IMG/VR virus record: IMGVR_UViG_3300028832_000102
Span: 64,015-128,014 of that record
DNA length: 64,000 nt
Reading direction: 5' to 3' (one strand)
Origin: a virus
Taxonomy: Duplodnaviria > Caudoviricetes
Part shown: piece by piece, positions 1 through 64,000 of the stretch
Layout of the letters: each line of letters begins with the position of its first letter
How positions within the stretch are numbered: position 1 is the first letter of the stretch
Made by a program: the position numbers and the translations under genes
Notes under the pieces: model-generated
Databases searched by the model: none
The model's input: the letters and a program-made list of their open reading frames with translations, nothing else
Told to the model about the DNA's origin: nothing

Positions 1-993
1 AACTTAGCACTTTTGGGAGGACAGTCATGGCTTAACCAAATGAAACGTGAGCTACCCGACCTGCTGTTCCGTCTTCAAATCCTTAACCAGCCTCGTGGAA
101 CGGCCAAGGATGGCTTCTACTGTAATTTCTCGGAACTGAATACCTACGAAAGCGACGAGGTGACCGACATAGTTTTGGATAAATACAGTACCCGTATCAA
201 GGGTAAGGCACTCGACGGGCAGCGGTGGCCGACAGACTATGAAGCGCTCTCATTGGACTACAACCAGTTGCAGCACGACGGAGAGGACTGTAGTCTGGAC
301 CTCGACCTCGACTACAAGGAGCCTTTGAGGATAGCACTGGATGCCAATGCAGACATCAACTGCTTTGTTGTTGGTCAGACGCGCCTTTATCAAGGCCGTG
401 CAGCGGTGCTGGTGATGAAGGAGTTCTTTGTGCAGGACGAGATACGTTTGCGTGGGTTATCGAAGTTGTTTGCCCAGTACTACAAGCCTTTCCTGCGTCG
501 TGGCTGCGGCGAGGTCATTTTCTATGTGGCCAGCAGTATCAAGCAGGGTGCCAACAAGGCATACGCCCTGGAAGAGTCGGAGAAGAGTCGCTTCGACATC
601 GTGGTGGCCGACGAGCTGACCAGCTACGGTTTCAAGGTGACACGTGCCGAGTTCAATTCTTGGCGACAGGAACGCAAGTACCAGTTCTTGAACGACTGCT
701 TTTCTGGTGTCGAGTCACCCGCTGTCTATATCAACCGTGAGGCGGGCCGCTGCGTCTATCTACGTGCAGCACTCGAAAACGCCGCCATCGTACCCGGTAC
801 CTTCCGTAAGTACAAAGATAACGAGAAGCTGCGCTCGGAAGAGGGTGTCGGTGGTGACAAGAGAACCCGAACGACCATTACCGATGCCTTCGATGACCTG
901 ATTATCGGTGTCAAGGAGTGTGCCGAGACGCGCAAGGCTATTGGTGGCGGTCTGAAAGGCAGATTCCAAAACCTTGCCGTCATTCCCCGATAA
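1..993 (+). CDS. terL: Terminase large subunit, C-terminal nuclease part (5'-truncated by window edge)
   Basis: Frame open from base 1 (NLALLGGQSWLNQMKRELP). RNase H-like acidic motifs RIALDANADINCFVVGQ and TITDAFDDL. Lies upstream of the portal. Confidence 0.8.
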   Translation, partial: NLALLGGQSWLNQMKRELPDLLFRLQILNQPRGTAKDGFYCNFSELNTYESDEVTDIVLDKYSTRIKGKALDGQRWPTDYEALSLDYNQLQHDGEDCSLDLDLDYKEPLRIALDANADINCFVVGQTRLYQGRAAVLVMKEFFVQDEIRLRGLSKLFAQYYKPFLRRGCGEVIFYVASSIKQGANKAYALEESEKSRFDIVVADELTSYGFKVTRAEFNSWRQERKYQFLNDCFSGVESPAVYINREAGRCVYLRAALENAAIVPGTFRKYKDNEKLRSEEGVGGDKRTRTTITDAFDDLIIGVKECAETRKAIGGGLKGRFQNLAVIPR

Positions 994-1042
994 TTCCCCC
1001 GTAAAATTTTTACGGATATGTATAACTTAAAACAAAATCATT

Positions 1043-1375
1043 ATGGAAGTAACTGTTATTGACGTATTGAAACAGATGGCCATCGTCATTCCTTCAATCC
1101 TCGTGGGTACACAGACCATCACGGCAGCCATCCATGGCGCATTCAAGATTGAGAACAAGAACATCGTGCATGCCATCTCGTGGATTGTTGCCACGCTGGC
1201 AGGTCTGGGTTTTGTGGCTTTCAACGGTCTGGACTTCGGACTACCTATGGTATGGAACTATGTCATAGGAGGAATCTGTGGCCTTATTGTTGGAGGCTGC
1301 TCTAACGGCTGGTATGACTGGCCATGGGTTGAGAAGATCTTTGACGCTATCACCGCACTATTCGGAAAGAAGTAG
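1043..1375 (+). CDS. Putative holin (small membrane protein)
   Basis: 110 aa with about 3 hydrophobic segments and a basic C-terminus (GKK), in the morphogenesis region. Confidence 0.6.
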   Translation: MEVTVIDVLKQMAIVIPSILVGTQTITAAIHGAFKIENKNIVHAISWIVATLAGLGFVAFNGLDFGLPMVWNYVIGGICGLIVGGCSNGWYDWPWVEKIFDAITALFGKK

Positions 1376-1542
1376 TGATACCGTTAGATGTTATCTACAA
1401 CCAGGACTGCCTGGATGGCCTACGCCGTCTTCCAGACGGATGTGTTGACCTGTGCATCGCCGACCCGCCGTATGCCTTCAAGGCGACGACGGGTGGCAGT
1501 GCAACGTATAGAAGATTCCTGCCCTTGTCGTTTGTAGAGTAA
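1375..1542 (+). pseudogene. Remnant of an N4/N6 DNA methyltransferase (internally deleted)
   Basis: Not in the ORF track. GTG start translates to MIPLDVIYNQDCLDGLRRLPDGCVDLCIADPPYAFK (DPPY catalytic motif). Only 55 aa. Confidence 0.8.
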
Positions 1543-1555
1543 AACGTTATATTGC
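1520..1555 (+). promoter_or_regulatory. Putative phage late promoter (TGCCCTTG-N20-TAnnTT) for portal
   Basis: TGCCCTTG + 20 nt + TATATTGC, about 25 nt upstream of the portal ATG. Confidence 0.7.
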
Positions 1556-1579
1556 AGACAAAATTAAACGTTTGATTTT

Positions 1580-3529
1580 ATGGGAAATAAGAACAAGAAA
1601 TCTTCCGCACCGATACTCAGACCCAAGACCATGAGTGAGTTTCAGGCGCTGAACCAGCGGCTCAACAAGCAGGGATTTATTGCCATTGACTTCCTGAAGC
1701 AGGGAGGCGTGAAGAGTATCTCGCTGGGTGATGGCGACAAGGCAGAGAAGGGCGCACGGGAGATGCAGGACTCGATGAACTGTGGCACGTGGAGCAACGG
1801 GCCGCTGGGAATGGTGGCGTGGAGGTTTGACAGTCGTGACACGGATAGCGTTGATAAAGTGTATGACGTGGATGGTAAGACGGAACTTGGATTAGGATTC
1901 GTACACTGGGGACCCGGTAATAATATTCCCTCTGTCATTCCACCGCTGGCGCAGTCGAGTCCCTATACCGCTGCACCGCTGCGCTATATCGCCGACTTGA
2001 CATCTGGTCTTGGTCCGGCTTTGATGTATCGTTTCCCCGATGGTTCTCTAAGCGACTTCCGTACAGCGGAATACAAGCTGGTGGAGATGATTGAAAAGGC
2101 GGAGGAGAAGGAACGTCGGAAGGAGCAGGAGAATCAAGGCCAGGTGCGCACTGGAAACACAGGCAGTATCGGTGAACTCACCAAGCTGAAGAATCTTATC
2201 GGCGACTACGTGATGACCAATCTCGGACTGATGACCATACAGGATGCCGTAAGGATTAATGAGCGACAGAAAGTGAAAGGGCTGGAACCCGGAGAACAGA
2301 AACTGGAGGTAGAAGATATCCGTCCGCTATCCAAGCGTCATAACGCCGACTACTGGCTCAAGCGCCTCACAGAATGGCAACGCACATGGTATGGCAAGGA
2401 TGTGAAGGACGCCATTGGCAACGACCGTCACATCATTGGCATCAAGGAGTTCCTAGAGGAGAACAATCTGAATCTCCACCTGTCGCAGTGTATGCAGGAC
2501 GATGTGATGCTGGACATCTATTTCCCGACCATAGGTTTTGACAACAAGGGAACGCGTGGCGTCTGGGAGCCAATCATCAACTCTGTATCGTTCCTGCCTG
2601 CCCATTCCACAAGACTCGAGAAGCAGAACGAAACCCGCCATATCAACCATTGTTATTTCAGTGATCAGTGGCGTACGCTCGGACCAGGAACAGCAAAGAC
2701 CATTGCCCCTGAACAGACGAAAGTAAAGATGTTTCCTGCATGTATGCCACAGCAGTTATTGCGTGACATGCGCTACATCGTACAGTCGAACCAGAAGACG
2801 GCGGCGGGTCGCAGACCTATGTGGGTGGTATGTCCTACATTCTACCCCTCACTTAACAAGCCTTACTATCCGCAGCCGGCATGGTGGAGCGTGTTTACCA
2901 GCAAGGCTTTCGACTTCTCAGCCACTATCCTGTACGACAAGTACAAGGCACGCGAAAACTCTACCTCTTGGGGTAAGATTATCTATATCTCGCTGGACTA
3001 CCTGAATATGATCTTCGCCGACGAAGGCGTTGAGGGCGACAAGGATGCTCAGCAGAAGTTTATCGAGGATCTGGATAATAACGTGGAGCAGTTCCTGCAG
3101 CGCCGCGAGAACAACGGCAAGATGATGCGTCAGTTTATGTGGACCGACCAGAAGGGCGATGAACACTATAACGTGAAGATTGTCGATGTGGCTGAAACCA
3201 AGCAGGATGAAATCAAAGCCGGTAAGGAGGAACTGGAGCTCAGCACATCACCTATCTTCTTGGCATTACAGGTAGACCCGCGATTGGTGGGCGTGCCCAT
3301 GGTGGCAGCCTCTAACGGAGGTACGGCGCTGCGCGAAATGGCACTATTGAAGCAGCAGCAGTTGAACCCTAAACAGCGTCTTTATGAGGGTTTCCTGAAT
3401 GCTGTGCTCCGCTTCAACGGATGGGACAACGACGGATGTGCCGAGTTTCATATCAAGCAACAGACATTTACCACACTGGACAATAGTAAGACGGGTACCG
3501 TGGAGACTATTGCAGGTGAAGGGGCATAA
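1580..3529 (+). CDS. Portal protein
   Basis: 649 aa, follows terminase. Motifs WGPGNNIP, YYPQPAWWSVF and DPRLVG..ASNGGT resemble Bacteroidota phage portals. Confidence 0.75.
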   Translation: MGNKNKKSSAPILRPKTMSEFQALNQRLNKQGFIAIDFLKQGGVKSISLGDGDKAEKGAREMQDSMNCGTWSNGPLGMVAWRFDSRDTDSVDKVYDVDGKTELGLGFVHWGPGNNIPSVIPPLAQSSPYTAAPLRYIADLTSGLGPALMYRFPDGSLSDFRTAEYKLVEMIEKAEEKERRKEQENQGQVRTGNTGSIGELTKLKNLIGDYVMTNLGLMTIQDAVRINERQKVKGLEPGEQKLEVEDIRPLSKRHNADYWLKRLTEWQRTWYGKDVKDAIGNDRHIIGIKEFLEENNLNLHLSQCMQDDVMLDIYFPTIGFDNKGTRGVWEPIINSVSFLPAHSTRLEKQNETRHINHCYFSDQWRTLGPGTAKTIAPEQTKVKMFPACMPQQLLRDMRYIVQSNQKTAAGRRPMWVVCPTFYPSLNKPYYPQPAWWSVFTSKAFDFSATILYDKYKARENSTSWGKIIYISLDYLNMIFADEGVEGDKDAQQKFIEDLDNNVEQFLQRRENNGKMMRQFMWTDQKGDEHYNVKIVDVAETKQDEIKAGKEELELSTSPIFLALQVDPRLVGVPMVAASNGGTALREMALLKQQQLNPKQRLYEGFLNAVLRFNGWDNDGCAEFHIKQQTFTTLDNSKTGTVETIAGEGA

Positions 3530-3566
3530 CCAACACAAATTATTTTTTCAAAGTTTTTTTTATTCC

Positions 3567-3603
3567 AAAGGCAAGGGTGGCTGTGAAGTTATCCTTGCCT
3601 TTT
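3567..3603 (+). terminator. Rho-independent terminator after portal
   Basis: AAAGGCAAGGGTGGCT-gtga-AGTTATCCTTGCCTTT hairpin with T tract. Confidence 0.75.
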
Positions 3604-3642
3604 GTCTGAACAAATATTGCCCTTGGCTGCGCCGAGCGTGTT

Positions 3643-3678
3643 TGCCCTTGATACCACGCTTTTTATTACGTATTTTCG
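3643..3678 (+). promoter_or_regulatory. Putative late promoter (TGCCCTTG-N20-TATTTTCG)
   Basis: Same motif and spacing as five other sites; upstream of the 3697-ACP-TMP-GT run. Confidence 0.7.
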
Positions 3679-3696
3679 TATCAAAAAAAAGATAAT

Positions 3697-4227
3697 ATGT
3701 TTTTTGCACGCATATTCAGACGGAAGGAGATGAAAGCCCCGGTACGCACCCTGCGCATCGATGGTGTGAAGACCATCCTCACTCCAAAGCCCGACGATGC
3801 AGAGTTGGCAGCAACGGCTTTGTTTGAAACGATGGCGAAGACAGAGGTGAGAAGTGAGAGGTCAGAGGTGAGAGAAAAGAAACCGAAGCAAGGTACACCG
3901 GCCTACTACAAAGATCTGTCGGATAAGATACACGCTGCCCGCGAGCAAGAACGCCGCGCCGCCATGCGGTATGTAGCCTACGTGGAAACAAAAATTGAAG
4001 AATTGAAAAATTCTAAAATTGAAGAACTTCAATCCTTTGATCTTTCCATTCTTCCATCCTTAGAGCACGGCCTCTACCAGCATCAGGATGCCATTGAGCG
4101 TGAAGGCGGGGAGTTGAAGAAGCGGTGGCAGAGGTGCCTGGCGGAACTGACAGTGATGGAAATGGAATCTTTAGCAGTTAGTGCAGAGAATCAAGAAACC
4201 AATAACGAAGAAAACAAAATAAATTAG
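3697..4227 (+). CDS. Hypothetical helical protein
   Basis: 176-aa ORF behind the promoter motif; contains short tandem DNA repeats. Confidence 0.6.
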   Translation: MFFARIFRRKEMKAPVRTLRIDGVKTILTPKPDDAELAATALFETMAKTEVRSERSEVREKKPKQGTPAYYKDLSDKIHAAREQERRAAMRYVAYVETKIEELKNSKIEELQSFDLSILPSLEHGLYQHQDAIEREGGELKKRWQRCLAELTVMEMESLAVSAENQETNNEENKIN

Positions 4228-4231
4228 CGAT

Positions 4232-4513
4232 ATGACGAAGCAGGGTATTATTGAGAGAGTGAACAGCATCATGGCCGCCAAGGTGGGCATTGACCCCAAC
4301 GACATCAAGCCAGAGGATTTTTACGACGAGCTTGGTGCCGACTCTATACAGTGTATCGAGGTGTTGATGGAAATAGAGAAGGTATTTATTATCGACATTC
4401 CAAGCGACCGACTGATGCGCGTCACAACCATGCAGCACGTGTACGACCTCGTGGAGCAGGTGCTCAGCGAGGAAGAAGCATACGCTAATCAAATCTTAAA
4501 GCAGACACTGTAG
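4232..4513 (+). CDS. acpP: Acyl carrier protein
   Basis: Acidic 93-aa protein with ELGADSIQCIEVLMEIEKVFIIDIP, matching the ACP DLGADSLD phosphopantetheine-Ser motif. Confidence 0.9.
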   Translation: MTKQGIIERVNSIMAAKVGIDPNDIKPEDFYDELGADSIQCIEVLMEIEKVFIIDIPSDRLMRVTTMQHVYDLVEQVLSEEEAYANQILKQTL

Positions 4514-4516
4514 ATT

Positions 4517-5122
4517 ATGGCTTTACTCAGTGAAATACAAGAACGCTCTTGGACAAAAGACAAATACGGCGACAACGTGCTGAGATTTCAGTTCGATTGG
4601 CGCGACACACGTATCATGGCGTGGATTAACAACTTTGCCCGCATCACCCGCGAGAATACGTTAGGCGACGTGGATCGTCAGGGTATTGGCTACTACAACA
4701 AGAATCGCAAGAGGAGAAAGAAGGTGACTACGCATAAGTTACGCCGGTCGCTAAAATGGCGCACATGGGCAGCCAGTGGTGGCGATGCACAGGTGTTCGA
4801 GGCACGCTATATCTACTATGCCAAGTTCGTGGAACTGGCTGTTGGCAACAAAGAGAAGTATGACAGTCCTGTGCCGGACATCCCGCACAAGCAGTGGAAG
4901 CCTATCACCGTGCCAACACGTAGCCGCAAGGGTAAGCCACACGTGGTGACAGAGATGCGCACACAGGCCAGCAAGTTTACCGCCTTTGCGCGAGCCCAGT
5001 TCTCGTATGCCGGCACCATGTATATGCTCTACGCCATGGGCGGCAAGAAAGACCCCGTCATTGCTGAAGCTGTGAACAGAGCTTTGTTCTGGGCTTTGCG
5101 CCAGGAAAAGACAACACGATAA
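4517..5122 (+). CDS. Basic hypothetical protein, possible tail completion/neck protein
   Basis: 201 aa immediately before the tape measure; function inferred from position only. Confidence 0.45.
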   Translation: MALLSEIQERSWTKDKYGDNVLRFQFDWRDTRIMAWINNFARITRENTLGDVDRQGIGYYNKNRKRRKKVTTHKLRRSLKWRTWAASGGDAQVFEARYIYYAKFVELAVGNKEKYDSPVPDIPHKQWKPITVPTRSRKGKPHVVTEMRTQASKFTAFARAQFSYAGTMYMLYAMGGKKDPVIAEAVNRALFWALRQEKTTR

Positions 5123-5160
5123 CACCAACACACAACTAACAGACTTATTATTTCACCATT

Positions 5161-8100
5161 ATGGCAAACAGATACGACATCATCCGCATTGATTTCCAGG
5201 CCAGCGCCAAGGGAGCAAACACCGCCATTGAGAGCATCCGACAGGAGGCTGAACAGTGTAACAACAAGATTTCAGAGCTAAAGAAGAATATTGCCGAAGC
5301 TCCGAAGAACGGCACCGACGCTAAAATAGTAGAAGGCTGGAATGCTGAACTGAAGGTAATGGATAAGCGCTTCAAGCAGTTTAATACCGCCTACAAAGAG
5401 CTTATCAAGGGTATGCGTGCGCTGGACGAGGGTGTGAAGATGTTTAACGACGGATCACTGTCGCAGATGAATGCTGCGTTCCAAAAGACCGTAAACAACG
5501 CCGCCAAACTGGCACAGAGCAAACTGGAGACCGGTTCGAACGAATGGCGACAGATGGGGGCTCTGATGCAGGAGACGGAGCAGAACTATGCTCGCATGCA
5601 GCGCGACACCGACCAACTTATAGAGTCGCTGAAGAATGGCGGCACCGTGTTCCGCAAGACCTTGGACGACGAGATTAAGGGCCTGCAGGATCTGATGCGC
5701 ATTTTGCCGTATATGGGCACTGAATATCGTAAGGCCGAAGAGCAGATGAAGTTCCTTGTTAAGACCAGTGACGAACTGATTATCAAGGAGCGTCAGATGC
5801 AGGGTGAGATTGCGACTACCAACGACGCCCGTCGCGTGTCGTATCAGTTGACCAAGGAGGGAGCCGAGGCTGCCCGTCAGCGTGTCGCTGCCGCTGACGA
5901 GGAGATTGAGAAAGGCAAGCAGATTATCGCTAATCTGGAAGAGGAACAGAAGACTCGTGAGGCCAACGCTCGCGTGTCGGCTCAGGCTGCCGCCGAGTAT
6001 CGCCAGAACCAAAAGATGCACGAGGACGAGATTGAGCGTCTGGATGCAGAGATGAAGAAAGAAATGGAGCTGGCCAAATCAAAAAAGAATGGTGTTGAAG
6101 CCCTGAAAGAGAAAGCTCTTGGTCTGCAGGATGAAGCCGAAACAGAAAAGAAGAAGCAGCAGGAACTCGACGGAGTTCGCGATACCGCCAGAGAAAAGGT
6201 GGAGAAACTGCGCCAGGAATATGAAGCCCTGAAACAAAGCGTAGGCAGTGCGCCTGCAAAAGACCCCGTGAGCGAAGCCGTAAAGGCTGGCGCAGAGGAA
6301 GTCGTTGAGGTCGTAAAAAAAGAGGCTGAGGAGACCAAGAAAAAGACCACGGCCAAAAAGGAAGAAAACCAGGCTACAAAGGAAGCAACCGAGATTAAAA
6401 AGGAAGAAGTAAAGGTTGAGGAGAAGGTCGTTGAGACGCAGAAAGAGGAAAATAACACTGTAGAGCTGCTTATGGCGGCCAACGACAAGATTCAAGAGAA
6501 AATTAAAGAACTGACAGCAGAGTGTGAAAAACTTGCCGCTGCCCAAAAGGAAGGCGCTCTGGCCACCAAAGAGGAAGCTAACGCCTTTGCCGACCTAAGC
6601 AAGGAACAAGCCGAGGCTATGCTCAAACAGAAGCAGGCGCTCTCCACCTTCAAGGCCGAAGGCGGCAAAATGACTGTTACCAATCGCGAGGAAGCGCAGC
6701 AGTACCTCTTCGATGTAATTGGTGAGATAGCACCAAGCAATGTTGGAAAAACGAATCTTTCCATCCAGAACGGCAAGGAAAAGATTGGGCAACTGCTGGG
6801 CAAGTTCCGCGAGCGCTACGGTTTGAAGGATGACAACGAGTCCATGGATGCCATCAGAGAACTGATGTCTGGCGGCGGACTGATCAAGAGCGGATTCATG
6901 AATCCGCAGTTCTTAATTCTCGAGCAAAATACTGCAAAGATTGACGCATTCAATAAGTCGATCAAAGACCTGACGGCGGTTATCAACGGAGAGACAAAGG
7001 CCGTAGAGGAGAACGTAGAAAAGAAAAAGACATTAGAGGAGATTGATGCCGAGATAAATTTATTGGATAGACAGTCCGCTGAACTTAGTAAACAGACTGC
7101 CAGAATAAGAAACGGCATTTCGGACGGTACTGTTAAGGAAGTTAAAGCGAACAGCAAACTGGCCGAATCTCACAACCAGAATACAGAAGCCATCAAAAAG
7201 GAGATTGAGGCTATCAAGCAGTTGACTCGTGAACAGGTCAAGTCTCTGAGAGATGAGATGCTTACAAAATCAACTGTTGGATGGAAGGCTAACAAATTGG
7301 ATGCTTCAAACCTTGAACAGGTACAGCACTGGATCATTACAGAAGCCAGAAAACTTGGTAATATGGACGAAAACGGCGTTGTTAGCCTGAAAGGAAATAA
7401 CATTGATAAACTGATGACGGAGTTCCATAAAACATACGGTGTTAATGGTGAACCAGGAATCAGCAATGACCTTTTCAAGGAAATTATAAAAGGCGAGGGC
7501 GGCGGTTTGTTTAAAAAGGGAGGATCTCTTAAAGGAGATGACCTAAAAATAAATATTAACAATGAAGCTTACGACGCACGACTTCAGAAGTTAGAAGCAA
7601 TCTTTGAAATTACCAACAAAATAGCAAATGCTTCTAATAATTCTTCTAGAACAACGAAGGAACATACAGATGCTATTGCCGAACAGGAACAGAAGGTTAA
7701 AGACCTGAAACAAAAATGGGAAGAAGCCAAAGTTGAGTACAATAAATATAATGACGAGTACAAAAAGAAAGTCTCTGAAGCCAAAAGACTGAGCAGAGGC
7801 TCTATGGATGAGCAGGTTTTGGCGGTAGAAAAAGAAGCTAAAGCAGATACGTACAAAGAAACCTATGTAGACCCTGCAGCTAAACGGCGCGAACAATATA
7901 GAAAGCTTCACGCGTCTGCAAATGCTGTTCTGACAAGAATGCGCAATGCGCAGTCTCAGGACACCGATGAAACCCAGAAGAATACCGATGCTCAGAACCA
8001 GAATACCGAAGCTACGGAGAACAATACCAAGAGCAAAGGTCGCAAAAAGAAGGCTGCAGAGGAAACCGCCAAGGCTACCGCCGAAGAGACACAGAAGTCT

Positions 8101-11100
8101 GCAGAACTCTTAGCCAAGGAGAAAGAACTGTCTGATGCCGAGAAGGAACTGGAGACCGCACAGAAGAATGCGGAGAATCAGCAGAAGAAAACGACCAAGG
8201 CGGTCGAGGACGCCGAGGCGGCTGTAACCAAAGCTGACGAAGCAGACAAGAAGCACGTCGAGACAATGGATAAGCTGGCCGACGAGCAGCAGCAGCACAA
8301 GAAGGATCTGCAAGAACTGAACGAAGCCAACAAGGATACTATCGCCACTAACGAAAAGAATCAGCAGTTGTTGGCCGAGACCAACAACAAGATCCTGGAA
8401 CAGGGCGAGAAGATACGTGACGCCGAGCGTATCAAGGCTCAGGCAAAGACCGAGGGTATCGAAAAGACAGAAAAAGCTATCCGTCTGTTGAAAGAGGAGA
8501 ACGACCGTATCGACCAGAACAGCTTCACATGGAAGCGCAACACCATCGAGATTCAGCATCTGCAGGAAGCACTCGACGAGATGAAGGGTAAGCCCGCCCT
8601 GATGATGATGGAGCAAAGGATGAAGAACGTCGGTTCCCTCTCCAACACAGCCTTCGAGGAGACAAAGAAGTTCTGGCAGGCCATGTACGACGGTGCTGAT
8701 AAAGGCAGCGACAAACTGAAAGAGGCCGAGGAACACTTGAAGAAGATAGCAGAGGAAGAGGCAGCGAGGGTACGTGTGAAGGGTGCCGAAGCCATATCGT
8801 TCTTCAACGACAAGAACGTCTTTAGTGGGGTGGATTCAGAAGGCAATCAGATATTCAAGACCAAGGCAGAGGCGGCTAGTGCCGCTGAAACCGCTGAGCA
8901 GGTGAAGGCACTACAGGTCTACCGCGACCTGCTGCCCAAGGACACCGACGCCGCCACTATCGAGAGCATCAACAAGATACTGGAAGAACAGACGCGCATA
9001 GCCAAGGAGCTGACCGGCGAATGGATGTCCTACGACGACGCCGTGGAGCTGGCTAGCAAGGCTGGTGGCGAGGGATTCATTGCCACCACGCAGCAGATGC
9101 AGCAGGCTGTGCAGGCTATGGAACGCCAGCGCGACGAACTGATTAAGACCATTCAACTGAAGCAGAAGGACGGCAAGGCTACTGCCGATGAGCAGGCACA
9201 GCTCGAAAAGCTGGAGAAGGAGCTGAAGGACTTGAAGTTCGAGCAGGACAACTTCAACATGAGTCACGACAAAATGAAGCGCCTGTTGAAGGAACCTACC
9301 AGAGCCGACAACCTGGACGAACTGAAAGCGGCCATCAAGCGTGCCGACGGCGAGCTGCACCGCATGGGGCAGACCATGGACAAGAACAACAAGGAGTACA
9401 AGGAGTTTGCCGAGCAGGTGCGCAACGCCAAGAACATGCTGAAGGAGATGGAGGGGCAGGCCAAGGCCAGCGCCACGGCATGGGAGAAGGCATGGAGCCG
9501 CTTGAAGACCTATGTAGTGATGTACATGGGCTTTAACGCCGTATGGAAAAAGTTCATGGGCACCGCAGACGACCTGATGCAGCTCTCCGACAAGATGGGC
9601 GAGGTACGCAAGACGACGGGATTCTCTGCTGATGAAGTAGGAAGGTTGAGTGATAACCTGAAGAAACTCGACGTACGCACTCCTTTGACACAGCTCCTAG
9701 AGATTAGTGCCAAGGCCGGTCAGCTGGGTTTGAAGAGCGAGCAGGACGTGATGGGCTTCACGGAGGCTGCAAACAAGCTGATGATTGCCCTGCCTGAAAT
9801 GGGAGCCGAGGCCGCCACGGAAATGATGAAGGTGGCCATCGCAACAGGTGAGGTGAAGAAGATTCAGGATCAGCTGAACCAAGGACTGATTGAAGGCTCG
9901 TCAGCTACGGAGGTAGCTCTGGAGAAGGTAGGTTCAACCATTGACCAGTTGCGTGCCAACAGTGCCGCTGCTGCTCCGCAGATTACGGACTTTGTGAAGC
10001 GTGTTGGTGCCGTGGGTGCTCAGAGCGGCATCACGATTGATCAGGTGGCTGCACTGGGTGCTACGGTGGACGCTATCGGTCTGCGTGTAGAGATGTCGGC
10101 TACGGCTCTGTCTCGTATGATACCTGCTATCCGCAATAACGCATTTGATGTGGCCAAGGCTATCGGTATGGCACCTAACGCTCTGCGTGAGATGTTTGAC
10201 AAGGCAGGTGGCGGCATGGAGGCTATGCTGGCCATATTCCAGCATATCAAGGATGCTGGGTTGGATCCTGATTCAATTGAAAAGTTACTGGGCATGGGCG
10301 GCATGCAGGATGTAATGAAGCAGTTGAACCAACAGGGTGCCCGTGCGGGTATTGTGTTTGCCGGACTATCACAAAACGTGGACGAACTGCGCAAGAACCT
10401 GGGTGTGGCTCACGAGGCTTACGAGGACAATATCGCTATCCTGCAGGAGTATAATAAGATGAACGATACAACTGCTGCAAAATGGGATCGTTTCAAAAAC
10501 AAACTTGAAGAGTTCTTTGTGGGTGATCGCACACAGCGTTGGCTCGGCGGGCTTATTACAGGAATGCGTACTGTTCTTGATCTACTTACAGGTAGCAATG
10601 GATGGGCTGCGGCTTTTAGAACCATTGTACTGTATCTTGGCGTTGTGAAACTCAATATTGCAGGAGTCCTCTCTGGCGTAAAAAATATAAGCGTCAGCCT
10701 GAAAGGTATTGCAATGACTATAGGACTTATTGACAAAGAAACAAAAAAACTGGCATGGGGCAATATCTTTACGGCTGCTGCGGCGGCAGTACTGTGGCTA
10801 TGGGTGGAGCTAACCGACCTGAAATCTGCAGTTGATAAAGCCAACGAAGCTCTTGGAAAAACCAAGGAGGAGACAGACCGTGTAATAGATCGGTTTGAAG
10901 GATACTGGGCGAAATTAAAGAGTACCAACGAGGCTTTAGTTCAGGCTAAAGCCAGTCACGAAAAGTTGTCTGCAGAGGTTGATAAACTACGAAAGAGCAC
11001 TGATGGTTCTGCGGAATCTACGGCGAAGCTAAAGGAAAAGGAAGACGAACTTACAAAGAGCGAGGACAGCGTGACTCGCGCAAGTAACGACCATAAGTCG

Positions 11101-14100
11101 GCTATTTCACAGATGAATAGCATCTATGGTAAGTACCTAGGCTTCATCCTGACAGAGGCTAATTACTCAGATTTGGCAGCTGCAGCCCACGACAAGGTGA
11201 CGGCTGCTATCAAGCGCGAGATGCTAATTAAACAAAAGCAAGCGGCCTTGGTTAATGTGGACAGCGAATACGCTGACAATATTGCCAAGGACTATGGTAA
11301 TCTATATGAACGATTGGTCAAATATGGCAAACTGGAGCGCAGTGAGGCTGCAAAGGTCATGAGCGACATGCAGAAATTCATGCGCGAGAATATGAAATAC
11401 GATGCCACCAAGAATGAAACGATAGTAAAAAGTGCCGTCATTAACCAACTGAAGAAGAAAAATAAAGATATAGATTTAAGCGATGCTGATGCCAGTGAGA
11501 TTGCCGGTTTGTGGTTTAATCAGTATTTAAAAGACAATTATCATATAGACGAAGGAGTAAGAGAGGGGCTTTCGGGTGTTTCGTTTAATTACAAATTAGA
11601 CAAAGGATGGGGTAACGTCCTTACTTTTGCGTCGAACTTACGTGGCGATTACGCCGATACATACGCTAAGCGCGAGCAGGAGCGTGGAGCCGTTGCACAA
11701 GTTTTTGACGTTGATATCTCATCTGTGGAGGGTGATGAAAGCAAATCTGCAACAGAACTACTGCAGCGCATGGAGAAAAGAGCTAACGAAGCTAAGAAGA
11801 AAATCCTCGATAAGAAAATATCCGACAAGGAACGTAACGAGGCTTATGGCGAACTTGCCAACTCTCTTGAGGGACTGGAGAATCGTATCAACGAACTGGA
11901 TCCGCAGAAGGATGCCGAGACAATTAACCGTTTGAACAAGATGGCTACTTCACTCAAGGGAGAAGGTATCGACATCAAGAAACTGAAGAAAGCCCGCGAG
12001 CAGATTCACCAGACCCTGTTTGAAAAGGCCACATTTGACGAGAATACCCTCAATAACCTCGATACTACTAATCCGCAGGGTAAGAAACTCGGTGCCGACT
12101 CTACCGACTGGAAGAACATGACGGCAGAACAACTGGTGAACCGACGCAAGCAGATGAAGGACTTCGTGAACGCCATTCAGACAGACTCGGATATTCAGAA
12201 GGTGCTGGGTGAGGATGCTGCTCTGAAGAAAGCTATTGATAAGGGTATGTCTTCAGATATGCGTACCGTGGTAGAGTGGTACAATACCGAGCGCCTGAAG
12301 ATTCAGGACGAGCTGTACAGCCGCCACCTGACGAACACCGGCGACTGGAAAGACCCGAAGAAGGGGTCTGGCTCGTGGCGCAAGCAGCTGCAGACGGACT
12401 TCGACACATACCTGAAGATACTCGATGCCTACTACACCGAGCGCAAGGCGAAGATAGAGAAGGCTCAGACAGAGGAGGGTATGAGCGAGGCAGAGGCACA
12501 GCGCCTGACCATCGAGAACGAGACGGTATGGCGCAAGCATCGCATGGAGCTGCAGAAGATTTACCTGGGCAAGGGTGCCGAGATAGCCAAGGAGGAACGG
12601 CAGCGCATCTATAACATCCTGGGTGAGCAGGACGAGGAAGACCCGAAGTTCGTGGAAAAGACCATCGCCCGCTCGCTGGAGAAGATGAAAGAGCTGGAGA
12701 GCAAGGGCGAGCAGGGACTGGTGGAGTACCGAAAGATTGAGTCGAAGCTCATCAAGGACATCGCCACCGACCTGTATAAGCAGCAGAACACCGTGTCGAA
12801 GCAGATGGAGGCCATCAGCAAGATTATCGCGGAAGAGCGGCCCTTCGACGGACTGGTGGAGAACCTGGAGAAGAACCTTTCAACGATGGGTATCCTCTTT
12901 GCCGAGCTTGACAAGAAGCGTCAGGAGGCCATTGCCGCAGGACTGGAACCTGAGGATGACACCCGTCTGCGCGGTCAGGAAGAGGTGAACAAGCGTATGC
13001 TGGTATTGATGCAGCAGGCCGAGGATGCCTACACACTGACCTTCGACAAGCTGAAGGAGGTAATGATCAAGGAGGGCTTTGCCGACTGGGCCAACGCCAT
13101 TGAGAACGACGACCAGCTGAGCAAGGGTATGATGGCCATGCTGCGCAAGATGTACGACGACGTCCACAACACCATCAAGAAGGAGTCCACCCAGATGAAA
13201 AAGGAACTGGATATCTGGTGGAACGACGTAGAGGGTGAGGGCAAGTTGAGCCGCAAGGGTGGCTTCGAGAAGATGCTGAGCGACCTGGGTCTGAAGGAAG
13301 ACCAGGTGAAGCGGGCTAACAGTCTGATAGGTGCCGGTGCAGCTTCGGAGCGCGTGGCTGACAAGCTGGCTATCCAGCAGATGCGCGTGCGTCTGGCGAT
13401 GCAAAATGCCTACTATGCCAAGATGAAGGAGATAGGCAAACTGCGCGTGAAGCAGTTGGAGGACGAAGCGGAGGATTACAAGAAGGCTGGCGACATGCAG
13501 AACTACGAGCTGAAGATGCTCGATGCAAAGCACGCACAGCAAGCCTTGAACCTCTCGCTCTCTGAGGAACAGAAGAAGGTACTGGAACAGGAGGTGGCCA
13601 TCACCAACCAGTTGGAGGAATCCCAGAACCGCCTGTATAAGGAGCTGAAGGAGTGGGGCGACCTGCTCTATAGCAGTGTGCGCGAAATAATGGAAGCTGA
13701 GCAGGCGGGCAACGCGGAGTACTACAACGAGCGTGCGAAGCTGAACCTGACGGGCAATGGCGGGCCTGGAGCGGGCACGTACGTCGTGATTGAAGACGAG
13801 GGTACGGAGGACGCTACCGCCCACTACGAGTACCTGGACGAGCGCCAGGCCCTGGAGCGCCAGCACGAGATAGAGCGCGAGAACGCCCAGGCCGAGGCAT
13901 GGGAGAAACTTTTCGACGACTTTAATCAAAAAATGGCGGATAGCATCACCGACTGGATGAATGCCTACCTGCAAAATCAAGCCGTGGAAGCGAACACGCA
14001 GGCACTGAAGGAGAATACCGAGAAGCATCAATCGCAGCTGGAAATCATCAAAGAACAGGACGGTATCATTGAGTACAATACAGATGCCACACGCTCGAAT

Positions 14101-15384
14101 ACCAACGCGCTGAAAACGCTGACTGATAAACTGGCTGAGGGAATTGCTATCAAGCCTGCAACCGATACTGGCTCAAATCCAGCCACTGCTCAGGGTGGTA
14201 CCACGAGCATCACTACCGAGCAGACCACAGAGGGAGATCAGTCTATGATGGTAATGCCTGGCGTGACTCCGGGCGTGCAGTGGACACTGACCGAAGACCA
14301 GATGGAGGCAGAACAGGCACAGCTGGATCAGCGCGTGCAGATGCAGATTGATGCTGCGGAAAAGGTGAGGATAGCCCAGGAGGATTCGTTCCACAAAGCG
14401 GCCAAGACAGAGGGCGACACTGGCAAACAGATGCAGAAGAGCTCGCAAAGCACGTTTGCCAAGATGACGATGGCTGCCAACATGTATGGTGTGGCTTATC
14501 AGGCTATGTCGAATGACAACCTGAGCACCACGCAGAAGTTTGAAATGATGGCACTGCAGGCGGTTGGTAACTATGCTATCGGCGCTCTGACCACCGAGAT
14601 GGCGGCGGCATCGGCGAAGGCGGCTACCGACAGTCCGGGCGTGCTTGGTAAGCTATGGAAGGAGCTGGGATGGGCTGCAACACCGGTGTTTGCTATCTTT
14701 ACAGGTTTGTTGGGTGGCTTGATGGGATTGGCTTCAAGCAAGATAGGTAAGGCGAAGAGCCAGATTGCTCAGGCTACCGGTGCCAGCAGCGCAAGTGCTG
14801 GCAAGCTTACCACGGGTATGCTGGCGTATGCCGAGGGTAACGTGAACGAGTTCACTGATCCGGGCACACTGACTCCCGGACGTTCGTACAACGTTGATGC
14901 TGCCGACGGAAAAACGTATCGCGCAAAATACACGGGAAGTAACCCGAAGACGCACATTACCAACGGACCTGAGTTCCACCTTGTGGGCGAGGCAGGACGC
15001 GAGGCGATCATCGACGCGCACACCACCCGCAACATCCAGCTGAACGAGCCTGAGATATGGGGCGCAATCAAGACCCTTTACAACGGCGGCTCCCTCAGCC
15101 ACACGCCCACCCGCCGCCGTGGCGTCCGCGCCTTCGCCGACGGCAACATCGACGACTTCGAGGACGTGCTCGGCGGTTCCGCCACCGAGAATGGGATGGG
15201 CGGCTTCACGCCAGAGATGGCCATGTCGATGCAGGCATCGCTCGACCGTAACAGCGAGGTAATGGAGCAGATTGCCGCCAACGGCATCGAGGCATTCGTA
15301 AGCCCCTACGGCCCGCGTGGCGTCGTCGCTGGCTACGACAAGGCGAAGAGGGAGGCCATGAGGCACGGGGAGAAATACCTATAG
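5161..15384 (+). CDS. Tail tape measure protein (3407 aa)
   Basis: Very long coiled-coil ORF with a TP901-like core (LSDKMGEVRKTTG...ISAKAGQLG...FVKRVGAVG...SATALSR) and a C-terminal HLVGEAGREAII motif. Confidence 0.9.
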   Translation: MANRYDIIRIDFQASAKGANTAIESIRQEAEQCNNKISELKKNIAEAPKNGTDAKIVEGWNAELKVMDKRFKQFNTAYKELIKGMRALDEGVKMFNDGSLSQMNAAFQKTVNNAAKLAQSKLETGSNEWRQMGALMQETEQNYARMQRDTDQLIESLKNGGTVFRKTLDDEIKGLQDLMRILPYMGTEYRKAEEQMKFLVKTSDELIIKERQMQGEIATTNDARRVSYQLTKEGAEAARQRVAAADEEIEKGKQIIANLEEEQKTREANARVSAQAAAEYRQNQKMHEDEIERLDAEMKKEMELAKSKKNGVEALKEKALGLQDEAETEKKKQQELDGVRDTAREKVEKLRQEYEALKQSVGSAPAKDPVSEAVKAGAEEVVEVVKKEAEETKKKTTAKKEENQATKEATEIKKEEVKVEEKVVETQKEENNTVELLMAANDKIQEKIKELTAECEKLAAAQKEGALATKEEANAFADLSKEQAEAMLKQKQALSTFKAEGGKMTVTNREEAQQYLFDVIGEIAPSNVGKTNLSIQNGKEKIGQLLGKFRERYGLKDDNESMDAIRELMSGGGLIKSGFMNPQFLILEQNTAKIDAFNKSIKDLTAVINGETKAVEENVEKKKTLEEIDAEINLLDRQSAELSKQTARIRNGISDGTVKEVKANSKLAESHNQNTEAIKKEIEAIKQLTREQVKSLRDEMLTKSTVGWKANKLDASNLEQVQHWIITEARKLGNMDENGVVSLKGNNIDKLMTEFHKTYGVNGEPGISNDLFKEIIKGEGGGLFKKGGSLKGDDLKININNEAYDARLQKLEAIFEITNKIANASNNSSRTTKEHTDAIAEQEQKVKDLKQKWEEAKVEYNKYNDEYKKKVSEAKRLSRGSMDEQVLAVEKEAKADTYKETYVDPAAKRREQYRKLHASANAVLTRMRNAQSQDTDETQKNTDAQNQNTEATENNTKSKGRKKKAAEETAKATAEETQKSAELLAKEKELSDAEKELETAQKNAENQQKKTTKAVEDAEAAVTKADEADKKHVETMDKLADEQQQHKKDLQELNEANKDTIATNEKNQQLLAETNNKILEQGEKIRDAERIKAQAKTEGIEKTEKAIRLLKEENDRIDQNSFTWKRNTIEIQHLQEALDEMKGKPALMMMEQRMKNVGSLSNTAFEETKKFWQAMYDGADKGSDKLKEAEEHLKKIAEEEAARVRVKGAEAISFFNDKNVFSGVDSEGNQIFKTKAEAASAAETAEQVKALQVYRDLLPKDTDAATIESINKILEEQTRIAKELTGEWMSYDDAVELASKAGGEGFIATTQQMQQAVQAMERQRDELIKTIQLKQKDGKATADEQAQLEKLEKELKDLKFEQDNFNMSHDKMKRLLKEPTRADNLDELKAAIKRADGELHRMGQTMDKNNKEYKEFAEQVRNAKNMLKEMEGQAKASATAWEKAWSRLKTYVVMYMGFNAVWKKFMGTADDLMQLSDKMGEVRKTTGFSADEVGRLSDNLKKLDVRTPLTQLLEISAKAGQLGLKSEQDVMGFTEAANKLMIALPEMGAEAATEMMKVAIATGEVKKIQDQLNQGLIEGSSATEVALEKVGSTIDQLRANSAAAAPQITDFVKRVGAVGAQSGITIDQVAALGATVDAIGLRVEMSATALSRMIPAIRNNAFDVAKAIGMAPNALREMFDKAGGGMEAMLAIFQHIKDAGLDPDSIEKLLGMGGMQDVMKQLNQQGARAGIVFAGLSQNVDELRKNLGVAHEAYEDNIAILQEYNKMNDTTAAKWDRFKNKLEEFFVGDRTQRWLGGLITGMRTVLDLLTGSNGWAAAFRTIVLYLGVVKLNIAGVLSGVKNISVSLKGIAMTIGLIDKETKKLAWGNIFTAAAAAVLWLWVELTDLKSAVDKANEALGKTKEETDRVIDRFEGYWAKLKSTNEALVQAKASHEKLSAEVDKLRKSTDGSAESTAKLKEKEDELTKSEDSVTRASNDHKSAISQMNSIYGKYLGFILTEANYSDLAAAAHDKVTAAIKREMLIKQKQAALVNVDSEYADNIAKDYGNLYERLVKYGKLERSEAAKVMSDMQKFMRENMKYDATKNETIVKSAVINQLKKKNKDIDLSDADASEIAGLWFNQYLKDNYHIDEGVREGLSGVSFNYKLDKGWGNVLTFASNLRGDYADTYAKREQERGAVAQVFDVDISSVEGDESKSATELLQRMEKRANEAKKKILDKKISDKERNEAYGELANSLEGLENRINELDPQKDAETINRLNKMATSLKGEGIDIKKLKKAREQIHQTLFEKATFDENTLNNLDTTNPQGKKLGADSTDWKNMTAEQLVNRRKQMKDFVNAIQTDSDIQKVLGEDAALKKAIDKGMSSDMRTVVEWYNTERLKIQDELYSRHLTNTGDWKDPKKGSGSWRKQLQTDFDTYLKILDAYYTERKAKIEKAQTEEGMSEAEAQRLTIENETVWRKHRMELQKIYLGKGAEIAKEERQRIYNILGEQDEEDPKFVEKTIARSLEKMKELESKGEQGLVEYRKIESKLIKDIATDLYKQQNTVSKQMEAISKIIAEERPFDGLVENLEKNLSTMGILFAELDKKRQEAIAAGLEPEDDTRLRGQEEVNKRMLVLMQQAEDAYTLTFDKLKEVMIKEGFADWANAIENDDQLSKGMMAMLRKMYDDVHNTIKKESTQMKKELDIWWNDVEGEGKLSRKGGFEKMLSDLGLKEDQVKRANSLIGAGAASERVADKLAIQQMRVRLAMQNAYYAKMKEIGKLRVKQLEDEAEDYKKAGDMQNYELKMLDAKHAQQALNLSLSEEQKKVLEQEVAITNQLEESQNRLYKELKEWGDLLYSSVREIMEAEQAGNAEYYNERAKLNLTGNGGPGAGTYVVIEDEGTEDATAHYEYLDERQALERQHEIERENAQAEAWEKLFDDFNQKMADSITDWMNAYLQNQAVEANTQALKENTEKHQSQLEIIKEQDGIIEYNTDATRSNTNALKTLTDKLAEGIAIKPATDTGSNPATAQGGTTSITTEQTTEGDQSMMVMPGVTPGVQWTLTEDQMEAEQAQLDQRVQMQIDAAEKVRIAQEDSFHKAAKTEGDTGKQMQKSSQSTFAKMTMAANMYGVAYQAMSNDNLSTTQKFEMMALQAVGNYAIGALTTEMAAASAKAATDSPGVLGKLWKELGWAATPVFAIFTGLLGGLMGLASSKIGKAKSQIAQATGASSASAGKLTTGMLAYAEGNVNEFTDPGTLTPGRSYNVDAADGKTYRAKYTGSNPKTHITNGPEFHLVGEAGREAIIDAHTTRNIQLNEPEIWGAIKTLYNGGSLSHTPTRRRGVRAFADGNIDDFEDVLGGSATENGMGGFTPEMAMSMQASLDRNSEVMEQIAANGIEAFVSPYGPRGVVAGYDKAKREAMRHGEKYL

Positions 15385-15419
15385 AAAGAAACGTGGTTTA
15401 ATTAATTCACAACGAAGAC

Positions 15420-17801
15420 ATGCGAAGTATTGATTTAGTAATCCCAATGGTTTTTCCTGATGACGAGAAGTGGCAGAAGGAATATGCGAGAATGAACGGA
15501 AACGTTGTCACGGTGCAGAGGAACGTGAGGTTCCGTTCGTGGGGAACGGAAGAACTTCTTATGGAATGTTGTTTGAAGTTCATGCCGTGGTTGAGACGCA
15601 TTCATATCCTACTGGCGTCTGAATCGCAGGTAAGGCCGTGGATGGCTCGTTTCACGGAACGCCATGAGGAGGATAGTGTTGAAGTAAGGGTGGTATTCCA
15701 CCGAGACTTCATGCCATGGGAGCTGCTGCCTTGCTTCAACATTAACACGATAGAGATGTTCCTGCACAGGATACCGGAGCTGGCGGAGCAGTTTGTCTAT
15801 AGCAACGACGACTTCTACCCGTTGTCGCCGCTGGTGCCTGAGGATTTCTTCAGCGATGGTCTGCCATGCCAGCATCATGAAGAGAATCCTTACCCTGCGT
15901 CGCCCAACACGTTCCAGAAGTTTGTCAAGAACGGACTGGACATGGTTGCTGCGGACTTTGGCAGACGGTTTCGGAATACATGGCTGCGTGGGGGACACTC
16001 GATGCAGCCGATGTTACGATCCACGGTAGAGGAGGTCTGCGAGCGACATCACGACCGTATTGCGGAGTCTTTCTCCTTCAGCAGGAACAAGAAGAACTTT
16101 AATCAGTATATTTTCCCCTTCTACCAGCATCTTTCGGGTAAATACGTGGACCATGTTCCTGCAAGTCAATATGTAGGTCCAAGAACACCAACTTCGCAAA
16201 TAACCGCTATTCTTCGAAATCCTGCGTGTGGGATTGTTTGCATCAACGACAATTCTGCCATTGACGACTGGAAGACGAGAGCCGATATTGTAAAAAGGGA
16301 AATCACAAAGAAACTGAGCGAGGGGAAGAAAGAAATAGTTACTGAGGCTCGACATAATTATAAAAATAAAAAAGCTATGGAAGTACTAATCATTCACTAC
16401 AACACACCGGAGCTGACGGCAGCTGCGGTCAGGTCGCTGCTAAAGCAGACACCGGAAGCAAGAGTTACGCTGTTTGACAATAGCGACAAGAGACCATGGG
16501 TCAACCAGGAGGATTTAAAGGAAAGCGTGGAGGTCATCGACAATACGAAGGGACAAATCGTGGATTGGGACGAGTGGCTGGCGACGTTTCCCGACAAAAA
16601 GAATACCACGGCAAACAACTGGGCGAGTGCCAAGCACTGCTATTCAGTGGAGTTGTGTATGGACAGGTTTCTTGATGGTTTCATCTTGATGGACAGCGAT
16701 GTGCTCGTAAAGAAAGACATTTCTGGTCTGGTGGACAAGGGGTGTGCTTTCGTGGGAGAGGAGTGTGCCGGAACGAAGAAGTTCCCTGTGCCGAGAGTAC
16801 TCCCGATGCTGTGCTGGATCAACACGCCGATGCTGAAGGAGGCGGGCATACGCTACTATAATGCGGAAAAGATGTGGAAGCTGACATCCAAGGCTCCAAA
16901 CTGCTACTACGACACTGGCGCGTGGTTACTGGAGGCGGTAAGGGAAGCAGGACTTAACTGCCGTAATATCTCTTTTAAGGACTACATTCTGCATTATGGA
17001 CACGGGTCGTGGCGCAACCGGCAGAAGACGGCAGGGACATGGCTTGAGGAGAACCGCAGCTTGTGGTGCCAGAAAAAGGCTAACGACAACGTGCGTATTT
17101 ACGTATGTACGCATACGGACTTCAAGCAGGTGGTTAAAGACCATGTCTATGAGGTGGTAGATGCAAGACAGTGGAACGGGGATGTTTGTGACAACGGGCT
17201 GCGCGGTTCGTTCTATTCGGAACTGATTTCCTATAAACATATTGCCGAGAGAAAGGACTTGCCTGAGTTGGTGGGATTCTGTTGCTACAGGAAGTATTTC
17301 TCTTTTATGGATGACGTGCCCGACTTTTCGGAGGTATTCGGAGAGTATGACGCAGTGGCAGCAACGCCAATCCGTGTGCTCCCTGACGTGGCAGGGCAAT
17401 ATGCGCATTGCCACAACAAACGGGATCTTGCCATCGTGACGGACATTGTGAAAAGAGACTATCCGGAGATGTGGCCTTCGTTCTCGAGAAGCCTGAGACA
17501 ACCATCACTCTATGCTTGCAACATGTTTATCGTGCGCAGGGAGGATTTCCGATGGATGATACAGACGGTCTTTGATATACTTGACAAGTACCTGGAGACG
17601 GTGGGCATGGATATTGAGGGACGCATTGAGTCTAACCCGAGGGAATACCATATCGGAAGACCAAGAACGGGTGTCGTGGCCTACCAGTACCGCATAGGCG
17701 GATTTCTGGGCGAGCGTATCATCAATGCCTTGCTGAGATTCCGTTTCCAGCACATTAAGCATTACGATAAGGTCATAACGCAACAATCTATAGGTATTTA
17801 A
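15420..17801 (+). CDS. Three-domain glycosyltransferase: Stealth-family + GT-A (GT2-like) + DUF4422-like
   Basis: Stealth: IDLVIPMV, RFRSWG, FNINTIE, FVYSNDDFY, CINDN. GT-A: IIHYNTPEL..FDNS..LMDSDV. DUF4422-like: IYVCTH, FYSEL, VGFCCYRKYF, CNMFI, GFLGERI. Confidence 0.8.
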   Translation: MRSIDLVIPMVFPDDEKWQKEYARMNGNVVTVQRNVRFRSWGTEELLMECCLKFMPWLRRIHILLASESQVRPWMARFTERHEEDSVEVRVVFHRDFMPWELLPCFNINTIEMFLHRIPELAEQFVYSNDDFYPLSPLVPEDFFSDGLPCQHHEENPYPASPNTFQKFVKNGLDMVAADFGRRFRNTWLRGGHSMQPMLRSTVEEVCERHHDRIAESFSFSRNKKNFNQYIFPFYQHLSGKYVDHVPASQYVGPRTPTSQITAILRNPACGIVCINDNSAIDDWKTRADIVKREITKKLSEGKKEIVTEARHNYKNKKAMEVLIIHYNTPELTAAAVRSLLKQTPEARVTLFDNSDKRPWVNQEDLKESVEVIDNTKGQIVDWDEWLATFPDKKNTTANNWASAKHCYSVELCMDRFLDGFILMDSDVLVKKDISGLVDKGCAFVGEECAGTKKFPVPRVLPMLCWINTPMLKEAGIRYYNAEKMWKLTSKAPNCYYDTGAWLLEAVREAGLNCRNISFKDYILHYGHGSWRNRQKTAGTWLEENRSLWCQKKANDNVRIYVCTHTDFKQVVKDHVYEVVDARQWNGDVCDNGLRGSFYSELISYKHIAERKDLPELVGFCCYRKYFSFMDDVPDFSEVFGEYDAVAATPIRVLPDVAGQYAHCHNKRDLAIVTDIVKRDYPEMWPSFSRSLRQPSLYACNMFIVRREDFRWMIQTVFDILDKYLETVGMDIEGRIESNPREYHIGRPRTGVVAYQYRIGGFLGERIINALLRFRFQHIKHYDKVITQQSIGI

Positions 17802-17804
17802 GCC

Positions 17805-18614
17805 ATGAGAATAACACTATGTGCCATCGGAAGGATGGAGAACAGGTATGCCAGGGAATGGGTGGACTATCATCTGTCTATCGGGTTCGATCACATATAC
17901 ATTTGCGACAACAACAGAGTCGGGGAGGAACACTTCGAGGAGGTGATTGGTGATTATGTGAAGGAGGGTAGGGTGACTATTCTTAACTTCAGGAATATGG
18001 AACGTGTGCAGATTCGGGCTTACAACAAGTGCTATGCCTTATACGGTGGCACGTGTGACTGGATGGCGTTTCTTGACTTTGACGAGTATCTCGTAACATC
18101 AAAACCTCTTCAGGAGTTTCTTACGGGACGAGAAGGAATGGACTGTGTACTTGTTAACTGGAGAGTGATGACTGACAGCGGTCTTGTGAGTTACGACGCG
18201 CGTCCTGTGCGCGAACGGTTCACGGTGCCTCTGGATAATCATGTCTTGATGCGCGGAAAGCATCGCTACAACGACCATGTCAAGAGTATTGTGCGGGGTG
18301 GATTGGGGGTTAACACTGTTTTTGATAATTCTATGCACGTTCCGAAGATGGGAATACGCTGTTGTACAGCCAACGGCAACACTGCAACTCATTCTCCTTT
18401 CCATCCATGCGATCACAGCATAGCGCGGATAGACCATTACACAACAAAGACTCTGGAGGAGTGGCTGACAGTTAAGATGGTTCGTGGACTTGGACAGTCG
18501 GATTCTGACCGGTGGCGGCAGAAAATAGCTATCAAGCAGTTTTTCGAGATAAATAGCCATTCTCCAGAGAAGGATAAGATGGTGGCTGAATGGGCTGCCG
18601 ATGACTGCCCTTGA
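17805..18614 (+). CDS. Glycosyltransferase (GT92 / GT2_4-like)
   Basis: ENRYAREWVDYHLSIGFDHIYICDNN, WMAFLDFDEY (DxD), KSIVR, IDHYTTKT. Confidence 0.85.
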   Translation: MRITLCAIGRMENRYAREWVDYHLSIGFDHIYICDNNRVGEEHFEEVIGDYVKEGRVTILNFRNMERVQIRAYNKCYALYGGTCDWMAFLDFDEYLVTSKPLQEFLTGREGMDCVLVNWRVMTDSGLVSYDARPVRERFTVPLDNHVLMRGKHRYNDHVKSIVRGGLGVNTVFDNSMHVPKMGIRCCTANGNTATHSPFHPCDHSIARIDHYTTKTLEEWLTVKMVRGLGQSDSDRWRQKIAIKQFFEINSHSPEKDKMVAEWAADDCP

Positions 18615-18641
18615 CCTGTACAGGAGGAAATCGTATATTGA
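18606..18641 (+). promoter_or_regulatory. Putative late promoter (TGCCCTTG-N20-TATATTGA)
   Basis: Motif with 20-nt spacer just upstream of ATG 18657. Confidence 0.7.
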
Positions 18642-18656
18642 GGAAAAAATGATATC

Positions 18657-19838
18657 ATGCTTATCACCAATAGTAGCGAAATAGAGTTTTTGATGCCAAC
18701 GGCCAGGTGGGAAGATCCTCACCAGCTTTTCGGTTATCTGGAAGAGGAGGAGATGGTAGTCTTGGAACCTCTTCTGGGAGAAGCCTTGTATCAGTTTGTG
18801 GTGTCTGAGTACGATCGTCTTCGACAGGAATACTGGGATATAACAAAGGTTATGGGAGGTGGCGACGGGAAAATTTTGACTTCGAGCAATGAACACACCG
18901 ACGTAACCGAGGAGCAGGACAGAATCAACGCGGGGAATTACGTGAGGAGCAATTCTCGCACTCAAGTGAACGAGGAGGCGGTGGATGAGAAAGACTATAA
19001 GACCATTCAGCTTATCCGTATCTGCCAGCGCATTGAGTTCTACAAGATGCTTTCACACAAGGCGGGACTGCTGACCGTGAGTTTCAATGCGGGCGGTGGC
19101 ATGAACGTAGTGAGCGCTGACGGCTATGAGCCTGCCAGCGACAAGGATCGCGAGGAAGCACGTAAGGACGCTTTCATGAGTGCAGGACGGGCGGTGGACA
19201 GTCTGCTGTTGTTCCTGGAATCGGATGCTAAAGGTGAAAAGCTGTTTACCGAACTCTGGCAGCAAGCGGATGCTTTCTATTTGCACAAGGATCTGCTGTT
19301 CCAAACGGCTCACGTACTGAACCAGTTCCTCGACATCAACAACGAGCGATGGGCATACGTCAAACTGGTGCGTGACATCCGCTTCTGCCAGAACACCTAC
19401 CTAAAGCCTCGTATCGGCAACAAACTACTGCTGGCGGTGGTGGAGAGTCTGAATGGACAGAGCACTCAGGATACTCAGATTTTTACGGAGTTAGCCAACA
19501 TGCTCCGCACCGCGCTGGCTTTCTATGTGGAGAGCCGCCGACAGGATCTGGCTCCTGCTCGCGAGAAGTTGGCACGCAGGGACTCGATGACGGATGCGCA
19601 GCAGGCCATGGCAATGGCATGTGCTTATATCGAAGATAACCTGGATGAACTGGGCGAGGCGGCTGTGGGTTCTCCTATATATAACGCGGTGCGTGCGCGA
19701 GAGCGGCAGGAGGAGTATGACCGCAAGCATCAGGAGGAGGCACAGGAACGCCGGCGCATGGTGGCCTGTCAGCAGCAGCACAAGAAACTGTTTACGGCGT
19801 TCCCACACACCACCAGACAAGTGGATGTAAAGGACTGA
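18657..19838 (+). CDS. Putative head-tail adaptor-like structural protein
   Basis: 393 aa with an internal duplication (LEPLLGEALY / LKPRIGNKLL); lies next to the protease and capsid genes. Confidence 0.5.
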   Translation: MLITNSSEIEFLMPTARWEDPHQLFGYLEEEEMVVLEPLLGEALYQFVVSEYDRLRQEYWDITKVMGGGDGKILTSSNEHTDVTEEQDRINAGNYVRSNSRTQVNEEAVDEKDYKTIQLIRICQRIEFYKMLSHKAGLLTVSFNAGGGMNVVSADGYEPASDKDREEARKDAFMSAGRAVDSLLLFLESDAKGEKLFTELWQQADAFYLHKDLLFQTAHVLNQFLDINNERWAYVKLVRDIRFCQNTYLKPRIGNKLLLAVVESLNGQSTQDTQIFTELANMLRTALAFYVESRRQDLAPAREKLARRDSMTDAQQAMAMACAYIEDNLDELGEAAVGSPIYNAVRARERQEEYDRKHQEEAQERRRMVACQQQHKKLFTAFPHTTRQVDVKD

Positions 19839-19890
19839 AAGAAGGCAAAGAAGAGGGAGTAAAGGGAATAATGACAATGGCTCGAATATC

Positions 19891-19926
19891 TGCCCTTGAT
19901 GCAGCAGGCGCCCCTTCGTATATTTG
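19891..19926 (+). promoter_or_regulatory. Putative late promoter (TGCCCTTG-N20-TATATTTG) for protease-capsid
   Basis: Perfect Bacteroidota -7 box TAnnTTTG 20 nt after TGCCCTTG. Confidence 0.75.
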
Positions 19927-19959
19927 CAGTAAAGACACAAACACAAAAACGTAAAAGAT

Positions 19960-21813
<1,854 letters not shown>

Positions 21814-21886
21814 AGAATGGCCATTGAGAACTTAACAACACAACAACAGTAAACATAGTATTCACCCATTAAACAACACAAACATT

Positions 21887-23161
21887 ATGGCTTACGCACT
21901 TAGTATTACTGACATTCAAACTGTCAAACAGCAAATCGAGCCTGAGTTGGTGGCCAAGGCTTACCTGCTCGATGACGCTATGTTCGGAGACCTTGGTATT
22001 AAGGTGACAACAGACGTTGAGAATATCGACGTATGCTACATCTTCAACCGTAAGGGTCTTGTAGCACGCCCCTACACAGTAGGTAACGTGAAGAGCAAAC
22101 AGATTGCCAAGATCGTGGACAATCCCGCAAAGGTTGAGGACTACTACGTGAAGACGGAAGATAGTATCAACCGCTATCGCGAGAAGGGCCCATTCAACGC
22201 CGTTGACGGCTCTGGTGAGTCTGAGATGACTCAGAAGAACCTGAACGAGATTGCAGGCCGCGCTGGTGAGGACGTTCGTTTCAACGTTTTCTTCGGAAAC
22301 AAGGCTAACCGCTCTCTCGAGGAAACTCCTGAAAACGAGGTTAAGTTGGGTACTGCTTTGTTTGACGGTGTTTACACCATCATCGCCAAGAAGCGTACCG
22401 ACGGTACTATCTCTACACAGAACAAGAACCTGATTATCACTGGCGATATTGCCGGTAAGACTCCTCAGCAGGTCTATGAGATCCTGACAACCTTCTACGG
22501 TGGCTTGCACCCCGCTATGAAGAAGCCCGAGCAGGAAATCTACATCCTGGCTTCTGACGAGTTCTGCCGCAAGGCTGTGAAGGGTTACATGCTGACTTTC
22601 CCACAGATTGCACCTCAGGTGCTACAGGCAGGCTGGAAGTTTGCGGAGATGCCTAACGTGCTGCTGAAGACTTCTTCGGCTATGGGTCAGGGCGGACAGC
22701 TCGTTGCCAGCGTTAAGGATAACATCGAGTTTATCTGCGACGTTCGCGAGGGTAAGTCTCAGATCCGTATCGGTCAGACCAACGAGGACCTCTCTATCCT
22801 GGGCTTCCAGATTAACGGTGCCGCTACCATGCGTATCCGTGACTACGACCCAATGGTATTCGCCTGCAACGACGCAGTGAACACCATCGACGCTACTCCA
22901 GGTTCATACACCTCTGACATCTTCACCGCTACCAGCAGCGATGCAGCAGAGGGCAGTGTGACCATCATCAGTGGTCAGAAGGATTTGTACCAGGACGGCG
23001 ACATTATCACCATCAAGGCAGAGCCTGAGGATGGCTATAAGTTCGTTGGCTGGAGCAACAAGGCGACTGCTAACCCACTGAACTACACATTCGGCGGCGG
23101 CGTTGTCAACCTGAAGGCAATGTTCGAGGAGGAAGGTGGAGATTCTTCTTCATCTGAATAG
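21887..23161 (+). CDS. Major capsid protein with C-terminal InlB-B-repeat/Ig-like domain
   Basis: Follows protease-scaffold; strongly biased codons; LFDG motif; C-terminal GSVTI..Y..GD.ITIKAEPEDGYKFVGWS..NP..YT..LKAMFE. Confidence 0.75.
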   Translation: MAYALSITDIQTVKQQIEPELVAKAYLLDDAMFGDLGIKVTTDVENIDVCYIFNRKGLVARPYTVGNVKSKQIAKIVDNPAKVEDYYVKTEDSINRYREKGPFNAVDGSGESEMTQKNLNEIAGRAGEDVRFNVFFGNKANRSLEETPENEVKLGTALFDGVYTIIAKKRTDGTISTQNKNLIITGDIAGKTPQQVYEILTTFYGGLHPAMKKPEQEIYILASDEFCRKAVKGYMLTFPQIAPQVLQAGWKFAEMPNVLLKTSSAMGQGGQLVASVKDNIEFICDVREGKSQIRIGQTNEDLSILGFQINGAATMRIRDYDPMVFACNDAVNTIDATPGSYTSDIFTATSSDAAEGSVTIISGQKDLYQDGDIITIKAEPEDGYKFVGWSNKATANPLNYTFGGGVVNLKAMFEEEGGDSSSSE

Positions 23162-23164
23162 CCC

Positions 23165-23223
23165 ATCGGAGGTGAGCGGGGTGAGTAGCGATAATCGCCA
23201 AAGCCCTGCCCTCTGATTTTTTT
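23165..23223 (+). terminator. Hairpin/terminator after capsid gene
   Basis: ATCGGAGG...CCTCTGAT stem followed by a T tract. Confidence 0.5.
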
Positions 23224-23262
23224 CATTGAAATTCACAACACAAACAAAAAAACTTTAATATT

Positions 23263-23865
23263 ATGGCTTGCATTCTGAAAAACGTAGTCGCATCTGCGGC
23301 TAATTGTAAGGAGAACCCCGCTGGTCTTAGCAACTACTGTATGGTTGTTCCCCTTGACACTGACCACATTTCCAGCATCGGCGTACACGATGGTAAAAAC
23401 CAGTATGTCATTACACCTGCAGGTGAAGGACAGGGACTTAAAGGTTTCCGTATTGACTTCAAGACGCAGACCGGACAGGTAACGTCTGAGGACAATGGTG
23501 CCGGTAAGGGCTGGACACATACAGGTACTGGTCGCGTGGAGAAGAACGAGGACGACATGGCATACGTAAGTCGTATTCTCAGCAACATGGACGGTAAGTA
23601 TCTCGTGTTCTTCCCAACGGGTAACATTACCTCTGACGGTATGGAGTGGAAGGTCGTTGGTAATCCAACAGGTGACACTGAGTTCTCGACTGCTGCAGAC
23701 AGTGGTGCTGCTCGCGGCGACGACCATGGCACTACCTTTACCGTAACCTGCTCATATCAGCTTTACGATGTTATGAAGTGGTTCGGAGCCATCGACAAGG
23801 ACGACGATCCTTCTTCTTCGGATCTGGCTGATGACACAAGTGATTCTATCACCATCACCGACTAA
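23263..23865 (+). CDS. Putative major tail (tube) or other abundant structural protein
   Basis: 200 aa, beta-rich, NCKENPAGL N-terminus, downstream of capsid; acidic Ser/Thr/Asp C-tail. Confidence 0.55.
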   Translation: MACILKNVVASAANCKENPAGLSNYCMVVPLDTDHISSIGVHDGKNQYVITPAGEGQGLKGFRIDFKTQTGQVTSEDNGAGKGWTHTGTGRVEKNEDDMAYVSRILSNMDGKYLVFFPTGNITSDGMEWKVVGNPTGDTEFSTAADSGAARGDDHGTTFTVTCSYQLYDVMKWFGAIDKDDDPSSSDLADDTSDSITITD

Positions 23866-23882
23866 CCAACTCTCTTGACAAT

Positions 23883-23915
23883 ACAAAGCCCAGACCTTAA
23901 AAGCCTGGGCTTTGT
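23883..23915 (+). terminator. Terminator hairpin
   Basis: ACAAAGCCCAG...CTGGGCTTTGT inverted repeat. Confidence 0.7.
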
Positions 23916-23952
23916 CGTTGAATCGAGGGTATCACTTAACGAACGGAATAAT

Positions 23953-24462
23953 ATGCTACTAATAGAGCCTTGTTGTACACCCAAGCACCTCCTTATGCTA
24001 AGAAGTAAGATGGGGGATAATGGCACTGCGTTCTGGCATGGGTACGGCGACTTGTCTATTGCAGAACTGCTACCTGCCATGCTGACACGCTATAGTGAAA
24101 CGGAATTGCTGTTTGCTGCACCAGCACTGCCTGATACTGCAACAGACGTGTTGCTAAGAATGATGGACAAGAGATGGTCTTCTATCAACGGCGATTCCAA
24201 GATAAATACTATTGGGCATCTTACGCTTATCACGGACATGAGACCGCAAAAATCGCCGGTTGCAAGCAGGCTGCTTACGGAAAACCCGTATGGAGAGCGG
24301 CTTACCATTCGCAATGTGCAGCAGAAGGATACTGTCATCATTCTGCCCGACATAGCCTTCTTTGGCAACATAAACCTGGCTTATGGCGGACATTTTACGG
24401 CGGTGGCTACCAAGAACAGCAGGTTGATAGAAGACATGAGACGTAATCTCTGCCGACTGTAA
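23953..24462 (+). CDS. Hypothetical protein
   Basis: ATG 23953 (MLLIEPCC) after the terminator is preferred over TTG 23875. Confidence 0.6.
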   Translation: MLLIEPCCTPKHLLMLRSKMGDNGTAFWHGYGDLSIAELLPAMLTRYSETELLFAAPALPDTATDVLLRMMDKRWSSINGDSKINTIGHLTLITDMRPQKSPVASRLLTENPYGERLTIRNVQQKDTVIILPDIAFFGNINLAYGGHFTAVATKNSRLIEDMRRNLCRL

Positions 24463-24465
24463 TGG

Positions 24466-24981
24466 TCATACAATCATCTGTAAGCCCATGAGGTTCTGTA
24501 TGCGTATGTCAATGGAGACACTACCTGCATCGCTATTGATGGTGCAAAGGTAGGTATCCTTTGTTGCTGACGCGAAGGCCCGCTGACCATCACGGAAATA
24601 GAGCAGCAGGTGATGTGGTCGCCTTTCCAAGGCAAGTTTACACGCCACCGTATCGCTCGCCGATAAGGGTTCCCATAATTCACCGCCACGAACGTCTATG
24701 CCACAGCTGGCGGTAACTGTATGCAGGCGTCCATAAGTGTTATCGGATGTTTCGTCTTTCACCTTACCCGATTTCCTGGTAATGGGAATGAGTATGCCGC
24801 CTGGTGTTGCTGCCTGCATACCAATGGTTATGGCATGGGTCAATACGGGGTCGAAGTATTCTTCAGGGATTGTTGGTGTCAACTGATTGACAGGCGAACT
24901 GACATCGCCTGATGGGATGTCTGCTACCGGGATGGCGACTATCGCCATCACATCATCAAGGGCGTACTCTTTACAATTCAT
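24466..24981 (-). CDS. Hypothetical protein, probably late/structural
   Basis: 171 aa; preceded by the TGCCCTTG-N20-TA motif on the minus strand. Confidence 0.65.
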   Translation of the reverse strand: MNCKEYALDDVMAIVAIPVADIPSGDVSSPVNQLTPTIPEEYFDPVLTHAITIGMQAATPGGILIPITRKSGKVKDETSDNTYGRLHTVTASCGIDVRGGELWEPLSASDTVACKLALERRPHHLLLYFRDGQRAFASATKDTYLCTINSDAGSVSIDIRIQNLMGLQMIV

Positions 24982-25005
24982 GTCTTTAACTGTTTATTTC
25001 TCACT

Positions 25006-25041
25006 ACAACTTAATGTTTTCAGAGGTTACAGTCAAGGGCA
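25006..25041 (-). promoter_or_regulatory. Putative late promoter (TGCCCTTG-N20-TAAGTTGT)
   Basis: CAAGGGCA at 25034-25041 with 20-nt spacer. Confidence 0.65.
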
Positions 25042-25114
25042 CGCCTTATTATATTAATAATAGGTATATAAGGAATGGATATGATTTTCATAGTGGTCAG
25101 GGTACTGCTACTCG

Positions 25115-25828
25115 TTATGGCTCAGACTCGGCAGCGAGGTCGAGAAAGTCTTCTCTGTTATTCCTCTCAAACATGTCAAACCTATTGGAGAGTGCTTGGT
25201 GCTTATCGTACAGGACTTTGTACTTGTCGGCAAGGGATGATACTAGTTGGGATAGGCTCTTCATATCCTCATGCAACGTTTTTATCTCCTCACGAAGCGA
25301 ATCAAAAGAGTTGTCTTCTGTGTTTTTCTTTGGGGCGGTATGCCTGGGGTCTGGGTTCGGGTCTATCAGAATTGTAAACGGGTCTATAGAGAATACATCG
25401 CAGACAACAAGGAAGCGTTCTACTGGTGTACGTGTTAATGCCAGGAGGGAGTCACGCAGGCGTGATGGTGCCATGCCTGCCGCCTCTGCAGCCTGTTTCC
25501 ATGTTGCGCTCGGCTGGGTGCTCACAATTTCCTGCAGGGCTTCTGCGTCGTAGCGACATGACTGGTAAGGCTCCGTGATATAGTCTGCTCGACGCCCGAT
25601 GTAGTCCATCCGGCCAAAGGAAAAGAAACGGCGTACGGGGATGTGTAAGCCATTGGCTATTGCAAGAAGTTGCTGAACAGTTATACCTTCTGGCTTTTGC
25701 ATGATAGCATACCATGTTGTCGTGGCTATAGATGCCGCTGCCATCATATCCGCTGCAGACATGATGATCACATTACCAAGACTGCTTATTAGTCTGATAT
25801 TAAGCCGAGGTCGTGAAGTGGTATTCAT
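25115..25828 (-). CDS. Repressor-like protein, two XRE-like HTH repeats + coiled coil
   Basis: ITVQQLLAIANGLHIPVRRFF and TPVERFLVVCDVFSIDPFTIL; divergent from the HTH/primase operon; start likely MNTTSRP. Confidence 0.6.
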   Translation of the reverse strand: MNTTSRPRLNIRLISSLGNVIIMSAADMMAAASIATTTWYAIMQKPEGITVQQLLAIANGLHIPVRRFFSFGRMDYIGRRADYITEPYQSCRYDAEALQEIVSTQPSATWKQAAEAAGMAPSRLRDSLLALTRTPVERFLVVCDVFSIDPFTILIDPNPDPRHTAPKKNTEDNSFDSLREEIKTLHEDMKSLSQLVSSLADKYKVLYDKHQALSNRFDMFERNNREDFLDLAAESEP

Positions 25829-25881
25829 AGTTTGCTTATTTAATAATATTAACATAAACCGAAATATTTTTCGGAAAACGT

Positions 25882-25949
25882 TTTGTGGATTTTCAAAATA
25901 GTTGTATCTTTGCAGCAAAGTTACAACTATTTTCTAAGAAAACCTAAAG
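25882..25949. promoter_or_regulatory. Overlapping oppositely oriented sigma70-type promoters on a 39-bp palindrome
   Basis: TATCTTTG on + and TAACTTTG on - strand within AAAATAGTTGTATCTTTGC-A-GCAAAGTTACAACTATTTT. Confidence 0.7.
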
Positions 25950-26002
25950 TTACTGGATTAAAAAGTCCAAAATAACGTTGCAATATTTATTACTAAACCG
26001 AA

Positions 26003-26323
26003 ATGAAGAATTATTTTAAGAACCTATTGCTCGCACTACTTGGTTCGAATCCTGTCAGTAAGGAAATCGAGCGTATAAAAAATGAATATGCCAGTATCAT
26101 GGGGCGTTTGAAACAAATGGAACAACGCGCTAATGATATCCAAACTAGGTTTGTATCTACTAAAAAACAGATTACAAACTATCAGAACCAGATAGAAAAT
26201 CTGCGGCAGAGAATCAAGGAAAAGGACGAACTGATAGCGAGAATCAAAAACGAATATCAGAAGCGGATATCTGAATACAATCTGATTATCGACAAACTTT
26301 GCAAGCCAACAGGCAAGGAATGA
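26003..26323 (+). CDS. Coiled-coil hypothetical protein
   Basis: 106 aa, heptad-rich. Confidence 0.65.
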   Translation: MKNYFKNLLLALLGSNPVSKEIERIKNEYASIMGRLKQMEQRANDIQTRFVSTKKQITNYQNQIENLRQRIKEKDELIARIKNEYQKRISEYNLIIDKLCKPTGKE

Positions 26324-26437
26324 CGTTTTCCGAAAACACCTGAATAACGGCAATGACAGCCACCTAAAAAACCAATAACAATATTTCAAGTCCGTTTCGG
26401 ACATGTATTGTCTTAATAACATAAAACAATAATCTAT

Positions 26438-26716
26438 ATGGATATAGGAAAAGCCATCAAGTTGCTAAGAAACAAACGCAGCATGACACAGGCGCAGCTC
26501 GCCGAAAGATGTTGCATGAGTTCTAGCGCTGTCTGCTACCTCGAGACAGGAAAATCATTTCCTCCGAAGGCTACTGTAGACCGTATATGCAGGGAACTGG
26601 AAATGCCGACGGCTTATTTACTGTTGGCCAGCATTGAAGAAGAGGATTTCCCAATGGAGAAACGACTTCTTTACCACTCGATGTTAGAACCTTTACGAGA
26701 CGCGCTGATTTTATGA
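26438..26716 (+). CDS. XRE-family HTH regulator
   Basis: IKLLRNKRSMTQAQLAERCCMSSSAVCYLETGKSFP. Confidence 0.9.
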   Translation: MDIGKAIKLLRNKRSMTQAQLAERCCMSSSAVCYLETGKSFPPKATVDRICRELEMPTAYLLLASIEEEDFPMEKRLLYHSMLEPLRDALIL

Positions 26717-29700
26717 ACAACGAAAACCTGAATATACTTAACGCAATACCCCTTGTTGACGTGATGCACGCATGGGGATATGTACCAAGACGAGAGTCGG
26801 ACTTGTCGGCCTCGTATCTTTGTCCATGGCACGATGACCACAGACCGTCGCTTGTGGTGGATAAGATTGTCAGGGATGGTGCTACAGATCTCGGCTTTAA
26901 GTGTTTCGCCTGCGGACAGGAGGGATTTGGTGCAATGAATCTTGCTGCACGTCTCCTTGGACTGCCAGCAGGAAAAATAGCAAAAGACAATCTTGAATAT
27001 GTAGCGAAGGAGCTCGCTGAACGCTGTGACATCGAAATGAAACACGAAGAGGGAGAAAAGAGGCATTTTGACCATCTTCGCGTATCGTTCATGGGACTGG
27101 ACGAATTTCGTAGTCAGGGGTATCAGGACTGGAGTGGGGAAGATCCGATTTTTGAGCGCGGGGAATGGACAGAAGAAGGACTGAAAGCACTTGGACTGAA
27201 AGTGGAACTCGCTACTAGAAAAGCCAAAAAGAAAGATATTTCCGGAGGGAATGGTGACGAGCACGCCCTGGCAGAGATAAGGGTGGGTGACATGATCACG
27301 CAGTTCAATCCTGATAACGGCGAACCTCTATACAGATGCTCGTTTGGAAAGGATTTCTACCGTGGACCGCAATATGCGGAGACCCGTACTATCAGAGAAT
27401 GGGGTGAAGAGATTGAGAGGGTGTTTGGTGTAGAGCCTATAAGCCGTTTTATTCAACTCGTAGAACCAAAGAACGGAGGATATGTGGCCAGGATATGTAA
27501 GGCAACGAACAATTATCCTATATTTATCTTCAAGTACCCATGGGGCATCAAGAAATATGAGCCGCGCGACGCCTACGGCAACAAGTGGACTTGGTGGTGT
27601 GTACAGGATGATGCTGACCTGTATCATCAATGGTACGCCGATGCTGCGCTGACCGATGTGTTATCGGGTGCCGTTCCCGAACAGGACGAACGTCACGGAT
27701 TTGAGGAAGTAAAGGACAAAGACGGGAAACCAACGGGAAAGATTAAATTCCACCGCGTGGTAATCTGTTCTGGGCCGAGGGATGCCATGGCTGTTTATAG
27801 TCATAGTAACGCCCATGTTATCTGGCTGCATTCAGAGCAAGCTGGTTTTGACAACAAGGGTGGAAACATGCGTCCCAACCGCTGGTTGCGTTCGCTTATA
27901 AAAAAACTGCTGAGCGTAACTGTGGAGGGCGGACTGTTCATCTGCTACGACGAGGACAGCACGGGGCTTTCATCAAGCCAGGCTATCGCACTTAACAACC
28001 CGCAGATAAGATGGCTGCGTCTGCCTAAAGAGCTAGGGCTTTTGTGCGACAAGAAGTCGGAACATTCAAAGACTTTAAAGGATGTGACTGATTTTATTTT
28101 GCACTTCAACGAGGTGGAGAGGAGAATGCCTGCCGAGATACAGCATGACGATCCTGTGGAATGGTTTGACAACGCTCTATTCGACACGCCTACATGTCAG
28201 TTCTGGCAGTGGGAGAGCGAGAGAAAGGAAAAGGACGGAACGGGACGAGCAAGGTACAAGTTCGACCTTCGCAATACGCCTGTATTCCTCCGTGCAAGAG
28301 GCATGATTCGCAGGGTGGTTCAACAAGGAAAAGATTCTTTTAGCAGGTATTTTCTGCTTGGAAACGACAATATATATACGGAGTGTTTTATGGGTTCCAA
28401 GACCGGTTGCAAACTGATTGCGCAAGCCCGTGACCTTATGGCTGAATGGCTGCGTGCGCATAAGGAACAGAACGACGAGAAGGGGGCTTTGAGCAGGGCT
28501 ATATATTCGGCTAAACTCGAACAGGGTGTTCTGGAGTCCATAGAACAGGTAGATATCGACGAAAAGAGTTTTGGAGAGGACTTTGATTTTTTCTTCTTCA
28601 AGAACTGCGCCGTCCGAGTAACGGCAGACGAGGTGAAGCTTGTTCCTTATTCTCAGATGAAGCAATGGACGAACCGAGATGCTATCATGGATGGGACATT
28701 TTCGTATCTTCACCAGGACTGGCACGTAGAGAAGAATCCTCTTTACGAGCATGAACAACAAAAACACGAGGAGGTTCTAAAGAATTGCACAACCAAAGAG
28801 GAGGTGGAACAGGAGAATATGCGATGGGACTCATGGACTACCGTATGGAAGTACCGCCTTGTGACAGACAAGCCTGTCTCCGAGATGCCCGTACATTTCC
28901 AGTTCTTGTATAACACTTCAAGAATCTTCTGGGAGAAGGAATTGGCAGGGCATCAAATCAGCGCAACAGAGAAACAGGTTCAAGACATGTACTTCATCGC
29001 CATGCTACATGCACTCGGCTCGGCTCTGGTTCGTCACAGATCTGCCAACCGACAGCAGTTCATCCACATCACCGACAATGGCACACGACGTGAGGATTTG
29101 GCCAGCGGAGGAACGGGTAAGACCGCTATACTGGAACTGCTCGGACTGATGCGCCGCGCCTTATGTATTGACGGAAAATCGTTAGAGGGAGGAAACATTG
29201 TGTTGGAGCAAGAACTCGGAAAGGTTGTTCCTGGAATCCACAACATTGTTTGCATCGACGAGCTGCCTGACAAGTTTTCACCGAAGAAGATGTATAACTA
29301 TCCTTTGTCTGTCACCTCAAGAGGACTCTATGAGGGTTCCATCAAACTAACGGGCGACGATGTGCCAAAATTCGTTGTGGCATCGAACGAACAGATAGAC
29401 ATATCTTCGGACTCTACTTCAAGACGAGACTACCAGGTGCTTGTCAGCGATTGGTATCACCCGCGATCAATAGACGGGTCGCGTCCTTCACATACACCTG
29501 CAGATGATTTCCGGAAGTACGGGGTAAAGGAGGTTGCCAGAAACCTGTCGGCGACACATCTTAACGAGGCGCGGAATCTTCTTATCGGATGTACGCAACT
29601 CTTCTTCCAGTTCCCTGACGAGACCATCCGTCCGCCAAAGGACAGCAGGGCATTGCTGCGTCAGGCACTCGCTTCTACAAAGGACGAGCAGTTCACCCGT

Positions 29701-30180
29701 TGGATTGCGGGCTACCTGTCCAAAACCGACAAGGACGGAAATGGCATACACATAGGTACACCTATCGCACAGCGCGAGTTGGCTATATCGCTGCTCGACT
29801 ACTGCGGAATCACTGTCGGAGAGAAGACTATCAAGTCTGCCTATAAGCGTATTCGTGACAACCTTTATGAATACATTCGCACAAGCGTTTATGTCGTTGA
29901 CCCTCCAGTGGTCCTACTGACAGCCACAGACAGAGAGAACGGATTCCGCCGTTGTGCGGCATGGCAGTACCCCGTCAATTCTGACGGCAGTATCAAGACC
30001 GACAAGAACGGAGAAAGACTGCCACGCGAGCTTGTCAAGAAGGCTCCTTACCCGAGAGTCTATTACTTCTACAAGAAAGGCGGTGTGCCTAAGCATCTCT
30101 ATGATGCTGCTCACGAGGGAGACAGCAAATATGTACAGGCAGCACCTGAGATTGACCCAGATGCAGAGGTAGAGGAATAA
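26713..30180 (+). CDS. DNA primase-helicase (CHC2 Zn finger + TOPRIM-like + P-loop)
   Basis: CPWHDDHRPS..FKCFACG; CSGPRDA and CYDED TOPRIM-like motifs; Walker A ASGGTGKT, Walker B VCIDE, VVASN. Confidence 0.85.
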   Translation: MNNENLNILNAIPLVDVMHAWGYVPRRESDLSASYLCPWHDDHRPSLVVDKIVRDGATDLGFKCFACGQEGFGAMNLAARLLGLPAGKIAKDNLEYVAKELAERCDIEMKHEEGEKRHFDHLRVSFMGLDEFRSQGYQDWSGEDPIFERGEWTEEGLKALGLKVELATRKAKKKDISGGNGDEHALAEIRVGDMITQFNPDNGEPLYRCSFGKDFYRGPQYAETRTIREWGEEIERVFGVEPISRFIQLVEPKNGGYVARICKATNNYPIFIFKYPWGIKKYEPRDAYGNKWTWWCVQDDADLYHQWYADAALTDVLSGAVPEQDERHGFEEVKDKDGKPTGKIKFHRVVICSGPRDAMAVYSHSNAHVIWLHSEQAGFDNKGGNMRPNRWLRSLIKKLLSVTVEGGLFICYDEDSTGLSSSQAIALNNPQIRWLRLPKELGLLCDKKSEHSKTLKDVTDFILHFNEVERRMPAEIQHDDPVEWFDNALFDTPTCQFWQWESERKEKDGTGRARYKFDLRNTPVFLRARGMIRRVVQQGKDSFSRYFLLGNDNIYTECFMGSKTGCKLIAQARDLMAEWLRAHKEQNDEKGALSRAIYSAKLEQGVLESIEQVDIDEKSFGEDFDFFFFKNCAVRVTADEVKLVPYSQMKQWTNRDAIMDGTFSYLHQDWHVEKNPLYEHEQQKHEEVLKNCTTKEEVEQENMRWDSWTTVWKYRLVTDKPVSEMPVHFQFLYNTSRIFWEKELAGHQISATEKQVQDMYFIAMLHALGSALVRHRSANRQQFIHITDNGTRREDLASGGTGKTAILELLGLMRRALCIDGKSLEGGNIVLEQELGKVVPGIHNIVCIDELPDKFSPKKMYNYPLSVTSRGLYEGSIKLTGDDVPKFVVASNEQIDISSDSTSRRDYQVLVSDWYHPRSIDGSRPSHTPADDFRKYGVKEVARNLSATHLNEARNLLIGCTQLFFQFPDETIRPPKDSRALLRQALASTKDEQFTRWIAGYLSKTDKDGNGIHIGTPIAQRELAISLLDYCGITVGEKTIKSAYKRIRDNLYEYIRTSVYVVDPPVVLLTATDRENGFRRCAAWQYPVNSDGSIKTDKNGERLPRELVKKAPYPRVYYFYKKGGVPKHLYDAAHEGDSKYVQAAPEIDPDAEVEE

Positions 30181-30197
30181 AAAACAACACAAAAAAT

Positions 30198-30608
30198 ATG
30201 GCAACAAAGAACAGTATCACCATCATACGGAAGTCCTGTATCACGGGGAAGGCAGTATGGATCTACATCGGTCCGTCGGTCGAAGCGGCGAAACGAGCAT
30301 ACTATAGAGCTTGTCAGCATGAGATAGAACGTGTACGCCGGCTGAGCAGTGTCATGGCGCAGCGCAAGGCTAATATCGTCAGTCTTCTAAACAAGTGTAT
30401 GGAAAGTACGCCTTTCACCGGACGGCTGCAGCGAAACAAGAAGAAAGCTGCACGCGAACTGCTCGGACTTACTGAGGACTCTACCATGTGCGATCTCGAG
30501 TTCTATAACCACATCATGGAAGAACGCAGACGACGTGCGGCTGACATGAAAATAAGAACAGAAATGCGAGAACGCGGAATTGAACATAATAGTAATTATG
30601 ATAAATAG
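30198..30608 (+). CDS. Hypothetical basic protein
   Basis: 136-aa ORF co-oriented in the operon. Confidence 0.6.
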   Translation: MATKNSITIIRKSCITGKAVWIYIGPSVEAAKRAYYRACQHEIERVRRLSSVMAQRKANIVSLLNKCMESTPFTGRLQRNKKKAARELLGLTEDSTMCDLEFYNHIMEERRRRAADMKIRTEMRERGIEHNSNYDK

Positions 30609-30619
30609 ACAATAATACA

Positions 30620-31672
30620 ATGCCACTACCCGAACGTAAAAACGCAATATCACCAAAGAAGCTCCCCGATCTGCCAAAGAGTTGGAGTGAGTTATCATGG
30701 CAGCAGCTTTGCGACTGCTGGCGCACAAAGATACGCTATGGTGGTAACGCGGATGTTGCAAGAGTGGCTGCGCTCCTGAGTCTGCTCGGTCTTACCGGAC
30801 AACCTCATACTGTTTTCCATACATATACCGGCGAGACTCTTTACAGACTACGTGACACGGATGGCTGTATATGGACAGCAACAGCACGGGAGGTGGCTCA
30901 AATATCCAAGCAGGCACTGGCATGGTTTGACTATCCTTATGGCGATCCTGGGGAAAAAGAACAGACGGACGACAAAGGAAAGATCATCAAGGAAGGAAGA
31001 GAGCCTGTCATGGGATATGTTGGACCTATGCACGACGCACTGGAGCTGCCTATCGAACATATTAGTTTAAAGGCTCCATTCTTCAGGAACCGCGATTTCG
31101 CATTGCCACAGATTGCATGCAACAACCTCACATGGCAGCAATATCGTATCCTGCAGAATATCAGTCCGCAGTTGTTTAGCGGCACTACGGACGACGCAAC
31201 CGCCGTGGGTCTTCAGGCCAAGTTCCTGGCAAACTGTCTGGTGCCAAGGTCCTTTTCCTTCCTTGATATTTCTGGCGGCGGAGTGAGAATAAGGCCACAT
31301 TACGAGTACCGATATGATGCAGCTCAGGCTGATGGGCTCGAAAAATGGTTCGTCAAAAGAATGACCGAGAAGCAAACGAGTCAGCTACTCACGATAGTTT
31401 TTCACGTCTGCTTTCAGACTTACCAAACAGCGCTTGCATATTATGCAGCCGTTTACCCTCTTCTTTTTAGCGGAGAGAATAGAAACGAGGGCGTGCGCGA
31501 CGCTTTACAGGGTGAAGTTGGGACTATCAATACGATTATGAAATATGCGGGTTACACCGAACAGCAGCAGGTGTACGACAGTAATGTACCGTTCGTCTTG
31601 GATATTCTTAACTCTATGTCTAAGGAGGCCAAAGAGATAGAAAAAATGAATGCGAAAGTGAAGAGAAAATAA
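30620..31672 (+). CDS. Hypothetical phage protein
   Basis: 350 aa; LPKSWSELSWQQ N-terminus and a related NLTWQQY internal repeat. Confidence 0.65.
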   Translation: MPLPERKNAISPKKLPDLPKSWSELSWQQLCDCWRTKIRYGGNADVARVAALLSLLGLTGQPHTVFHTYTGETLYRLRDTDGCIWTATAREVAQISKQALAWFDYPYGDPGEKEQTDDKGKIIKEGREPVMGYVGPMHDALELPIEHISLKAPFFRNRDFALPQIACNNLTWQQYRILQNISPQLFSGTTDDATAVGLQAKFLANCLVPRSFSFLDISGGGVRIRPHYEYRYDAAQADGLEKWFVKRMTEKQTSQLLTIVFHVCFQTYQTALAYYAAVYPLLFSGENRNEGVRDALQGEVGTINTIMKYAGYTEQQQVYDSNVPFVLDILNSMSKEAKEIEKMNAKVKRK

Positions 31673-31852
31673 AGAAAATAGTTTTTATGATTACAAAGAA
31701 ATACCTATCGGGCGTGGTGGTTATCGGACGAGGCCTTATCGCCAACCATCTATGGAATGAAGGAATGATGATTAAAAGAGACCACACGCCAGTAGGCGAC
31801 ACCAGAGACTCTGGTGTGGGCACATTTAGCAAATAACATAAAAGGAAGAAGC

Positions 31853-32380
31853 ATGGAACGAGAAAATCAAACGGCAGAAGAGTTACGACAGGTGTCGGAG
31901 TATATCAAGACTGTAGAGAGCTTTGGAAAATACGCCTATAAAGAATGGGTGGATGGAAACGATCAACGAGCTCTGATTTTGAGCTGTGTGGACCGCACCT
32001 TGCAAGATGGAACGGGTATGGTAAACATCGTGACGGGCGACAAGAGTCTTCTTACAGCAGCCTTTCTCCAGATGCTGAAGGACAAGGATCTCGCCAAGAT
32101 ATTCCATGATGCCCACATGGTAAATGAGATATATGACAATTTGAGCGAGGAGATGCGCAGGCTCAACAAACAACTGCGCACGTTATATACACTGGCTGCT
32201 GTCGATGTCTTCTGGACTATTGGCGTCATTGGATTCCAGATGTCTGGTATTGGAAACTGGATTACAACGATCACAAGCCTGCTGATTACTTTGGTTGCTG
32301 GTTTTATCTTAGGACGCGAGATACAGGTGGGACGCCGTATGCTCAAACGGATGAAGAATATCACAAGAAAGGAGGAATAA
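31853..32380 (+). CDS. Membrane protein (2 C-terminal TM)
   Basis: Hydrophobic hairpin near the C-terminus; start MERENQ. Confidence 0.6.
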   Translation: MERENQTAEELRQVSEYIKTVESFGKYAYKEWVDGNDQRALILSCVDRTLQDGTGMVNIVTGDKSLLTAAFLQMLKDKDLAKIFHDAHMVNEIYDNLSEEMRRLNKQLRTLYTLAAVDVFWTIGVIGFQMSGIGNWITTITSLLITLVAGFILGREIQVGRRMLKRMKNITRKEE

Positions 32381-32383
32381 GCT

Positions 32384-32665
32384 ATGAGTGAATTTGGATT
32401 TTATTTTATTATCTACGGCTACGTATGGCCTACGTTTATTATGACTGCGTGGATTGCATGTCGTGTCTACAAAGAGTTGTGGTCAGGGGAAAAATTCATA
32501 TCGCCCTTCATAAGGAGTGTCTGGCCTATGTTCATTCCCGGTGTGAGCTTATTAGGCGTCTGCATTATTGTGTTGCTTGTGACAGAAGATGTTCTTTACT
32601 GGCTTTCTAATTTAACGAGAAGAATATTAAGAAACATGAGGAGAGATGATTATGAGAGAGATTAA
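32384..32665 (+). CDS. Small membrane protein, paralog of 48650-48940
   Basis: Shared FIIYGY..P...W..RVY..L..GE..IS.F.R..WP..IPGVSL.GVC. Confidence 0.7.
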   Translation: MSEFGFYFIIYGYVWPTFIMTAWIACRVYKELWSGEKFISPFIRSVWPMFIPGVSLLGVCIIVLLVTEDVLYWLSNLTRRILRNMRRDDYERD

Positions 32666-33098
32666 ATTCAGAGGAGTCAGAAGGAGACTCGACAAAGAGG
32701 AGAACGAATGGGTGTACGGAGATTTATTTCGTACTACAGAGAATGGCAATATGGCTATTCAATGGTGGGAAAACGGGCTCTATAAGAGAGTCGAGGTGCG
32801 GAAGGACACCATCGGCCAGTACACTGGATTCAAGGATTCCAGGGAGCGAGAGATCTACGAGGGTGACATTGTGAAGATTGAGGGTTGTCCTGAGAAGGGT
32901 TACATGATTGTAGTGTTCGACGAGGGCTCGTTTGTCCTGGCTACACCCAAGGAATATCTCTGTCTGCGGAAGGGGGCACACCCCTATCTGAATGACTATG
33001 CTCGTCTTACAGAACTTGGCACCTTTGACTTTCGTGGACTATACAAGGTGGTAGGCAACGTGACGGAAGACGAGGAACTTTACAAATACGAACATTAA
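32652..33098 (+). CDS. YopX-family protein
   Basis: REIKFRG..WVYG..TIGQYTGFKD..EIYEGDI..VVGNV. Confidence 0.9.
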   Translation: MREIKFRGVRRRLDKEENEWVYGDLFRTTENGNMAIQWWENGLYKRVEVRKDTIGQYTGFKDSREREIYEGDIVKIEGCPEKGYMIVVFDEGSFVLATPKEYLCLRKGAHPYLNDYARLTELGTFDFRGLYKVVGNVTEDEELYKYEH

Positions 33099-33120
33099 CT
33101 CACAATAAAAGCAAAAGATT

Positions 33121-33891
33121 ATGCTGATAATGATTTCAAACCGATGCCAGATGGACTGCCCGCACTGCATGCAGGATGCGAAGCCTAATGGCAAGCTGAT
33201 GACCGAAGAGACTTTCGAACAGGTATTGGACTTCTGTCGCGAGACGAAACCCTTGGTGGTGAGCGTGACGGGCGGTGAGCCGACGGAGCACCCACGCTGG
33301 GCGGAGATGACACGCGAGCTGCTGCAGATCAAGACTGTGGCTTTTGTGAACATCCTGACCAATGGTGCGTGGATTGAGGACAAGGAGCAGCGCCTGAAGA
33401 TGGCGAGACTCATACGTGAATCAAAGGGACGCATGAAGGTGCAGGTGTACTCGCATCCGAAATACTACCAAGACCACGAGTGGACGGTGGAGCATACTTA
33501 TCAGTTCCGTAGTATCGGCTGTATCGCCGACTTCGATAGCCCTATCTTCATGCAGGATCTGGGTCGCGCCCGTCAGAACTGCCAGGAAGAAACAGAGCAG
33601 AGCGACCACGTGCCCTCGTGCATCAACTCTCACCTAATAGCGGTGCAGGCGCTTTCTTTTCCTCAGTTCCTCTCTATGGCAACACAGGCGGCTAAGTTCT
33701 GCCGTCCGCTGATAGACCCCGATGGCGGTATCCACATGAGTGAGTCGTGGCTGTGTCCCACGGTGGCGCACGTCAGCGATGGTGCTACAGGTGCGTTTCG
33801 CAAGATGAAGGCTGCAAGACCATGTAAGGGCTGTAAACTCTACAAGAACTTCGTGCAGTTACATCCAAAGGAGATGGAGATATTAAAGTAA
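33121..33891 (+). CDS. Radical SAM protein
   Basis: CQMDCPHC, TGGEP, LTNG; extra C-terminal Cys (CKGC). Confidence 0.9.
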   Translation: MLIMISNRCQMDCPHCMQDAKPNGKLMTEETFEQVLDFCRETKPLVVSVTGGEPTEHPRWAEMTRELLQIKTVAFVNILTNGAWIEDKEQRLKMARLIRESKGRMKVQVYSHPKYYQDHEWTVEHTYQFRSIGCIADFDSPIFMQDLGRARQNCQEETEQSDHVPSCINSHLIAVQALSFPQFLSMATQAAKFCRPLIDPDGGIHMSESWLCPTVAHVSDGATGAFRKMKAARPCKGCKLYKNFVQLHPKEMEILK

Positions 33892-33909
33892 CAACAAACA
33901 ATAATAATT

Positions 33910-34365
33910 ATGAGAAGTAGAACAGCAATGTGGTTTGAGTGCAAAGTCAAGTACGAGAAGGTACAGGAAGACGGCACTCAGAAGAAAGTGACAGAACAGT
34001 ATGTAGTGGATGCCCTGAGCTTTGCCGAGGCGGAAGCCCGCATCACGGAAGAAATGTCTAGCTATATCAGTGGCGCGTTTACCGTGGAGGACGTAAAAAA
34101 GGCACCCTATGGCGAGATATTCTTCAGCGACAATACTGATGACGAGCGCTGGTTTAAGGCGAAGCTCGACTTTATCACCATTGACGAAAAGACAGAGAAA
34201 GAGAAGCGCAGTCGCGTGACCTATCTGGTACAGGCCGCCAGTCTGAAATATGCCTTCAAGGGTATCGAGGAGGTTATGGGTGGTACTATGATTGACTACG
34301 AGGCTGCCGCCATCGACGGTACAAAGCTGATGGATGTCTTTGAACATACGGAACCGGGGAAATAA
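33910..34365 (+). CDS. DUF4494-like protein
   Basis: WFECKVKYEK..KKVTEQYVVDALSFAEAEARI, a Bacteroidota family signature. Confidence 0.85.
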   Translation: MRSRTAMWFECKVKYEKVQEDGTQKKVTEQYVVDALSFAEAEARITEEMSSYISGAFTVEDVKKAPYGEIFFSDNTDDERWFKAKLDFITIDEKTEKEKRSRVTYLVQAASLKYAFKGIEEVMGGTMIDYEAAAIDGTKLMDVFEHTEPGK

Positions 34366-34373
34366 CCTGTATT

Positions 34374-35627
34374 ATGACAAAGAAATTTGCAGGCAAGGAT
34401 GCGATTAAGAAAGAGCAGGCTCGCCGAGGTTTCCTCGGCAACGGACTGAGTCGCACGGCAATGATTTACAAGATTGCCACCTTGGGAGGTATTAAGTTGA
34501 CCGTGCCTCAGTTGAATAAGATTAAGGACGTGAATCCCCGTCAGCTCGAAAGTGTATATAATGAAGTTGTGCGCATGGGCAACCAAGGCAATGCCCGCTT
34601 CGCATTGAGTTTGATACTAAATAAATAAAGAGACCTATGAATGTAAAAGTAAAATCAACTGGAAAGATACTCGATGTATATGCCTACGAGCGGGGAGAAA
34701 AATTTCAAATCCTTACCTACATCGACTACAGAACTAACACCATCTATAAGAGCGAGGACTTGGATCTTCTAAGTAACGAGGAAGTGGAGAACCTGCTGAC
34801 CGGGCAGAAAGCCGAAGCCGACTATCAGGAGCGTAGCACCACGGCGGGCGATTGCGCTAATCAGTTGGCATGGGCATTCATTATTTTGCTCTGTGCGATG
34901 CTCATTGGCGGCAGTAAATACGCAGAGCCATACGTCATGGCGGCTGGTGGTATCTGCTATATGCTGCTGTCGGCTTTGCAGGCCCTGTGGCAGGCCGTCA
35001 CTTTCTGGATTATCAAGAATCGCATCAAGCGCGATGGCCTCCTTATCGACGACTATCCGCAGTGGGTGGGCGGCGGTGCCTGGGTGTTCTACTACTTAAA
35101 GATGGCGGTCATCACCGCTACGGCTACTTATGCCTTCTGGCATTTCATTGTACTGATTTAGAAATTGGAAAGGAAGAATAATTATGGTATCATTATATGT
35201 TATATTGTTTGTTGTCTTCTTTTTCATGGTAAAGAAGGTGACTTGTGATGCACAGGACGAACCTAACGAGTAAGGAGGCGAAACAATGAAGAATCTATTT
35301 GCTGCATTAATAGGGATACTGGCAAGTAAAATACAGAAAATGCGTGTCAGAGTGATTATGGCTGGAAACAAAAATCCGCGCATCTACAAGGTCTGGGAGC
35401 ATAACGGATGGGGCGATAGAATCAGCATCCGCAGGGTGAACAATGACGGGACGTTCAGGATTGACGGACATCTGATAACCAAGCCTGTTGTTGGTGATAT
35501 CATCGTCTATGATATTGCCAACGGTAAAAAGGCTAAAGGTGTCGTGTCAGAGACGGAATACCCAGGCGACCCTCGGGATATGTTCTTTGCAACAGTAATA
35601 CCAGTAGAAATTTATAAGGAGGAGTGA
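34374..35627 (+). CDS. Hypothetical genes 34374-34628, 34637-35161 (membrane) and 35286-35627
   Basis: Co-oriented, tightly packed ORFs. Confidence 0.6.
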
Positions 35628-35679
35628 TTATGGGAAATTCTCCCAATTTTCCCCCTAATTTCCCAAAACTGATAAAACT

Positions 35680-36339
35680 ATGAAGAAGATAATGTTTAAC
35701 GAGCAGTACGGACTGCAGACTGCAGTGCTGGAGCGACGCAAGACGAAGACGCGCAGGATTGTCAAATGGCCGAAGAAGTTCAAAGGCGTGGAGGACACGA
35801 TGCTGGAGTTCCGCCGTCGCCCTGGCGCTGACTTTTACTTCGACTGCGTAGTGTGCGATATGGACGGTTACGAACTTGGTCAGTTGCCATTGCCTTACGA
35901 GGTGGGCGACGTGGTGGCCATCGCACAGAGCTATAGTAATATTTCCGATAGACACGACGATTGGCTGTATAACAAATGTGCAGAAATGGGCATTAATGCT
36001 GATAATTTACTATATGAAGCAGGTTGGTTTAACAAGATGTTTGTGAAGGCCGACCTGATGCCGCACCATATCCGCATCACCGACCTGTGGTTTGAGCGCC
36101 TGCAGGATATCAGCGATGAAGACTGCCTGAAAGAGGGCATTCACGTGCACGACCCAGACCCCAGCAATCCTAAAGCTATCGGCTATGCCTACGACGCAAC
36201 ACCCGGCACCAACGTTAAGCGATGGTGGTTTCATTCGCCCCGCGAGGCTTTTGCTGCTCTTATCAACCGCATATCTGGTCCCCGTACATGGGATGATAAC
36301 CCCTGGGTGATAGACTATACTTTTGAACTGATAGATTAA
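35680..36339 (+). CDS. ASCH/PUA-like phage protein
   Basis: KIMFN..AVL..RKTKTRRI, IRITD..ERLQDIS..DC..EG, WDDNPWV. Confidence 0.7.
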   Translation: MKKIMFNEQYGLQTAVLERRKTKTRRIVKWPKKFKGVEDTMLEFRRRPGADFYFDCVVCDMDGYELGQLPLPYEVGDVVAIAQSYSNISDRHDDWLYNKCAEMGINADNLLYEAGWFNKMFVKADLMPHHIRITDLWFERLQDISDEDCLKEGIHVHDPDPSNPKAIGYAYDATPGTNVKRWWFHSPREAFAALINRISGPRTWDDNPWVIDYTFELID

Positions 36340-36502
36340 GGAGGCCTGAACCTATGGATATACAAAAATGTATAGATTGCGAATGCTGCATACCAATGTT
36401 TGGTAGTGGTGGAATAAAACGATACCATTGTTGTTATTACCGTGACAAAATGATATGGGTAGCAAAAATAAGGAAATGTCCATAGAAAAAGGAGGTTTGA
36501 TT

Positions 36503-37518
36503 ATGATTGAAGAAGCGTATGTTTCCTTTGAGGTGGCGAAGCTGCTGAAGGCAAAAGGATTTTTATTGGAGTGTTGTTCGTTTGGTGTCTATGAATACGG
36601 ACAATTCAAGTTGGCGCAATATCCTATGGCTATGAATGTTTTTGATGGCGACAGGGTGATTTCTGCGCCTACTCAGCAAATGGCTTGCGAGTGGTTGCGG
36701 AAGGAACAAAATCTGAGTGTGGAGGTATATCGCACGGCTTGCGGATGGATAGGCTGCGTGGTGGCTATACCGAGCGGCACGGATATTAAGTTTCTCGAAG
36801 AGAATGGCGATGATCCCGCAAGTGGTCAATACACCACCCACATCAAGGCTTGTGAAGCGACAATCAAGTATTGTTTGGAAAATCTGGTTAAGGAGGACTG
36901 AGTATGCGTATAGAAAAGAAAACCGCCGAGGAATATAACAAGGAGAACAATGTATGACACGAACTGAATGGATATTGATAGGATTTCTTGCGGGTTTAAT
37001 TGTGCTGACGTATATTCACACACTGCTTATACATCGTAAGTTGAACAAGTTGCTAAGAGCAATGGACGAGACCTACTATGAGGCAAGCTATGAGTTGAGA
37101 AATGCGTTAGATGGCACAGAACCTGACTATTTGAAGATGGATAAAATCAATAGGTTAAAGATGTGTCAGGCTATCTTTAGTATATTAGGTAGGGCAGTAA
37201 GTAAAAGTTAAGGAGGAGTGAACTATGAACATTTTTAAGAAAATAATACTGTGGCTGACAGGCAAAAAGAAGTGCTACTATCTGCATATTGCCTACAAAG
37301 CTCAATTCAGTGAATTTGAATGGCTTGAATCAGACAAGTTCTTTACCCTGTATGATTGCACGCTCGCTGATTTACGGATATCAATTCAAAGATCAATAGA
37401 AAAAGAGAATGGTAAACAGGTAAAAACGTTATCTCTGGTCAATATCGCGGAATTGTCGAAAGGACTGTTTGACATGCTGACGAAGAGTGAGAGTTTTGAG
37501 GATATTAAAAAGGAGTGA
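36503..37518 (+). CDS. Hypothetical genes 36503-36901, 36954-37211 and 37225-37518
   Basis: Each starts after an AAGGAG-type junction; first has EAYVSFEVAKLLK..SAPT..WLR. Confidence 0.6.
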
Positions 37519-37520
37519 TT

Positions 37521-38066
37521 ATGGCACAACGAATAATTAAGTTCAGAGGGAAGCATATCGAAACAGGCGAGTGGCTGTATGGTAGTCACTACGACGACGG
37601 CGGCGAGCAGTACATACTGCCTAACATGCCTGGCAGTTCCGTCGATTACGAAGACTATCAGGTTGACCCGAACACAGTAGGACAATACACAGGGTTGACG
37701 GACAAGTACGGCAACGGCGTGTACGAGGGCGACATCCTGCGGCTAAAGACGTTTCATAATTTATCTATGTCGGCTGGTGTTTCGCATGAGGAGTACAAAG
37801 AGATGCAGAAGTTGTTCTCGCTCGACGACCTGAAGGGCGAGATGGAGACTGAGAGTATCACTGCAGTGGCCTTCGACGAGGGTATGATGATGGTAAGCCA
37901 GGATTGGGAGAACGACCTCTACATCGGTTGTCTTTGGGGCGACCAGAAGTGCAGCAATCCTATCTTTGACTTCGAGGTTATCGGCAATATCCACGATAAT
38001 CCTGAGATTGAGATGCACTATGCCGATAGATGGAATCACGTGAATGGAGCAGTAGAAAGACATTAA
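37521..38066 (+). CDS. YopX-family protein
   Basis: RIIKFRGK..WLYG..TVGQYTGLTDK..YEGDI..EVIGNIHDNPE. Confidence 0.9.
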   Translation: MAQRIIKFRGKHIETGEWLYGSHYDDGGEQYILPNMPGSSVDYEDYQVDPNTVGQYTGLTDKYGNGVYEGDILRLKTFHNLSMSAGVSHEEYKEMQKLFSLDDLKGEMETESITAVAFDEGMMMVSQDWENDLYIGCLWGDQKCSNPIFDFEVIGNIHDNPEIEMHYADRWNHVNGAVERH

Positions 38067-38084
38067 AGAAGGAGGACTGAACCT

Positions 38085-38964
38085 ATGGAGATCCAGGAAG
38101 GAAAGACATACTACTTCTACGACGATAGGGCTGTAGATGATGTATGCAAGGCCCACGTGTTGAGCGTCCTGCCACACCCTGAGCGTGAGGATGACAGACT
38201 GATAGTCTATCGCTGGTTTGGCAAGAACAAAGAACATTGGTGGTATGGCGTGACAAGCATCAGTCAGCAGGAGTTATGGGCAGATTACGTTTGCAAGGTT
38301 GTTAGTAAGCACGAAGAACCAAAGTTTCATATATGCAAGATTTGCGGAAATTGTGGCTACTTTATGCGATACGTCAAAGATGATGGTACGCCTGACCACG
38401 ACGGTGACTGCGCCAACCTTGCCATGAATAAGGAGTGTAACGAGAATAAGGTTGATCCATTCCAGCCTTGGGCAAAGGATGAAGGCTACAGCATCCTTCA
38501 AGTGGATGAGAACGAAACTGCCTGCGGATTGTTCCGTGTCGGCAGAACGAGGAGGGTTACTCGACTATTGAAGGCATCACCAAACCTCTATGTTCAAGAT
38601 TCTAATTTCAAACCCAAACCTGTGAGATAATAAATACGGACTGATTATGGGACCAAAGAATATTCAACCCACGGGGCGCGGATTCGGCAAGCAGAAACAG
38701 ATAGGCGAAGAAGTGCAGCGGATGAAAGAGATGGCAAAGCAGTCGTTGCTCAGGAGATACGAGAACGGTTACGAGGCTCACATTATCGACAAGCATCCTC
38801 ATGGCAAGACATACCGTGACCCGCACAACCCGTCTGGTATTGTAGCGTGGCCAGAGGAGAGTATAATGCTATTGACAAGCACCTGGTCTGTAGTGATGTT
38901 CCTGAACACCATTGCCGACCTTAACAGAATAGAATGTGAAATGAATTTAAGACGAGTATTATGA
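38085..38964 (+). CDS. Hypothetical genes 38085-38630 (Cys-rich) and 38647-38964
   Basis: ORF track and junction motif. Confidence 0.55.
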
Positions 38965-40574
38965 ACAACATCGAACTACTTTACATTGACCTCTTCTGTG
39001 GGGCGGGCGGCACGTCGAGCGGCGTGGAGTACGCCACGGTGGATGGCAGGAAGTGCGCCGAGGTGATAGCGTGCGTCAACCACGACGCAAACGCCATCAA
39101 GAGTCATGCGGCGAACCATCCGAAGACGATGCACTTCACCGAGGACATCCGCACGCTGGACCTGGCACCGCTGGTCCGTCACCTGCAGAAGATGAAGCGG
39201 AAGCAACCGACGGCAAAGGTCGTGCTGTGGGCCTCTCTGGAATGCACAAACTTCTCGAAGGCGAAGGGAGGTCAGCCACGCGATGCTGATAGCCGCACAC
39301 TGGCAGAGCATCTGTTTCGATACATTGAAGCCATTGATCCAGACTATATTCAGATTGAAAACGTGGAGGAGTTCATGTGCTGGGGCGACCTCGACGAGAA
39401 CGGACACCCCATCTCGCGCTTCGAGGGACGCAGCTACATGCGGTGGGTGAAGCACGTGACGGACTACGGCTACGACTACGAATGGCGCCTGCTGAACGCT
39501 GCCGACTTCGGGGCCTACACCTCGCGCAAGCGGTTCTTCGGGCAGTTTGCCAAGAAAGGACTGCCGATAGCATTCCCTGTGCAGACTCATGCGAAGCCCG
39601 ACGTGTCCGTAGCCTCGCAGCTCTACGGCAACCTGTTCCCTGGACAGTACCAACCTTGGAAGCCCGTCCGCGAGGTGCTCGACCTGGAGGACGAGGGTGA
39701 GAGCATTTTTGCGAAGAGGAAGCCGCTGTGTGAGAAGACGCTGGAGCGCATCTATGCCGGACTCATCAAGTTCGTGGCAGGAGGAAAGGAGAACTTTCTC
39801 GTGAAGTGGAACTCCATGAAGGACGGACGCTACCGTGCGCCGTCGGTCGACGAGCCCTGCCCTACCCTGCCGTGCCGCAACGCCGTCGGCGTGGTCAAGG
39901 CGCAGTTCCTCTCCAAGCAGTTCAGCGGCGACCCGATGTCGAAGAACCAGGGCATCGACCGTCCGGCAGGCACCGTCACCTGCAAGGATCATCACGCCTT
40001 TGTCACCGCCTACTACGGTAACGGCTTCAATCAGTCGGTCGATGAGCCTGCGCCGACGGTCACGACGAAGGACCGCATAGCGCTTGTGACGAGCCAGTTC
40101 ATAGCCAACGAGTACAGCGGCGGCGGTCAGCTGTCCGACATCAACCAGCCGTGCCCCGCCGTGCTGACCACTCCGAAGCAGAAGGTGGTGTCGGCCCAGT
40201 ACCTGATGAACCCTCAGTTTGCCAGTGCAGGCGGCAGCATCGACAAGCCCTGCTTCACGCTGATAGCCCGCATGGACAAGATGCCGCCCTATCTGGTGAG
40301 CACGGAGCAGGGCGTGGGCATCGCCATCTACGAGGACGACAGCCCCATGACCCGCAAGGTGAAGGAGTTCATGGCCATGTACGGCATCATCGACATCAAG
40401 ATGCGGATGCTGAAGATTGTCGAACTGAAGCGCATCATGGGCTTCCCCGAGGACTACACCCTCATCGGCACGCAGGCCGAGCAGAAGAAGTTCATCGGCA
40501 ACGCCGTCGAGGTCAACATGAGCCGCGTGCTCTGCGAGGCTCTGGCAAGAAAACTAATGGATAAAGCAGCATAG
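38961..40574 (+). CDS. dcm: DNA (cytosine-5) methyltransferase
   Basis: DLFCGAGG (motif I), SLECTNFS (IV variant), IENV (VI), TSRKRFF (VIII), ELKRIMGFP, IGNAV. Confidence 0.92.
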   Translation: MNNIELLYIDLFCGAGGTSSGVEYATVDGRKCAEVIACVNHDANAIKSHAANHPKTMHFTEDIRTLDLAPLVRHLQKMKRKQPTAKVVLWASLECTNFSKAKGGQPRDADSRTLAEHLFRYIEAIDPDYIQIENVEEFMCWGDLDENGHPISRFEGRSYMRWVKHVTDYGYDYEWRLLNAADFGAYTSRKRFFGQFAKKGLPIAFPVQTHAKPDVSVASQLYGNLFPGQYQPWKPVREVLDLEDEGESIFAKRKPLCEKTLERIYAGLIKFVAGGKENFLVKWNSMKDGRYRAPSVDEPCPTLPCRNAVGVVKAQFLSKQFSGDPMSKNQGIDRPAGTVTCKDHHAFVTAYYGNGFNQSVDEPAPTVTTKDRIALVTSQFIANEYSGGGQLSDINQPCPAVLTTPKQKVVSAQYLMNPQFASAGGSIDKPCFTLIARMDKMPPYLVSTEQGVGIAIYEDDSPMTRKVKEFMAMYGIIDIKMRMLKIVELKRIMGFPEDYTLIGTQAEQKKFIGNAVEVNMSRVLCEALARKLMDKAA

Positions 40575-40577
40575 ATT

Positions 40578-41045
40578 ATGACAAAGAAGGATCCCATCCT
40601 ACAGGCGGCAGCCTGTGCGACAGAGCGCGAGTTGAAAGTGATACAAGAGTGTATGCGTGAGTCACAGCGCAGGGCTCTCCAGAAACTACGCGAACTAAAG
40701 ACTAAGCCCATCATGGGCAACCTTGACGGATTTTACAGTAGGATTAAAGAACAAGAAAACAAATAATTTACGGCTATGCTATATTTGAGTGAACTATACG
40801 GACGTATCGGGCAGATACTGCGCGAGCACGGCGACATGGAGGTAGCGAGGATGCAGGATTTGAATATCGACGGCATCCTAACGAACGCTGGTTCCGGCTT
40901 CATGGAGTATGATAACACGGACTTCTACATCCATCAGTCGGACGTCACAGAGGGCAATGGCGAGAGCGGCAAGGTCATCGCCAGCCGCAAGCGCTTCGTA
41001 ATCAACCCCTACGGCAACGGGAAGAGAAACAAGGACAGATATTAA
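40578..41045 (+). CDS. Hypothetical genes 40578-40766 and 40776-41045
   Basis: Co-oriented short ORFs. Confidence 0.5.
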
Positions 41046-41063
41046 ACACGAATTTTACGAATT

Positions 41064-41612
41064 ATGGCAAATGAAGAAAAAAAGATTGAGCGTTGCAAGT
41101 ACGCTCACATCAGCCACAAGCGCGGCTACATCTGCGTGGAAGCTGGCTGGGAGGACGACAAGGTAGTACAGACCGACGAACAGCGGTGCGAGGAGTGCCA
41201 GAAGTTCAAGTCACGGTACATCGAATACCCCATTACGGTAAACAAGATGGAGTGGGAAAAGATAGAGTACAACAGGGACTCCTGGCACTGCAAGATGGGC
41301 CAGCTCGTCAAGGTGCGCCCCTGCGGCGAGGAGTACGGCGGCAAGACCTACGTCGGCTTCTACATCGGCGACCTGCCGCTATGCACCACCGGCAGCTACA
41401 ACCGCGAGGAAGGCATCTACCATGTCGGCATGCTTCCCAACCCCGCCATCTTCGTGCCAGAGCTGCGGAAAATCATCTTCGGCTGCGGTTCATGGTGGGG
41501 AGCCATCAAGTCGCCCGACGAAATCAAAGACATCACCGACGACGACATGGACAACGTGTGGTACGTGAAGCTGGCCAAGGCCATGTTCGGAGAAGAGAAG
41601 AAGGAGGGCTGA
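41064..41612 (+). CDS. Hypothetical protein, paralog of 63040-63792
   Basis: Shared ERCKYAH, KSRYIE.P, VRPCG.EYGGKTY.G.YIGDLP, GCGSWW, WYVK. Confidence 0.8.
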   Translation: MANEEKKIERCKYAHISHKRGYICVEAGWEDDKVVQTDEQRCEECQKFKSRYIEYPITVNKMEWEKIEYNRDSWHCKMGQLVKVRPCGEEYGGKTYVGFYIGDLPLCTTGSYNREEGIYHVGMLPNPAIFVPELRKIIFGCGSWWGAIKSPDEIKDITDDDMDNVWYVKLAKAMFGEEKKEG

Positions 41613-41615
41613 ATT

Positions 41616-42263
41616 ATGACCAACGAAAGATACCTCTTGAACCTGTATGTGCATCCAGAGAGCGAATATCGCAGGAACATACAGGATCCGTTCAGACAGG
41701 ACGGCAGGATATGCGCCACAGACGGGCGGATGATGATTCGCATAGCCGAAGGGCTTTGCGAGGAGGAATACACCGACACGCCCAACGGACTGAAGCCGGT
41801 GAATACCAACGCCGTCATGCCGGAGCCGAACATGTGCGAGACCGTCACGGCGCTGATGCTCAATCATGCGCTGGAGAAGGCTCCCGACGAGAAAGACCGC
41901 CGCTGCCCAGAGTGCAACGGCAGCGGGGAGGTGGAGTATGAATACCACGACCGACACGGCGAGAGGCACACGACGTGGGACGACTGCCCGGAGTGCGACG
42001 GTACGGGCGAGGTGGGCGAATACACGGCCATCGAGTACCAGTTCACGCTCCACGGCCATGCCCTGGCCTACAAGCACCTGAAGATGCTGCTCCGCACGAT
42101 GGCCTACCTGCAGACCAACAGCCTGCGTCTTCGCCATATTCAGAAAGGCGACGACGACACGCAGGCCCTGCTCTTCGACGTGGACGGCAAGGACATCGAG
42201 ATTCTTGCCATGCCACAGCTACGCGACGAGAACCTGAAAGAGATTAAGATCAAGGAGGGCTGA
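41616..42263 (+). CDS. Protein with DnaJ-type CxxCxGxG Zn-finger pair
   Basis: CPECNGSG and CPECDGTG. Confidence 0.7.
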   Translation: MTNERYLLNLYVHPESEYRRNIQDPFRQDGRICATDGRMMIRIAEGLCEEEYTDTPNGLKPVNTNAVMPEPNMCETVTALMLNHALEKAPDEKDRRCPECNGSGEVEYEYHDRHGERHTTWDDCPECDGTGEVGEYTAIEYQFTLHGHALAYKHLKMLLRTMAYLQTNSLRLRHIQKGDDDTQALLFDVDGKDIEILAMPQLRDENLKEIKIKEG

Positions 42264-42267
42264 CCGG

Positions 42268-42936
42268 ATGGACAATATATTTATTTCTTCAGCAAAGAAG
42301 GATGAAGCCGTTGAAAACTTTGTCAGAAGCAGGAGGGAGGAACTGGAGAGGATGGTTCCGGGCTTTGTCGATGACAGGAAGTTTACTGATATTGTGCTGA
42401 ACTTTTACGAGAGAGGAATAAGGGATGGCATACAAATGATGCTGGAGCGGATGACGGGGAATGCTATTGATGGCATTTGCATATCTAATGGAGCGGAATG
42501 TGGCTCTACTATTGAATCATCAGCAGGGATGCTATTTCTTCAACACAACACATTCGATGCTGGAGACAAAGTAAAAATCATAATCGTTAAGGAGAACTGA
42601 CAAATGAACAGAGAAGAATTTAGAAAAAGATTCGGGCTTGATAAACGGAGCCATGAGGTACGTTGCTCCGTATGCGGTAAGAAGATGACCGTGCCGACGA
42701 TGTACTCAGAGAAGGTGCGCAATGAGGTGCTTCATCCGTTCTGCGCCACGGCAACCATTCTGACAGCGCAATGGCTCATGCACCACGGGTGGCATGTCTC
42801 GTCTATCGAGGCAAAACCGCCGCACATGTACTATTGTCCAGACTGCTTCCCGAAAGGAACGCCTGAGTATCACGAATCGCCTCACGCTGCCGAATGGTGC
42901 AAGCAGGCAGAGGAATGGATGAAAGAGGAGGACTGA
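42268..42936 (+). CDS. Hypothetical genes 42268-42600 and 42604-42936 (CxxC..CxxC)
   Basis: ORF track and junction motif. Confidence 0.6.
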
Positions 42937-42938
42937 TT

Positions 42939-43364
42939 ATGTTTGACTTAGACAAACTGAAAGACAATAACGCGATATTCTGGATATTCCGATTCCCAGA
43001 ATACCGCAAGATAGCGGCTGAGTGTGGATGGGCGATTGCCATCCACGGCTCGGCAGTACACGACCTCGACCTCATGGCGATGCCGTGGGTAGAGAACCAC
43101 ACCAGCGCCGACGAACTGGCACAGCGGCTGACGGACACGGAGCAGCCGAACTTCCGCCGACCATACGAGAAGTCGAAGCCTGGCGACAAGCCCAACGGGC
43201 GCATCGTCTATACCATCTTCACGGGCGGCACGTATATTGACATGAACGTGATTGAGACCCCAGACAAGAATGCTATCGTGGAGAGCGTCATCGAATGGCT
43301 ACACGGCCATACGGCTATGAGTGAGTTTGAATATGAATTAATGAGAAAAGATTTGGAGGAGTGA
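42939..43364 (+). CDS. Nucleotidyltransferase-like small protein
   Basis: AIHGSAVHDLDL resembles the hGS..DhD Pol-beta-type motif. Confidence 0.45.
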   Translation: MFDLDKLKDNNAIFWIFRFPEYRKIAAECGWAIAIHGSAVHDLDLMAMPWVENHTSADELAQRLTDTEQPNFRRPYEKSKPGDKPNGRIVYTIFTGGTYIDMNVIETPDKNAIVESVIEWLHGHTAMSEFEYELMRKDLEE

Positions 43365-43367
43365 TAT

Positions 43368-45925
43368 ATGGCAAGAACAGAAATTCATGTCATCAAGAAG
43401 GACAAGAAGTTCGATGACAAGTATTACGAGGTAAGTGGCGCAATGCGAGGCGCATGGCACATCTGGTCGGAGATAGAAAAGAAATATCTGCCGTCGGTGC
43501 CATTAACGGAAGATAACAAGTATTTCTTCCTGAGTTACAAACCTGACCAGTACCGCAGTCGATTGGGATTGGCGATGCTGTCGTTCCTGCATCCCGAGAA
43601 GAAGGAAGACCCTTGCAAGGAAATATGGGCTTTGGCTTGGGCGAAGGACACGGAATGGAACGACCGCATACTCTTGGAGATGAACAACGACAAGGCTTAC
43701 ATCGCCTACGACGATTTGCACGAGGTGGCCGAGGCGTTGCGCAACAGCGAGTTCGTCAACGACAACATGAAGGGGCAGGCAGATGTTCTCGACAAGATTT
43801 ACGACGAGAATGTTGATGGCGACGTGTTCGGTGTGTGGATTAACGCTACGAGCGTCAACTGCGCCGAGGATTTCATGGATTGCGTCCGAGACGAGAACGG
43901 CGAGGTGATAGAACGTCGCTTGCATTCAGAGGCTTACGACATCATGAAGTTTCTGCGCAAGATGAAGGAGCTTGATTGGGATTTCGAGGCGTATAAGGAA
44001 TGGGCTAATTCGCAGAATGACGATGCCGCATAAGATTGCACTCAACGGATTCGGAAGGCTGGGTAGGCTTGCGCTGATGGCGCAGGCGTTGCCGCTCATG
44101 CCACCAGGTGCGAAACGGGTATTCGAGGATGGCATAGAATCGCTGAAAGACGTGATTAACGAGAAGGACAATCGGAATGTCAGCCTGCGGATGTACCCGA
44201 CACCAACCAGCAGGGAGTTCAAACTGAGACCGCCTGAGTCTGTCGTGACGGATGTCATGGTTGAGACGTCGGACATTCCAAACCCACGATATCACGACCG
44301 CACGTTTCCGAAGGACTACGATAAAAAGAAAAAAGCTAAGCGTCGCCAGCAGAAGCAGGCACGCCGCCGACATTAATCAATAATTACAAAAATAAAGAAT
44401 ATTATGGCAAAAGAGAAAACTACCGAACATGCTTTTGAGATGTTCCAGGCTATCAAGGCAAAATTAAATAGCGACGTGATTAAGGATTACGTAATGCCCT
44501 CTCTGTGCAACATGGAAACAGGCAAAGAGACTGGCTTCGCTGTGATATTGACACTGAACACGAAGTATGATTACACGAACCGTGTTCTTGACGAGTGGAA
44601 GCAGAAGTTTGAAGCCGAGGACTACTACATCAAAGTGCGCCGCAACCAGTTGCAGGTGATGTTTAACGTGATGTTTGACAAGAAAAAGAAGGTTGGATAA
44701 TAGATAAGGAGGGGTGATACATGGCGAAAATAGTAGAGGTGGCTGCTGCGTTGACCAAGTTAAATGATAGACAGGTTCAGGAAATCGCGTATATAATGAA
44801 ACCCGATACCGACATTAAAGACGCAAAAGAACTTTTTTATATAGCAGAAAAAGAAAGGACTTCCCCAAGTTCGCCAAAACAATATGGCATCAGTTTGTTG
44901 AATAAGAAACGTAGAAAGATATAAGCAATATGGAAAATTCAAAGATGGACAATGAGAGATGGAAGCAGGCCGTAGAGGCAGGTTCTAACAATAGTAACTA
45001 TCGTCGCGAGCATGGTATGACCGAGACGCGCGATGATGCCTTTGTGGATGGTGTGCAGTGGGCAGATGAACATCCGCGTAAGGGACTGATAAGCGTTGAC
45101 GACGCCTGTTCCGCATACTGTGCTACTTGCGATACGCAGGAGTGTGGAGGAACTGGTGAGTGCAACTGGGTGGAGAAGTTCAGAAAGAATCTAACTAAGG
45201 AGAAATAGATTATGATATTCAAGTCGATTATTAAGGGTTTGTTTGTGGCCTGTGTCATTGTTGCGATTGCTTTATGGGCAGCGTGGATATTTGCAGCCAT
45301 CTATCGTGGGTTCTGTACCGCGCAAGTGTTTAACTCGATGCTGATGGGTACACTCTGTCTGCTGCTGTGGATGATGGTGCGACGGAACGAGTATCTCATC
45401 GAGGAAAAGAACCACTGGAAACAGCAGTATAACGAATTGGTAGGCCGTATTTTCAAGGGTGAGTTTTTTAAAGATGATAAGCCAATATTCAATGTTGGCG
45501 ATTGGGTCATCAGCAAGACTGATAATTATTTCGATCTGATTACTAATTATAAGGATGGATATTATAGATGCGAGAGTAGTGGCTTTCTCAAATCGTATGA
45601 GGACAGTTATCGCTTATGGCAGTTGAGTGATGCAAAGCCAGGAAATGTGTTATACGCCAAATATACTGGCGAAATTCTTCTCTTTAAGGGATTTGACAAT
45701 GATAAGATTAAGGTGTTCTGCGCCTTCAGCGATGACAAAAGAAATCCTCTTTATGTTTACGATGAAAAAGAATATTATGGTAAAGCAAAATATGACAGAA
45801 GCTTACGCCCTGCAAACGAGATACAAAGAAAACTGCTTTTTGACGAGATGCGTAATCTGGGTTACGAATTGATGCCCGACGGCAACGGCAAATTAAATCT
45901 TGTAAAATTAAATAATAAGGAGTGA
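43368..45925 (+). CDS. Hypothetical genes 43368-44033, ~44023-44376, 44404-44700, 44721-44924, 44930-45208 and 45212-45925
   Basis: Contiguous co-oriented ORFs. Confidence 0.6.
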
Positions 45926-45928
45926 GCG

Positions 45929-46042
45929 ATGATGGACGAAGAAATTAGAGATTTATATCGCAGCGGGTATTCCGTGAAGCAGATTGCCGAATTACTGGCA
46001 ATGACAGAGCAAAGTGTTTTAAGAGCAATTAAGGAGGACTGA
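45929..46042 (+). CDS. Tiny HTH protein (37 aa)
   Basis: Not in the ORF track: MMDEEIRDLYRSGYSVKQIAELLAMTEQSVLRAIKED, bounded by two junction motifs. Confidence 0.6.
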   Translation: MMDEEIRDLYRSGYSVKQIAELLAMTEQSVLRAIKED

Positions 46043-46045
46043 CCT

Positions 46046-46900
46046 ATGGAAGATATCAAAATTAATGGCAAGGCAATCTACACCACTAAGGGGGCGGCAC
46101 GCGAATACGGACGAGTGGGTTGCAACTTCTATACGGGGTGCCCACATGAGTGTGAGTATTGCTACCTGAAGCGTGGTGCGCCATCAAAGCAACTTGGTGG
46201 CAATGTGGTGCAGTTGAAAAAGTGTTTTAAAGATGAAGGCGATGCGCTGGAGGTGTTCTGCAAAGAAACCCGCAAACATATCGACGTACTGAAGCAGACG
46301 GGCGTATTCTTTTCGTTCACCACAGATCCGATGATACCTGATACGAGAGACCTTACACTGTCTGCCATCAACCACTGCATCTATAACGATATCCCTGTAA
46401 AGATACTCACCAAGGATGCAACATTTATTGACTACGAGAGGTTCATACTGAACTTCGGGTCAAATGCGTTCAAGGAACATGTGTTCATTGGATTTACACT
46501 GACTGGTCGTGACGATATGGAGCCGAAGGCCAGCAGTAATATGGATCGTATCGAAGCTATGCGAGAGCTGCATAATGCGGGCTTTAAAACATGGGCCTCG
46601 ATAGAGCCATTCATTGACTGGATAAGCGCACGGATGGTCGTTGATGTATCGCTCAAATGGTGCGACCACTACAAGATAGGTCTGCGCTCAGGCGTGAAGA
46701 AAGACTACTACGACCTCGTACAAAGTGGTTTTCGTCTTAGAGAACTGACAGAGTTGATTTTTTATGAAGGAAAGACCGTCTACCTGAAAGAGTCATGCCG
46801 CTCCCTCCTGCACCGCTGCTTTAACGAAGATACTTATAACGAAATTCTATCCCGCACCGTGGATATGGATGGGAATAAGATTATTATCAAGGAGGAGTGA
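46046..46900 (+). CDS. Radical SAM protein (SplB/photolyase-like)
   Basis: NFYTGCPHECEYCY, FSFTTDP, ILTK, ASIEP. Confidence 0.85.
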   Translation: MEDIKINGKAIYTTKGAAREYGRVGCNFYTGCPHECEYCYLKRGAPSKQLGGNVVQLKKCFKDEGDALEVFCKETRKHIDVLKQTGVFFSFTTDPMIPDTRDLTLSAINHCIYNDIPVKILTKDATFIDYERFILNFGSNAFKEHVFIGFTLTGRDDMEPKASSNMDRIEAMRELHNAGFKTWASIEPFIDWISARMVVDVSLKWCDHYKIGLRSGVKKDYYDLVQSGFRLRELTELIFYEGKTVYLKESCRSLLHRCFNEDTYNEILSRTVDMDGNKIIIKEE

Positions 46901-46903
46901 CCT

Positions 46904-47386
46904 ATGACCGAACAAGAAATCAGGCAGGCATTGGCGAAGGCCGAGGGTGAGTTCATCGACAGGATGGTGGACGTGTTCCGCCGTGCCATGACGGAGGCTT
47001 ACATGAAGGGGCTGATGGACGGGGCGAACCTGGAGCATGATGACGATGCTGCAGAGAAACGGCTGGCAGAGGAAGCGGAGGTGTTGGCGAGCGGTCAGGA
47101 ACCGTTGCCGCACGGCAGCCTGTCTGCAAAGGATAATGACGAGCCGCTGGTGAAATTGAAACCAGAGGCGCGGCTGAAGCGTAAGGTGAGGGCTGCCGAC
47201 TTCTTGGATTGCAAGAATATCCGGCGCATACTGAACCAGTTGAAGGCGCACAATATCGACACCTATGGCGACCTGGCGAGGCTGACGGCAGCGGATGTGA
47301 TGAAGTGGCACAACTTCGGTAAAGGCTGTTTCGAGGAACTGAAGAAGGTGATGAAGATACACAATGTAGAATTTAGAAAAGTATAA
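46904..47386 (+). CDS. Protein with RNA polymerase alpha-CTD-like domain
   Basis: RILNQLKAHNIDTYGDL..DVMKWHNFGKGCFEELK matches alpha-CTD R..N.LK..I..IGDL..NFGKKS..EI. Confidence 0.8.
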   Translation: MTEQEIRQALAKAEGEFIDRMVDVFRRAMTEAYMKGLMDGANLEHDDDAAEKRLAEEAEVLASGQEPLPHGSLSAKDNDEPLVKLKPEARLKRKVRAADFLDCKNIRRILNQLKAHNIDTYGDLARLTAADVMKWHNFGKGCFEELKKVMKIHNVEFRKV

Positions 47387-47390
47387 GACA

Positions 47391-49911
47391 ATGGAAGACT
47401 ATAAGAAAAAATACGAAGAAGCCTTAGAACTTATGAAGGATTGCATACCAGATGAAAATGGCCTGGTGCATGTCAGACCTTGTGACATCTTTTCAGAACT
47501 CAAAGAGAGCGAGGATGAGAGAATAAGGATAAGTTTAATTCATTCGTTTGAATGTTGTCGTGAGCAAGCACCAAACGGTAGCTTCAATGAGTTACCGTAT
47601 AACGACATTATTGCTTGGCTCGAAAAGAAAGGCAACAGCCAGAAAGAAATTGATGATGCTTACCTTAAAGGCATGTCTGATGCAAAACATGAAATAGAGA
47701 AAGAATCAGAAGAAGACAAGAAAATAAGGATAGATATTGCTAATTTTCTCTTCAATTCACATGAGGATATTAAGGATAGAGCTAAATGGATAGATTATTT
47801 AGGTTGCAAAATCAACTTTATTGAAAAGCAAGGTGAGCAAAAGCCTGCTGATGAGATTGAACCAAAGTTCAAGGTCGGTGATACTGTAAGATACAAGTAC
47901 AATCACATTCTTACTAAGCCAAGAACAATAGCAGAGATATGTGGTACTTCCCACTATATAGATACTGATGGTTGCAGAATGGATATGGCTTATACTGATG
48001 CAAACTTTGAAGTTGTAGAAAATCCTGTACCCTCAGTATGGCACGATGCAAGCGAAAGACCAGATGGCAATAGATACGTGCTATGTTATGATGGAAAATA
48101 TGCAAGTGTAGCTTATTTTAAAGAAGTCGTTGGTTGCAAATGGGCTTATGTAGAAGACTTATATAAACTATAAAGACTATGACAAACGAACAAGCAATAA
48201 AGTATCTGCAACAGATATACCCAAACGGTGGTCACAGCTTGCTTGATAGCAAGCGCATAGAGGCTATCGGTATGGCTATTGAAGCATTGAGAGAAGAACC
48301 TGTAAGCGAGGATTTGGAGGAAGAGGTGGATAAGTACATTAGAGATAATTTTACTATTGACAAAGAACAGCTTGACAGGTTTTGTCTTGAAGAAAAGGAC
48401 TATATGTACTCAATGAATAAGAGTGATATGCTTGCAATAGCTCAACACTTTGCCAACTGGCAGAAGCAGCAGATGGAAAAATACCGCATAGCACATTGCA
48501 AGAGCATCAGCAATGAGCAGGCAGAACTAGAATCTGGGTTCGTAACAAGCCATATCGAGAAGAACAATCGTATGCCTACTTTCTTGGATGCTATTGAGTA
48601 TGGAATGGATTTGCAGAAGAAGCTGATGATTATTAAGGAGGGCTGACCTATGACCGAATACGGAATATATTTTATCATCTACGGCTATGCGCTGCCGTTG
48701 TATATCATGCTGATATGGATGTCATGGCGCGTCTATTCAGACTTAAAGAAGGGCGAGAGGTATATATCGTGCTTCTTTCGCGAGTGCTGGCCGCTACTCA
48801 TTCCTGGCGTAAGCCTGTGGGGAGTATGTACGCTACTAATGATTGCATTAGAAGAAGGCTCCTATTGGATCAAAAGACTTTGCAAGACATGGAGTATGGG
48901 TGGATATAAGAAGGATAAAGAACCCGAAAATATAAACTAAAAAACAGCGAGATTATGAAGAAAATTAAGTTTTGTGTTTTGTCAGCATTGACGCTGACGT
49001 TTATCGGCTTGAAGTTGGCTGATAAGATTGACTGGAGTTGGTGGTTGGTATTGTCACCTATGTGGATTTTCGCGATTTTAATCGCTATAAGGCTCGTTAC
49101 CATTCTGTGTCTTTACTGTCTGGATAAGGACTACCGCGAGGCTATCAATGAATACAGAGCCAGCAGAAAACAAGGGAACCATAGGTTGCCAGAAGCGAGT
49201 CAGAGGTTAGCTGATAGGTTGGAGGAGATTAAGCAGGCCAGGCTGGAAAAGTGGGAAAGAGAATCAAATCAAAGTTAGGTGATTATGACAAAGAATGAAT
49301 TTATTCTGAAAGCTATGCTGCAACTGGCAGGCACTGGACAGTACAAGGATCAGTACGAGAGAGTTTATGAAGGCCAATATGAGCGTAAGCGTTTGGTAAC
49401 AAAGGAGAAGCGAATTTTTGACGATGCTGTGAAGTTGGCTGCTACTGCAGAGGCTTTCTTATGGGAAGGTGATGTATCAAACCAGAAAAGTGTATTTGAG
49501 CCTGAGACGAGTCACTCAGAATAGTTGAAGGTCAGTAGAACTTAACTTGAACAAAGCTCTAAGTTAACTTAGACAGAAATAAGGATTCAAACGAATAAGA
49601 TTATGGCAGACAACAGAATGTACCTGCGCTGCAGGGGATGCGGCGAGGCAATGGCGTTGGCGAAGATGAACACGGGCATGGGGTGGTATTCCGTCATGTC
49701 GGCAGAGCATAAGGGACAGGAACTGTTCGACTTCATCGAGAAGCACCAGACTTGCTGCAACACCATCGACGAATACGCCCGCCACGTAGAGTTCGACCGC
49801 GACTTCAAGCCGTTCGACCTGATATATGAGAACGAACCGGACTTCGCGCTGGGCGAGGATTATGTGAAGAAGAACAGAGAAAAAGTAATAAAGGAATTAG
49901 ATAACGAATAG
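47391..49911 (+). CDS. Hypothetical genes 47391-48173, 48179-48646, 48650-48940, 48955-49278, 49285-49524 and 49603-49911
   Basis: Contiguous ORFs, two with TM segments (e.g. IDWSWWLVLSPMW). Confidence 0.6.
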
Positions 49912-49918
49912 GATTATG

Positions 49919-50051
49919 GCAGCCTCTCCGGGTTGATAGAAAACTGACCTACTGGGAAGCTATCTGAAAGCGGAAACGCAAAGTCGAGCGCATGGTCATG
50001 AAGCGCGAGGTAATGGCGGTATTGTGGTTCGAGTCCACACCGGGAGGCTGC
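49919..50051 (+). ncRNA. tRNA-like structured RNA (non-canonical)
   Basis: Closing stem GCAGCCTC(T)CCGG/CCGGGAGGCTGC, T-arm TGTGG-TTCGAGT-CCACA abutting the 3' strand, GCG-GAAA-CGC hairpin, T tract after. Confidence 0.55.
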
Positions 50052-50079
50052 TTTTTAATAACAACTAATTTCACAGATT

Positions 50080-50346
50080 ATGGGACCTAAATTGAAAAAG
50101 TCAGAGATACGGCAGTTCCTCCGAGAGATGCACATCGACGAGATGAAGCGGTTCTCGGAGTTTGCCGAGAAGATGCAGTCGAAGGGGATGGTTAGCGGCG
50201 TTGTGGCCGTGGAGTTCTCTGACGGCATTAAAGGATTCTATTTTATAGAGCCCTGCGACCTAGACGAAACGCTGGCATTCTGTCAGCAGCTGAGCGCAAA
50301 GCGAGTACAGGAGTATATCAAGAAACAGGAAGAATATAAAGACTGA
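50080..50346 (+). CDS. Hypothetical protein
   Basis: 88-aa ORF. Confidence 0.55.
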   Translation: MGPKLKKSEIRQFLREMHIDEMKRFSEFAEKMQSKGMVSGVVAVEFSDGIKGFYFIEPCDLDETLAFCQQLSAKRVQEYIKKQEEYKD

Positions 50347-50349
50347 TTC

Positions 50350-50835
50350 ATGGACACCCGACAACAGCATAACCCGAAAGTATCGCCCGACGAGTGGTAC
50401 ACGCCGAGGTGGATCATCGACGCGCTGGGGCCGTTCGACCTCGACCCGTGCTCGCCGATAGAAAAGCCTTACGAGATAGCGCCCGTGTCGTACACCAAGG
50501 AGGATGACGGACTGGCGCACGACTGGCAGGGCACGGTGTGGATGAACCCGCCGTACAGCCGCGTGCTGCTGCGTCGGTTCTGCGAGAAGATGGCCAAGCA
50601 CAACGAAGGCATCGCCCTGCTGGTCAACCGTCAGGACAACCTGCTCTGGCAGGAGGTTATCTTCCCCTCGGCCCGCTCGATGATTTTCATGCGCCACCGC
50701 GTGAAGTTTCTCCGTCCAGACGGCACCACAGGCAGCCCGTTCTTCGGCTCCTGCCTCGTGGCCTGGGGCGACAAGTGCGACCGCCGGTTGCGTGAGAGTA
50801 AGATTGAAGGAAAGTATGTAGTGCTGAACGCATGA
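50350..50835 (+). CDS. Phage DNA N6-adenine methyltransferase (Dam-like)
   Basis: DEWYTP, FDLDPC, DDGL, VWMNPPYS. Confidence 0.9.
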   Translation: MDTRQQHNPKVSPDEWYTPRWIIDALGPFDLDPCSPIEKPYEIAPVSYTKEDDGLAHDWQGTVWMNPPYSRVLLRRFCEKMAKHNEGIALLVNRQDNLLWQEVIFPSARSMIFMRHRVKFLRPDGTTGSPFFGSCLVAWGDKCDRRLRESKIEGKYVVLNA

Positions 50836-50877
50836 CAATATCTAACAAACATAGATAATTTCAAAATATCAACAATT

Positions 50878-51572
50878 ATGGCAGAAGCAACAAAATACAT
50901 AGCATACATATCGCTGGACTTCCTCAATAACGTGTTTGCCGACAAAGGCTTGCGTACTGAGAAGGAACGGAATGAGTTTGTCGTCAGACTGAAGAACGAT
51001 ATCAACAACTTCATACAGAGCGGCAACGACGCTGTGCTGAGCTCGTGGAAGTGGTACGACAATAACGGCATTGAGCATAACGCCATCGAACTAATGCCCG
51101 TCCGTGTGAGTGACGAGGACGCCCTCTTTGTCAGCAAAGAGCAGTGGGAGGAACTGAAGAAGATACTGACGGCGCAAAACAGGAAGGAGGGATGATCATG
51201 CAGAAAGATTTTAAGTCAGGAATGCTGACCTACAAGGACGAAGAGCCTGTAATGGTTCATGCGCCGAGAGTGGAAATGATGCCGTCGCCACGTCGCGGAA
51301 TCGCTGGATGGGTCAAGGACAGGATTTTCGGTGTGCAGATGAAGCCGCAGGCCGTGATGGTGCTCGACAGACTTTCACAGGAGTTGCTGAAGGAGTATAT
51401 GAAGAACCCGGAACCGCTCAACAATGCAGTGGCGGCGTGCGCTGTGTCGGCTGAGGACATCAAAGAGGCGACCGACCGCATAATCACGCTTGCCCGTGGC
51501 CACCACATCCGCAATGCCGACGGCACCGTGACCGACGTGAGTAATGACCCTAATTATGAATGTAAACAATAA
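50878..51572 (+). CDS. Hypothetical genes 50878-51195 and ~51198-51572
   Basis: ORF track and junction motif. Confidence 0.55.
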
Positions 51573-51578
51573 ACAATT

Positions 51579-51989
51579 ATGAGAGAGATTAAGTTCAGAG
51601 GCAAACACATTACGACGGGTGAGTGGCTGTATGGTAGTCACTACGACGACTGCGGCGAGGAGTATATCCTGCCGAACATGCCTGGCAGTGCAGTTGATTA
51701 CGAGGACTATCAGGTTGACCCAAATACCGTCGGTCAGTACACAGGACTGAAGGACAAGGACGGCAAGGAGATTTACGAGGGTGACATTCTGACTAATGAG
51801 CGCGGAGATATACTCCATGTCGTTGCTTACAGTGAAGAGGAAGCCCGATTTATTGGAATCATTCCCAGCCTGAAAGAGAAGAGCGGGAAACCGTTTACAA
51901 CTGGGCTCAACCAGCCTTGGCTGACGAGTAAAGAAAAGACTATTATCGGCAATATCCATGATAACCCGGAATTATTAAAGGAGGACTGA
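51579..51989 (+). CDS. YopX-family protein
   Basis: MREIKFRGK..TVGQYTGLKDKDGKEIYEGDIL..IIGNIHDNPELL. Confidence 0.92.
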   Translation: MREIKFRGKHITTGEWLYGSHYDDCGEEYILPNMPGSAVDYEDYQVDPNTVGQYTGLKDKDGKEIYEGDILTNERGDILHVVAYSEEEARFIGIIPSLKEKSGKPFTTGLNQPWLTSKEKTIIGNIHDNPELLKED

Positions 51990-51992
51990 CCG

Positions 51993-53365
51993 ATGGAGAA
52001 ACCAAGAAGTATCAGCAGCGGAGAGGCGATGCGCTGGAACGAGGACGTGAACCGTCGCAGGCTGGAGCACCACGAAAGGCGGTGCGCCGAGGATGCCATG
52101 TACCGCAAGGCGTATGAGTATCTTATAGCAGAAGAACGTCTGATGTGGGAACAGATGCACAAGCCGTTTGCGGAAGCAATGGCTGCAGAAGTAGAACTAC
52201 GAAGCCAGTTTATGAAAACCAAGGATGGGAAAGAGGTATTTGTGCCCGTGTCCTGTCCCTGTCATCAGATGCCGGAGAGCGTGGAGCATCAGACTGTAAA
52301 CGACTGCATGAAGGATGCCGACAAGCCACAGCGGGTGAAGACACATGAAGAGGTGCTGCAGGAACGTGCGGCAGTGGAGGCATTCCAGCAGAAGTCTGAA
52401 ATCGAGCGGCTTGCAGCAGGTGGCAACGTCTTGGCAATAGCCGCCATCGCCATGATGTTCGACGACCCAGAGGCTATGAAGCGGCATATAGAGGAACTAA
52501 GGGCTATGAAGCCCTACCTCGACGAAATACGCGAGACAGACAAGCGGTTCAGGAACGAGGAAATCAAGCACAGCGGGTTTGAGTGGTAAACAACAAATTA
52601 TACGAATTATGACACAAGAAACATTTGAACAAGCCAAGAATCTTGTCGATGACATCAAGAACAAGAAGATTATAATCGGCAATCTCACCGAAATGATAGA
52701 CCGCGCAGAGAACAAGAAATACACGGGTTATATTCTCCACGTGGAGTACAAACCCAAGCAATACCTCAATGGATGCACTATTGATTACTACACAATGCCA
52801 GAGCTGCTGCCCGCGCTGAAGCAGGCAAAGGAACGAATGGAGCATGAGGTGCAGGAACTGGAAAGGCAGTTGAAAAAACTATAAGGAGAACTGACCTATG
52901 GCCGATGAGCAACTATCGTATATCCGCGAGCGGTTCCCAACGACCACGGCACTCACGTTAGCCAGGGAGCTAGGCGTCAGCGAATGCACCGTATACAAAT
53001 ATACCCGTCTCATGGGGCTGACGAAAGACCACAAGGCGAGACAGCGCATGCTGAGCAAGTATGGCAAGATGGGCGGATTGGCGAGTGCCAAGCTGAAGAA
53101 AAAAGCTATAAGGAAACGGGAGAAGACAGAGACCTGTCATGACTTGCTTTTGGAACATGCCGACTCCCTCGATACGTTGGCCTCCATGCTCTGCGGCTTC
53201 GGCCGCTACGACTACTTCCCCGACAAGAAAGGAACGGCCATACCCATCGAGGCCGTCCGCCAGTTGCTGCGCATTGGAGCCGTGTTCAAGCCAATTCCCA
53301 TCGAGGCCGTCGGCGAATACCTCAGAATGGGGCATGAGTTCAAGAAACAGAAAAGAAAAAAGTAA
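51993..53365 (+). CDS. Hypothetical genes 51993-52589, 52609-52884 and 52898-53365 (N-terminal HTH)
   Basis: Last gene has LARELGVSECTV. Confidence 0.6.
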
Positions 53366-53536
53366 AGTAAACGATTAACATGATGTCAATAGAAAAATTT
53401 ATCCAGCACCAGACCGTGAGCGGAAGCCTCACGATGGAAGACCGCCTGTACCTCGAACTGCGCGACGTGCAGAAGGTAATACAGATGGTACGGGAAGAAC
53501 GGAACAAAACCACGAATTAAACTAATTTCACGAATT

Positions 53537-53962
53537 ATGACAAAGACGATTTACATCAGTGGTCCTATCACGGACCTTTCGACCGGTCAGCCTCGTGAGG
53601 GCTGGCAGCAGGACTTCCTAGACGCAGAGGAAAAGCTGCGCCGCATGGGGTTCAATGTTATTAACCCCGTGGACATTGCAACGGGAGTGGAGAGTGTTAT
53701 CATGCAGCCCACCCGTGCCGACTACATCATGGCATGTTTGAGAAGAATGAACATTAAGTCTAAAGAGGGACTCCTGCACGGTGTGTATGTCATCGGAGGA
53801 CACATGGAGGCTCTAATGTCGCATGGTGTACAGATGGAGCTGTTACTGGCAGAAGTGCTGAGCATACCGATTTATTCTGAGTGTGAAAACAATCTGCGTA
53901 TCGACAAGACACTTACACCGATGGAAAATCACGAAACAATCAGTAAGCTCTTAAACGAATAG
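53537..53962 (+). CDS. DUF4406 / nucleoside deoxyribosyltransferase-like protein
   Basis: IYISGPIT..F..AE..L..GF.VINP..S.G..ME..A..L.IPI. Confidence 0.75.
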   Translation: MTKTIYISGPITDLSTGQPREGWQQDFLDAEEKLRRMGFNVINPVDIATGVESVIMQPTRADYIMACLRRMNIKSKEGLLHGVYVIGGHMEALMSHGVQMELLLAEVLSIPIYSECENNLRIDKTLTPMENHETISKLLNE

Positions 53963-54043
53963 GTTTAAAATAAATCGCCCTTTACAAAACCATCCGTAGG
54001 ACGTAGATTGTGAAGTGAAGTGAACTGAAAACGTAAAATCAAG

Positions 54044-54331
54044 ATGGAAATTACAGGAAATGTTATTGCGGTACTACCAGCCCATAGCGGCGTATCGCAA
54101 AGAAGTGGCAACCCTCGCCGTATGTGTTTTGGGATTTTTGGCGAAGAACGTATCAAGCAGTTCAACCTGCATCAGGGCGAACAAAACATCACAGTGCAGT
54201 TTGATATCGATGCACGCGAGTACAACGGACGCTGGTACAACGAGATTCGTGCCTACAACATTGTTCGTCCTTATACTCCGCAGGTTCAGACAACTGCACC
54301 AGCAGCTCCAGTCGAAGCCCCACCCTTCTGA
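54044..54331 (+). CDS. DUF3127-like OB-fold (SSB-like) protein, apparently internally deleted
   Basis: MEITGNVIAVLP..SGVS..SGNP, VQFDIDAREYNGRWYNEIRAY, C-terminal PF. Confidence 0.75.
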   Translation: MEITGNVIAVLPAHSGVSQRSGNPRRMCFGIFGEERIKQFNLHQGEQNITVQFDIDAREYNGRWYNEIRAYNIVRPYTPQVQTTAPAAPVEAPPF

Positions 54332-54372
54332 CATATTTAAGTATAGAAACAACGTTATGATTTTAAAAAGCG

Positions 54373-54681
54373 ATGAGAAGAAAAAGCGAAATACGCCAAT
54401 CAGCAGTGCCAGACTTTAATCAGTTCTGGGACGCATACAGGATAAAGAAAGACAAGAAAGCAGCCGAATCGGCATGGAACCGCCTTTCGACAAAAGACCG
54501 CCGTCTTGCCGTTGCTGGCATCACCGCCTATCGAGAGGATTGCCAGCGTTGTGGCATCAGCATGATGTATGCCCAGGGGTATCTGAACCACCATCGGTGG
54601 GAGGACGAGATAGAGGAAGACGAGGGTAGTATCCCCCGCCCTACCCCTCAGAAAATTTTCACAGAGATAGAGGAATGGTAA
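54373..54681 (+). CDS. Phage replication-organiser C-terminal-like small protein
   Basis: FNQFWDAY..KKDKKAA..AW..L..YLN..RWEDE. Confidence 0.6.
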   Translation: MRRKSEIRQSAVPDFNQFWDAYRIKKDKKAAESAWNRLSTKDRRLAVAGITAYREDCQRCGISMMYAQGYLNHHRWEDEIEEDEGSIPRPTPQKIFTEIEEW

Positions 54682-54682
54682 A

Positions 54683-54967
54683 CTACCTTACCGCCTTTAT
54701 CAGTTTGCCAACAACCCACATGACTCCGTCCCAGGTGGCGTTGCCAAGAATATTGGAAAGGAAATCCTGCGAGAATGTTTGTTGGCGATGACGAAGGTCC
54801 TGCAGCTGGGCTGACTGCTCCTGCAGGACCTTTTTAATTTCGTTGGCTGAGCGCTGCTGCATGGTCATCTGGACGAAGAGCCGTTTCTCTTCATCCGTCA
54901 TACGGTCGTACATCTCTTCTAGGAGCTTGCGGCGCATGAGTGCTTCTGCAGCAGCGGCATAGTTCAT
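54683..54967 (-). CDS. Hypothetical protein (Cys-rich operon, last gene)
   Basis: 94 aa; coiled coil then amphipathic C-terminus. Confidence 0.7.
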   Translation of the reverse strand: MNYAAAAEALMRRKLLEEMYDRMTDEEKRLFVQMTMQQRSANEIKKVLQEQSAQLQDLRHRQQTFSQDFLSNILGNATWDGVMWVVGKLIKAVR

Positions 54968-54969
54968 AC

Positions 54970-55473
54970 CTACCAGAGGAAATATTTTCGGATATTATAG
55001 ACGCCATCCTTGTCCTTCAGGTTTCTCAGTGCCATCTTGTAGCAGGCGGTGATGATATCCTTGTCGGTGGGCTGGAGTGGTTTCCCTATCAGGGCGGCTA
55101 TTTCCTCGCCGAAGTCAGAGTAAATCTTGTTCATCTCCGTCCAGAGGGCGCAGGAATTGTAATAAGGAGGCTCCTCTAGTGGTAGGCCGAAACTCTCCAT
55201 TGTACTTTTCCATGCGTCACGCTTCCACGGACCTGCAGGTTCCATGCCTGCAACGATCTTCTCTGCCTCTTTTGACGTGAGATACTGATTCCACTTGATG
55301 GCCTCCAGTTGGTCTATCATCTCCTCCGCCACGTCGGGCTTGTTGGTAATCAGGTAGTCCATCATCTCGGTCATCACACACCCGAAGGCCTTCATATTCT
55401 TCGGATCACGGCTTCCAGCCATGTAGTCGTAAAGACCGGTGTAGCGGTCTTTGAGTTCTTGTGCTGTTGTCAT
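54970..55473 (-). CDS. Hypothetical helical protein
   Basis: 167 aa; YN..ALW..MN..YSD and LKDKD motifs. Confidence 0.75.
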   Translation of the reverse strand: MTTAQELKDRYTGLYDYMAGSRDPKNMKAFGCVMTEMMDYLITNKPDVAEEMIDQLEAIKWNQYLTSKEAEKIVAGMEPAGPWKRDAWKSTMESFGLPLEEPPYYNSCALWTEMNKIYSDFGEEIAALIGKPLQPTDKDIITACYKMALRNLKDKDGVYNIRKYFLW

Positions 55474-55619
55474 TTCTTCTTCTTTTTAGAGGTTGTCTTC
55501 TTTGGTGTTGGCTGCGAGGGTTTCGCAGCATACGGAACACTTCCGCACGCGGGGCATGGTGTCTTTGGCACGCTACGCGTCGGCGTCGGTGCTATCTGCT
55601 GTTGGATAAATCTGCTCAT
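55470..55619 (-). CDS. Small basic CxxC protein (49 aa)
   Basis: Not in the ORF track: MSRFIQQQIAPTPTRSVPKTPCPACGSVPYAAKPSQPTPKKTTSKKKKK; stop overlaps the next ATG (ATGA). Confidence 0.65.
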   Translation of the reverse strand: MSRFIQQQIAPTPTRSVPKTPCPACGSVPYAAKPSQPTPKKTTSKKKKK

Positions 55620-55899
55620 ACGCTTTCAGGTAAAGTTGGTCGATGAATCCCATGAACAGCTCAAGCCAGATGGCCGCCCAGGCGCAGAGGAGGGCTGCGG
55701 CAACCAATTCGAGGATATCCTCGAATTGGTCTGAGCCTGTCAGCATGCCGTAAGCCAGTACCGTCCAGAAAGACATGCACTTCGGACAGTTAATGATCGG
55801 TAGCCTGTGTTTTACAGTCCTCTCGATCGCGGCTACCAGCCCGAGGTGGTTCGCTGCCACCACCGAGAAGGTAATCACCAGGTCATTGAGCCAGTCCAT
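55573..55899 (-). CDS. Membrane protein with CPKCMSFW motif (DUF1360-like)
   Basis: About 3 hydrophobic segments and CxxC.S.W. Confidence 0.6.
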   Translation of the reverse strand: MDWLNDLVITFSVVAANHLGLVAAIERTVKHRLPIINCPKCMSFWTVLAYGMLTGSDQFEDILELVAAALLCAWAAIWLELFMGFIDQLYLKAYEQIYPTADSTDADA

Positions 55900-55914
55900 A
55901 GGTTTTCTTTTTAC

Positions 55915-56394
55915 TTACGCCGTCGCTACGTTGATGCTTGTAGTGATGGCAATCTGGTTGGTGCAGGGCTTCGTGCTCTGGCAGCAGCCACAACCACCGG
56001 TGTTCATATACTGCGTGATAGGTTTCGGCGAAGCAGCAACAGTGCCGATAGTTAGTGTAGGCGATGTGGCAGCTGAGCACGGCAGACAGACACGCTTTGA
56101 CACGTACTCTACACGGGGTGTGCATGAGTTACACGGGCGGTAGGTCACAGTGCCTGCAATCTGACATTCCTGGCAGTAGGCATCGTTGCCTACGCTGATA
56201 GGTGTGCCGACGGGCGTTGCCGTCAATTCACAGAGTACAGGGTGTGTCGGGTCAACCAACAGCATCTGGCGGTTGCCACAGGTGTAGTGGGTCAGACCGA
56301 TTTCGTAGGTGGCATCAGCTGGTGTGCCGCCTGGGTACGGAACAAGAAAGTCCTGTGTGTCCTGTCCGTTCTTGCAGTTACAATTACACTTCAT
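55915..56394 (-). CDS. Cys-rich beta-type protein (15 Cys in 159 aa)
   Basis: CNCNC, CQEC, CNSC, CLPC, GCGCC. Confidence 0.75.
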   Translation of the reverse strand: MKCNCNCKNGQDTQDFLVPYPGGTPADATYEIGLTHYTCGNRQMLLVDPTHPVLCELTATPVGTPISVGNDAYCQECQIAGTVTYRPCNSCTPRVEYVSKRVCLPCSAATSPTLTIGTVAASPKPITQYMNTGGCGCCQSTKPCTNQIAITTSINVATA

Positions 56395-56465
56395 AATACT
56401 TTTGTTTTTGTGTTGATTATCTTGGGGGCCTTTCAGTGCGCCGCCCCTCGTATTGCGCTGTATCT

Positions 56466-57392
56466 CTATTCTGCGTCCTGGAAAAGATTTCCTTCCAGGG
56501 GCTGCGGACTGATGAACTCCGCTTCCGATGATTGGATGGCGGCGATGCGCTGCTCCAAGTCAGCAATATGCTGCGATTGAACATCTAGGCGTTGGATAAC
56601 GTTATTAAGCACGTCGAACATCTGGAAAGACATGCGTGCAGCACAAAAGGCATGCTGTTGATAGCCGCACTTGGTGCAGTCCTTCGGACATGGCCGCACC
56701 TGTCGCTGCGGTGCTGATTGCTGTTGTCCACCTGCATCCTGCTGTGTGTTATTATCTTGTTTCTCTGCCATAACTTATTTGAAGTAATTGATGATTTGAT
56801 TCTTTACTAAGGGATTCTTGTCCCAGTTTCCTATAGCCTTCGCCAGACGAGCAGCGTCAACAGCTCTGCCTTGGTGAGCATGATAGCCTATGAAAGCTAT
56901 GATGGCCATACGCAGGTCCTCGACCTCCTGTTCGTTTCTCGCATAGACATTGAAGGTGATGGGGAAACCATTGAATGGTTTTTGCTGGTTGTTATCTTTT
57001 TCGTCCATCATGTTGTTTTATTACTTGTTGATTTCTGGAAGTTCTACTACCGGTGCTTCAGGCTCCACGGCCTGTATTGTCAGCGGCGGCAGCTTGCCGC
57101 CTGTCATCTGGCGAATCATTTCGTAGCCTGTAGCTATCGTATTTTGGTTCTCCTTGATCCACGAGAACAACCCGGCAGCTGTCTGCTTTGTGGTGTCTAC
57201 CCATGTCGTAGGCGCAGGGTCGTAGTCGGGCAGTGATGGAATATCCTCTGCGAAGAAGTCGTAGAGCTTCTTTGCCTCGTCTATATCGCCCTTGGTGGCA
57301 AAGAGACACTGCAGCTTCAGCGATGCCTTGCTTGTCGGTCTGATTCCCTGTATCATCTCCAGTCGTTTCTTTTTGTTTGTAAACCATTTCAT
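56466..57392 (-). CDS. Hypothetical genes 56466-56771 (CPKDCTKC + coiled coil), 56775-57011 and 57021-57392
   Basis: Tightly spaced co-oriented ORFs. Confidence 0.7.
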
Positions 57393-57410
57393 TCATTTGC
57401 CGTGTTTGGT

Positions 57411-57534
57411 TAATTCAAGGAAATCGCTGAAATCTTGAATAACGTTTCCGCTAATTCAAAAAAAACGTCGAAATCCTTGAATAAAGGAAAGGAATTTAGG
57501 GGAAATCTTAGGAAAACTTCCCCTAATTCCTTTC
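57411..57534. repeat. Cluster of intergenic inverted repeats
   Basis: Two TAATTCAA...TTGAATAA units plus a GAAAGGAATTTAGGGGAA/TTCCCCTAATTCCTTTC hairpin. Confidence 0.65.
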
Positions 57535-57542
57535 GGGGTTGC

Positions 57543-58094
57543 TTAGCCGTTGCAACCGCAACCGGGGCAGCTACAGGGCTGGGGAGCCGAGTAGAGCATC
57601 ACGGGCTGTGCATCGAGGCTAGAGCGGCCTGTCAGACGGTCAGAGACAATCTGGTTCATAGCCGAAGCGTAGGCTGAGTTCTCAGCCACGGTACTCTGGT
57701 TCTGAGCCGTTGACTGCTGTCCGCTGATGGTGTCGGCAACAGATTGGGTGATGTTTATGTCACCCTGGATGCGACGGTTGACCTCAGACTCCAACAGAGC
57801 GCCAATGTTGTCGATACGCTTGTCTGCTCCGGTGTAGTAGGCCATAGCCAGTTCCTTGGCACTCTGGGCTGCCTCTTTGGCCTCCTTACCTTTGGCTGAT
57901 GCCTGCATGCCGCCAAAGATCCATGCGGTGATACCTGCAGCAGCAGCCACTGAAGCAACTGTTAATCCGGCGATAGCAACGCCACTGGGTTTCTTGGCCG
58001 ACATGTAGTCGAGCTTCACCTGCTCGTAGGGCGTCAGCTCGCTGCCTCCGTTCATCGACTTCAGCAGTGCAAGGTCATTAACATCTAATGCCAT
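57543..58094 (-). CDS. Single-TM coiled-coil protein with Cys-rich tail
   Basis: GVAIAGLTVASVAAAAGITAWIFGG TM segment; ends PQPCSCPGCGCNG; start MALDVNDL. Confidence 0.75.
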   Translation of the reverse strand: MALDVNDLALLKSMNGGSELTPYEQVKLDYMSAKKPSGVAIAGLTVASVAAAAGITAWIFGGMQASAKGKEAKEAAQSAKELAMAYYTGADKRIDNIGALLESEVNRRIQGDINITQSVADTISGQQSTAQNQSTVAENSAYASAMNQIVSDRLTGRSSLDAQPVMLYSAPQPCSCPGCGCNG

Positions 58095-58217
58095 AATCTT
58101 GAAATTTTTGTGTTGTGAATGAATAAAGTTAGCTGTAGCGGTCATCCTTTTTGGATTTCCGTTACGAAGTTAAACATAAAAAACGGCGCGCAAAAAGATT
58201 TTGGCTAAAATGGCGGT

Positions 58218-58499
58218 TCACACTTTGACCTGGCGCGAAAGCCTTTTGATAATACGCTTTGCCGTACTTTCGCTGACGTGATACTGCTTTCTGAAATGTT
58301 GGTATATTCGTTCCTTTGCTATACCTTCACGGCGCAGTGCCAGGTATTCCTCGTACATCTGGAGATATCTAACATCATCTACATGTAGACCACACTTTGA
58401 CATAACTTCCACTTGACATAGATTAAGTTTAAGCAGCATATAGCCACTGATTACCTCAATACTGTCAGGATTTTCAAAAGAAAAATTGTAATTTTGCAT
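58218..58499 (-). CDS. Small C-terminal HTH DNA-binding protein
   Basis: IYQHFRKQYHVSESTAKRIIKRL. Confidence 0.65.
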   Translation of the reverse strand: MQNYNFSFENPDSIEVISGYMLLKLNLCQVEVMSKCGLHVDDVRYLQMYEEYLALRREGIAKERIYQHFRKQYHVSESTAKRIIKRLSRQVKV

Positions 58500-58502
58500 A
58501 AT

Positions 58503-58624
58503 ATTCGCAGTCTATTTTATTTTTAAAAACCATGTTACTTGGCGAAAGGATATAGTATAAGTCCTCCGTCAGGCTATGTAACATGGGGTTTGACTGCGAA
58601 TCAATTCCAGCCTGGCGGGGACTT
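58503..58624 (-). promoter_or_regulatory. Structured 5' leader with alternative pairings
   Basis: Long hairpin whose loop holds perfect 10- and 9-nt complements to sequence next to the 58499 ATG. Confidence 0.65.
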
Positions 58625-58634
58625 TTTGTTTCCA

Positions 58635-58670
58635 TAAAAATACACAAACATCCAGGTATCATCAAGGGCA
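58635..58670 (-). promoter_or_regulatory. Putative late promoter (TGCCCTTG-N20-TATTTTTA)
   Basis: CAAGGGCA at 58663-58670 with 20-nt spacer; points into the leader and the Cys-rich operon. Confidence 0.6.
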
Positions 58671-58695
58671 CATTTATAATTTTCTCTACCTCACA

Positions 58696-58727
58696 TTTGC
58701 GTAGTTTCGAGAAAAGCATTACCTTTG
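58696..58727 (+). promoter_or_regulatory. Host-type Bacteroidota sigma70 promoter
   Basis: TTTG-N20-TACCTTTG upstream of the lipoprotein gene. Confidence 0.7.
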
Positions 58728-58803
58728 CCACCGCTCTCAGTTGAGAGTCCAAACAAAAACGTTGGATTAACCTAATTTTTTAAAAACTTAAACTTTAACC
58801 AGA

Positions 58804-59706
58804 ATGAAGAAATCTTATTTGATGGCCTTGGCGGTGGCCTTCACTATGACCGCTTGTGAGAAACCTATTAGCGTGGAAGAAGGCAATGAGTCGCCCAGCG
58901 AGGTGACGCTGCCGGATGGCACTGTGGCGAAGACAAAGAAGTTCACGTTTACCTTGAAGGGTGACTTCACCAGCGAGTGGAAGCCGGTGACCCGTGGCTA
59001 CCTGGCAGCGGACGGGAAGGACCTGACCGATGTCTGGGTGCTGGACTACATGAACGGGAACCTGGTGCAGCAGATTCATCAGGATGACAACACGGCAGAA
59101 GATTTCGGAAAGCCAGTCATGCAGCTGGCGTATGGCGACCACCACATTTATTTCGTTGCCTCGCGTGGTCAGGGTGCCGACCTCGATACCGATGCCAAGA
59201 CGATTACCTTCTCGAAGGTGCTCGACACGTTCTACAAGGACTACGAGGTGAATGTTGTCAGTACCTCGAATGGCAACCGTGCTGTTACGCTCGATCGCTG
59301 CGTCACCCGCCTTCGCCTCACTTTCACCGATGCCGTAGCCACGAATACCGCCACAATAGCCATCGCTCCTGGTACTTGGTATTATGGCATCAACTACGCC
59401 ACCGGTCTGCCCGTTGCTGCCAAGTCTTCACAGGCTTCCAGCATCAATGTGCCTGTATCAGAGTTGGGCAAGGCTGGTCTGCAATGTAACCTCTTCGGCT
59501 TCTCCACTGCCGACGAGTGGAGTACCGATGTTGTCATCACCTCGCGTGATGCCGACGGCAACACCATCGGAGAGGCCACGCTCATCGCTGCTCCCTTCAA
59601 GGCGAACCGCATCTCAGAGTACTCCGGTCCGCTTTTCGGTTCTGAGGGCGACATGAGCCTGAGTCTGAATACTTCGTGGGACGAAGCATTTGAAGGCACA
59701 TGGTGA
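58804..59706 (+). CDS. Lipoprotein, FimB/Mfa2-like fimbrial fold
   Basis: Signal peptide II MKKSYLMALAVAFTMTA-C; VTLDRCVTRLRL; FKANRISEYSGPLF..W. Confidence 0.7.
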   Translation: MKKSYLMALAVAFTMTACEKPISVEEGNESPSEVTLPDGTVAKTKKFTFTLKGDFTSEWKPVTRGYLAADGKDLTDVWVLDYMNGNLVQQIHQDDNTAEDFGKPVMQLAYGDHHIYFVASRGQGADLDTDAKTITFSKVLDTFYKDYEVNVVSTSNGNRAVTLDRCVTRLRLTFTDAVATNTATIAIAPGTWYYGINYATGLPVAAKSSQASSINVPVSELGKAGLQCNLFGFSTADEWSTDVVITSRDADGNTIGEATLIAAPFKANRISEYSGPLFGSEGDMSLSLNTSWDEAFEGTW

Positions 59707-59859
59707 TTTTGATGTCTGATGTATGAGGGCTAAGCACGTTTAATCATGCTTATTTTTCGTTTATAGGTTAATTATTGCAAATATATCGTAAATATCGGGT
59801 TATTGTATTGCATTAACCCGATATTTTGTTTATATTTGCAATCAAAAACGATAATGAGT

Positions 59860-60054
59860 ATGAAGAATAAGGGCGGAAGGCCGGAGACCGACCGCAAGAA
59901 TGCGATTACGGTGCGCATCAGCGACGAGTCGGTGGCACTGCTGGATCAGGAACATAACAAGAGCGAACTGATCGACAGCCTCATTCGTGGCCGCGTGGCT
60001 CGCATCCAGTGCCCCCACTGCGGCAAAGTAATAACTATTAAAACGGAGGACTGA
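59860..60054 (+). CDS. Ribbon-helix-helix + Zn-ribbon regulator
   Basis: GGRP..ITVRIS..NKSELI and CPHCGK; TATATTTG promoter box upstream. Confidence 0.65.
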   Translation: MKNKGGRPETDRKNAITVRISDESVALLDQEHNKSELIDSLIRGRVARIQCPHCGKVITIKTED

Positions 60055-60056
60055 CG

Positions 60057-61416
60057 ATGACAGACAAGGAACTGATTAGAACTAAACTGATGGAGCTTTA
60101 TAAGAAGCACCTGGATGCTGGCGATATGGTATGCCGCGACGAACTGCTGCCTATTATCGACCTGATGGACGAAACTCCAGACGAGCCTGCAAGCGAAGGC
60201 TTGGATGATGCTGTTAGCCGTTTTATAGAACAGCATAGAAGTGAGCTGAATGGTTGTTTAGATTTAAGGAGAATAGCCCGTTATTTCGCTAACTGGCAGC
60301 GCGAGCAGATGATGGAAAAGGCTTTTATGGTAGAACTTGCTAAACCTAAACATGCGGGACAGGCACACCTTTGCGGCTGTTTTTCTTGCGGGAACTCAGG
60401 TGACATGGTGAAAATCATAATTATTTAGGAGGACTGACGATGACAAAGAGCGATTTAATTCAAATATTAGAAGACGTTCCTGATGATTACGAGGTCGGGA
60501 TAAACGATGGTGGACTTTTTAAGGACATCAACTTGAAAGTGGACGAGCCAAATAAGTTGTTGGTGATAGAGGTTGTGGATAATTGGATATAAGGAGGACT
60601 GTCTATGGAAGACTGGAAGATAAAGATCGGCCTTTGGGACTGCAAGAACATGTACGGTCTGACCGAGGAAGAGGAAATGCTGCCGTTCCTGCCGAGAGTG
60701 GGCGATGTGTTCTGGATGTCGGATGCCTGCGAGGAAAGGCTGAGGAAAAGGCTGCGCAAATGTTTGAAAGAGCATGGCTGTGGCGACGGGTGCCCGTTCA
60801 CCAACGAGAAAGGCAAGACGGACATCAAGGACGAGGTGATGGTTCACGAGGTCTTTTTCAAGGTCGAAGACCACGAAGTTGAGCTGACTCTGAGAAAGGA
60901 AGGCAATGTTATATGGGATCAATACGAAATAGATTAAGGAGGACTGAATATGACATCCCAAGAATTTACAGTGCGCAAGCGGATATGCACGGCGGCGGAG
61001 GCTATCAGTTCATCACGAGCGGGTTCCCTAACCGGTCGCGGGGTGGACGGGCGTTTGAGAGCGTGGACGGCATGTGGGCGATTGACCTGCTGCCTGGATT
61101 GGGGCCGAGGGAGGCGGACATGGAGAATCCGAACGGCAGGCGGTCGCCGCGTCAGGGCATAGCGGTGGACCTGCATGTGAGCCGCGTGGAAAGGGAGGGC
61201 TACCGCAAGATGTGGGTGTTCGGCTTCGTGGGTCGCTCGCGCTGCATCACGGAGTACAGGCCGAGGGGCGTGGAGCGTGGCGAGGACTCGACGATAGCGG
61301 TGATCAGGAACGGCTCGGTGTATATCGAGCAGTGGTGCGACCGCGACCACTTCCCGGACATCGCGGAGGGGTCGGTGTTCCCCGTGTGGGTTCGAGTAGA
61401 GAGAATTAACATTTGA
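60057..61416 (+). CDS. Hypothetical genes 60057-60428, 60440-60592, 60605-60937 and ~60985-61416
   Basis: Each preceded by a GGAGGACTG junction. Confidence 0.6.
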
Positions 61417-61587
61417 GCGTTGACTTTCCCCTTCGGGCCGTCGAGCTAAACCTTCCCGTTAATCGGGAAGCGGCGGACTCCGCGAAGCGCCTGAGCACCA
61501 ACGGAGCGCAAGAAGCCAAAGGGCATGATATAAATAAAAGGTTTGAAAGATATGGAAGAAAAGGAACTAATATAAAGGAATAAAATT

Positions 61588-62409
61588 ATGAGTACAAGAG
61601 CAATTATCAGAATCAAGGAGAAAAACGACGTAAGGTACGTCTATCATCAGTGTGACGGCTATCCTGAATATGTAGGTGCCGACCTTCAAAGGATGCTCAG
61701 CAAGAAGAAACGCTGGAGCGCAAAGACAATAGACAAGGAGTTAATAAGAGGCATCGTCCATGTCTATGAGGATGGTGTGAAACACATCGACGACAATTAT
61801 CAAGCCGTGGATGGCATGTGCGGATGGGAGGATTATGGCTACGAGATTGACTGCGACAATCGGACGCTCATAGGCTATTATTTCGGAGCGAAGAATATGC
61901 CAAATAGTCCGCTGGAGGATTGGAGCGAGTGTGAAAAGGTACGACCAGGCGAAGCCCACCGCGACGACGAGGATATCAATGAAGTGCTGGCCGAGCGCGA
62001 GCTGATAGACATCTGCACACGCATCCGACTGAAAGATGCGGAGAGTATCGGCCCTGCACCGCTGCCAAAGCCTGTCACCAAGATATACCCGCTATTCGGT
62101 CGAGGCGACTGCGGACGGGCATGGGGCGAAACAATGAAACCAAGTGAGCCGTTGCAGTCGTGGAGCGACCTGCTGTGCTATGTCCGCGACAACATTTGGC
62201 TGTCTATTTGGCAAGGCAGTCAAATCAGTCTTTCTGACGATGACATGGATAAACTCTGCTTTATTTGGATAACCATTCAGGCAAACGGAACAGCGAAAAT
62301 GGACATTGATTACAGCGGTGTGGTAGGTCGGGCAGGTCGCATTCCAAAGGATAAGCTATGGGCTGTTCGTGATTCTGAAAACATCTTTTCACCAGAGCCA
62401 AGCGAATAA
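61588..62409 (+). CDS. Hypothetical phage protein (MSTRA..Y.H.DGYP..VG type)
   Basis: 273-aa ORF with a recognisable phage N-terminal motif. Confidence 0.65.
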   Translation: MSTRAIIRIKEKNDVRYVYHQCDGYPEYVGADLQRMLSKKKRWSAKTIDKELIRGIVHVYEDGVKHIDDNYQAVDGMCGWEDYGYEIDCDNRTLIGYYFGAKNMPNSPLEDWSECEKVRPGEAHRDDEDINEVLAERELIDICTRIRLKDAESIGPAPLPKPVTKIYPLFGRGDCGRAWGETMKPSEPLQSWSDLLCYVRDNIWLSIWQGSQISLSDDDMDKLCFIWITIQANGTAKMDIDYSGVVGRAGRIPKDKLWAVRDSENIFSPEPSE

Positions 62410-62444
62410 TGAAATGTAAGATAGCATAACACACAATCAAACAC

Positions 62445-62477
62445 ATAAAGGGAGAGCCGCAATAGCTCTCCCTTTAT
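62445..62477. terminator. Bidirectional terminator
   Basis: ATAAAGGGAGAGC-N7-GCTCTCCCTTTAT between convergent genes. Confidence 0.8.
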
Positions 62478-62541
62478 TGTGCGCCGCAAAGATGGCCGAG
62501 GCCTACGATGCGACTTGCGACACGTCTGCCGCCGTTAGTTC

Positions 62542-62886
62542 TTATTCAAGACCTCCGTTTCCGCCCTCGGAACCGCCACCGTTGTTGTCGCCAGTGTCGG
62601 TGTTGTCAGTTGGGGTCTCGTCATCCACAATGTCTTGTTCTCCTTCCGATGTCGGGCGGGTTACAAAGGCAAACTTGGCGTCGGCCAGCTCGGCGGCCAA
62701 CTTCGGGTCAACGTCGAAGACGACCTGCGCACGGCAGCCCTGGGCGGTCACCTCGTCGATGTTCTCCTTGGCCTTGCCCTGCACGCGCAGCTTGAAGGTG
62801 CCCAGTCCGGGAATCTTGGCGGCGTTGCCGTTGACCGTTGGTCGAGGTGCCTTGCGCTCGGCAATGCTCAAAAGGGGTTTTGACAT
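62542..62886 (-). CDS. HU/IHF-like DNA-binding protein (Bacteroidota type), apparently internally deleted
   Basis: KIPGLGTFKL, VVF..D..L and a Gly/acidic tail; N-terminal helices appear to be missing. Confidence 0.65.
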   Translation of the reverse strand: MSKPLLSIAERKAPRPTVNGNAAKIPGLGTFKLRVQGKAKENIDEVTAQGCRAQVVFDVDPKLAAELADAKFAFVTRPTSEGEQDIVDDETPTDNTDTGDNNGGGSEGGNGGLE

Positions 62887-62970
62887 TGCGCTCGCTTAAT
62901 CGGCACCTTCATCAGCGAGCGCAGGTTTAGAGGCTCCCGACAAACGGGGGACGGCTATAATGCAGGGGGC

Positions 62971-63009
62971 AAAAAAGAAAGGCTTGTCATCGTGTGGCAG
63001 GCCTTTCTT
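62971..63009 (-). terminator. Terminator after 63040-63792
   Basis: AAGAAAGGCTTGTCA/TGGCAGGCCTTTCTT stem; T tract on the minus strand. Confidence 0.7.
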
Positions 63010-63039
63010 GTGGGGTTAAAAGAGGGATTGTTGCTGAAG

Positions 63040-63792
63040 TTACTCTATCATCTTATATTCTCCTGCATCGAAGGCTCGCTCTGTTACGTCGAGGTCGTTC
63101 CAATCCTCTTCGTGCATGGCTCCGTTGTGGCTGTGGCACTCGACGCGCAGACTGTTATTCGGACGGTCGATGCTGATTACCTTAAACCACATCGGCTCCT
63201 TGCAGCCTTTCCACGCCTGCTGAAAGCGGTCGCCCTCTTTCAGTGTTACGCTTGATGGCTCACGCTGTTCCATCAACTGCTTGGCCATCTTGACATACCA
63301 AGTGTCGTTGATGTCGGCATCGGTTATCTCACGAAGGTCTTTCTCGCTCTTTATCTTGTGCCACCACGAACCGCATCCGTAGATGACTTTGTTCAACTGA
63401 GGCACGAGCATTGCGGGATTGCCCATTGTCGATACTTTCAGCGTCTTCGATTCCGAGTTGAATGATACGAGGCTCTGAATCGGCAGGTCGCCAATATAGA
63501 TGCCGAAGTACGTCTTACCGCCGTATTCGTCACCGCATGGACGGACAGCCACGAAGTCGCCCGTCTTGGCGTGCCAGCTGTCGGTCTTTATCGGCTCAAC
63601 GTCGATGTTCTCGATAGTCAGCGGAAACTCGATGTACCGCGACTTGAATAACTCGCAGGCTTCGCACTTGGCTTCATCGGTAGGCACAACCTTGTCGTTG
63701 TCCCAACCAGCCTGCACGCAAGAATGGTCGCCCTTGAAGTGATGGTGAGCATACTTGCATCGTTCCAATTTTGTTTTCTTCTCTTCTGTCAT
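63040..63792 (-). CDS. Hypothetical protein, paralog of 41064-41612 with extra C-terminal domain
   Basis: Direct comparison of translations. Confidence 0.8.
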   Translation of the reverse strand: MTEEKKTKLERCKYAHHHFKGDHSCVQAGWDNDKVVPTDEAKCEACELFKSRYIEFPLTIENIDVEPIKTDSWHAKTGDFVAVRPCGDEYGGKTYFGIYIGDLPIQSLVSFNSESKTLKVSTMGNPAMLVPQLNKVIYGCGSWWHKIKSEKDLREITDADINDTWYVKMAKQLMEQREPSSVTLKEGDRFQQAWKGCKEPMWFKVISIDRPNNSLRVECHSHNGAMHEEDWNDLDVTERAFDAGEYKMIE

Positions 63793-63797
63793 AGTTC

Positions 63798-63984
63798 CTA
63801 ATTCAAATTTGACAATAAAGAAACGGCACTACGCGCTGTCAGGTTCAAATTAGCTGAGACCTTGGGGTGGTTATCCCATACCCCACGCGGTGCCGTTATA
63901 TTTCTACCACGATGTTCTACACACAAAACGCTGACTTTGTGGGTCAGCGGCGTGCCGCTAATTTGATTTGACGTTGCAAAGATA
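63798..63984 (-). ncRNA. C4/CI-like antisense leader RNA
   Basis: Promoter TATCTTTG, then target-antisense-target arrangement with the antisense inside an AACGGCAC/GTGCCGTT stem. Confidence 0.6.
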
Positions 63985-64000
63985 GGGCTTTTTCTCATAT

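Follow-up and report, generated by a model that had tools for sequence, protein, structure and literature searches.

Enzyme genes in a predicted late structural operon

Two genes predicted to encode sugar-transferring enzymes lie among the structural genes of a large phage, and their position raises the question of what these enzymes modify: the phage particle, the host envelope or the phage DNA. In the window, i.e. the whole 64-kb stretch of DNA that was analysed, they correspond to GT1 (a 793-aa ORF at 15420-17801) and GT2 (a 269-aa ORF at 17805-18614). The 128-kb genome is consistent with a rumen phage of a Prevotella-type (Bacteroidota) host; the Bacteroidota host originally proposed fits the nine relatives that were binned in rumen Bacteroidaceae/Prevotellaceae MAGs. 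The genes and signals of this region are as follows.

3643..3676, + strand: late-type promoter motif TGCCCTTG-N20-TAnnTT, heading g176, an ACP-like gene, g201, the tape-measure-like gene, GT1 and GT2
5161..15384, + strand: tape-measure-like protein, 3407 aa, with PF10145 (PhageMin_Tail) at window positions 9658-10257 (E 6e-14, above cut-off)
15420..16319, + strand: Stealth domain of GT1 (aa 1-300) with CR1-CR4, from Pfam CR2 and a CpsY profile alignment
16368..17075, + strand: GT-A-like (GT2/GT8-like) domain of GT1 (aa ~317-552) with a DSD motif, from motifs, weak Pfam matches and ESM-Atlas
17097..17609, + strand: DUF4422 (GT111-type) domain of GT1 (aa 560-730), PF14393, E 8.8e-19, 68.7 bits against a cut-off of 25
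17805..18614, + strand: GT2, a GT92/GT2_4-like glycosyltransferase, 269 aa, PF01697 and PF13704
18606..18639, + strand: further copy of the late promoter motif, overlapping the end of GT2 and heading g393

The promoter motif occurs in six exact copies in the window, against 0.31 expected, including those at 3643(+), 18606(+) and 19891(+). Terminator-like sites between the 3643 promoter and GT2 were not commoner than in shuffled sequences (20 vs. 19.6), in line with the earlier remark that no terminator is evident from this promoter through the GT genes. The tape-measure call is backed by the PF10145 match inside the 3407-aa ORF, and the homologues of this protein also bear PF10145 (precomputed Pfam). 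The Stealth gene lies directly 3' of the tape-measure-like gene here and in most Stealth-positive relatives. Judged from these signals, GT1 and GT2 belong to a predicted late structural operon, behind the tape-measure-like gene.

Domains, catalytic residues and solubility of GT1 and GT2

The Stealth_CR2 model (PF11380), for the best-conserved region of the family (~100 residues), matched GT1 with 78.4 bits (curated cut-off 39.4) and all seven phage homologues examined (best E 1e-26). CpsY (8j2n) aligned over residues 2-280 to a profile of the seven homologues (E 2e-23), in which E112, N129, D131 and R222 of GT1 are invariant. By direct phmmer alignment, E112, N129 and D131 correspond to CpsY E305, N322 and D324 (chain E105, N122 and D124) and, by the profile alignment, R222 corresponds to chain R219, that is R419 of the full-length protein, the essential arginine of CR3 (PMC10668966). 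These four CpsY residues have been shown to matter, and E305, N322 and D324 bind the metal and the sugar in CR2 (PMC10668966). The CR4 tetrapeptide (CLND or CIND) is present as C274-I-N-D277, aligned to CLND of CpsY, and its C and D and the next N are invariant in the seven homologues. CR1 is represented by the start of GT1 (M-R-S-IDLVIPMVF), with I4 and D5 invariant and profile-aligned to the CpsY start DIDMVFSWV; compared to the family motif (IDVVYTF or similar) it has diverged, and only one of the seven homologues is matched by the Pfam model of CR1 (E 0.14). On this basis the Stealth domain appears complete, with conserved catalytic residues, and is a predicted UDP-hexose:acceptor hexose-1-phosphate transferase. 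The phage Stealth clade is large (267 close homologues, all metagenomic), and it comprises minimal proteins of ~300 aa as well as fusions with further GT domains.

The identity of the GT-A-like domain stands on weaker footing than that of the other three sugar-transfer domains. Its motifs HYNTP, FDNSD and MDSDV are invariant in six homologues, and its structure and feature neighbours in ESM-Atlas are viral GT2-family (TM 0.75) and GT8 (TM 0.67) clusters; the Pfam matches to GT8 and GT2 are weak, and no significant match was obtained against PDB sequences. The GT2 protein matched Glyco_transf_92 (PF01697; E 3.6e-14, 53.4 bits against a cut-off of 23) and Glyco_tranf_2_4 (PF13704; E 2.4e-11, 44.4 bits against 27.5), and its homologues in the cassettes of relatives (44-50% identity) are fused to a GT-A domain. 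No TM-like segment was found in either protein, the maximum 19-aa Kyte-Doolittle score being 1.07 for GT1 and 0.62 for GT2 as compared to 1.96 for a TM control, nor was any signal peptide; both enzymes are predicted to be soluble. The original prediction had described four sugar-transfer domains in two genes, with no obvious signal peptide or TM segment. Three of the four scored above the Pfam curated cut-offs, the fourth (GT-A) was recognised from motifs and ESM-Atlas, and the hydropathy scores below the TM control agree with the second point.

Serine-rich C-termini of the capsid and tail-tube-fold proteins

Downstream of g393, two further genes encode the candidate substrates.

21887..23161, + strand: major capsid protein, 424 aa, with an HK97-fold body (aa ~1-335) and an Ig-like Flg_new_2 domain (aa 347-415)
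23126..23158, + strand: acidic Ser-rich C-terminal tag of the capsid protein, EEEGGDSSSSE, candidate acceptor site
23263..23865, + strand: tail-tube-fold protein, 200 aa, called from fold and conservation
23794..23862, + strand: C-terminal tail of the tube protein, DKDDDPSSSDLADDTSDSITITD, candidate second acceptor site (PSSS)

The 424-aa ORF, which ends in ...MFEEEGGDSSSSE, gave an AF2 model of moderate quality (pLDDT 63) whose top 50 VIA matches were all HK97-fold capsid proteins or encapsulins (Z 12.3-7.8, aa ~1-331), and a protease/scaffold gene (phrog_53) lies upstream of it. The Flg_new_2 match (Pfam, E 6.5e-9) corresponds to a surface Ig-like domain; C-terminal to it, the tag is predicted to be disordered (pLDDT below 50 at aa 418-424). 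The 200-aa protein ends in ...DDPSSSDLADDTSDSITITD, adjoins the capsid gene and is 51-77% identical across relatives. Nearly all of the top 50 VIA matches of its AF2 model (pLDDT 73.7) were tail-tube, Hcp or other tube-like proteins (80alpha, monocin MttP, SPP1; Z 7.7-7.5), and Foldseek alone returned no significant match; it is probably the major tail protein. That it is the polymerising tube subunit, and not a paralogue sharing the tube fold (terminator, Dit or adaptor), is suggested by its strong conservation and its place beside the capsid gene only. A capsid ending in GGDSSSSE and a putative tail tube with a Ser-rich tail had both been proposed beforehand. Both tails are as described, the HK97 fold backs the capsid call, and the tube call rests on the fold (Z up to 7.7). 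Ser-Gly linkers were seen within the capsid proteins of some phages without the cassette (L007, L073, L075 and L086).

Co-occurrence of the enzymes and the tags in related phages

Among 60 related loci with known state, the capsid C-terminus was Ser-rich in all 29 Stealth-positive loci and in none of the 31 GT-free loci, where a tag means three or more Ser among the 12 C-terminal residues of the capsid protein (our own definition, set after the first loci had been inspected) and metagenome loci were scored as GT-free from the tape-measure/g393 junction only, Stealth being able to sit elsewhere (as in genome G021, see below). The two groups of loci represent 20 and 23 unique capsid sequences, respectively. 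In a tree of the capsid core, built without the tail columns, the tag switches state together with the cassette among closely related capsid bodies, and all of the seven independent pairs were concordant (sign test p=0.016, the final test using a 'quick' tree search). The original prediction had been staked in advance on the GTs and the Ser tails being correlated; both the counts and the seven contrasts bear it out. No homologue of GT1 or GT2 was found anywhere in eight complete relatives whose proteins lack Ser tags.

For the tube tail, SS was present in 23 of the 27 Stealth-positive loci and in none of the 29 GT-free ones. This link is imperfect, since SS was absent in four Stealth-positive loci, and a test on independent pairs gave no significant result for the tube tail. 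GT-free phages with the same long tube tail have PESAA or DGTFT in place of PSSS.

The complete genome G021, which has direct terminal repeats, is informative in this respect. Its Stealth gene is still coupled to the tape-measure gene and is ~45 kb away from that of the capsid protein; both tags are nevertheless kept (capsid end ...TASTSSKQH, tube end ...AAESSSSQK), so that physical linkage alone cannot account for the association. Moreover, no sugar transferase other than Stealth was found in this genome, which points to Stealth as the core enzyme and in turn suggests Ser-O-phospho-sugar linkages. These comparisons of sequences mark the predicted Stealth domain as the system's conserved core.

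Proposed mechanism and alternative explanations

Considering that the enzymes occur exactly where the capsid has a Ser-rich tag (~60 related phages), it is very probable that the phage puts a sugar coat on its own virion. We assign a probability of roughly 0.75 to the reading that the cassette is a phage-encoded system for virion glycosylation, acting on the tag of the capsid and probably on that of the tail tube. The (phospho)glycan coat originally proposed is supported by the co-occurrence of enzymes and tags, the structural calls and, for the enzymes, their solubility and their place in the late operon. The enzymes would be made late in infection, as soluble cytoplasmic proteins, from the operon shared with the tape-measure protein. 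Their targets would be the disordered C-terminal tags, acidic and rich in Ser, that end the major capsid protein and probably the tail-tube protein as well. Stealth would most likely move a sugar-1-phosphate to the tag, either onto Ser hydroxyls, which gives Ser-O-P-sugar, or to start a short phosphoglycan, and the GT-A, DUF4422/GT111 and GT92-like domains, which vary among phage lineages, might then lengthen or vary the chain. The coat could make the particles more stable, protect them from proteases or counter adhesion in the rumen. The role of the tags as substrates is inferred, as are the sugar, the reaction order and the benefit. A point against this reading is that the characterised Stealth enzymes use sugars, and not protein Ser, as acceptors for sugar-1-P (PMC7729866, PMC10668966).

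The direct form of this reaction, in which the phage Stealth enzyme puts sugar-1-phosphate on the Ser hydroxyls of both tags in the bacterial cytoplasm, is put forward tentatively and with somewhat less than even confidence. If true, it would amount to protein phosphoglycosylation, the Stealth family would have its first assigned acceptor on a protein serine, and a virus particle would bear a glycan coat with phosphodiester linkages, which the variable accessory GT modules would diversify between lineages.

The association might also arise by hitch-hiking, with the cassette and the Ser tags travelling as one recombining module, or with another virion protein (e.g. the tape-measure protein) as the real substrate. 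In fact, no more than 3-5 kb usually separate the cassette from the capsid gene, and in most loci where Stealth was seen, G021 included, it is closely tied to the tape-measure gene. We consider this unlikely, because the tags of G021 persist at a distance of ~45 kb, tag and cassette come and go together among capsid bodies that are close relatives, the tag is borne by two different proteins, and the 3407-aa tape-measure-like protein of the analysed phage has no SSS run.

A similarly low probability is given to an action of the cassette on the host envelope glycan (capsule, LPS or other surface polysaccharide), for example for blocking superinfection or stopping the re-adsorption of progeny to lysed cells, the Ser-rich tags being unrelated acidic tails. 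In favour of this explanation, the synthesis of capsules and O-antigens is the best-known setting of Stealth, GT92-like and DUF4422/GT111 domains (PMC1285062, PMC12269835), and CpsY, the closest solved relative, is annotated as an exopolysaccharide phosphotransferase. However, it leaves the capsid-tag association (60 loci, seven contrasts) unexplained, and GT1 and GT2 sit in the late structural operon and have no membrane segment, unlike the membrane-associated enzymes of capsule and O-antigen synthesis that act on lipid-linked acceptors. A flippase, a polymerase, an ABC exporter or an initiating phosphoglycosyl transferase was not noticed among the neighbouring genes of the cassette. In G021 the lone Stealth enzyme could act on an existing host glycan, but nothing would then explain why it follows the tags.

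To our knowledge, the domain families of GT1 and GT2 are not among the known DNA glycosyltransferase families. Glycosylation of the phage DNA (hypermodified bases) to evade restriction, a common role of phage glycosyltransferases (reviewed in PMC12619734), is highly improbable, as no thymidylate-synthase-like hydroxymethylase (PF00303) was found in the 128-kb genome with a single query and the tag association would again be unexplained.

Comparison with known systems

Virion glycosylation is, as far as we know, documented only for a few actinobacteriophages, and we know of no description of a Stealth-type enzyme in the coating of phage virions. In the mycobacteriophages Che8, Corndog and Myrna, phage GTs add glycans at the C-termini of capsid and tail-tube proteins (Freeman 2023, Cell Host Microbe 31:1216, as reported in PMC12619734 and PMC11256854). 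As far as these reports describe them, both systems have phage-encoded soluble glycosyltransferases and short terminal tags that carry the modified residues (shown there, deduced from genes here), and here too Ser/Thr-rich C-terminal candidate acceptors on the capsid and on a tail-tube-fold protein co-vary with the enzymes. The same logic of enzymes and C-terminal tags is now seen in large phages of rumen Bacteroidota, whereas the hosts there are Actinobacteria. By the same reports, the present system differs in the position of the cassette, directly behind the tape-measure gene, and in its conserved core, a predicted Stealth hexose-1-phosphate transferase. A different core enzyme predicts a different linkage, a sugar-phosphate containing a phosphodiester.

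With the Stealth family (M. tuberculosis CpsY, the N. meningitidis capsule polymerases SacB/XcbA, animal GNPTAB; PMC1285062, PMC10668966), GT1 shares the four conserved regions and the key residues of CpsY. The known acceptors of the family are sugars (capsule chains, glucan, N-glycan mannose), whereas the acceptor proposed here is a cytoplasmic protein tag. A precedent may be found in protists, where GlcNAc-1-P-Ser and Fuc-1-P-Ser in Dictyostelium and Man-1-P-Ser in Leishmania are known (references listed in PMC1285062), structures that Sperisen et al. linked with Stealth-encoding protists (PMC1285062). As outlined in that source, the sugar-1-phosphate is carried there, as proposed here, by serines in Ser-rich stretches; the protist systems are eukaryotic, belong to the secretory pathway and have enzymes not firmly assigned to Stealth, while the present one would act in the bacterial cytoplasm on virion proteins.

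The unusually clean comparative signal, with tag and enzyme gained or lost together seven independent times, yields a concrete, testable enzyme-substrate pair, which is small: a ~300-aa soluble Stealth enzyme and an acidic Ser tag of 8-12 residues. Were the pair confirmed, Stealth enzymes would be known to use a wider range of acceptors, and a portable tag-and-enzyme system would be at hand for the glyco-engineering of phage particles.

[quoted passage not shown] UDP-galactopyranose mutase GLF (PF03275) was not found in the phage genome, and a UDP-galactofuranose donor would therefore have to be supplied by the host. In many relatives, the DUF4422 domain is swapped for a PRTase-like protein.

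Gene layout and late operon

The IMG/VR record, of which the window is the second half, is 128,014 bp long and rated complete by CheckV. Compared with GenBank phages by megablast, the region had no match, and none of GT1, GT2, the capsid protein and the tube protein received a PHROGs assignment. The genes are arranged as follows:

1-993 (+), terminase C-terminus
after the terminase (+), small membrane protein
after the small membrane protein (+), portal candidate, 649 aa
after the portal candidate (+), 176-aa gene
4232-4513 (+), acyl-carrier-like gene, 93 aa
after the acyl-carrier-like gene (+), 201-aa gene
5161-15384 (+), tape-measure ORF, 3407 aa, PF10145
15420-17801 (+), GT1
17805-18614 (+), GT2
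after GT2 (+), conserved 393-aa gene (g393)
19960-21813 (+), protease/scaffold fusion, phrog_53
21887-23161 (+), capsid gene, 424 aa
23263-23865 (+), tube-fold gene, 200 aa

Six exact copies of the motif TGCCCTTG-N20-TAnnTT, against 0.31 expected, are located at 1520, 3643, 18606 and 19891 (+) and at 25041 and 58670 (-). All six are upstream of a co-oriented gene, and a seventh copy with one mismatch is found at 61602 (-). The copy at 3643 stands upstream of the gene block terminating in GT2, the one at 18606 overlaps the end of GT2, and the following one is at 19891. Terminator-like hairpins were no more frequent than in shuffles, in agreement with the original prediction, in which no terminator was evident between the transferase genes and the promoter at 3643. 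On the basis of these observations, GT1 and GT2 appear to be the final genes of a late operon.

"Tape measure" is a fair name for the 3407-aa ORF, since PF10145 (PhageMin_Tail) matches it at window positions 9658-10257 (E 6e-14) and is carried by its homologues as well. These are 2300-3100 aa long in relatives, and the usual length rule would give this phage a tail of about half a micrometre. Having no Ser run, the tape-measure protein was rejected as a substrate. The acyl-carrier-like gene, which the late operon carries after the portal gene and ahead of the tape-measure gene, matches PF00550 (E 1.6e-10) and, below cut-offs, the NCBIfam acyl carrier protein model, and carries a DSI phosphopantetheine-site motif. 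It was rejected as a component of the system, since searches of five complete or near-complete relatives, with and without the sugar-transferase cassette, did not find it.

The enzymes

GT1 is composed of three parts (residues 1-300, about 317-552 and 560-730). The first is a complete Stealth domain (Pfam CR2, 78.4 bits), and a profile of seven phage homologues aligned residues 2-280 with Mycobacterium tuberculosis CpsY (8j2n, E 2e-23) and also matched GNPTAB catalytic domains. The CpsY residues E305, N322, D324 and R419, whose mutation cripples that enzyme (PMC10668966), correspond to GT1 E112, N129, D131 and R222, all invariant among the phage proteins. The domain also has a CR1-like start, IDLVIPM, and CIND as its CR4 tetrapeptide (motifs as defined in PMC1285062). 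In the second part, the motifs HYNTP, FDNSD and MDSDV are invariant in six homologues, Pfam matches to GT8/GT2 are weak, and a profile search against PDB sequences gave nothing significant. In the ESM-Atlas, its structural and feature neighbours are viral clusters with GT2 (TM 0.75) or GT8 (TM 0.67) annotations, and others are fusions of the GT-A module with GT92, DUF4422 or TOD1_MUCI70. We therefore call this part GT-A-like with moderate confidence. The third part matches DUF4422 (68.7 bits), the GT111 family, from which only WbbM's UDP-galactofuranose transferase domain has been characterised (PMC12269835). GT2 scored above the cut-offs for both GT92 and Glyco_tranf_2_4, so that the four sugar-transfer domains originally proposed are accounted for, the GT-A-like one at the confidence just given. 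As also predicted, neither protein contains a hydrophobic stretch approaching transmembrane strength.

The proposed acceptors

An alignment of 47 sequences yielded an AlphaFold model of the 424-aa protein with a pLDDT of 63. In a comparison of this model with PDB representatives, every one of the best 50 VIA matches was an HK97-fold capsid protein or an encapsulin (Z 12.3-7.8, residues about 1-331); a profile search against PDB sequences gave no match. Residues 347-415 form a Flg_new_2 (InlB B-repeat) domain, and disorder is predicted for the final seven residues. The model and the domain match thus identify a capsid protein whose surface Ig-like domain, a feature shared with phi29-type proteins, is followed by the C-terminal tag EEEGGDSSSSE, and the capsid assignment made earlier is upheld.

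The 200-aa protein was modelled with a pLDDT of 73.7. A wide VIA search retrieved almost solely tail-tube, Hcp and tube-like proteins, with 80alpha, monocin MttP and SPP1 gp17.1 at Z 7.7-7.5, and Foldseek gave no matches at E<=0.001. The tube fold of the model is clear, which supports the fold part of the tail-tube claim, while the role of polymerising subunit is one that we infer from position and conservation.

Outside the window, a 106-aa ORF (G000:C1:4170-4490, -) ends in YPSDDSSDDSSE, and the adjoining 1735-aa ORF (G000:C1:4511-9718, -) has runs of six and four Ser near residue 287. Both ORF products may also be modified by this system, and could be fibre proteins.

Cassette architecture in relatives

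Related loci were collected through the capsid protein (IMG/VR, JGI/ENA metagenomes and GTDB genomes), through GT2 and through Stealth homologues; full-length GT1 as a single query found none. In most relatives g393 comes straight after the tape-measure gene, with gaps of 64-475 bp, and in others a cassette lies between them. The GT-free status of metagenome contigs was judged at this junction; in eight complete cassette-free genomes, GT1 and GT2 homologues were absent genome-wide. The cassette always includes a Stealth homologue, usually a GT-A module, and variably a GT92-like module, DUF4422 or a PRTase-like protein, with domain order and fusions that vary by lineage:

Stealth+GT-A+DUF4422 fusion: this phage and related loci L019, L056, L109
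Stealth+GT92+GT-A: L024, single 806-aa ORF
separate genes, Stealth and GT92+GT-A: L014-L017

In many relatives, a protein of about 290-300 aa beside Stealth takes the place of DUF4422 and has a weak type-I phosphoribosyltransferase signature (PF00156, E 1e-4 to 4e-3), for instance at L014:11491-12396, L005:4667-5524, L118:10992-11864 and L123:12575-13462. Some relatives (L007:1969-6383, L075 and L076) carry other cargo instead of glycosyltransferases, so the junction behaves as a variable cargo site. The cargo proteins, of 1092 and 370 aa, had no Pfam matches, and a homologue of the former is encoded elsewhere in locus L026.

Association of Ser-rich tags with Stealth

The correlation between transferases and Ser-rich tails that the original prediction called for was found. 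A Ser-rich capsid end, defined as 3 or more Ser among the final 12 residues, was present in 29/29 Stealth-positive loci and 0/31 GT-free loci (20 and 23, respectively, as unique sequences). In a tree of capsid bodies from which the tail had been trimmed, there are at least 7 switches of cassette state, every one accompanied by a switch of the tag. Seven of seven independent pairs were concordant (two-sided sign test, p=0.016), after 3/3, 4/4 and 6/6 in smaller samples. IMG/VR loci alone were underpowered (p=0.25 with 3 pairs, then p=0.125 with 4), and significance was reached only once Stealth-anchored and genome loci were added.

GT-free capsids either end directly after the Ig-like domain (...FEAE, ...FETA, ...FEEE) or have an extra domain of about 45 residues ending in GKTYYTKG. 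This domain (TPTYTAV...GWYEK...GKTYYTKG), frequent in cassette-free relatives such as L002:10001-11407, L006, L008, L010, L026 and L028, follows a linker of PEPT, GGN or SG repeats and was never seen together with a Ser tag among the relatives.

In the tube-fold protein, an SS dipeptide in the tail was found in 23/27 Stealth-positive and 0/29 GT-free loci, the same long tail reading P-[ST]-S-S with the cassette and PESAA or DGTFT without it; for this protein alone, the independent-pairs test was not significant. Three MAG bins have Ser-tagged capsid genes on short contigs; in two of them Stealth genes are on different contigs of the bin, and a fourth MAG has both on one contig. Locus L020, from a record only 32% complete, has a Ser tag and a contig that lacks the cassette.

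A minimal system is given by G021, a complete 101.7-kb relative with direct terminal repeats. Its 305-aa Stealth gene overlaps the tape-measure stop, is followed by opposite-strand genes and is separated from the capsid gene by about 45 kb. Homologues of the other transferase modules were not found in this genome, and GT2, GT2_4 and GT1-family models were unmatched. Both tags are nevertheless present (capsid ...TASTSSKQH, tube ...AAESSSSQK). Judging from these sequences, the tag association needs no linkage to the capsid gene, and Stealth alone appears sufficient. Pure hitch-hiking of cassette and tags is weakened by this distant Stealth gene with its tags kept, and by tag changes among closely related capsid bodies.

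A role in modifying host-surface glycans agrees with the enzyme-family annotations, but it leaves the tag association unaccounted for and does not fit soluble enzymes encoded in a late operon. DNA glycosylation was rejected, as the usual enzyme families and an acceptor-base pathway are missing, with no ThyA-like gene found in the 128-kb genome.

Proposed mechanism

If phage-encoded enzymes place sugar or sugar phosphate on the phage's own virion proteins, Stealth would act on the Ser tag itself or start a chain, a proposal derived from the G021 system. Direct phosphoglycosylation of Ser is tentative, and in our estimate falls a little short of even odds, since the acceptors of known Stealth enzymes are sugars (PMC7729866, PMC10668966). 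Sperisen et al. pointed out sugar-1-P-Ser structures in Stealth-encoding protists (PMC1285062). The strategy would be that of mycobacteriophage virion glycosylation, whereas host phylum, core enzyme and predicted linkage differ. An antibody shield, as suggested for mycobacteriophages, does not suit the rumen in any obvious way; speculatively, stability, protease resistance or less sticking to non-host material would be more plausible benefits. Neither Stealth enzymes in phages nor glycosylated virions of Bacteroidota phages were reported in the literature that we searched.

Host and lifestyle

Nine relatives were binned in rumen MAGs from sheep, goat and water buffalo that bear the names Bacteroidaceae, Prevotellaceae, Prevotella or Bacteroidales, which is consistent with the predicted Bacteroidota host, binning being no proof. 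Part of the group may have a temperate lifestyle, because the Stealth-positive locus L118 has a tyrosine integrase (L118:20129-20984) two genes 3' of the tube-fold gene. In L120, a 69-kb contig of NCBI GCA_963623795.1, a 536-aa Stealth fusion lies immediately 3' of the tape-measure gene, and ParA-like and Rep3-like proteins are also encoded, with hints of a plasmid-like lifestyle.

Follow-up and report, generated by a model that had tools for sequence, protein, structure and literature searches.

Ten small genes on the minus strand (54683-58499) of the window, the 64,000-nucleotide stretch of phage DNA analysed here, form a real unit, found together in many phages of rumen and gut Bacteroidota. 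The block is tentatively read, with confidence well short of even, as a self-regulated "very late" operon that would build a small membrane complex accessory to lysis or egress.

Layout and conservation of the module

All ten minus-strand ORFs were present with the motifs that an earlier note on this DNA had ascribed to them. Their order was kept in about 25 further loci (18 IMG/VR loci and 8 genome loci), so g1-g10 are genuine genes and not chance ORFs, and the claim of a self-contained module was borne out by co-conservation as one block. The features are as follows.

58641..58670, minus strand: TGCCCTTG-N20-TA, phage-specific promoter-like motif, exact match ahead of the g1 leader
58500..58624, minus strand: structured 5' leader of g1 (MFE z -2.36, this sequence alone)
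58218..58499, minus strand: g1, 93-aa small HTH-type protein (phrog_17790 at 2.9e-9)
58135..58194 including the hairpin, minus strand: host-type promoter-like site, TTTG at 58194-58191, 18-nt spacer, TAACTTCG at 58172-58165
57543..58094, minus strand: g2, 183 aa, N-terminal 38 residues conserved, membrane segment 39-57, Q-rich helical region
57496..57526, minus strand: putative terminator-like hairpin, 14-pair stem, within the gap after g2
57021..57392, minus strand: g3, 123 aa, soluble and helical, with LPD.DP..PTW and, at the C-terminus, a conserved LPPIN motif (alignment)
56775..57011, minus strand: g4, 78-aa small protein, conserved in 17 loci
56466..56771, minus strand: g5, 101 aa, Q-rich N-terminus, C-x3-C-x2-C-x7-C, then coiled coil
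55915..56394, minus strand: g6, 159-aa beta-sandwich protein (model), 15 Cys, no signal peptide
55573..55899, minus strand: g7, 108-aa polytopic membrane protein, NHLGL in the first segment, CxxC in a basic loop
55470..55619, minus strand: g8, 49-aa polybasic peptide with CPAC, poly-Lys tail, net charge +11
54970..55473, minus strand: g9, 167-aa all-helical DUF7841 protein (PF25223)
54683..54967, minus strand: g10, 94-aa helical protein, C-terminal amphipathic helix with a basic end (alignment)

The run had been called tightly coupled, but the coupling is interrupted by three gaps, of 123 nt after g1, 150 nt after g2 and 71 nt after g5. The module was carried by IMG/VR phages, Prevotellaceae MAG prophages, the isolate Prevotella sp. 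tc2-28 and the cultured Bacteroides phage BS162P1 (OP172706.1; host Bacteroides salyersiae), and its hosts are Prevotellaceae and Bacteroides, which are not spore formers. In BS162P1 the genes BS162P1_00094 to 00101 follow the same order (HTH, g2, g3, g4, g5, g6, g7, DUF7841) with similar motifs, namely a g2 ending CCCNTGCGCNG, C-x3-C-x2-C in g5, and NHLGL with CSKC in g7, whereas no equivalent of g8 or g10 was seen and its g6 carries fewer Cys. The annotation calls every one of these genes hypothetical, and no publication on BS162P1 turned up.

As the earlier note had held, the module encodes no recognisable enzyme (0/10 proteins matched an enzyme family in Pfam or PHROGs), and neither a known family nor a known fold accounts for it. 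Only one of the ten reached a Pfam family above threshold, and that family, DUF7841 (g9), is itself a DUF. The suggestion of a possibly undescribed system held up too, since no description was found in the libraries or literature searched.

Putative control elements

Six exact copies of the TGCCCTTG-N20-TA motif lie in the window where 0.14 would be expected, and 0/100 shuffles reached six; the whole genome has 11 copies. One copy precedes the endolysin/terminase operon and lies about 2 kb before the endolysin candidate. That the module and the structural genes have this motif in common is real for this genome, but the predicted wiring is specific to a few lineages: the motif stood ahead of the module in three of ten inspected loci (the window, L017 and L018) and was absent in the seven other relatives. 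Most relatives apparently rely on a host-type promoter, which would suit expression outside the late phase as well.

The leader of g1 contains a helix P1, GTCCCCGCCAGG.. paired with ..CCTGACGGAGGAC, which crosses helices P2/P3 joining the P1 loop to a stretch that ends 5 nt before the g1 ATG. RNAalifold gave compensatory changes in 6/13 pairs of P1, and P1 together with the loop-to-downstream duplex beat 200 shuffles in 15/16 loci despite differing sequences. The "RNA switch" proposed earlier proved to be a conserved 5' leader of the HTH gene, with two helix sets that cross. No Rfam family fitted it: the Rfam 15 covariance models, run over 54000-59500 at E up to 1, returned only a chance miRNA match elsewhere.

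The product of g1 is likely the regulator of the module, and its homologues stand at the module's head in 17 loci. Its HTH assignment draws on phrog_17790, a family of unknown function, and on sub-threshold HTH and Mor matches over residues 42-90; the Mor match (PF08765) gave E 0.046 and 14.2 bits, below the cut-off of 24.9. Like the Mor/C late activators of Mu, g1 is small, has a C-terminal HTH and is encoded just upstream of its would-be promoter; in contrast to them, its family match is below threshold and activation is read only from a degenerate -7 box.

Between g1 and g2, directly after the host-type promoter-like site, lies a hairpin GTAACGG..CCGCTAC (58165-58135). The same intergenic region of nine relatives has TTTG-N20-TAACTTTG, then GTAGCGG..CCGCTACAG, then an A/C-rich leader, and we infer that the site ahead of g2 has promoter activity. 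The conserved putative control elements of the module are the HTH gene, the structured leader and this host-type promoter with its 5' hairpin before g2.

Encoded proteins

The start of g2 had been placed at 58145, which was not borne out; it was set to 58094 because homologues begin at the MAL.. methionine. Hydropathy gave one membrane segment, rich in Gly/Ala, and the C-terminus reads CSCPGCGCNG, its C-x-C-P-G-C-G-C motif being invariant, with C174, C176 and C179 as the invariant Cys of the alignment. The g2 family comprises at least 1959 clusters, none of which has a Pfam domain or a name.

In g5, which contains CPKDCTKC, C28, C32, C35 and C43 are invariant in the alignment; the equivalent in L028 is Cys-free, its Cys part being missing. 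The g7 protein has CPKC and two strong hydrophobic segments (hydropathy), C38 and C41 being invariant (alignment), and its DUF1360 match is weak (E 0.27). Both g2 and g7 have membrane segments, and neither matched a holin family in Pfam or PHROGs. A hidden 49-aa CPAC/poly-Lys peptide had been claimed and proved conserved: g8, which overlaps the end of g7 by 47 nt and the start of g9 by 4 nt, was kept in all 18 loci as two permuted forms, one that starts with the motif and finishes with the K-rich tail, the other with a K-rich head and ..RIPTARCPGC at its end. A relative of g3 was detected in L028 (1.3e-23), and equivalents of g4 in L028, L040 and BS162P1.

For g6, C3, C39, C74, C91 and C103 are invariant in the alignment, and AlphaFold2 modelled the protein as a single chain with pLDDT 82.5. 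Fold searches against solved structures gave no significant match, the best being an HSP20/CS sandwich (Z 4.9, rmsd 3.2, 81 residues aligned), with no SPOCS or CotE entry among the matches listed, and no Pfam family was found at E up to 1. In the distant relative L040, the g6 position is taken by a Cys-free DUF11 protein.

No other part of the module is as conserved or as widespread as g9, a member of PF25223 (33.3 bits, cut-off 25.2, profile positions 2-113 of 114). Its family has 526 clusters, with 293 representatives at 50% identity, and PF25223 was found in all 120 homologue clusters among the matches listed. The AlphaFold2 model (pLDDT 97.2) matched no fold among solved structures, lysozyme- and transglycosylase-like folds included. 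Both end proteins, g9 and g10, are helical as had been described, but the C-terminal helix of g10 is merely amphipathic, no segment reaching the hydropathy threshold. No g10 homologue was detected in L028, where a Phage_holin_4_1 gene comes after g9.

Proteins of a build like g2 occur next to DUF7841 in L027, L033, L038, L045, L047 and L049, in cr7_1 (gp03) and in Bacteroides phage C3_41T2LP (gene 36). They hold the same place before DUF7841 and have a Gly-rich hydrophobic segment, a Q/N-rich coiled coil and, in most, a C-terminal P.P.CGC motif. However, profile-profile comparison with g2 gave no homology (probability 8%), and their cassettes are shorter, with three or four genes and no g5-g8.

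Proposed role at the cell envelope and alternatives

We infer the following order of events from elements that were themselves read from the sequence. The phage-specific TGCCCTTG promoter would fire together with the structural and endolysin/terminase operons; the g1 leader would fold in two ways, P1 alone or P2/P3 covering the g1 start, and thereby gate the output of the small HTH protein; g1 may then act at the degenerate host-type promoter and hairpin before g2, and g2-g10 would be produced. The one-pass protein g2 (glycine-zipper anchor, then a Q-rich helical stalk, then a Cys knot at the end) would anchor the complex together with polytopic g7 and its CxxC loop. The polybasic CxxC peptide g8 and the four-Cys coiled coil g5 may join via common metal/disulfide sites, with g3, g4, g6, g9 and g10 as presumed soluble partners. 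The effect on the envelope could be a tuning of lysis timing, membrane disruption, or the presenting or releasing of g6.

The proposal that the module acts very late, at the cell envelope, comes from lysis genes that adjoin the DUF7841 module in three distant lineages, of about eight with readable flanks. In L028 the module is followed by Phage_holin_4_1, DUF5675, named a C82-like peptidase lysin (preprint 10.64898/2026.04.11.717860), and a protein with a lipobox and a C-terminal membrane segment. In L038/L039 it is followed by a hydrophobic 175-aa protein without family match, Peptidase_M15_3 and DUF6808, and in L045/L046 Amidase_3 and DUF6808 precede it. In phage C3_41T2LP the g2-like gene is followed, five genes on, by a PolyVal metallopeptidase gene. 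Also in line with a lysis or egress role are the order co-conserved in the further loci and BS162P1, the late motif far above chance, the membrane segments of g2 and g7, weak Saf_2TM matches in 4/19 g2 members, and the conserved control elements.

On the other side, the module of the window is far from lysis genes (endolysin candidate about 57 kb and holin-like gene about 100 kb away), no DUF6808 was found in this genome, and adjacency to lysis genes is absent in L040, L047, L009 and L018, where the neighbours are integrase genes (L009, L018, L047) or helicase/methylase genes (L040). The module resembles lysis cassettes (lambda S/R/Rz/Rz1; T4 T with RI and RIII) in its small membrane proteins and presumed late expression, and g2 has a topology like that of the T4 T holin, a single membrane segment between a short N-terminal part and a large C-terminal domain. 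Unlike such cassettes, it has no peptidoglycan hydrolase (Pfam, PHROGs, comparison of the g9 model) and no match of any protein to a holin, spanin or antiholin family; the lipobox scan for spanins hit no real module gene, only one frame-overlapping ORF in the g6/g7 region. Its soluble partners are many, it comes with an HTH regulator of its own and with a structured leader, g6 lacks a signal peptide, and the adjoining cassettes of L028, L038 and L045 look complete without it.

Rather unlikely, though to be taken seriously, is a moron-type accessory operon, an independent transcription unit with its own regulator and host-type promoter, possibly expressed in the lysogen, which would alter the host envelope by superinfection exclusion, receptor masking or another lysogenic-conversion trait. 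The conserved host-type site and dedicated HTH gene before g2 suit it, as do the integrase genes flanking the module in three loci and the context in the window: accessory genes surround the module, and the lipoprotein gene back to back with it is preceded by a host-type promoter pattern. Morons classically insert at the ends of late and lysis operons (e.g. lambda bor), which would also account for the adjacency to lysis genes. However, crAss-like phages (L027, cr7_1), for which lysogeny is not known, have DUF7841 and a protein of g2-like build as well, the late motif heads the unit in the window and in L017 and L018, and a moron of nine or ten co-conserved genes would be unusually large.

That the products are virion-associated, as fibre or decoration proteins (g2 the stalk, g6 the knob) or as ejection proteins entering the host membrane, seems improbable. 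The promoter motif common to module and structural genes would fit, and database annotators labelled the g2-like proteins of cr7_1, cr124_1 and C3_41T2LP "outer capsid protein/viral fiber"; this label most likely reflects coiled-coil similarity and is in itself no test, and the profile comparison of g2 with those proteins gave no homology. In L027, tail-fibre-like genes lie on one side of the DUF7841 set and a crAss ring protein gene on the other, and L040 has at the g6 position a DUF11 sandwich, a domain typical of surface proteins. In this genome, however, the structural block is about 25 kb away on the other strand, no module protein matched a PHROG structural family, and the module has its own regulator and a polytopic membrane protein.

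Very improbable is the earlier note's reading as a spore-coat-like protective coat cross-linked via disulfides or metals: Cys clusters are conserved in g2, g5, g6, g7 and g8, and SPOCS proteins form Cys-rich lattices (preprint 10.64898/2026.09.03.749163), the SPOCS/DUF3794 spore-envelope proteins CsxA, CsxC and CdeC being likewise small Cys-rich beta proteins thought to self-assemble, but 0/16 proteins at the g6 position matched DUF3794/SPOCS, the g6 fold searches reached only HSP20/CS domains, the hosts do not sporulate, and proteins without signal peptides would stay in the reducing cytoplasm of an anaerobe. The Cys-free equivalents in L040 and L028 mean that disulfide or metal cross-linking cannot be the essence of the module.

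Returning to the late envelope role, it is possible, if doubtful, that the module represents a class of phage machinery not recognised before and widespread in Bacteroidota phages, an RNA/regulator-gated, Cys/metal-joined membrane complex for a distinct late step beyond holin, endolysin and spanin. The g6 and DUF7841 folds of that machinery, both confidently modelled, would be without solved relatives, and its putatively two-state leader RNA is conserved. If the module does act at lysis, the standard model of Gram-negative phage egress would gain a new component. Gut and rumen viromes are dominated by Bacteroidota phages, most of whose genes lack an assigned function, and the g2 and g9 clusters, all unnamed, are abundant among them. 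Since a cultured phage (BS162P1) and a cultured lysogen (Prevotella sp. tc2-28) carry the module, its role is directly testable.

Gene content and conservation of the module

The window was the latter half of an IMG/VR phage record of 128 kb, and its ORF listing contained a run of ten minus-strand genes (g1 to g10) flanked by genes on the plus strand. All ten ORFs of the run described in the earlier note were present, with corrections such as the start of g2, which was 183 residues long since its homologues begin at the MAL.. methionine.

Genes of the module (coordinates in the window, from the ORF listing)
58218-58499, minus strand, g1, HTH-type
57543-58145 as listed, minus strand, g2, true start 58094 by the start methionine of homologues
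57021-57392, minus strand, g3
56775-57011, minus strand, g4
56466-56771, minus strand, g5
55915-56394, minus strand, g6
55573-55899, minus strand, g7
55470-55619, minus strand, g8
54970-55473, minus strand, g9, DUF7841
54683-54967, minus strand, g10

The 150-nt gap after g2 held a hairpin of 14 pairs (57496-57526, minus strand), which could make g3-g10 less expressed than g2.

When viral contigs were scanned, once with g6 and once with g2, 24 loci were recovered. By tblastn with the ten proteins, the order from g2 to g10 was identical wherever the flank was long enough, and protein identities were 25-90%. The full set g1-g10 was revealed in seven loci of species genomes by a scan with the g9 alignment, namely in six rumen MAGs of Prevotellaceae, Bacteroidaceae or Bacteroidales and in the isolate Prevotella sp. 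tc2-28; L036, the eighth of these species-genome loci, was cut within g9. Genes 00094-00101 of the cultured Bacteroides phage BS162P1, all annotated as hypothetical, corresponded to the HTH gene, g2, g3, g4, g5, g6, g7 and g9. The earlier note would have been refuted by genes not kept together as a unit, and the fixed order across loci shows that they are. The whole block had no match in a DNA search of phage records, and a literature search on DUF7841, BS162P1 and DUF6808 found no paper.

The earlier view of a self-contained and undescribed module was held to be right. Only g9 reached the curated threshold in Pfam (DUF7841). In PHROGs, g1 matched phrog_17790, a family without assigned function; beyond these two families, the module proteins gave nothing but sub-threshold noise against Pfam and PHROGs. 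The g2 family comprised at least 1959 clusters at 90% identity, all of them unnamed and lacking any Pfam domain, and g9 had 526 close clusters and 293 representatives at 50% identity. In the Protein Atlas g6 was without usable match and g2 matched only unnamed viral clusters. Profiles of g2 and g9 drew only chance matches from the sequences of solved structures.

Protein features and predicted folds

In g2, a conserved N-terminal part was followed by a Gly/Ala-rich hydrophobic segment (residues 39-57), a Q-rich helical region and the invariant C-terminus C-x-C-P-G-C-G-C. Four invariant Cys (C-x3-C-x2-C-x7-C) preceded the coiled coil of g5, and five of the 15 Cys of g6 were invariant in the alignment, with one more nearly so. 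Two strong hydrophobic segments, the first with NHLGL, were present in g7 together with a basic loop that carried an invariant CxxC; by the positive-inside rule this loop should face the cytoplasm. The C-terminal helix of g10 was amphipathic only.

The 49-aa g8 was kept in 18 of 18 loci, in one form with R.VP..PCP.C first and a Lys-rich tail last, and in the other with a Lys/Thr-rich head and the end ..RIPTARCPGC. This polybasic CxxC peptide (window 55470-55619; L007-L017 and L022 among related loci) was therefore arranged in two circularly permuted ways by sub-lineage, with the Cys motif either N-terminal or right at the C-terminus. Conservation in all 18 loci in two permuted forms is strong evidence that g8 is translated.

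The AlphaFold2 model of g6 was a confident beta sandwich (pLDDT 82.5) and that of g9 a very confident all-helical fold (pLDDT 97.2). The g6 model was searched by Foldseek against PDB and BFVD, the g9 model by Foldseek against PDB only, and both by VIA-align (all against representatives); neither had a match at E 0.001 or better or with Z >5. The best matches were not significant, being HSP20/CS domains for g6 (Z 4.9, rmsd 3.2, 81 residues aligned) and, for g9, a match of Z 5.0 which covered only the first helices. The size, helical build and position of g9 had raised an endolysin as candidate, which was rejected because the pLDDT-97 model showed no lysozyme-like match.

Control elements upstream of g1 and g2

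The promoter-like motif TGCCCTTG-N20-TA, also present before structural genes, occurred in 6 exact copies in the window against 0.14 expected, and in 11 copies in the genome. One copy was upstream of an operon with an endolysin candidate and a terminase gene; this copy, at genome 59360, headed the operon at genome 59360-65007, ahead of the window start. The candidate, encoded at genome 61488-62150 immediately ahead of the large terminase gene, was a protein of 220 aa whose N-terminus was peptidoglycan-binding-like. About 18 nt separated the module copy (58641-58670) from a conserved RNA element downstream. Besides the window, only L017 and L018 had such an arrangement, and in another relative (L009) the stop codon of an upstream gene in the same orientation came directly before the RNA element. 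The motif on which the earlier note based late expression is real, and the late wiring is confined to a few lineages.

In helix P1 of the RNA element, a 5' arm (GTCCCCGCCAG-like) was paired with a segment 45-60 nt downstream; in helices P2/P3, the P1 loop was paired with sequence downstream of P1, reaching to within a few bases of the g1 ATG. Both features were present in 15 of 16 loci, and both pairings outdid 200 shuffles (z -4 to -10) despite sequence divergence between loci. P1 was recovered by RNAalifold, 6 of its 13 pairs showing compensatory changes, and no Rfam family matched the g1 leader. Since P1 and P2/P3 cross, the leader would be either a pseudoknot or a two-state switch covering or freeing the g1 start. 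What stood of the RNA switch proposed earlier was a conserved structured element, and switching is one of these two options.

The gap between g1 and g2 contained a host-type promoter pattern in all relatives inspected (TTTG, about 20 nt, TAACTTTG), which was TTTG-N18-TAACTTCG in the window. This putative g2 promoter was followed by a hairpin, GTAGCGG..CCGCTAC, and then by an A/C-rich leader. One relative preserved the stem by G-U pairs, a hint of an RNA stem rather than a DNA operator.

A conserved protein of about 165 aa, starting with MNNCKEF.LDDL.AITAIPV, was encoded downstream of g10 in several relatives. The TGCCCTTG motif was also observed between g10 and the gene for this protein in five relatives (L008, L009, L014, L018 and L022).

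Genes for the MNNCKEF protein of about 165 aa (coordinates in each related locus)
L008, 8060-8563
L009, 8589-9170
L014, 5412-5903
L018, 9708-10193
L017, 10044-10550

Lysis genes beside relatives and possible roles of the module

DUF7841 was also found in cassettes shorter than the module. The short form L033 of species genomes consisted of an HTH gene, DUF7841 and a 219-aa protein that combined a Gly-rich hydrophobic segment with a Q/N-rich coiled coil. The crAss-like contig L027 carried a trio of HTH, g2-like build and DUF7841, with small multi-pass membrane proteins on its flanks, and a third three-gene cassette (L047) adjoined an integrase. Most proteins of g2-like build ended in P.P.CGC; profile comparison with g2 showed no homology (probability 8%), and they are only architectural equivalents of g2.

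In the related locus L028, g2, g3, g4, a Cys-free g5 equivalent, g6, g7 and g9 ran straight into three lysis-type genes.

Lysis cassette of L028
6282-7706, Phage_holin_4_1, DUF5675 and a 170-aa protein with lipobox and C-terminal membrane segment

The 170-aa protein looks like a unimolecular spanin. DUF5675 has been described as a C82-like peptidase lysin (preprint 10.64898/2026.04.11.717860). The DUF5675 protein of L028 had a His..Gly-Cys motif and a weak Tlde1 match. As for g2, an i-spanin was considered and rejected, given its 38-residue conserved N-terminal part, the module being without a lipoprotein partner, and the spanin-like protein which L028 itself encodes.

In L038/L039, DUF7841 was followed by a hydrophobic 175-aa protein without family match, and genes for Peptidase_M15_3 and DUF6808. 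In L045/L046, genes for Amidase_3 and DUF6808 came immediately before the cassette. The DUF6808 gene was right after an endolysin gene in two unrelated contigs (L038 2867-3400, after Peptidase_M15_3; L045 2569-3150, after Amidase_3), and its product had a hydrophobic start in L038. From this position, DUF6808 is a candidate for a spanin-type protein with which Bacteroidota phages disrupt the outer membrane.

A lysis cassette adjoined the DUF7841 module in 3 of about 8 independent lineages, which we judge, not by a formal test, to exceed chance for a three-gene target. At other DUF7841 loci the neighbours were integrases, or helicase and methylase genes. In the module's own genome DUF5675, Phage_holin_4_1 and DUF6808 had no match, and both the endolysin candidate and a multi-pass gene of holin-like type (genome 15114-15608) were far from the module.

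We tentatively propose that the module encodes a membrane complex, made very late and gated by a regulator, that would assist in lysis or egress; this reading is possible rather than probable. From the control elements, a late promoter would act first, RNA-gated production of g1 second, and the promoter of g2-g10 third. It is more doubtful that the genes form a moron-type envelope operon, and unlikely that their products are virion-associated proteins. A cross-linked coat is very improbable, and the likeness to spore-coat proteins drawn in the earlier note was unsupported: the hosts belong to Prevotellaceae and Bacteroides, none of the proteins at the g6 position matched DUF3794, SPOCS proteins were not among the fold-search matches, and Cys-free proteins were found at the g6 position in L040 (DUF11) and as the g5 equivalent in L028.

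Back to back with the module was a gene for a 300-aa lipoprotein (window 58804-59706, plus strand), whose lipobox ..FTMTAC was followed by acidic residues, like a Bacteroidota surface-export signal. A TTTG..TAnnTTTG promoter pattern was present upstream of it near 58696 (plus strand), and the gene is a candidate for lysogenic conversion.

In the crAss-like phage cr7_1, the annotated CDS gp03 (L050 4866-5669) contained 6 in-frame stops under table 11, suggesting that this phage recodes stop codons or that the coordinates are offset.
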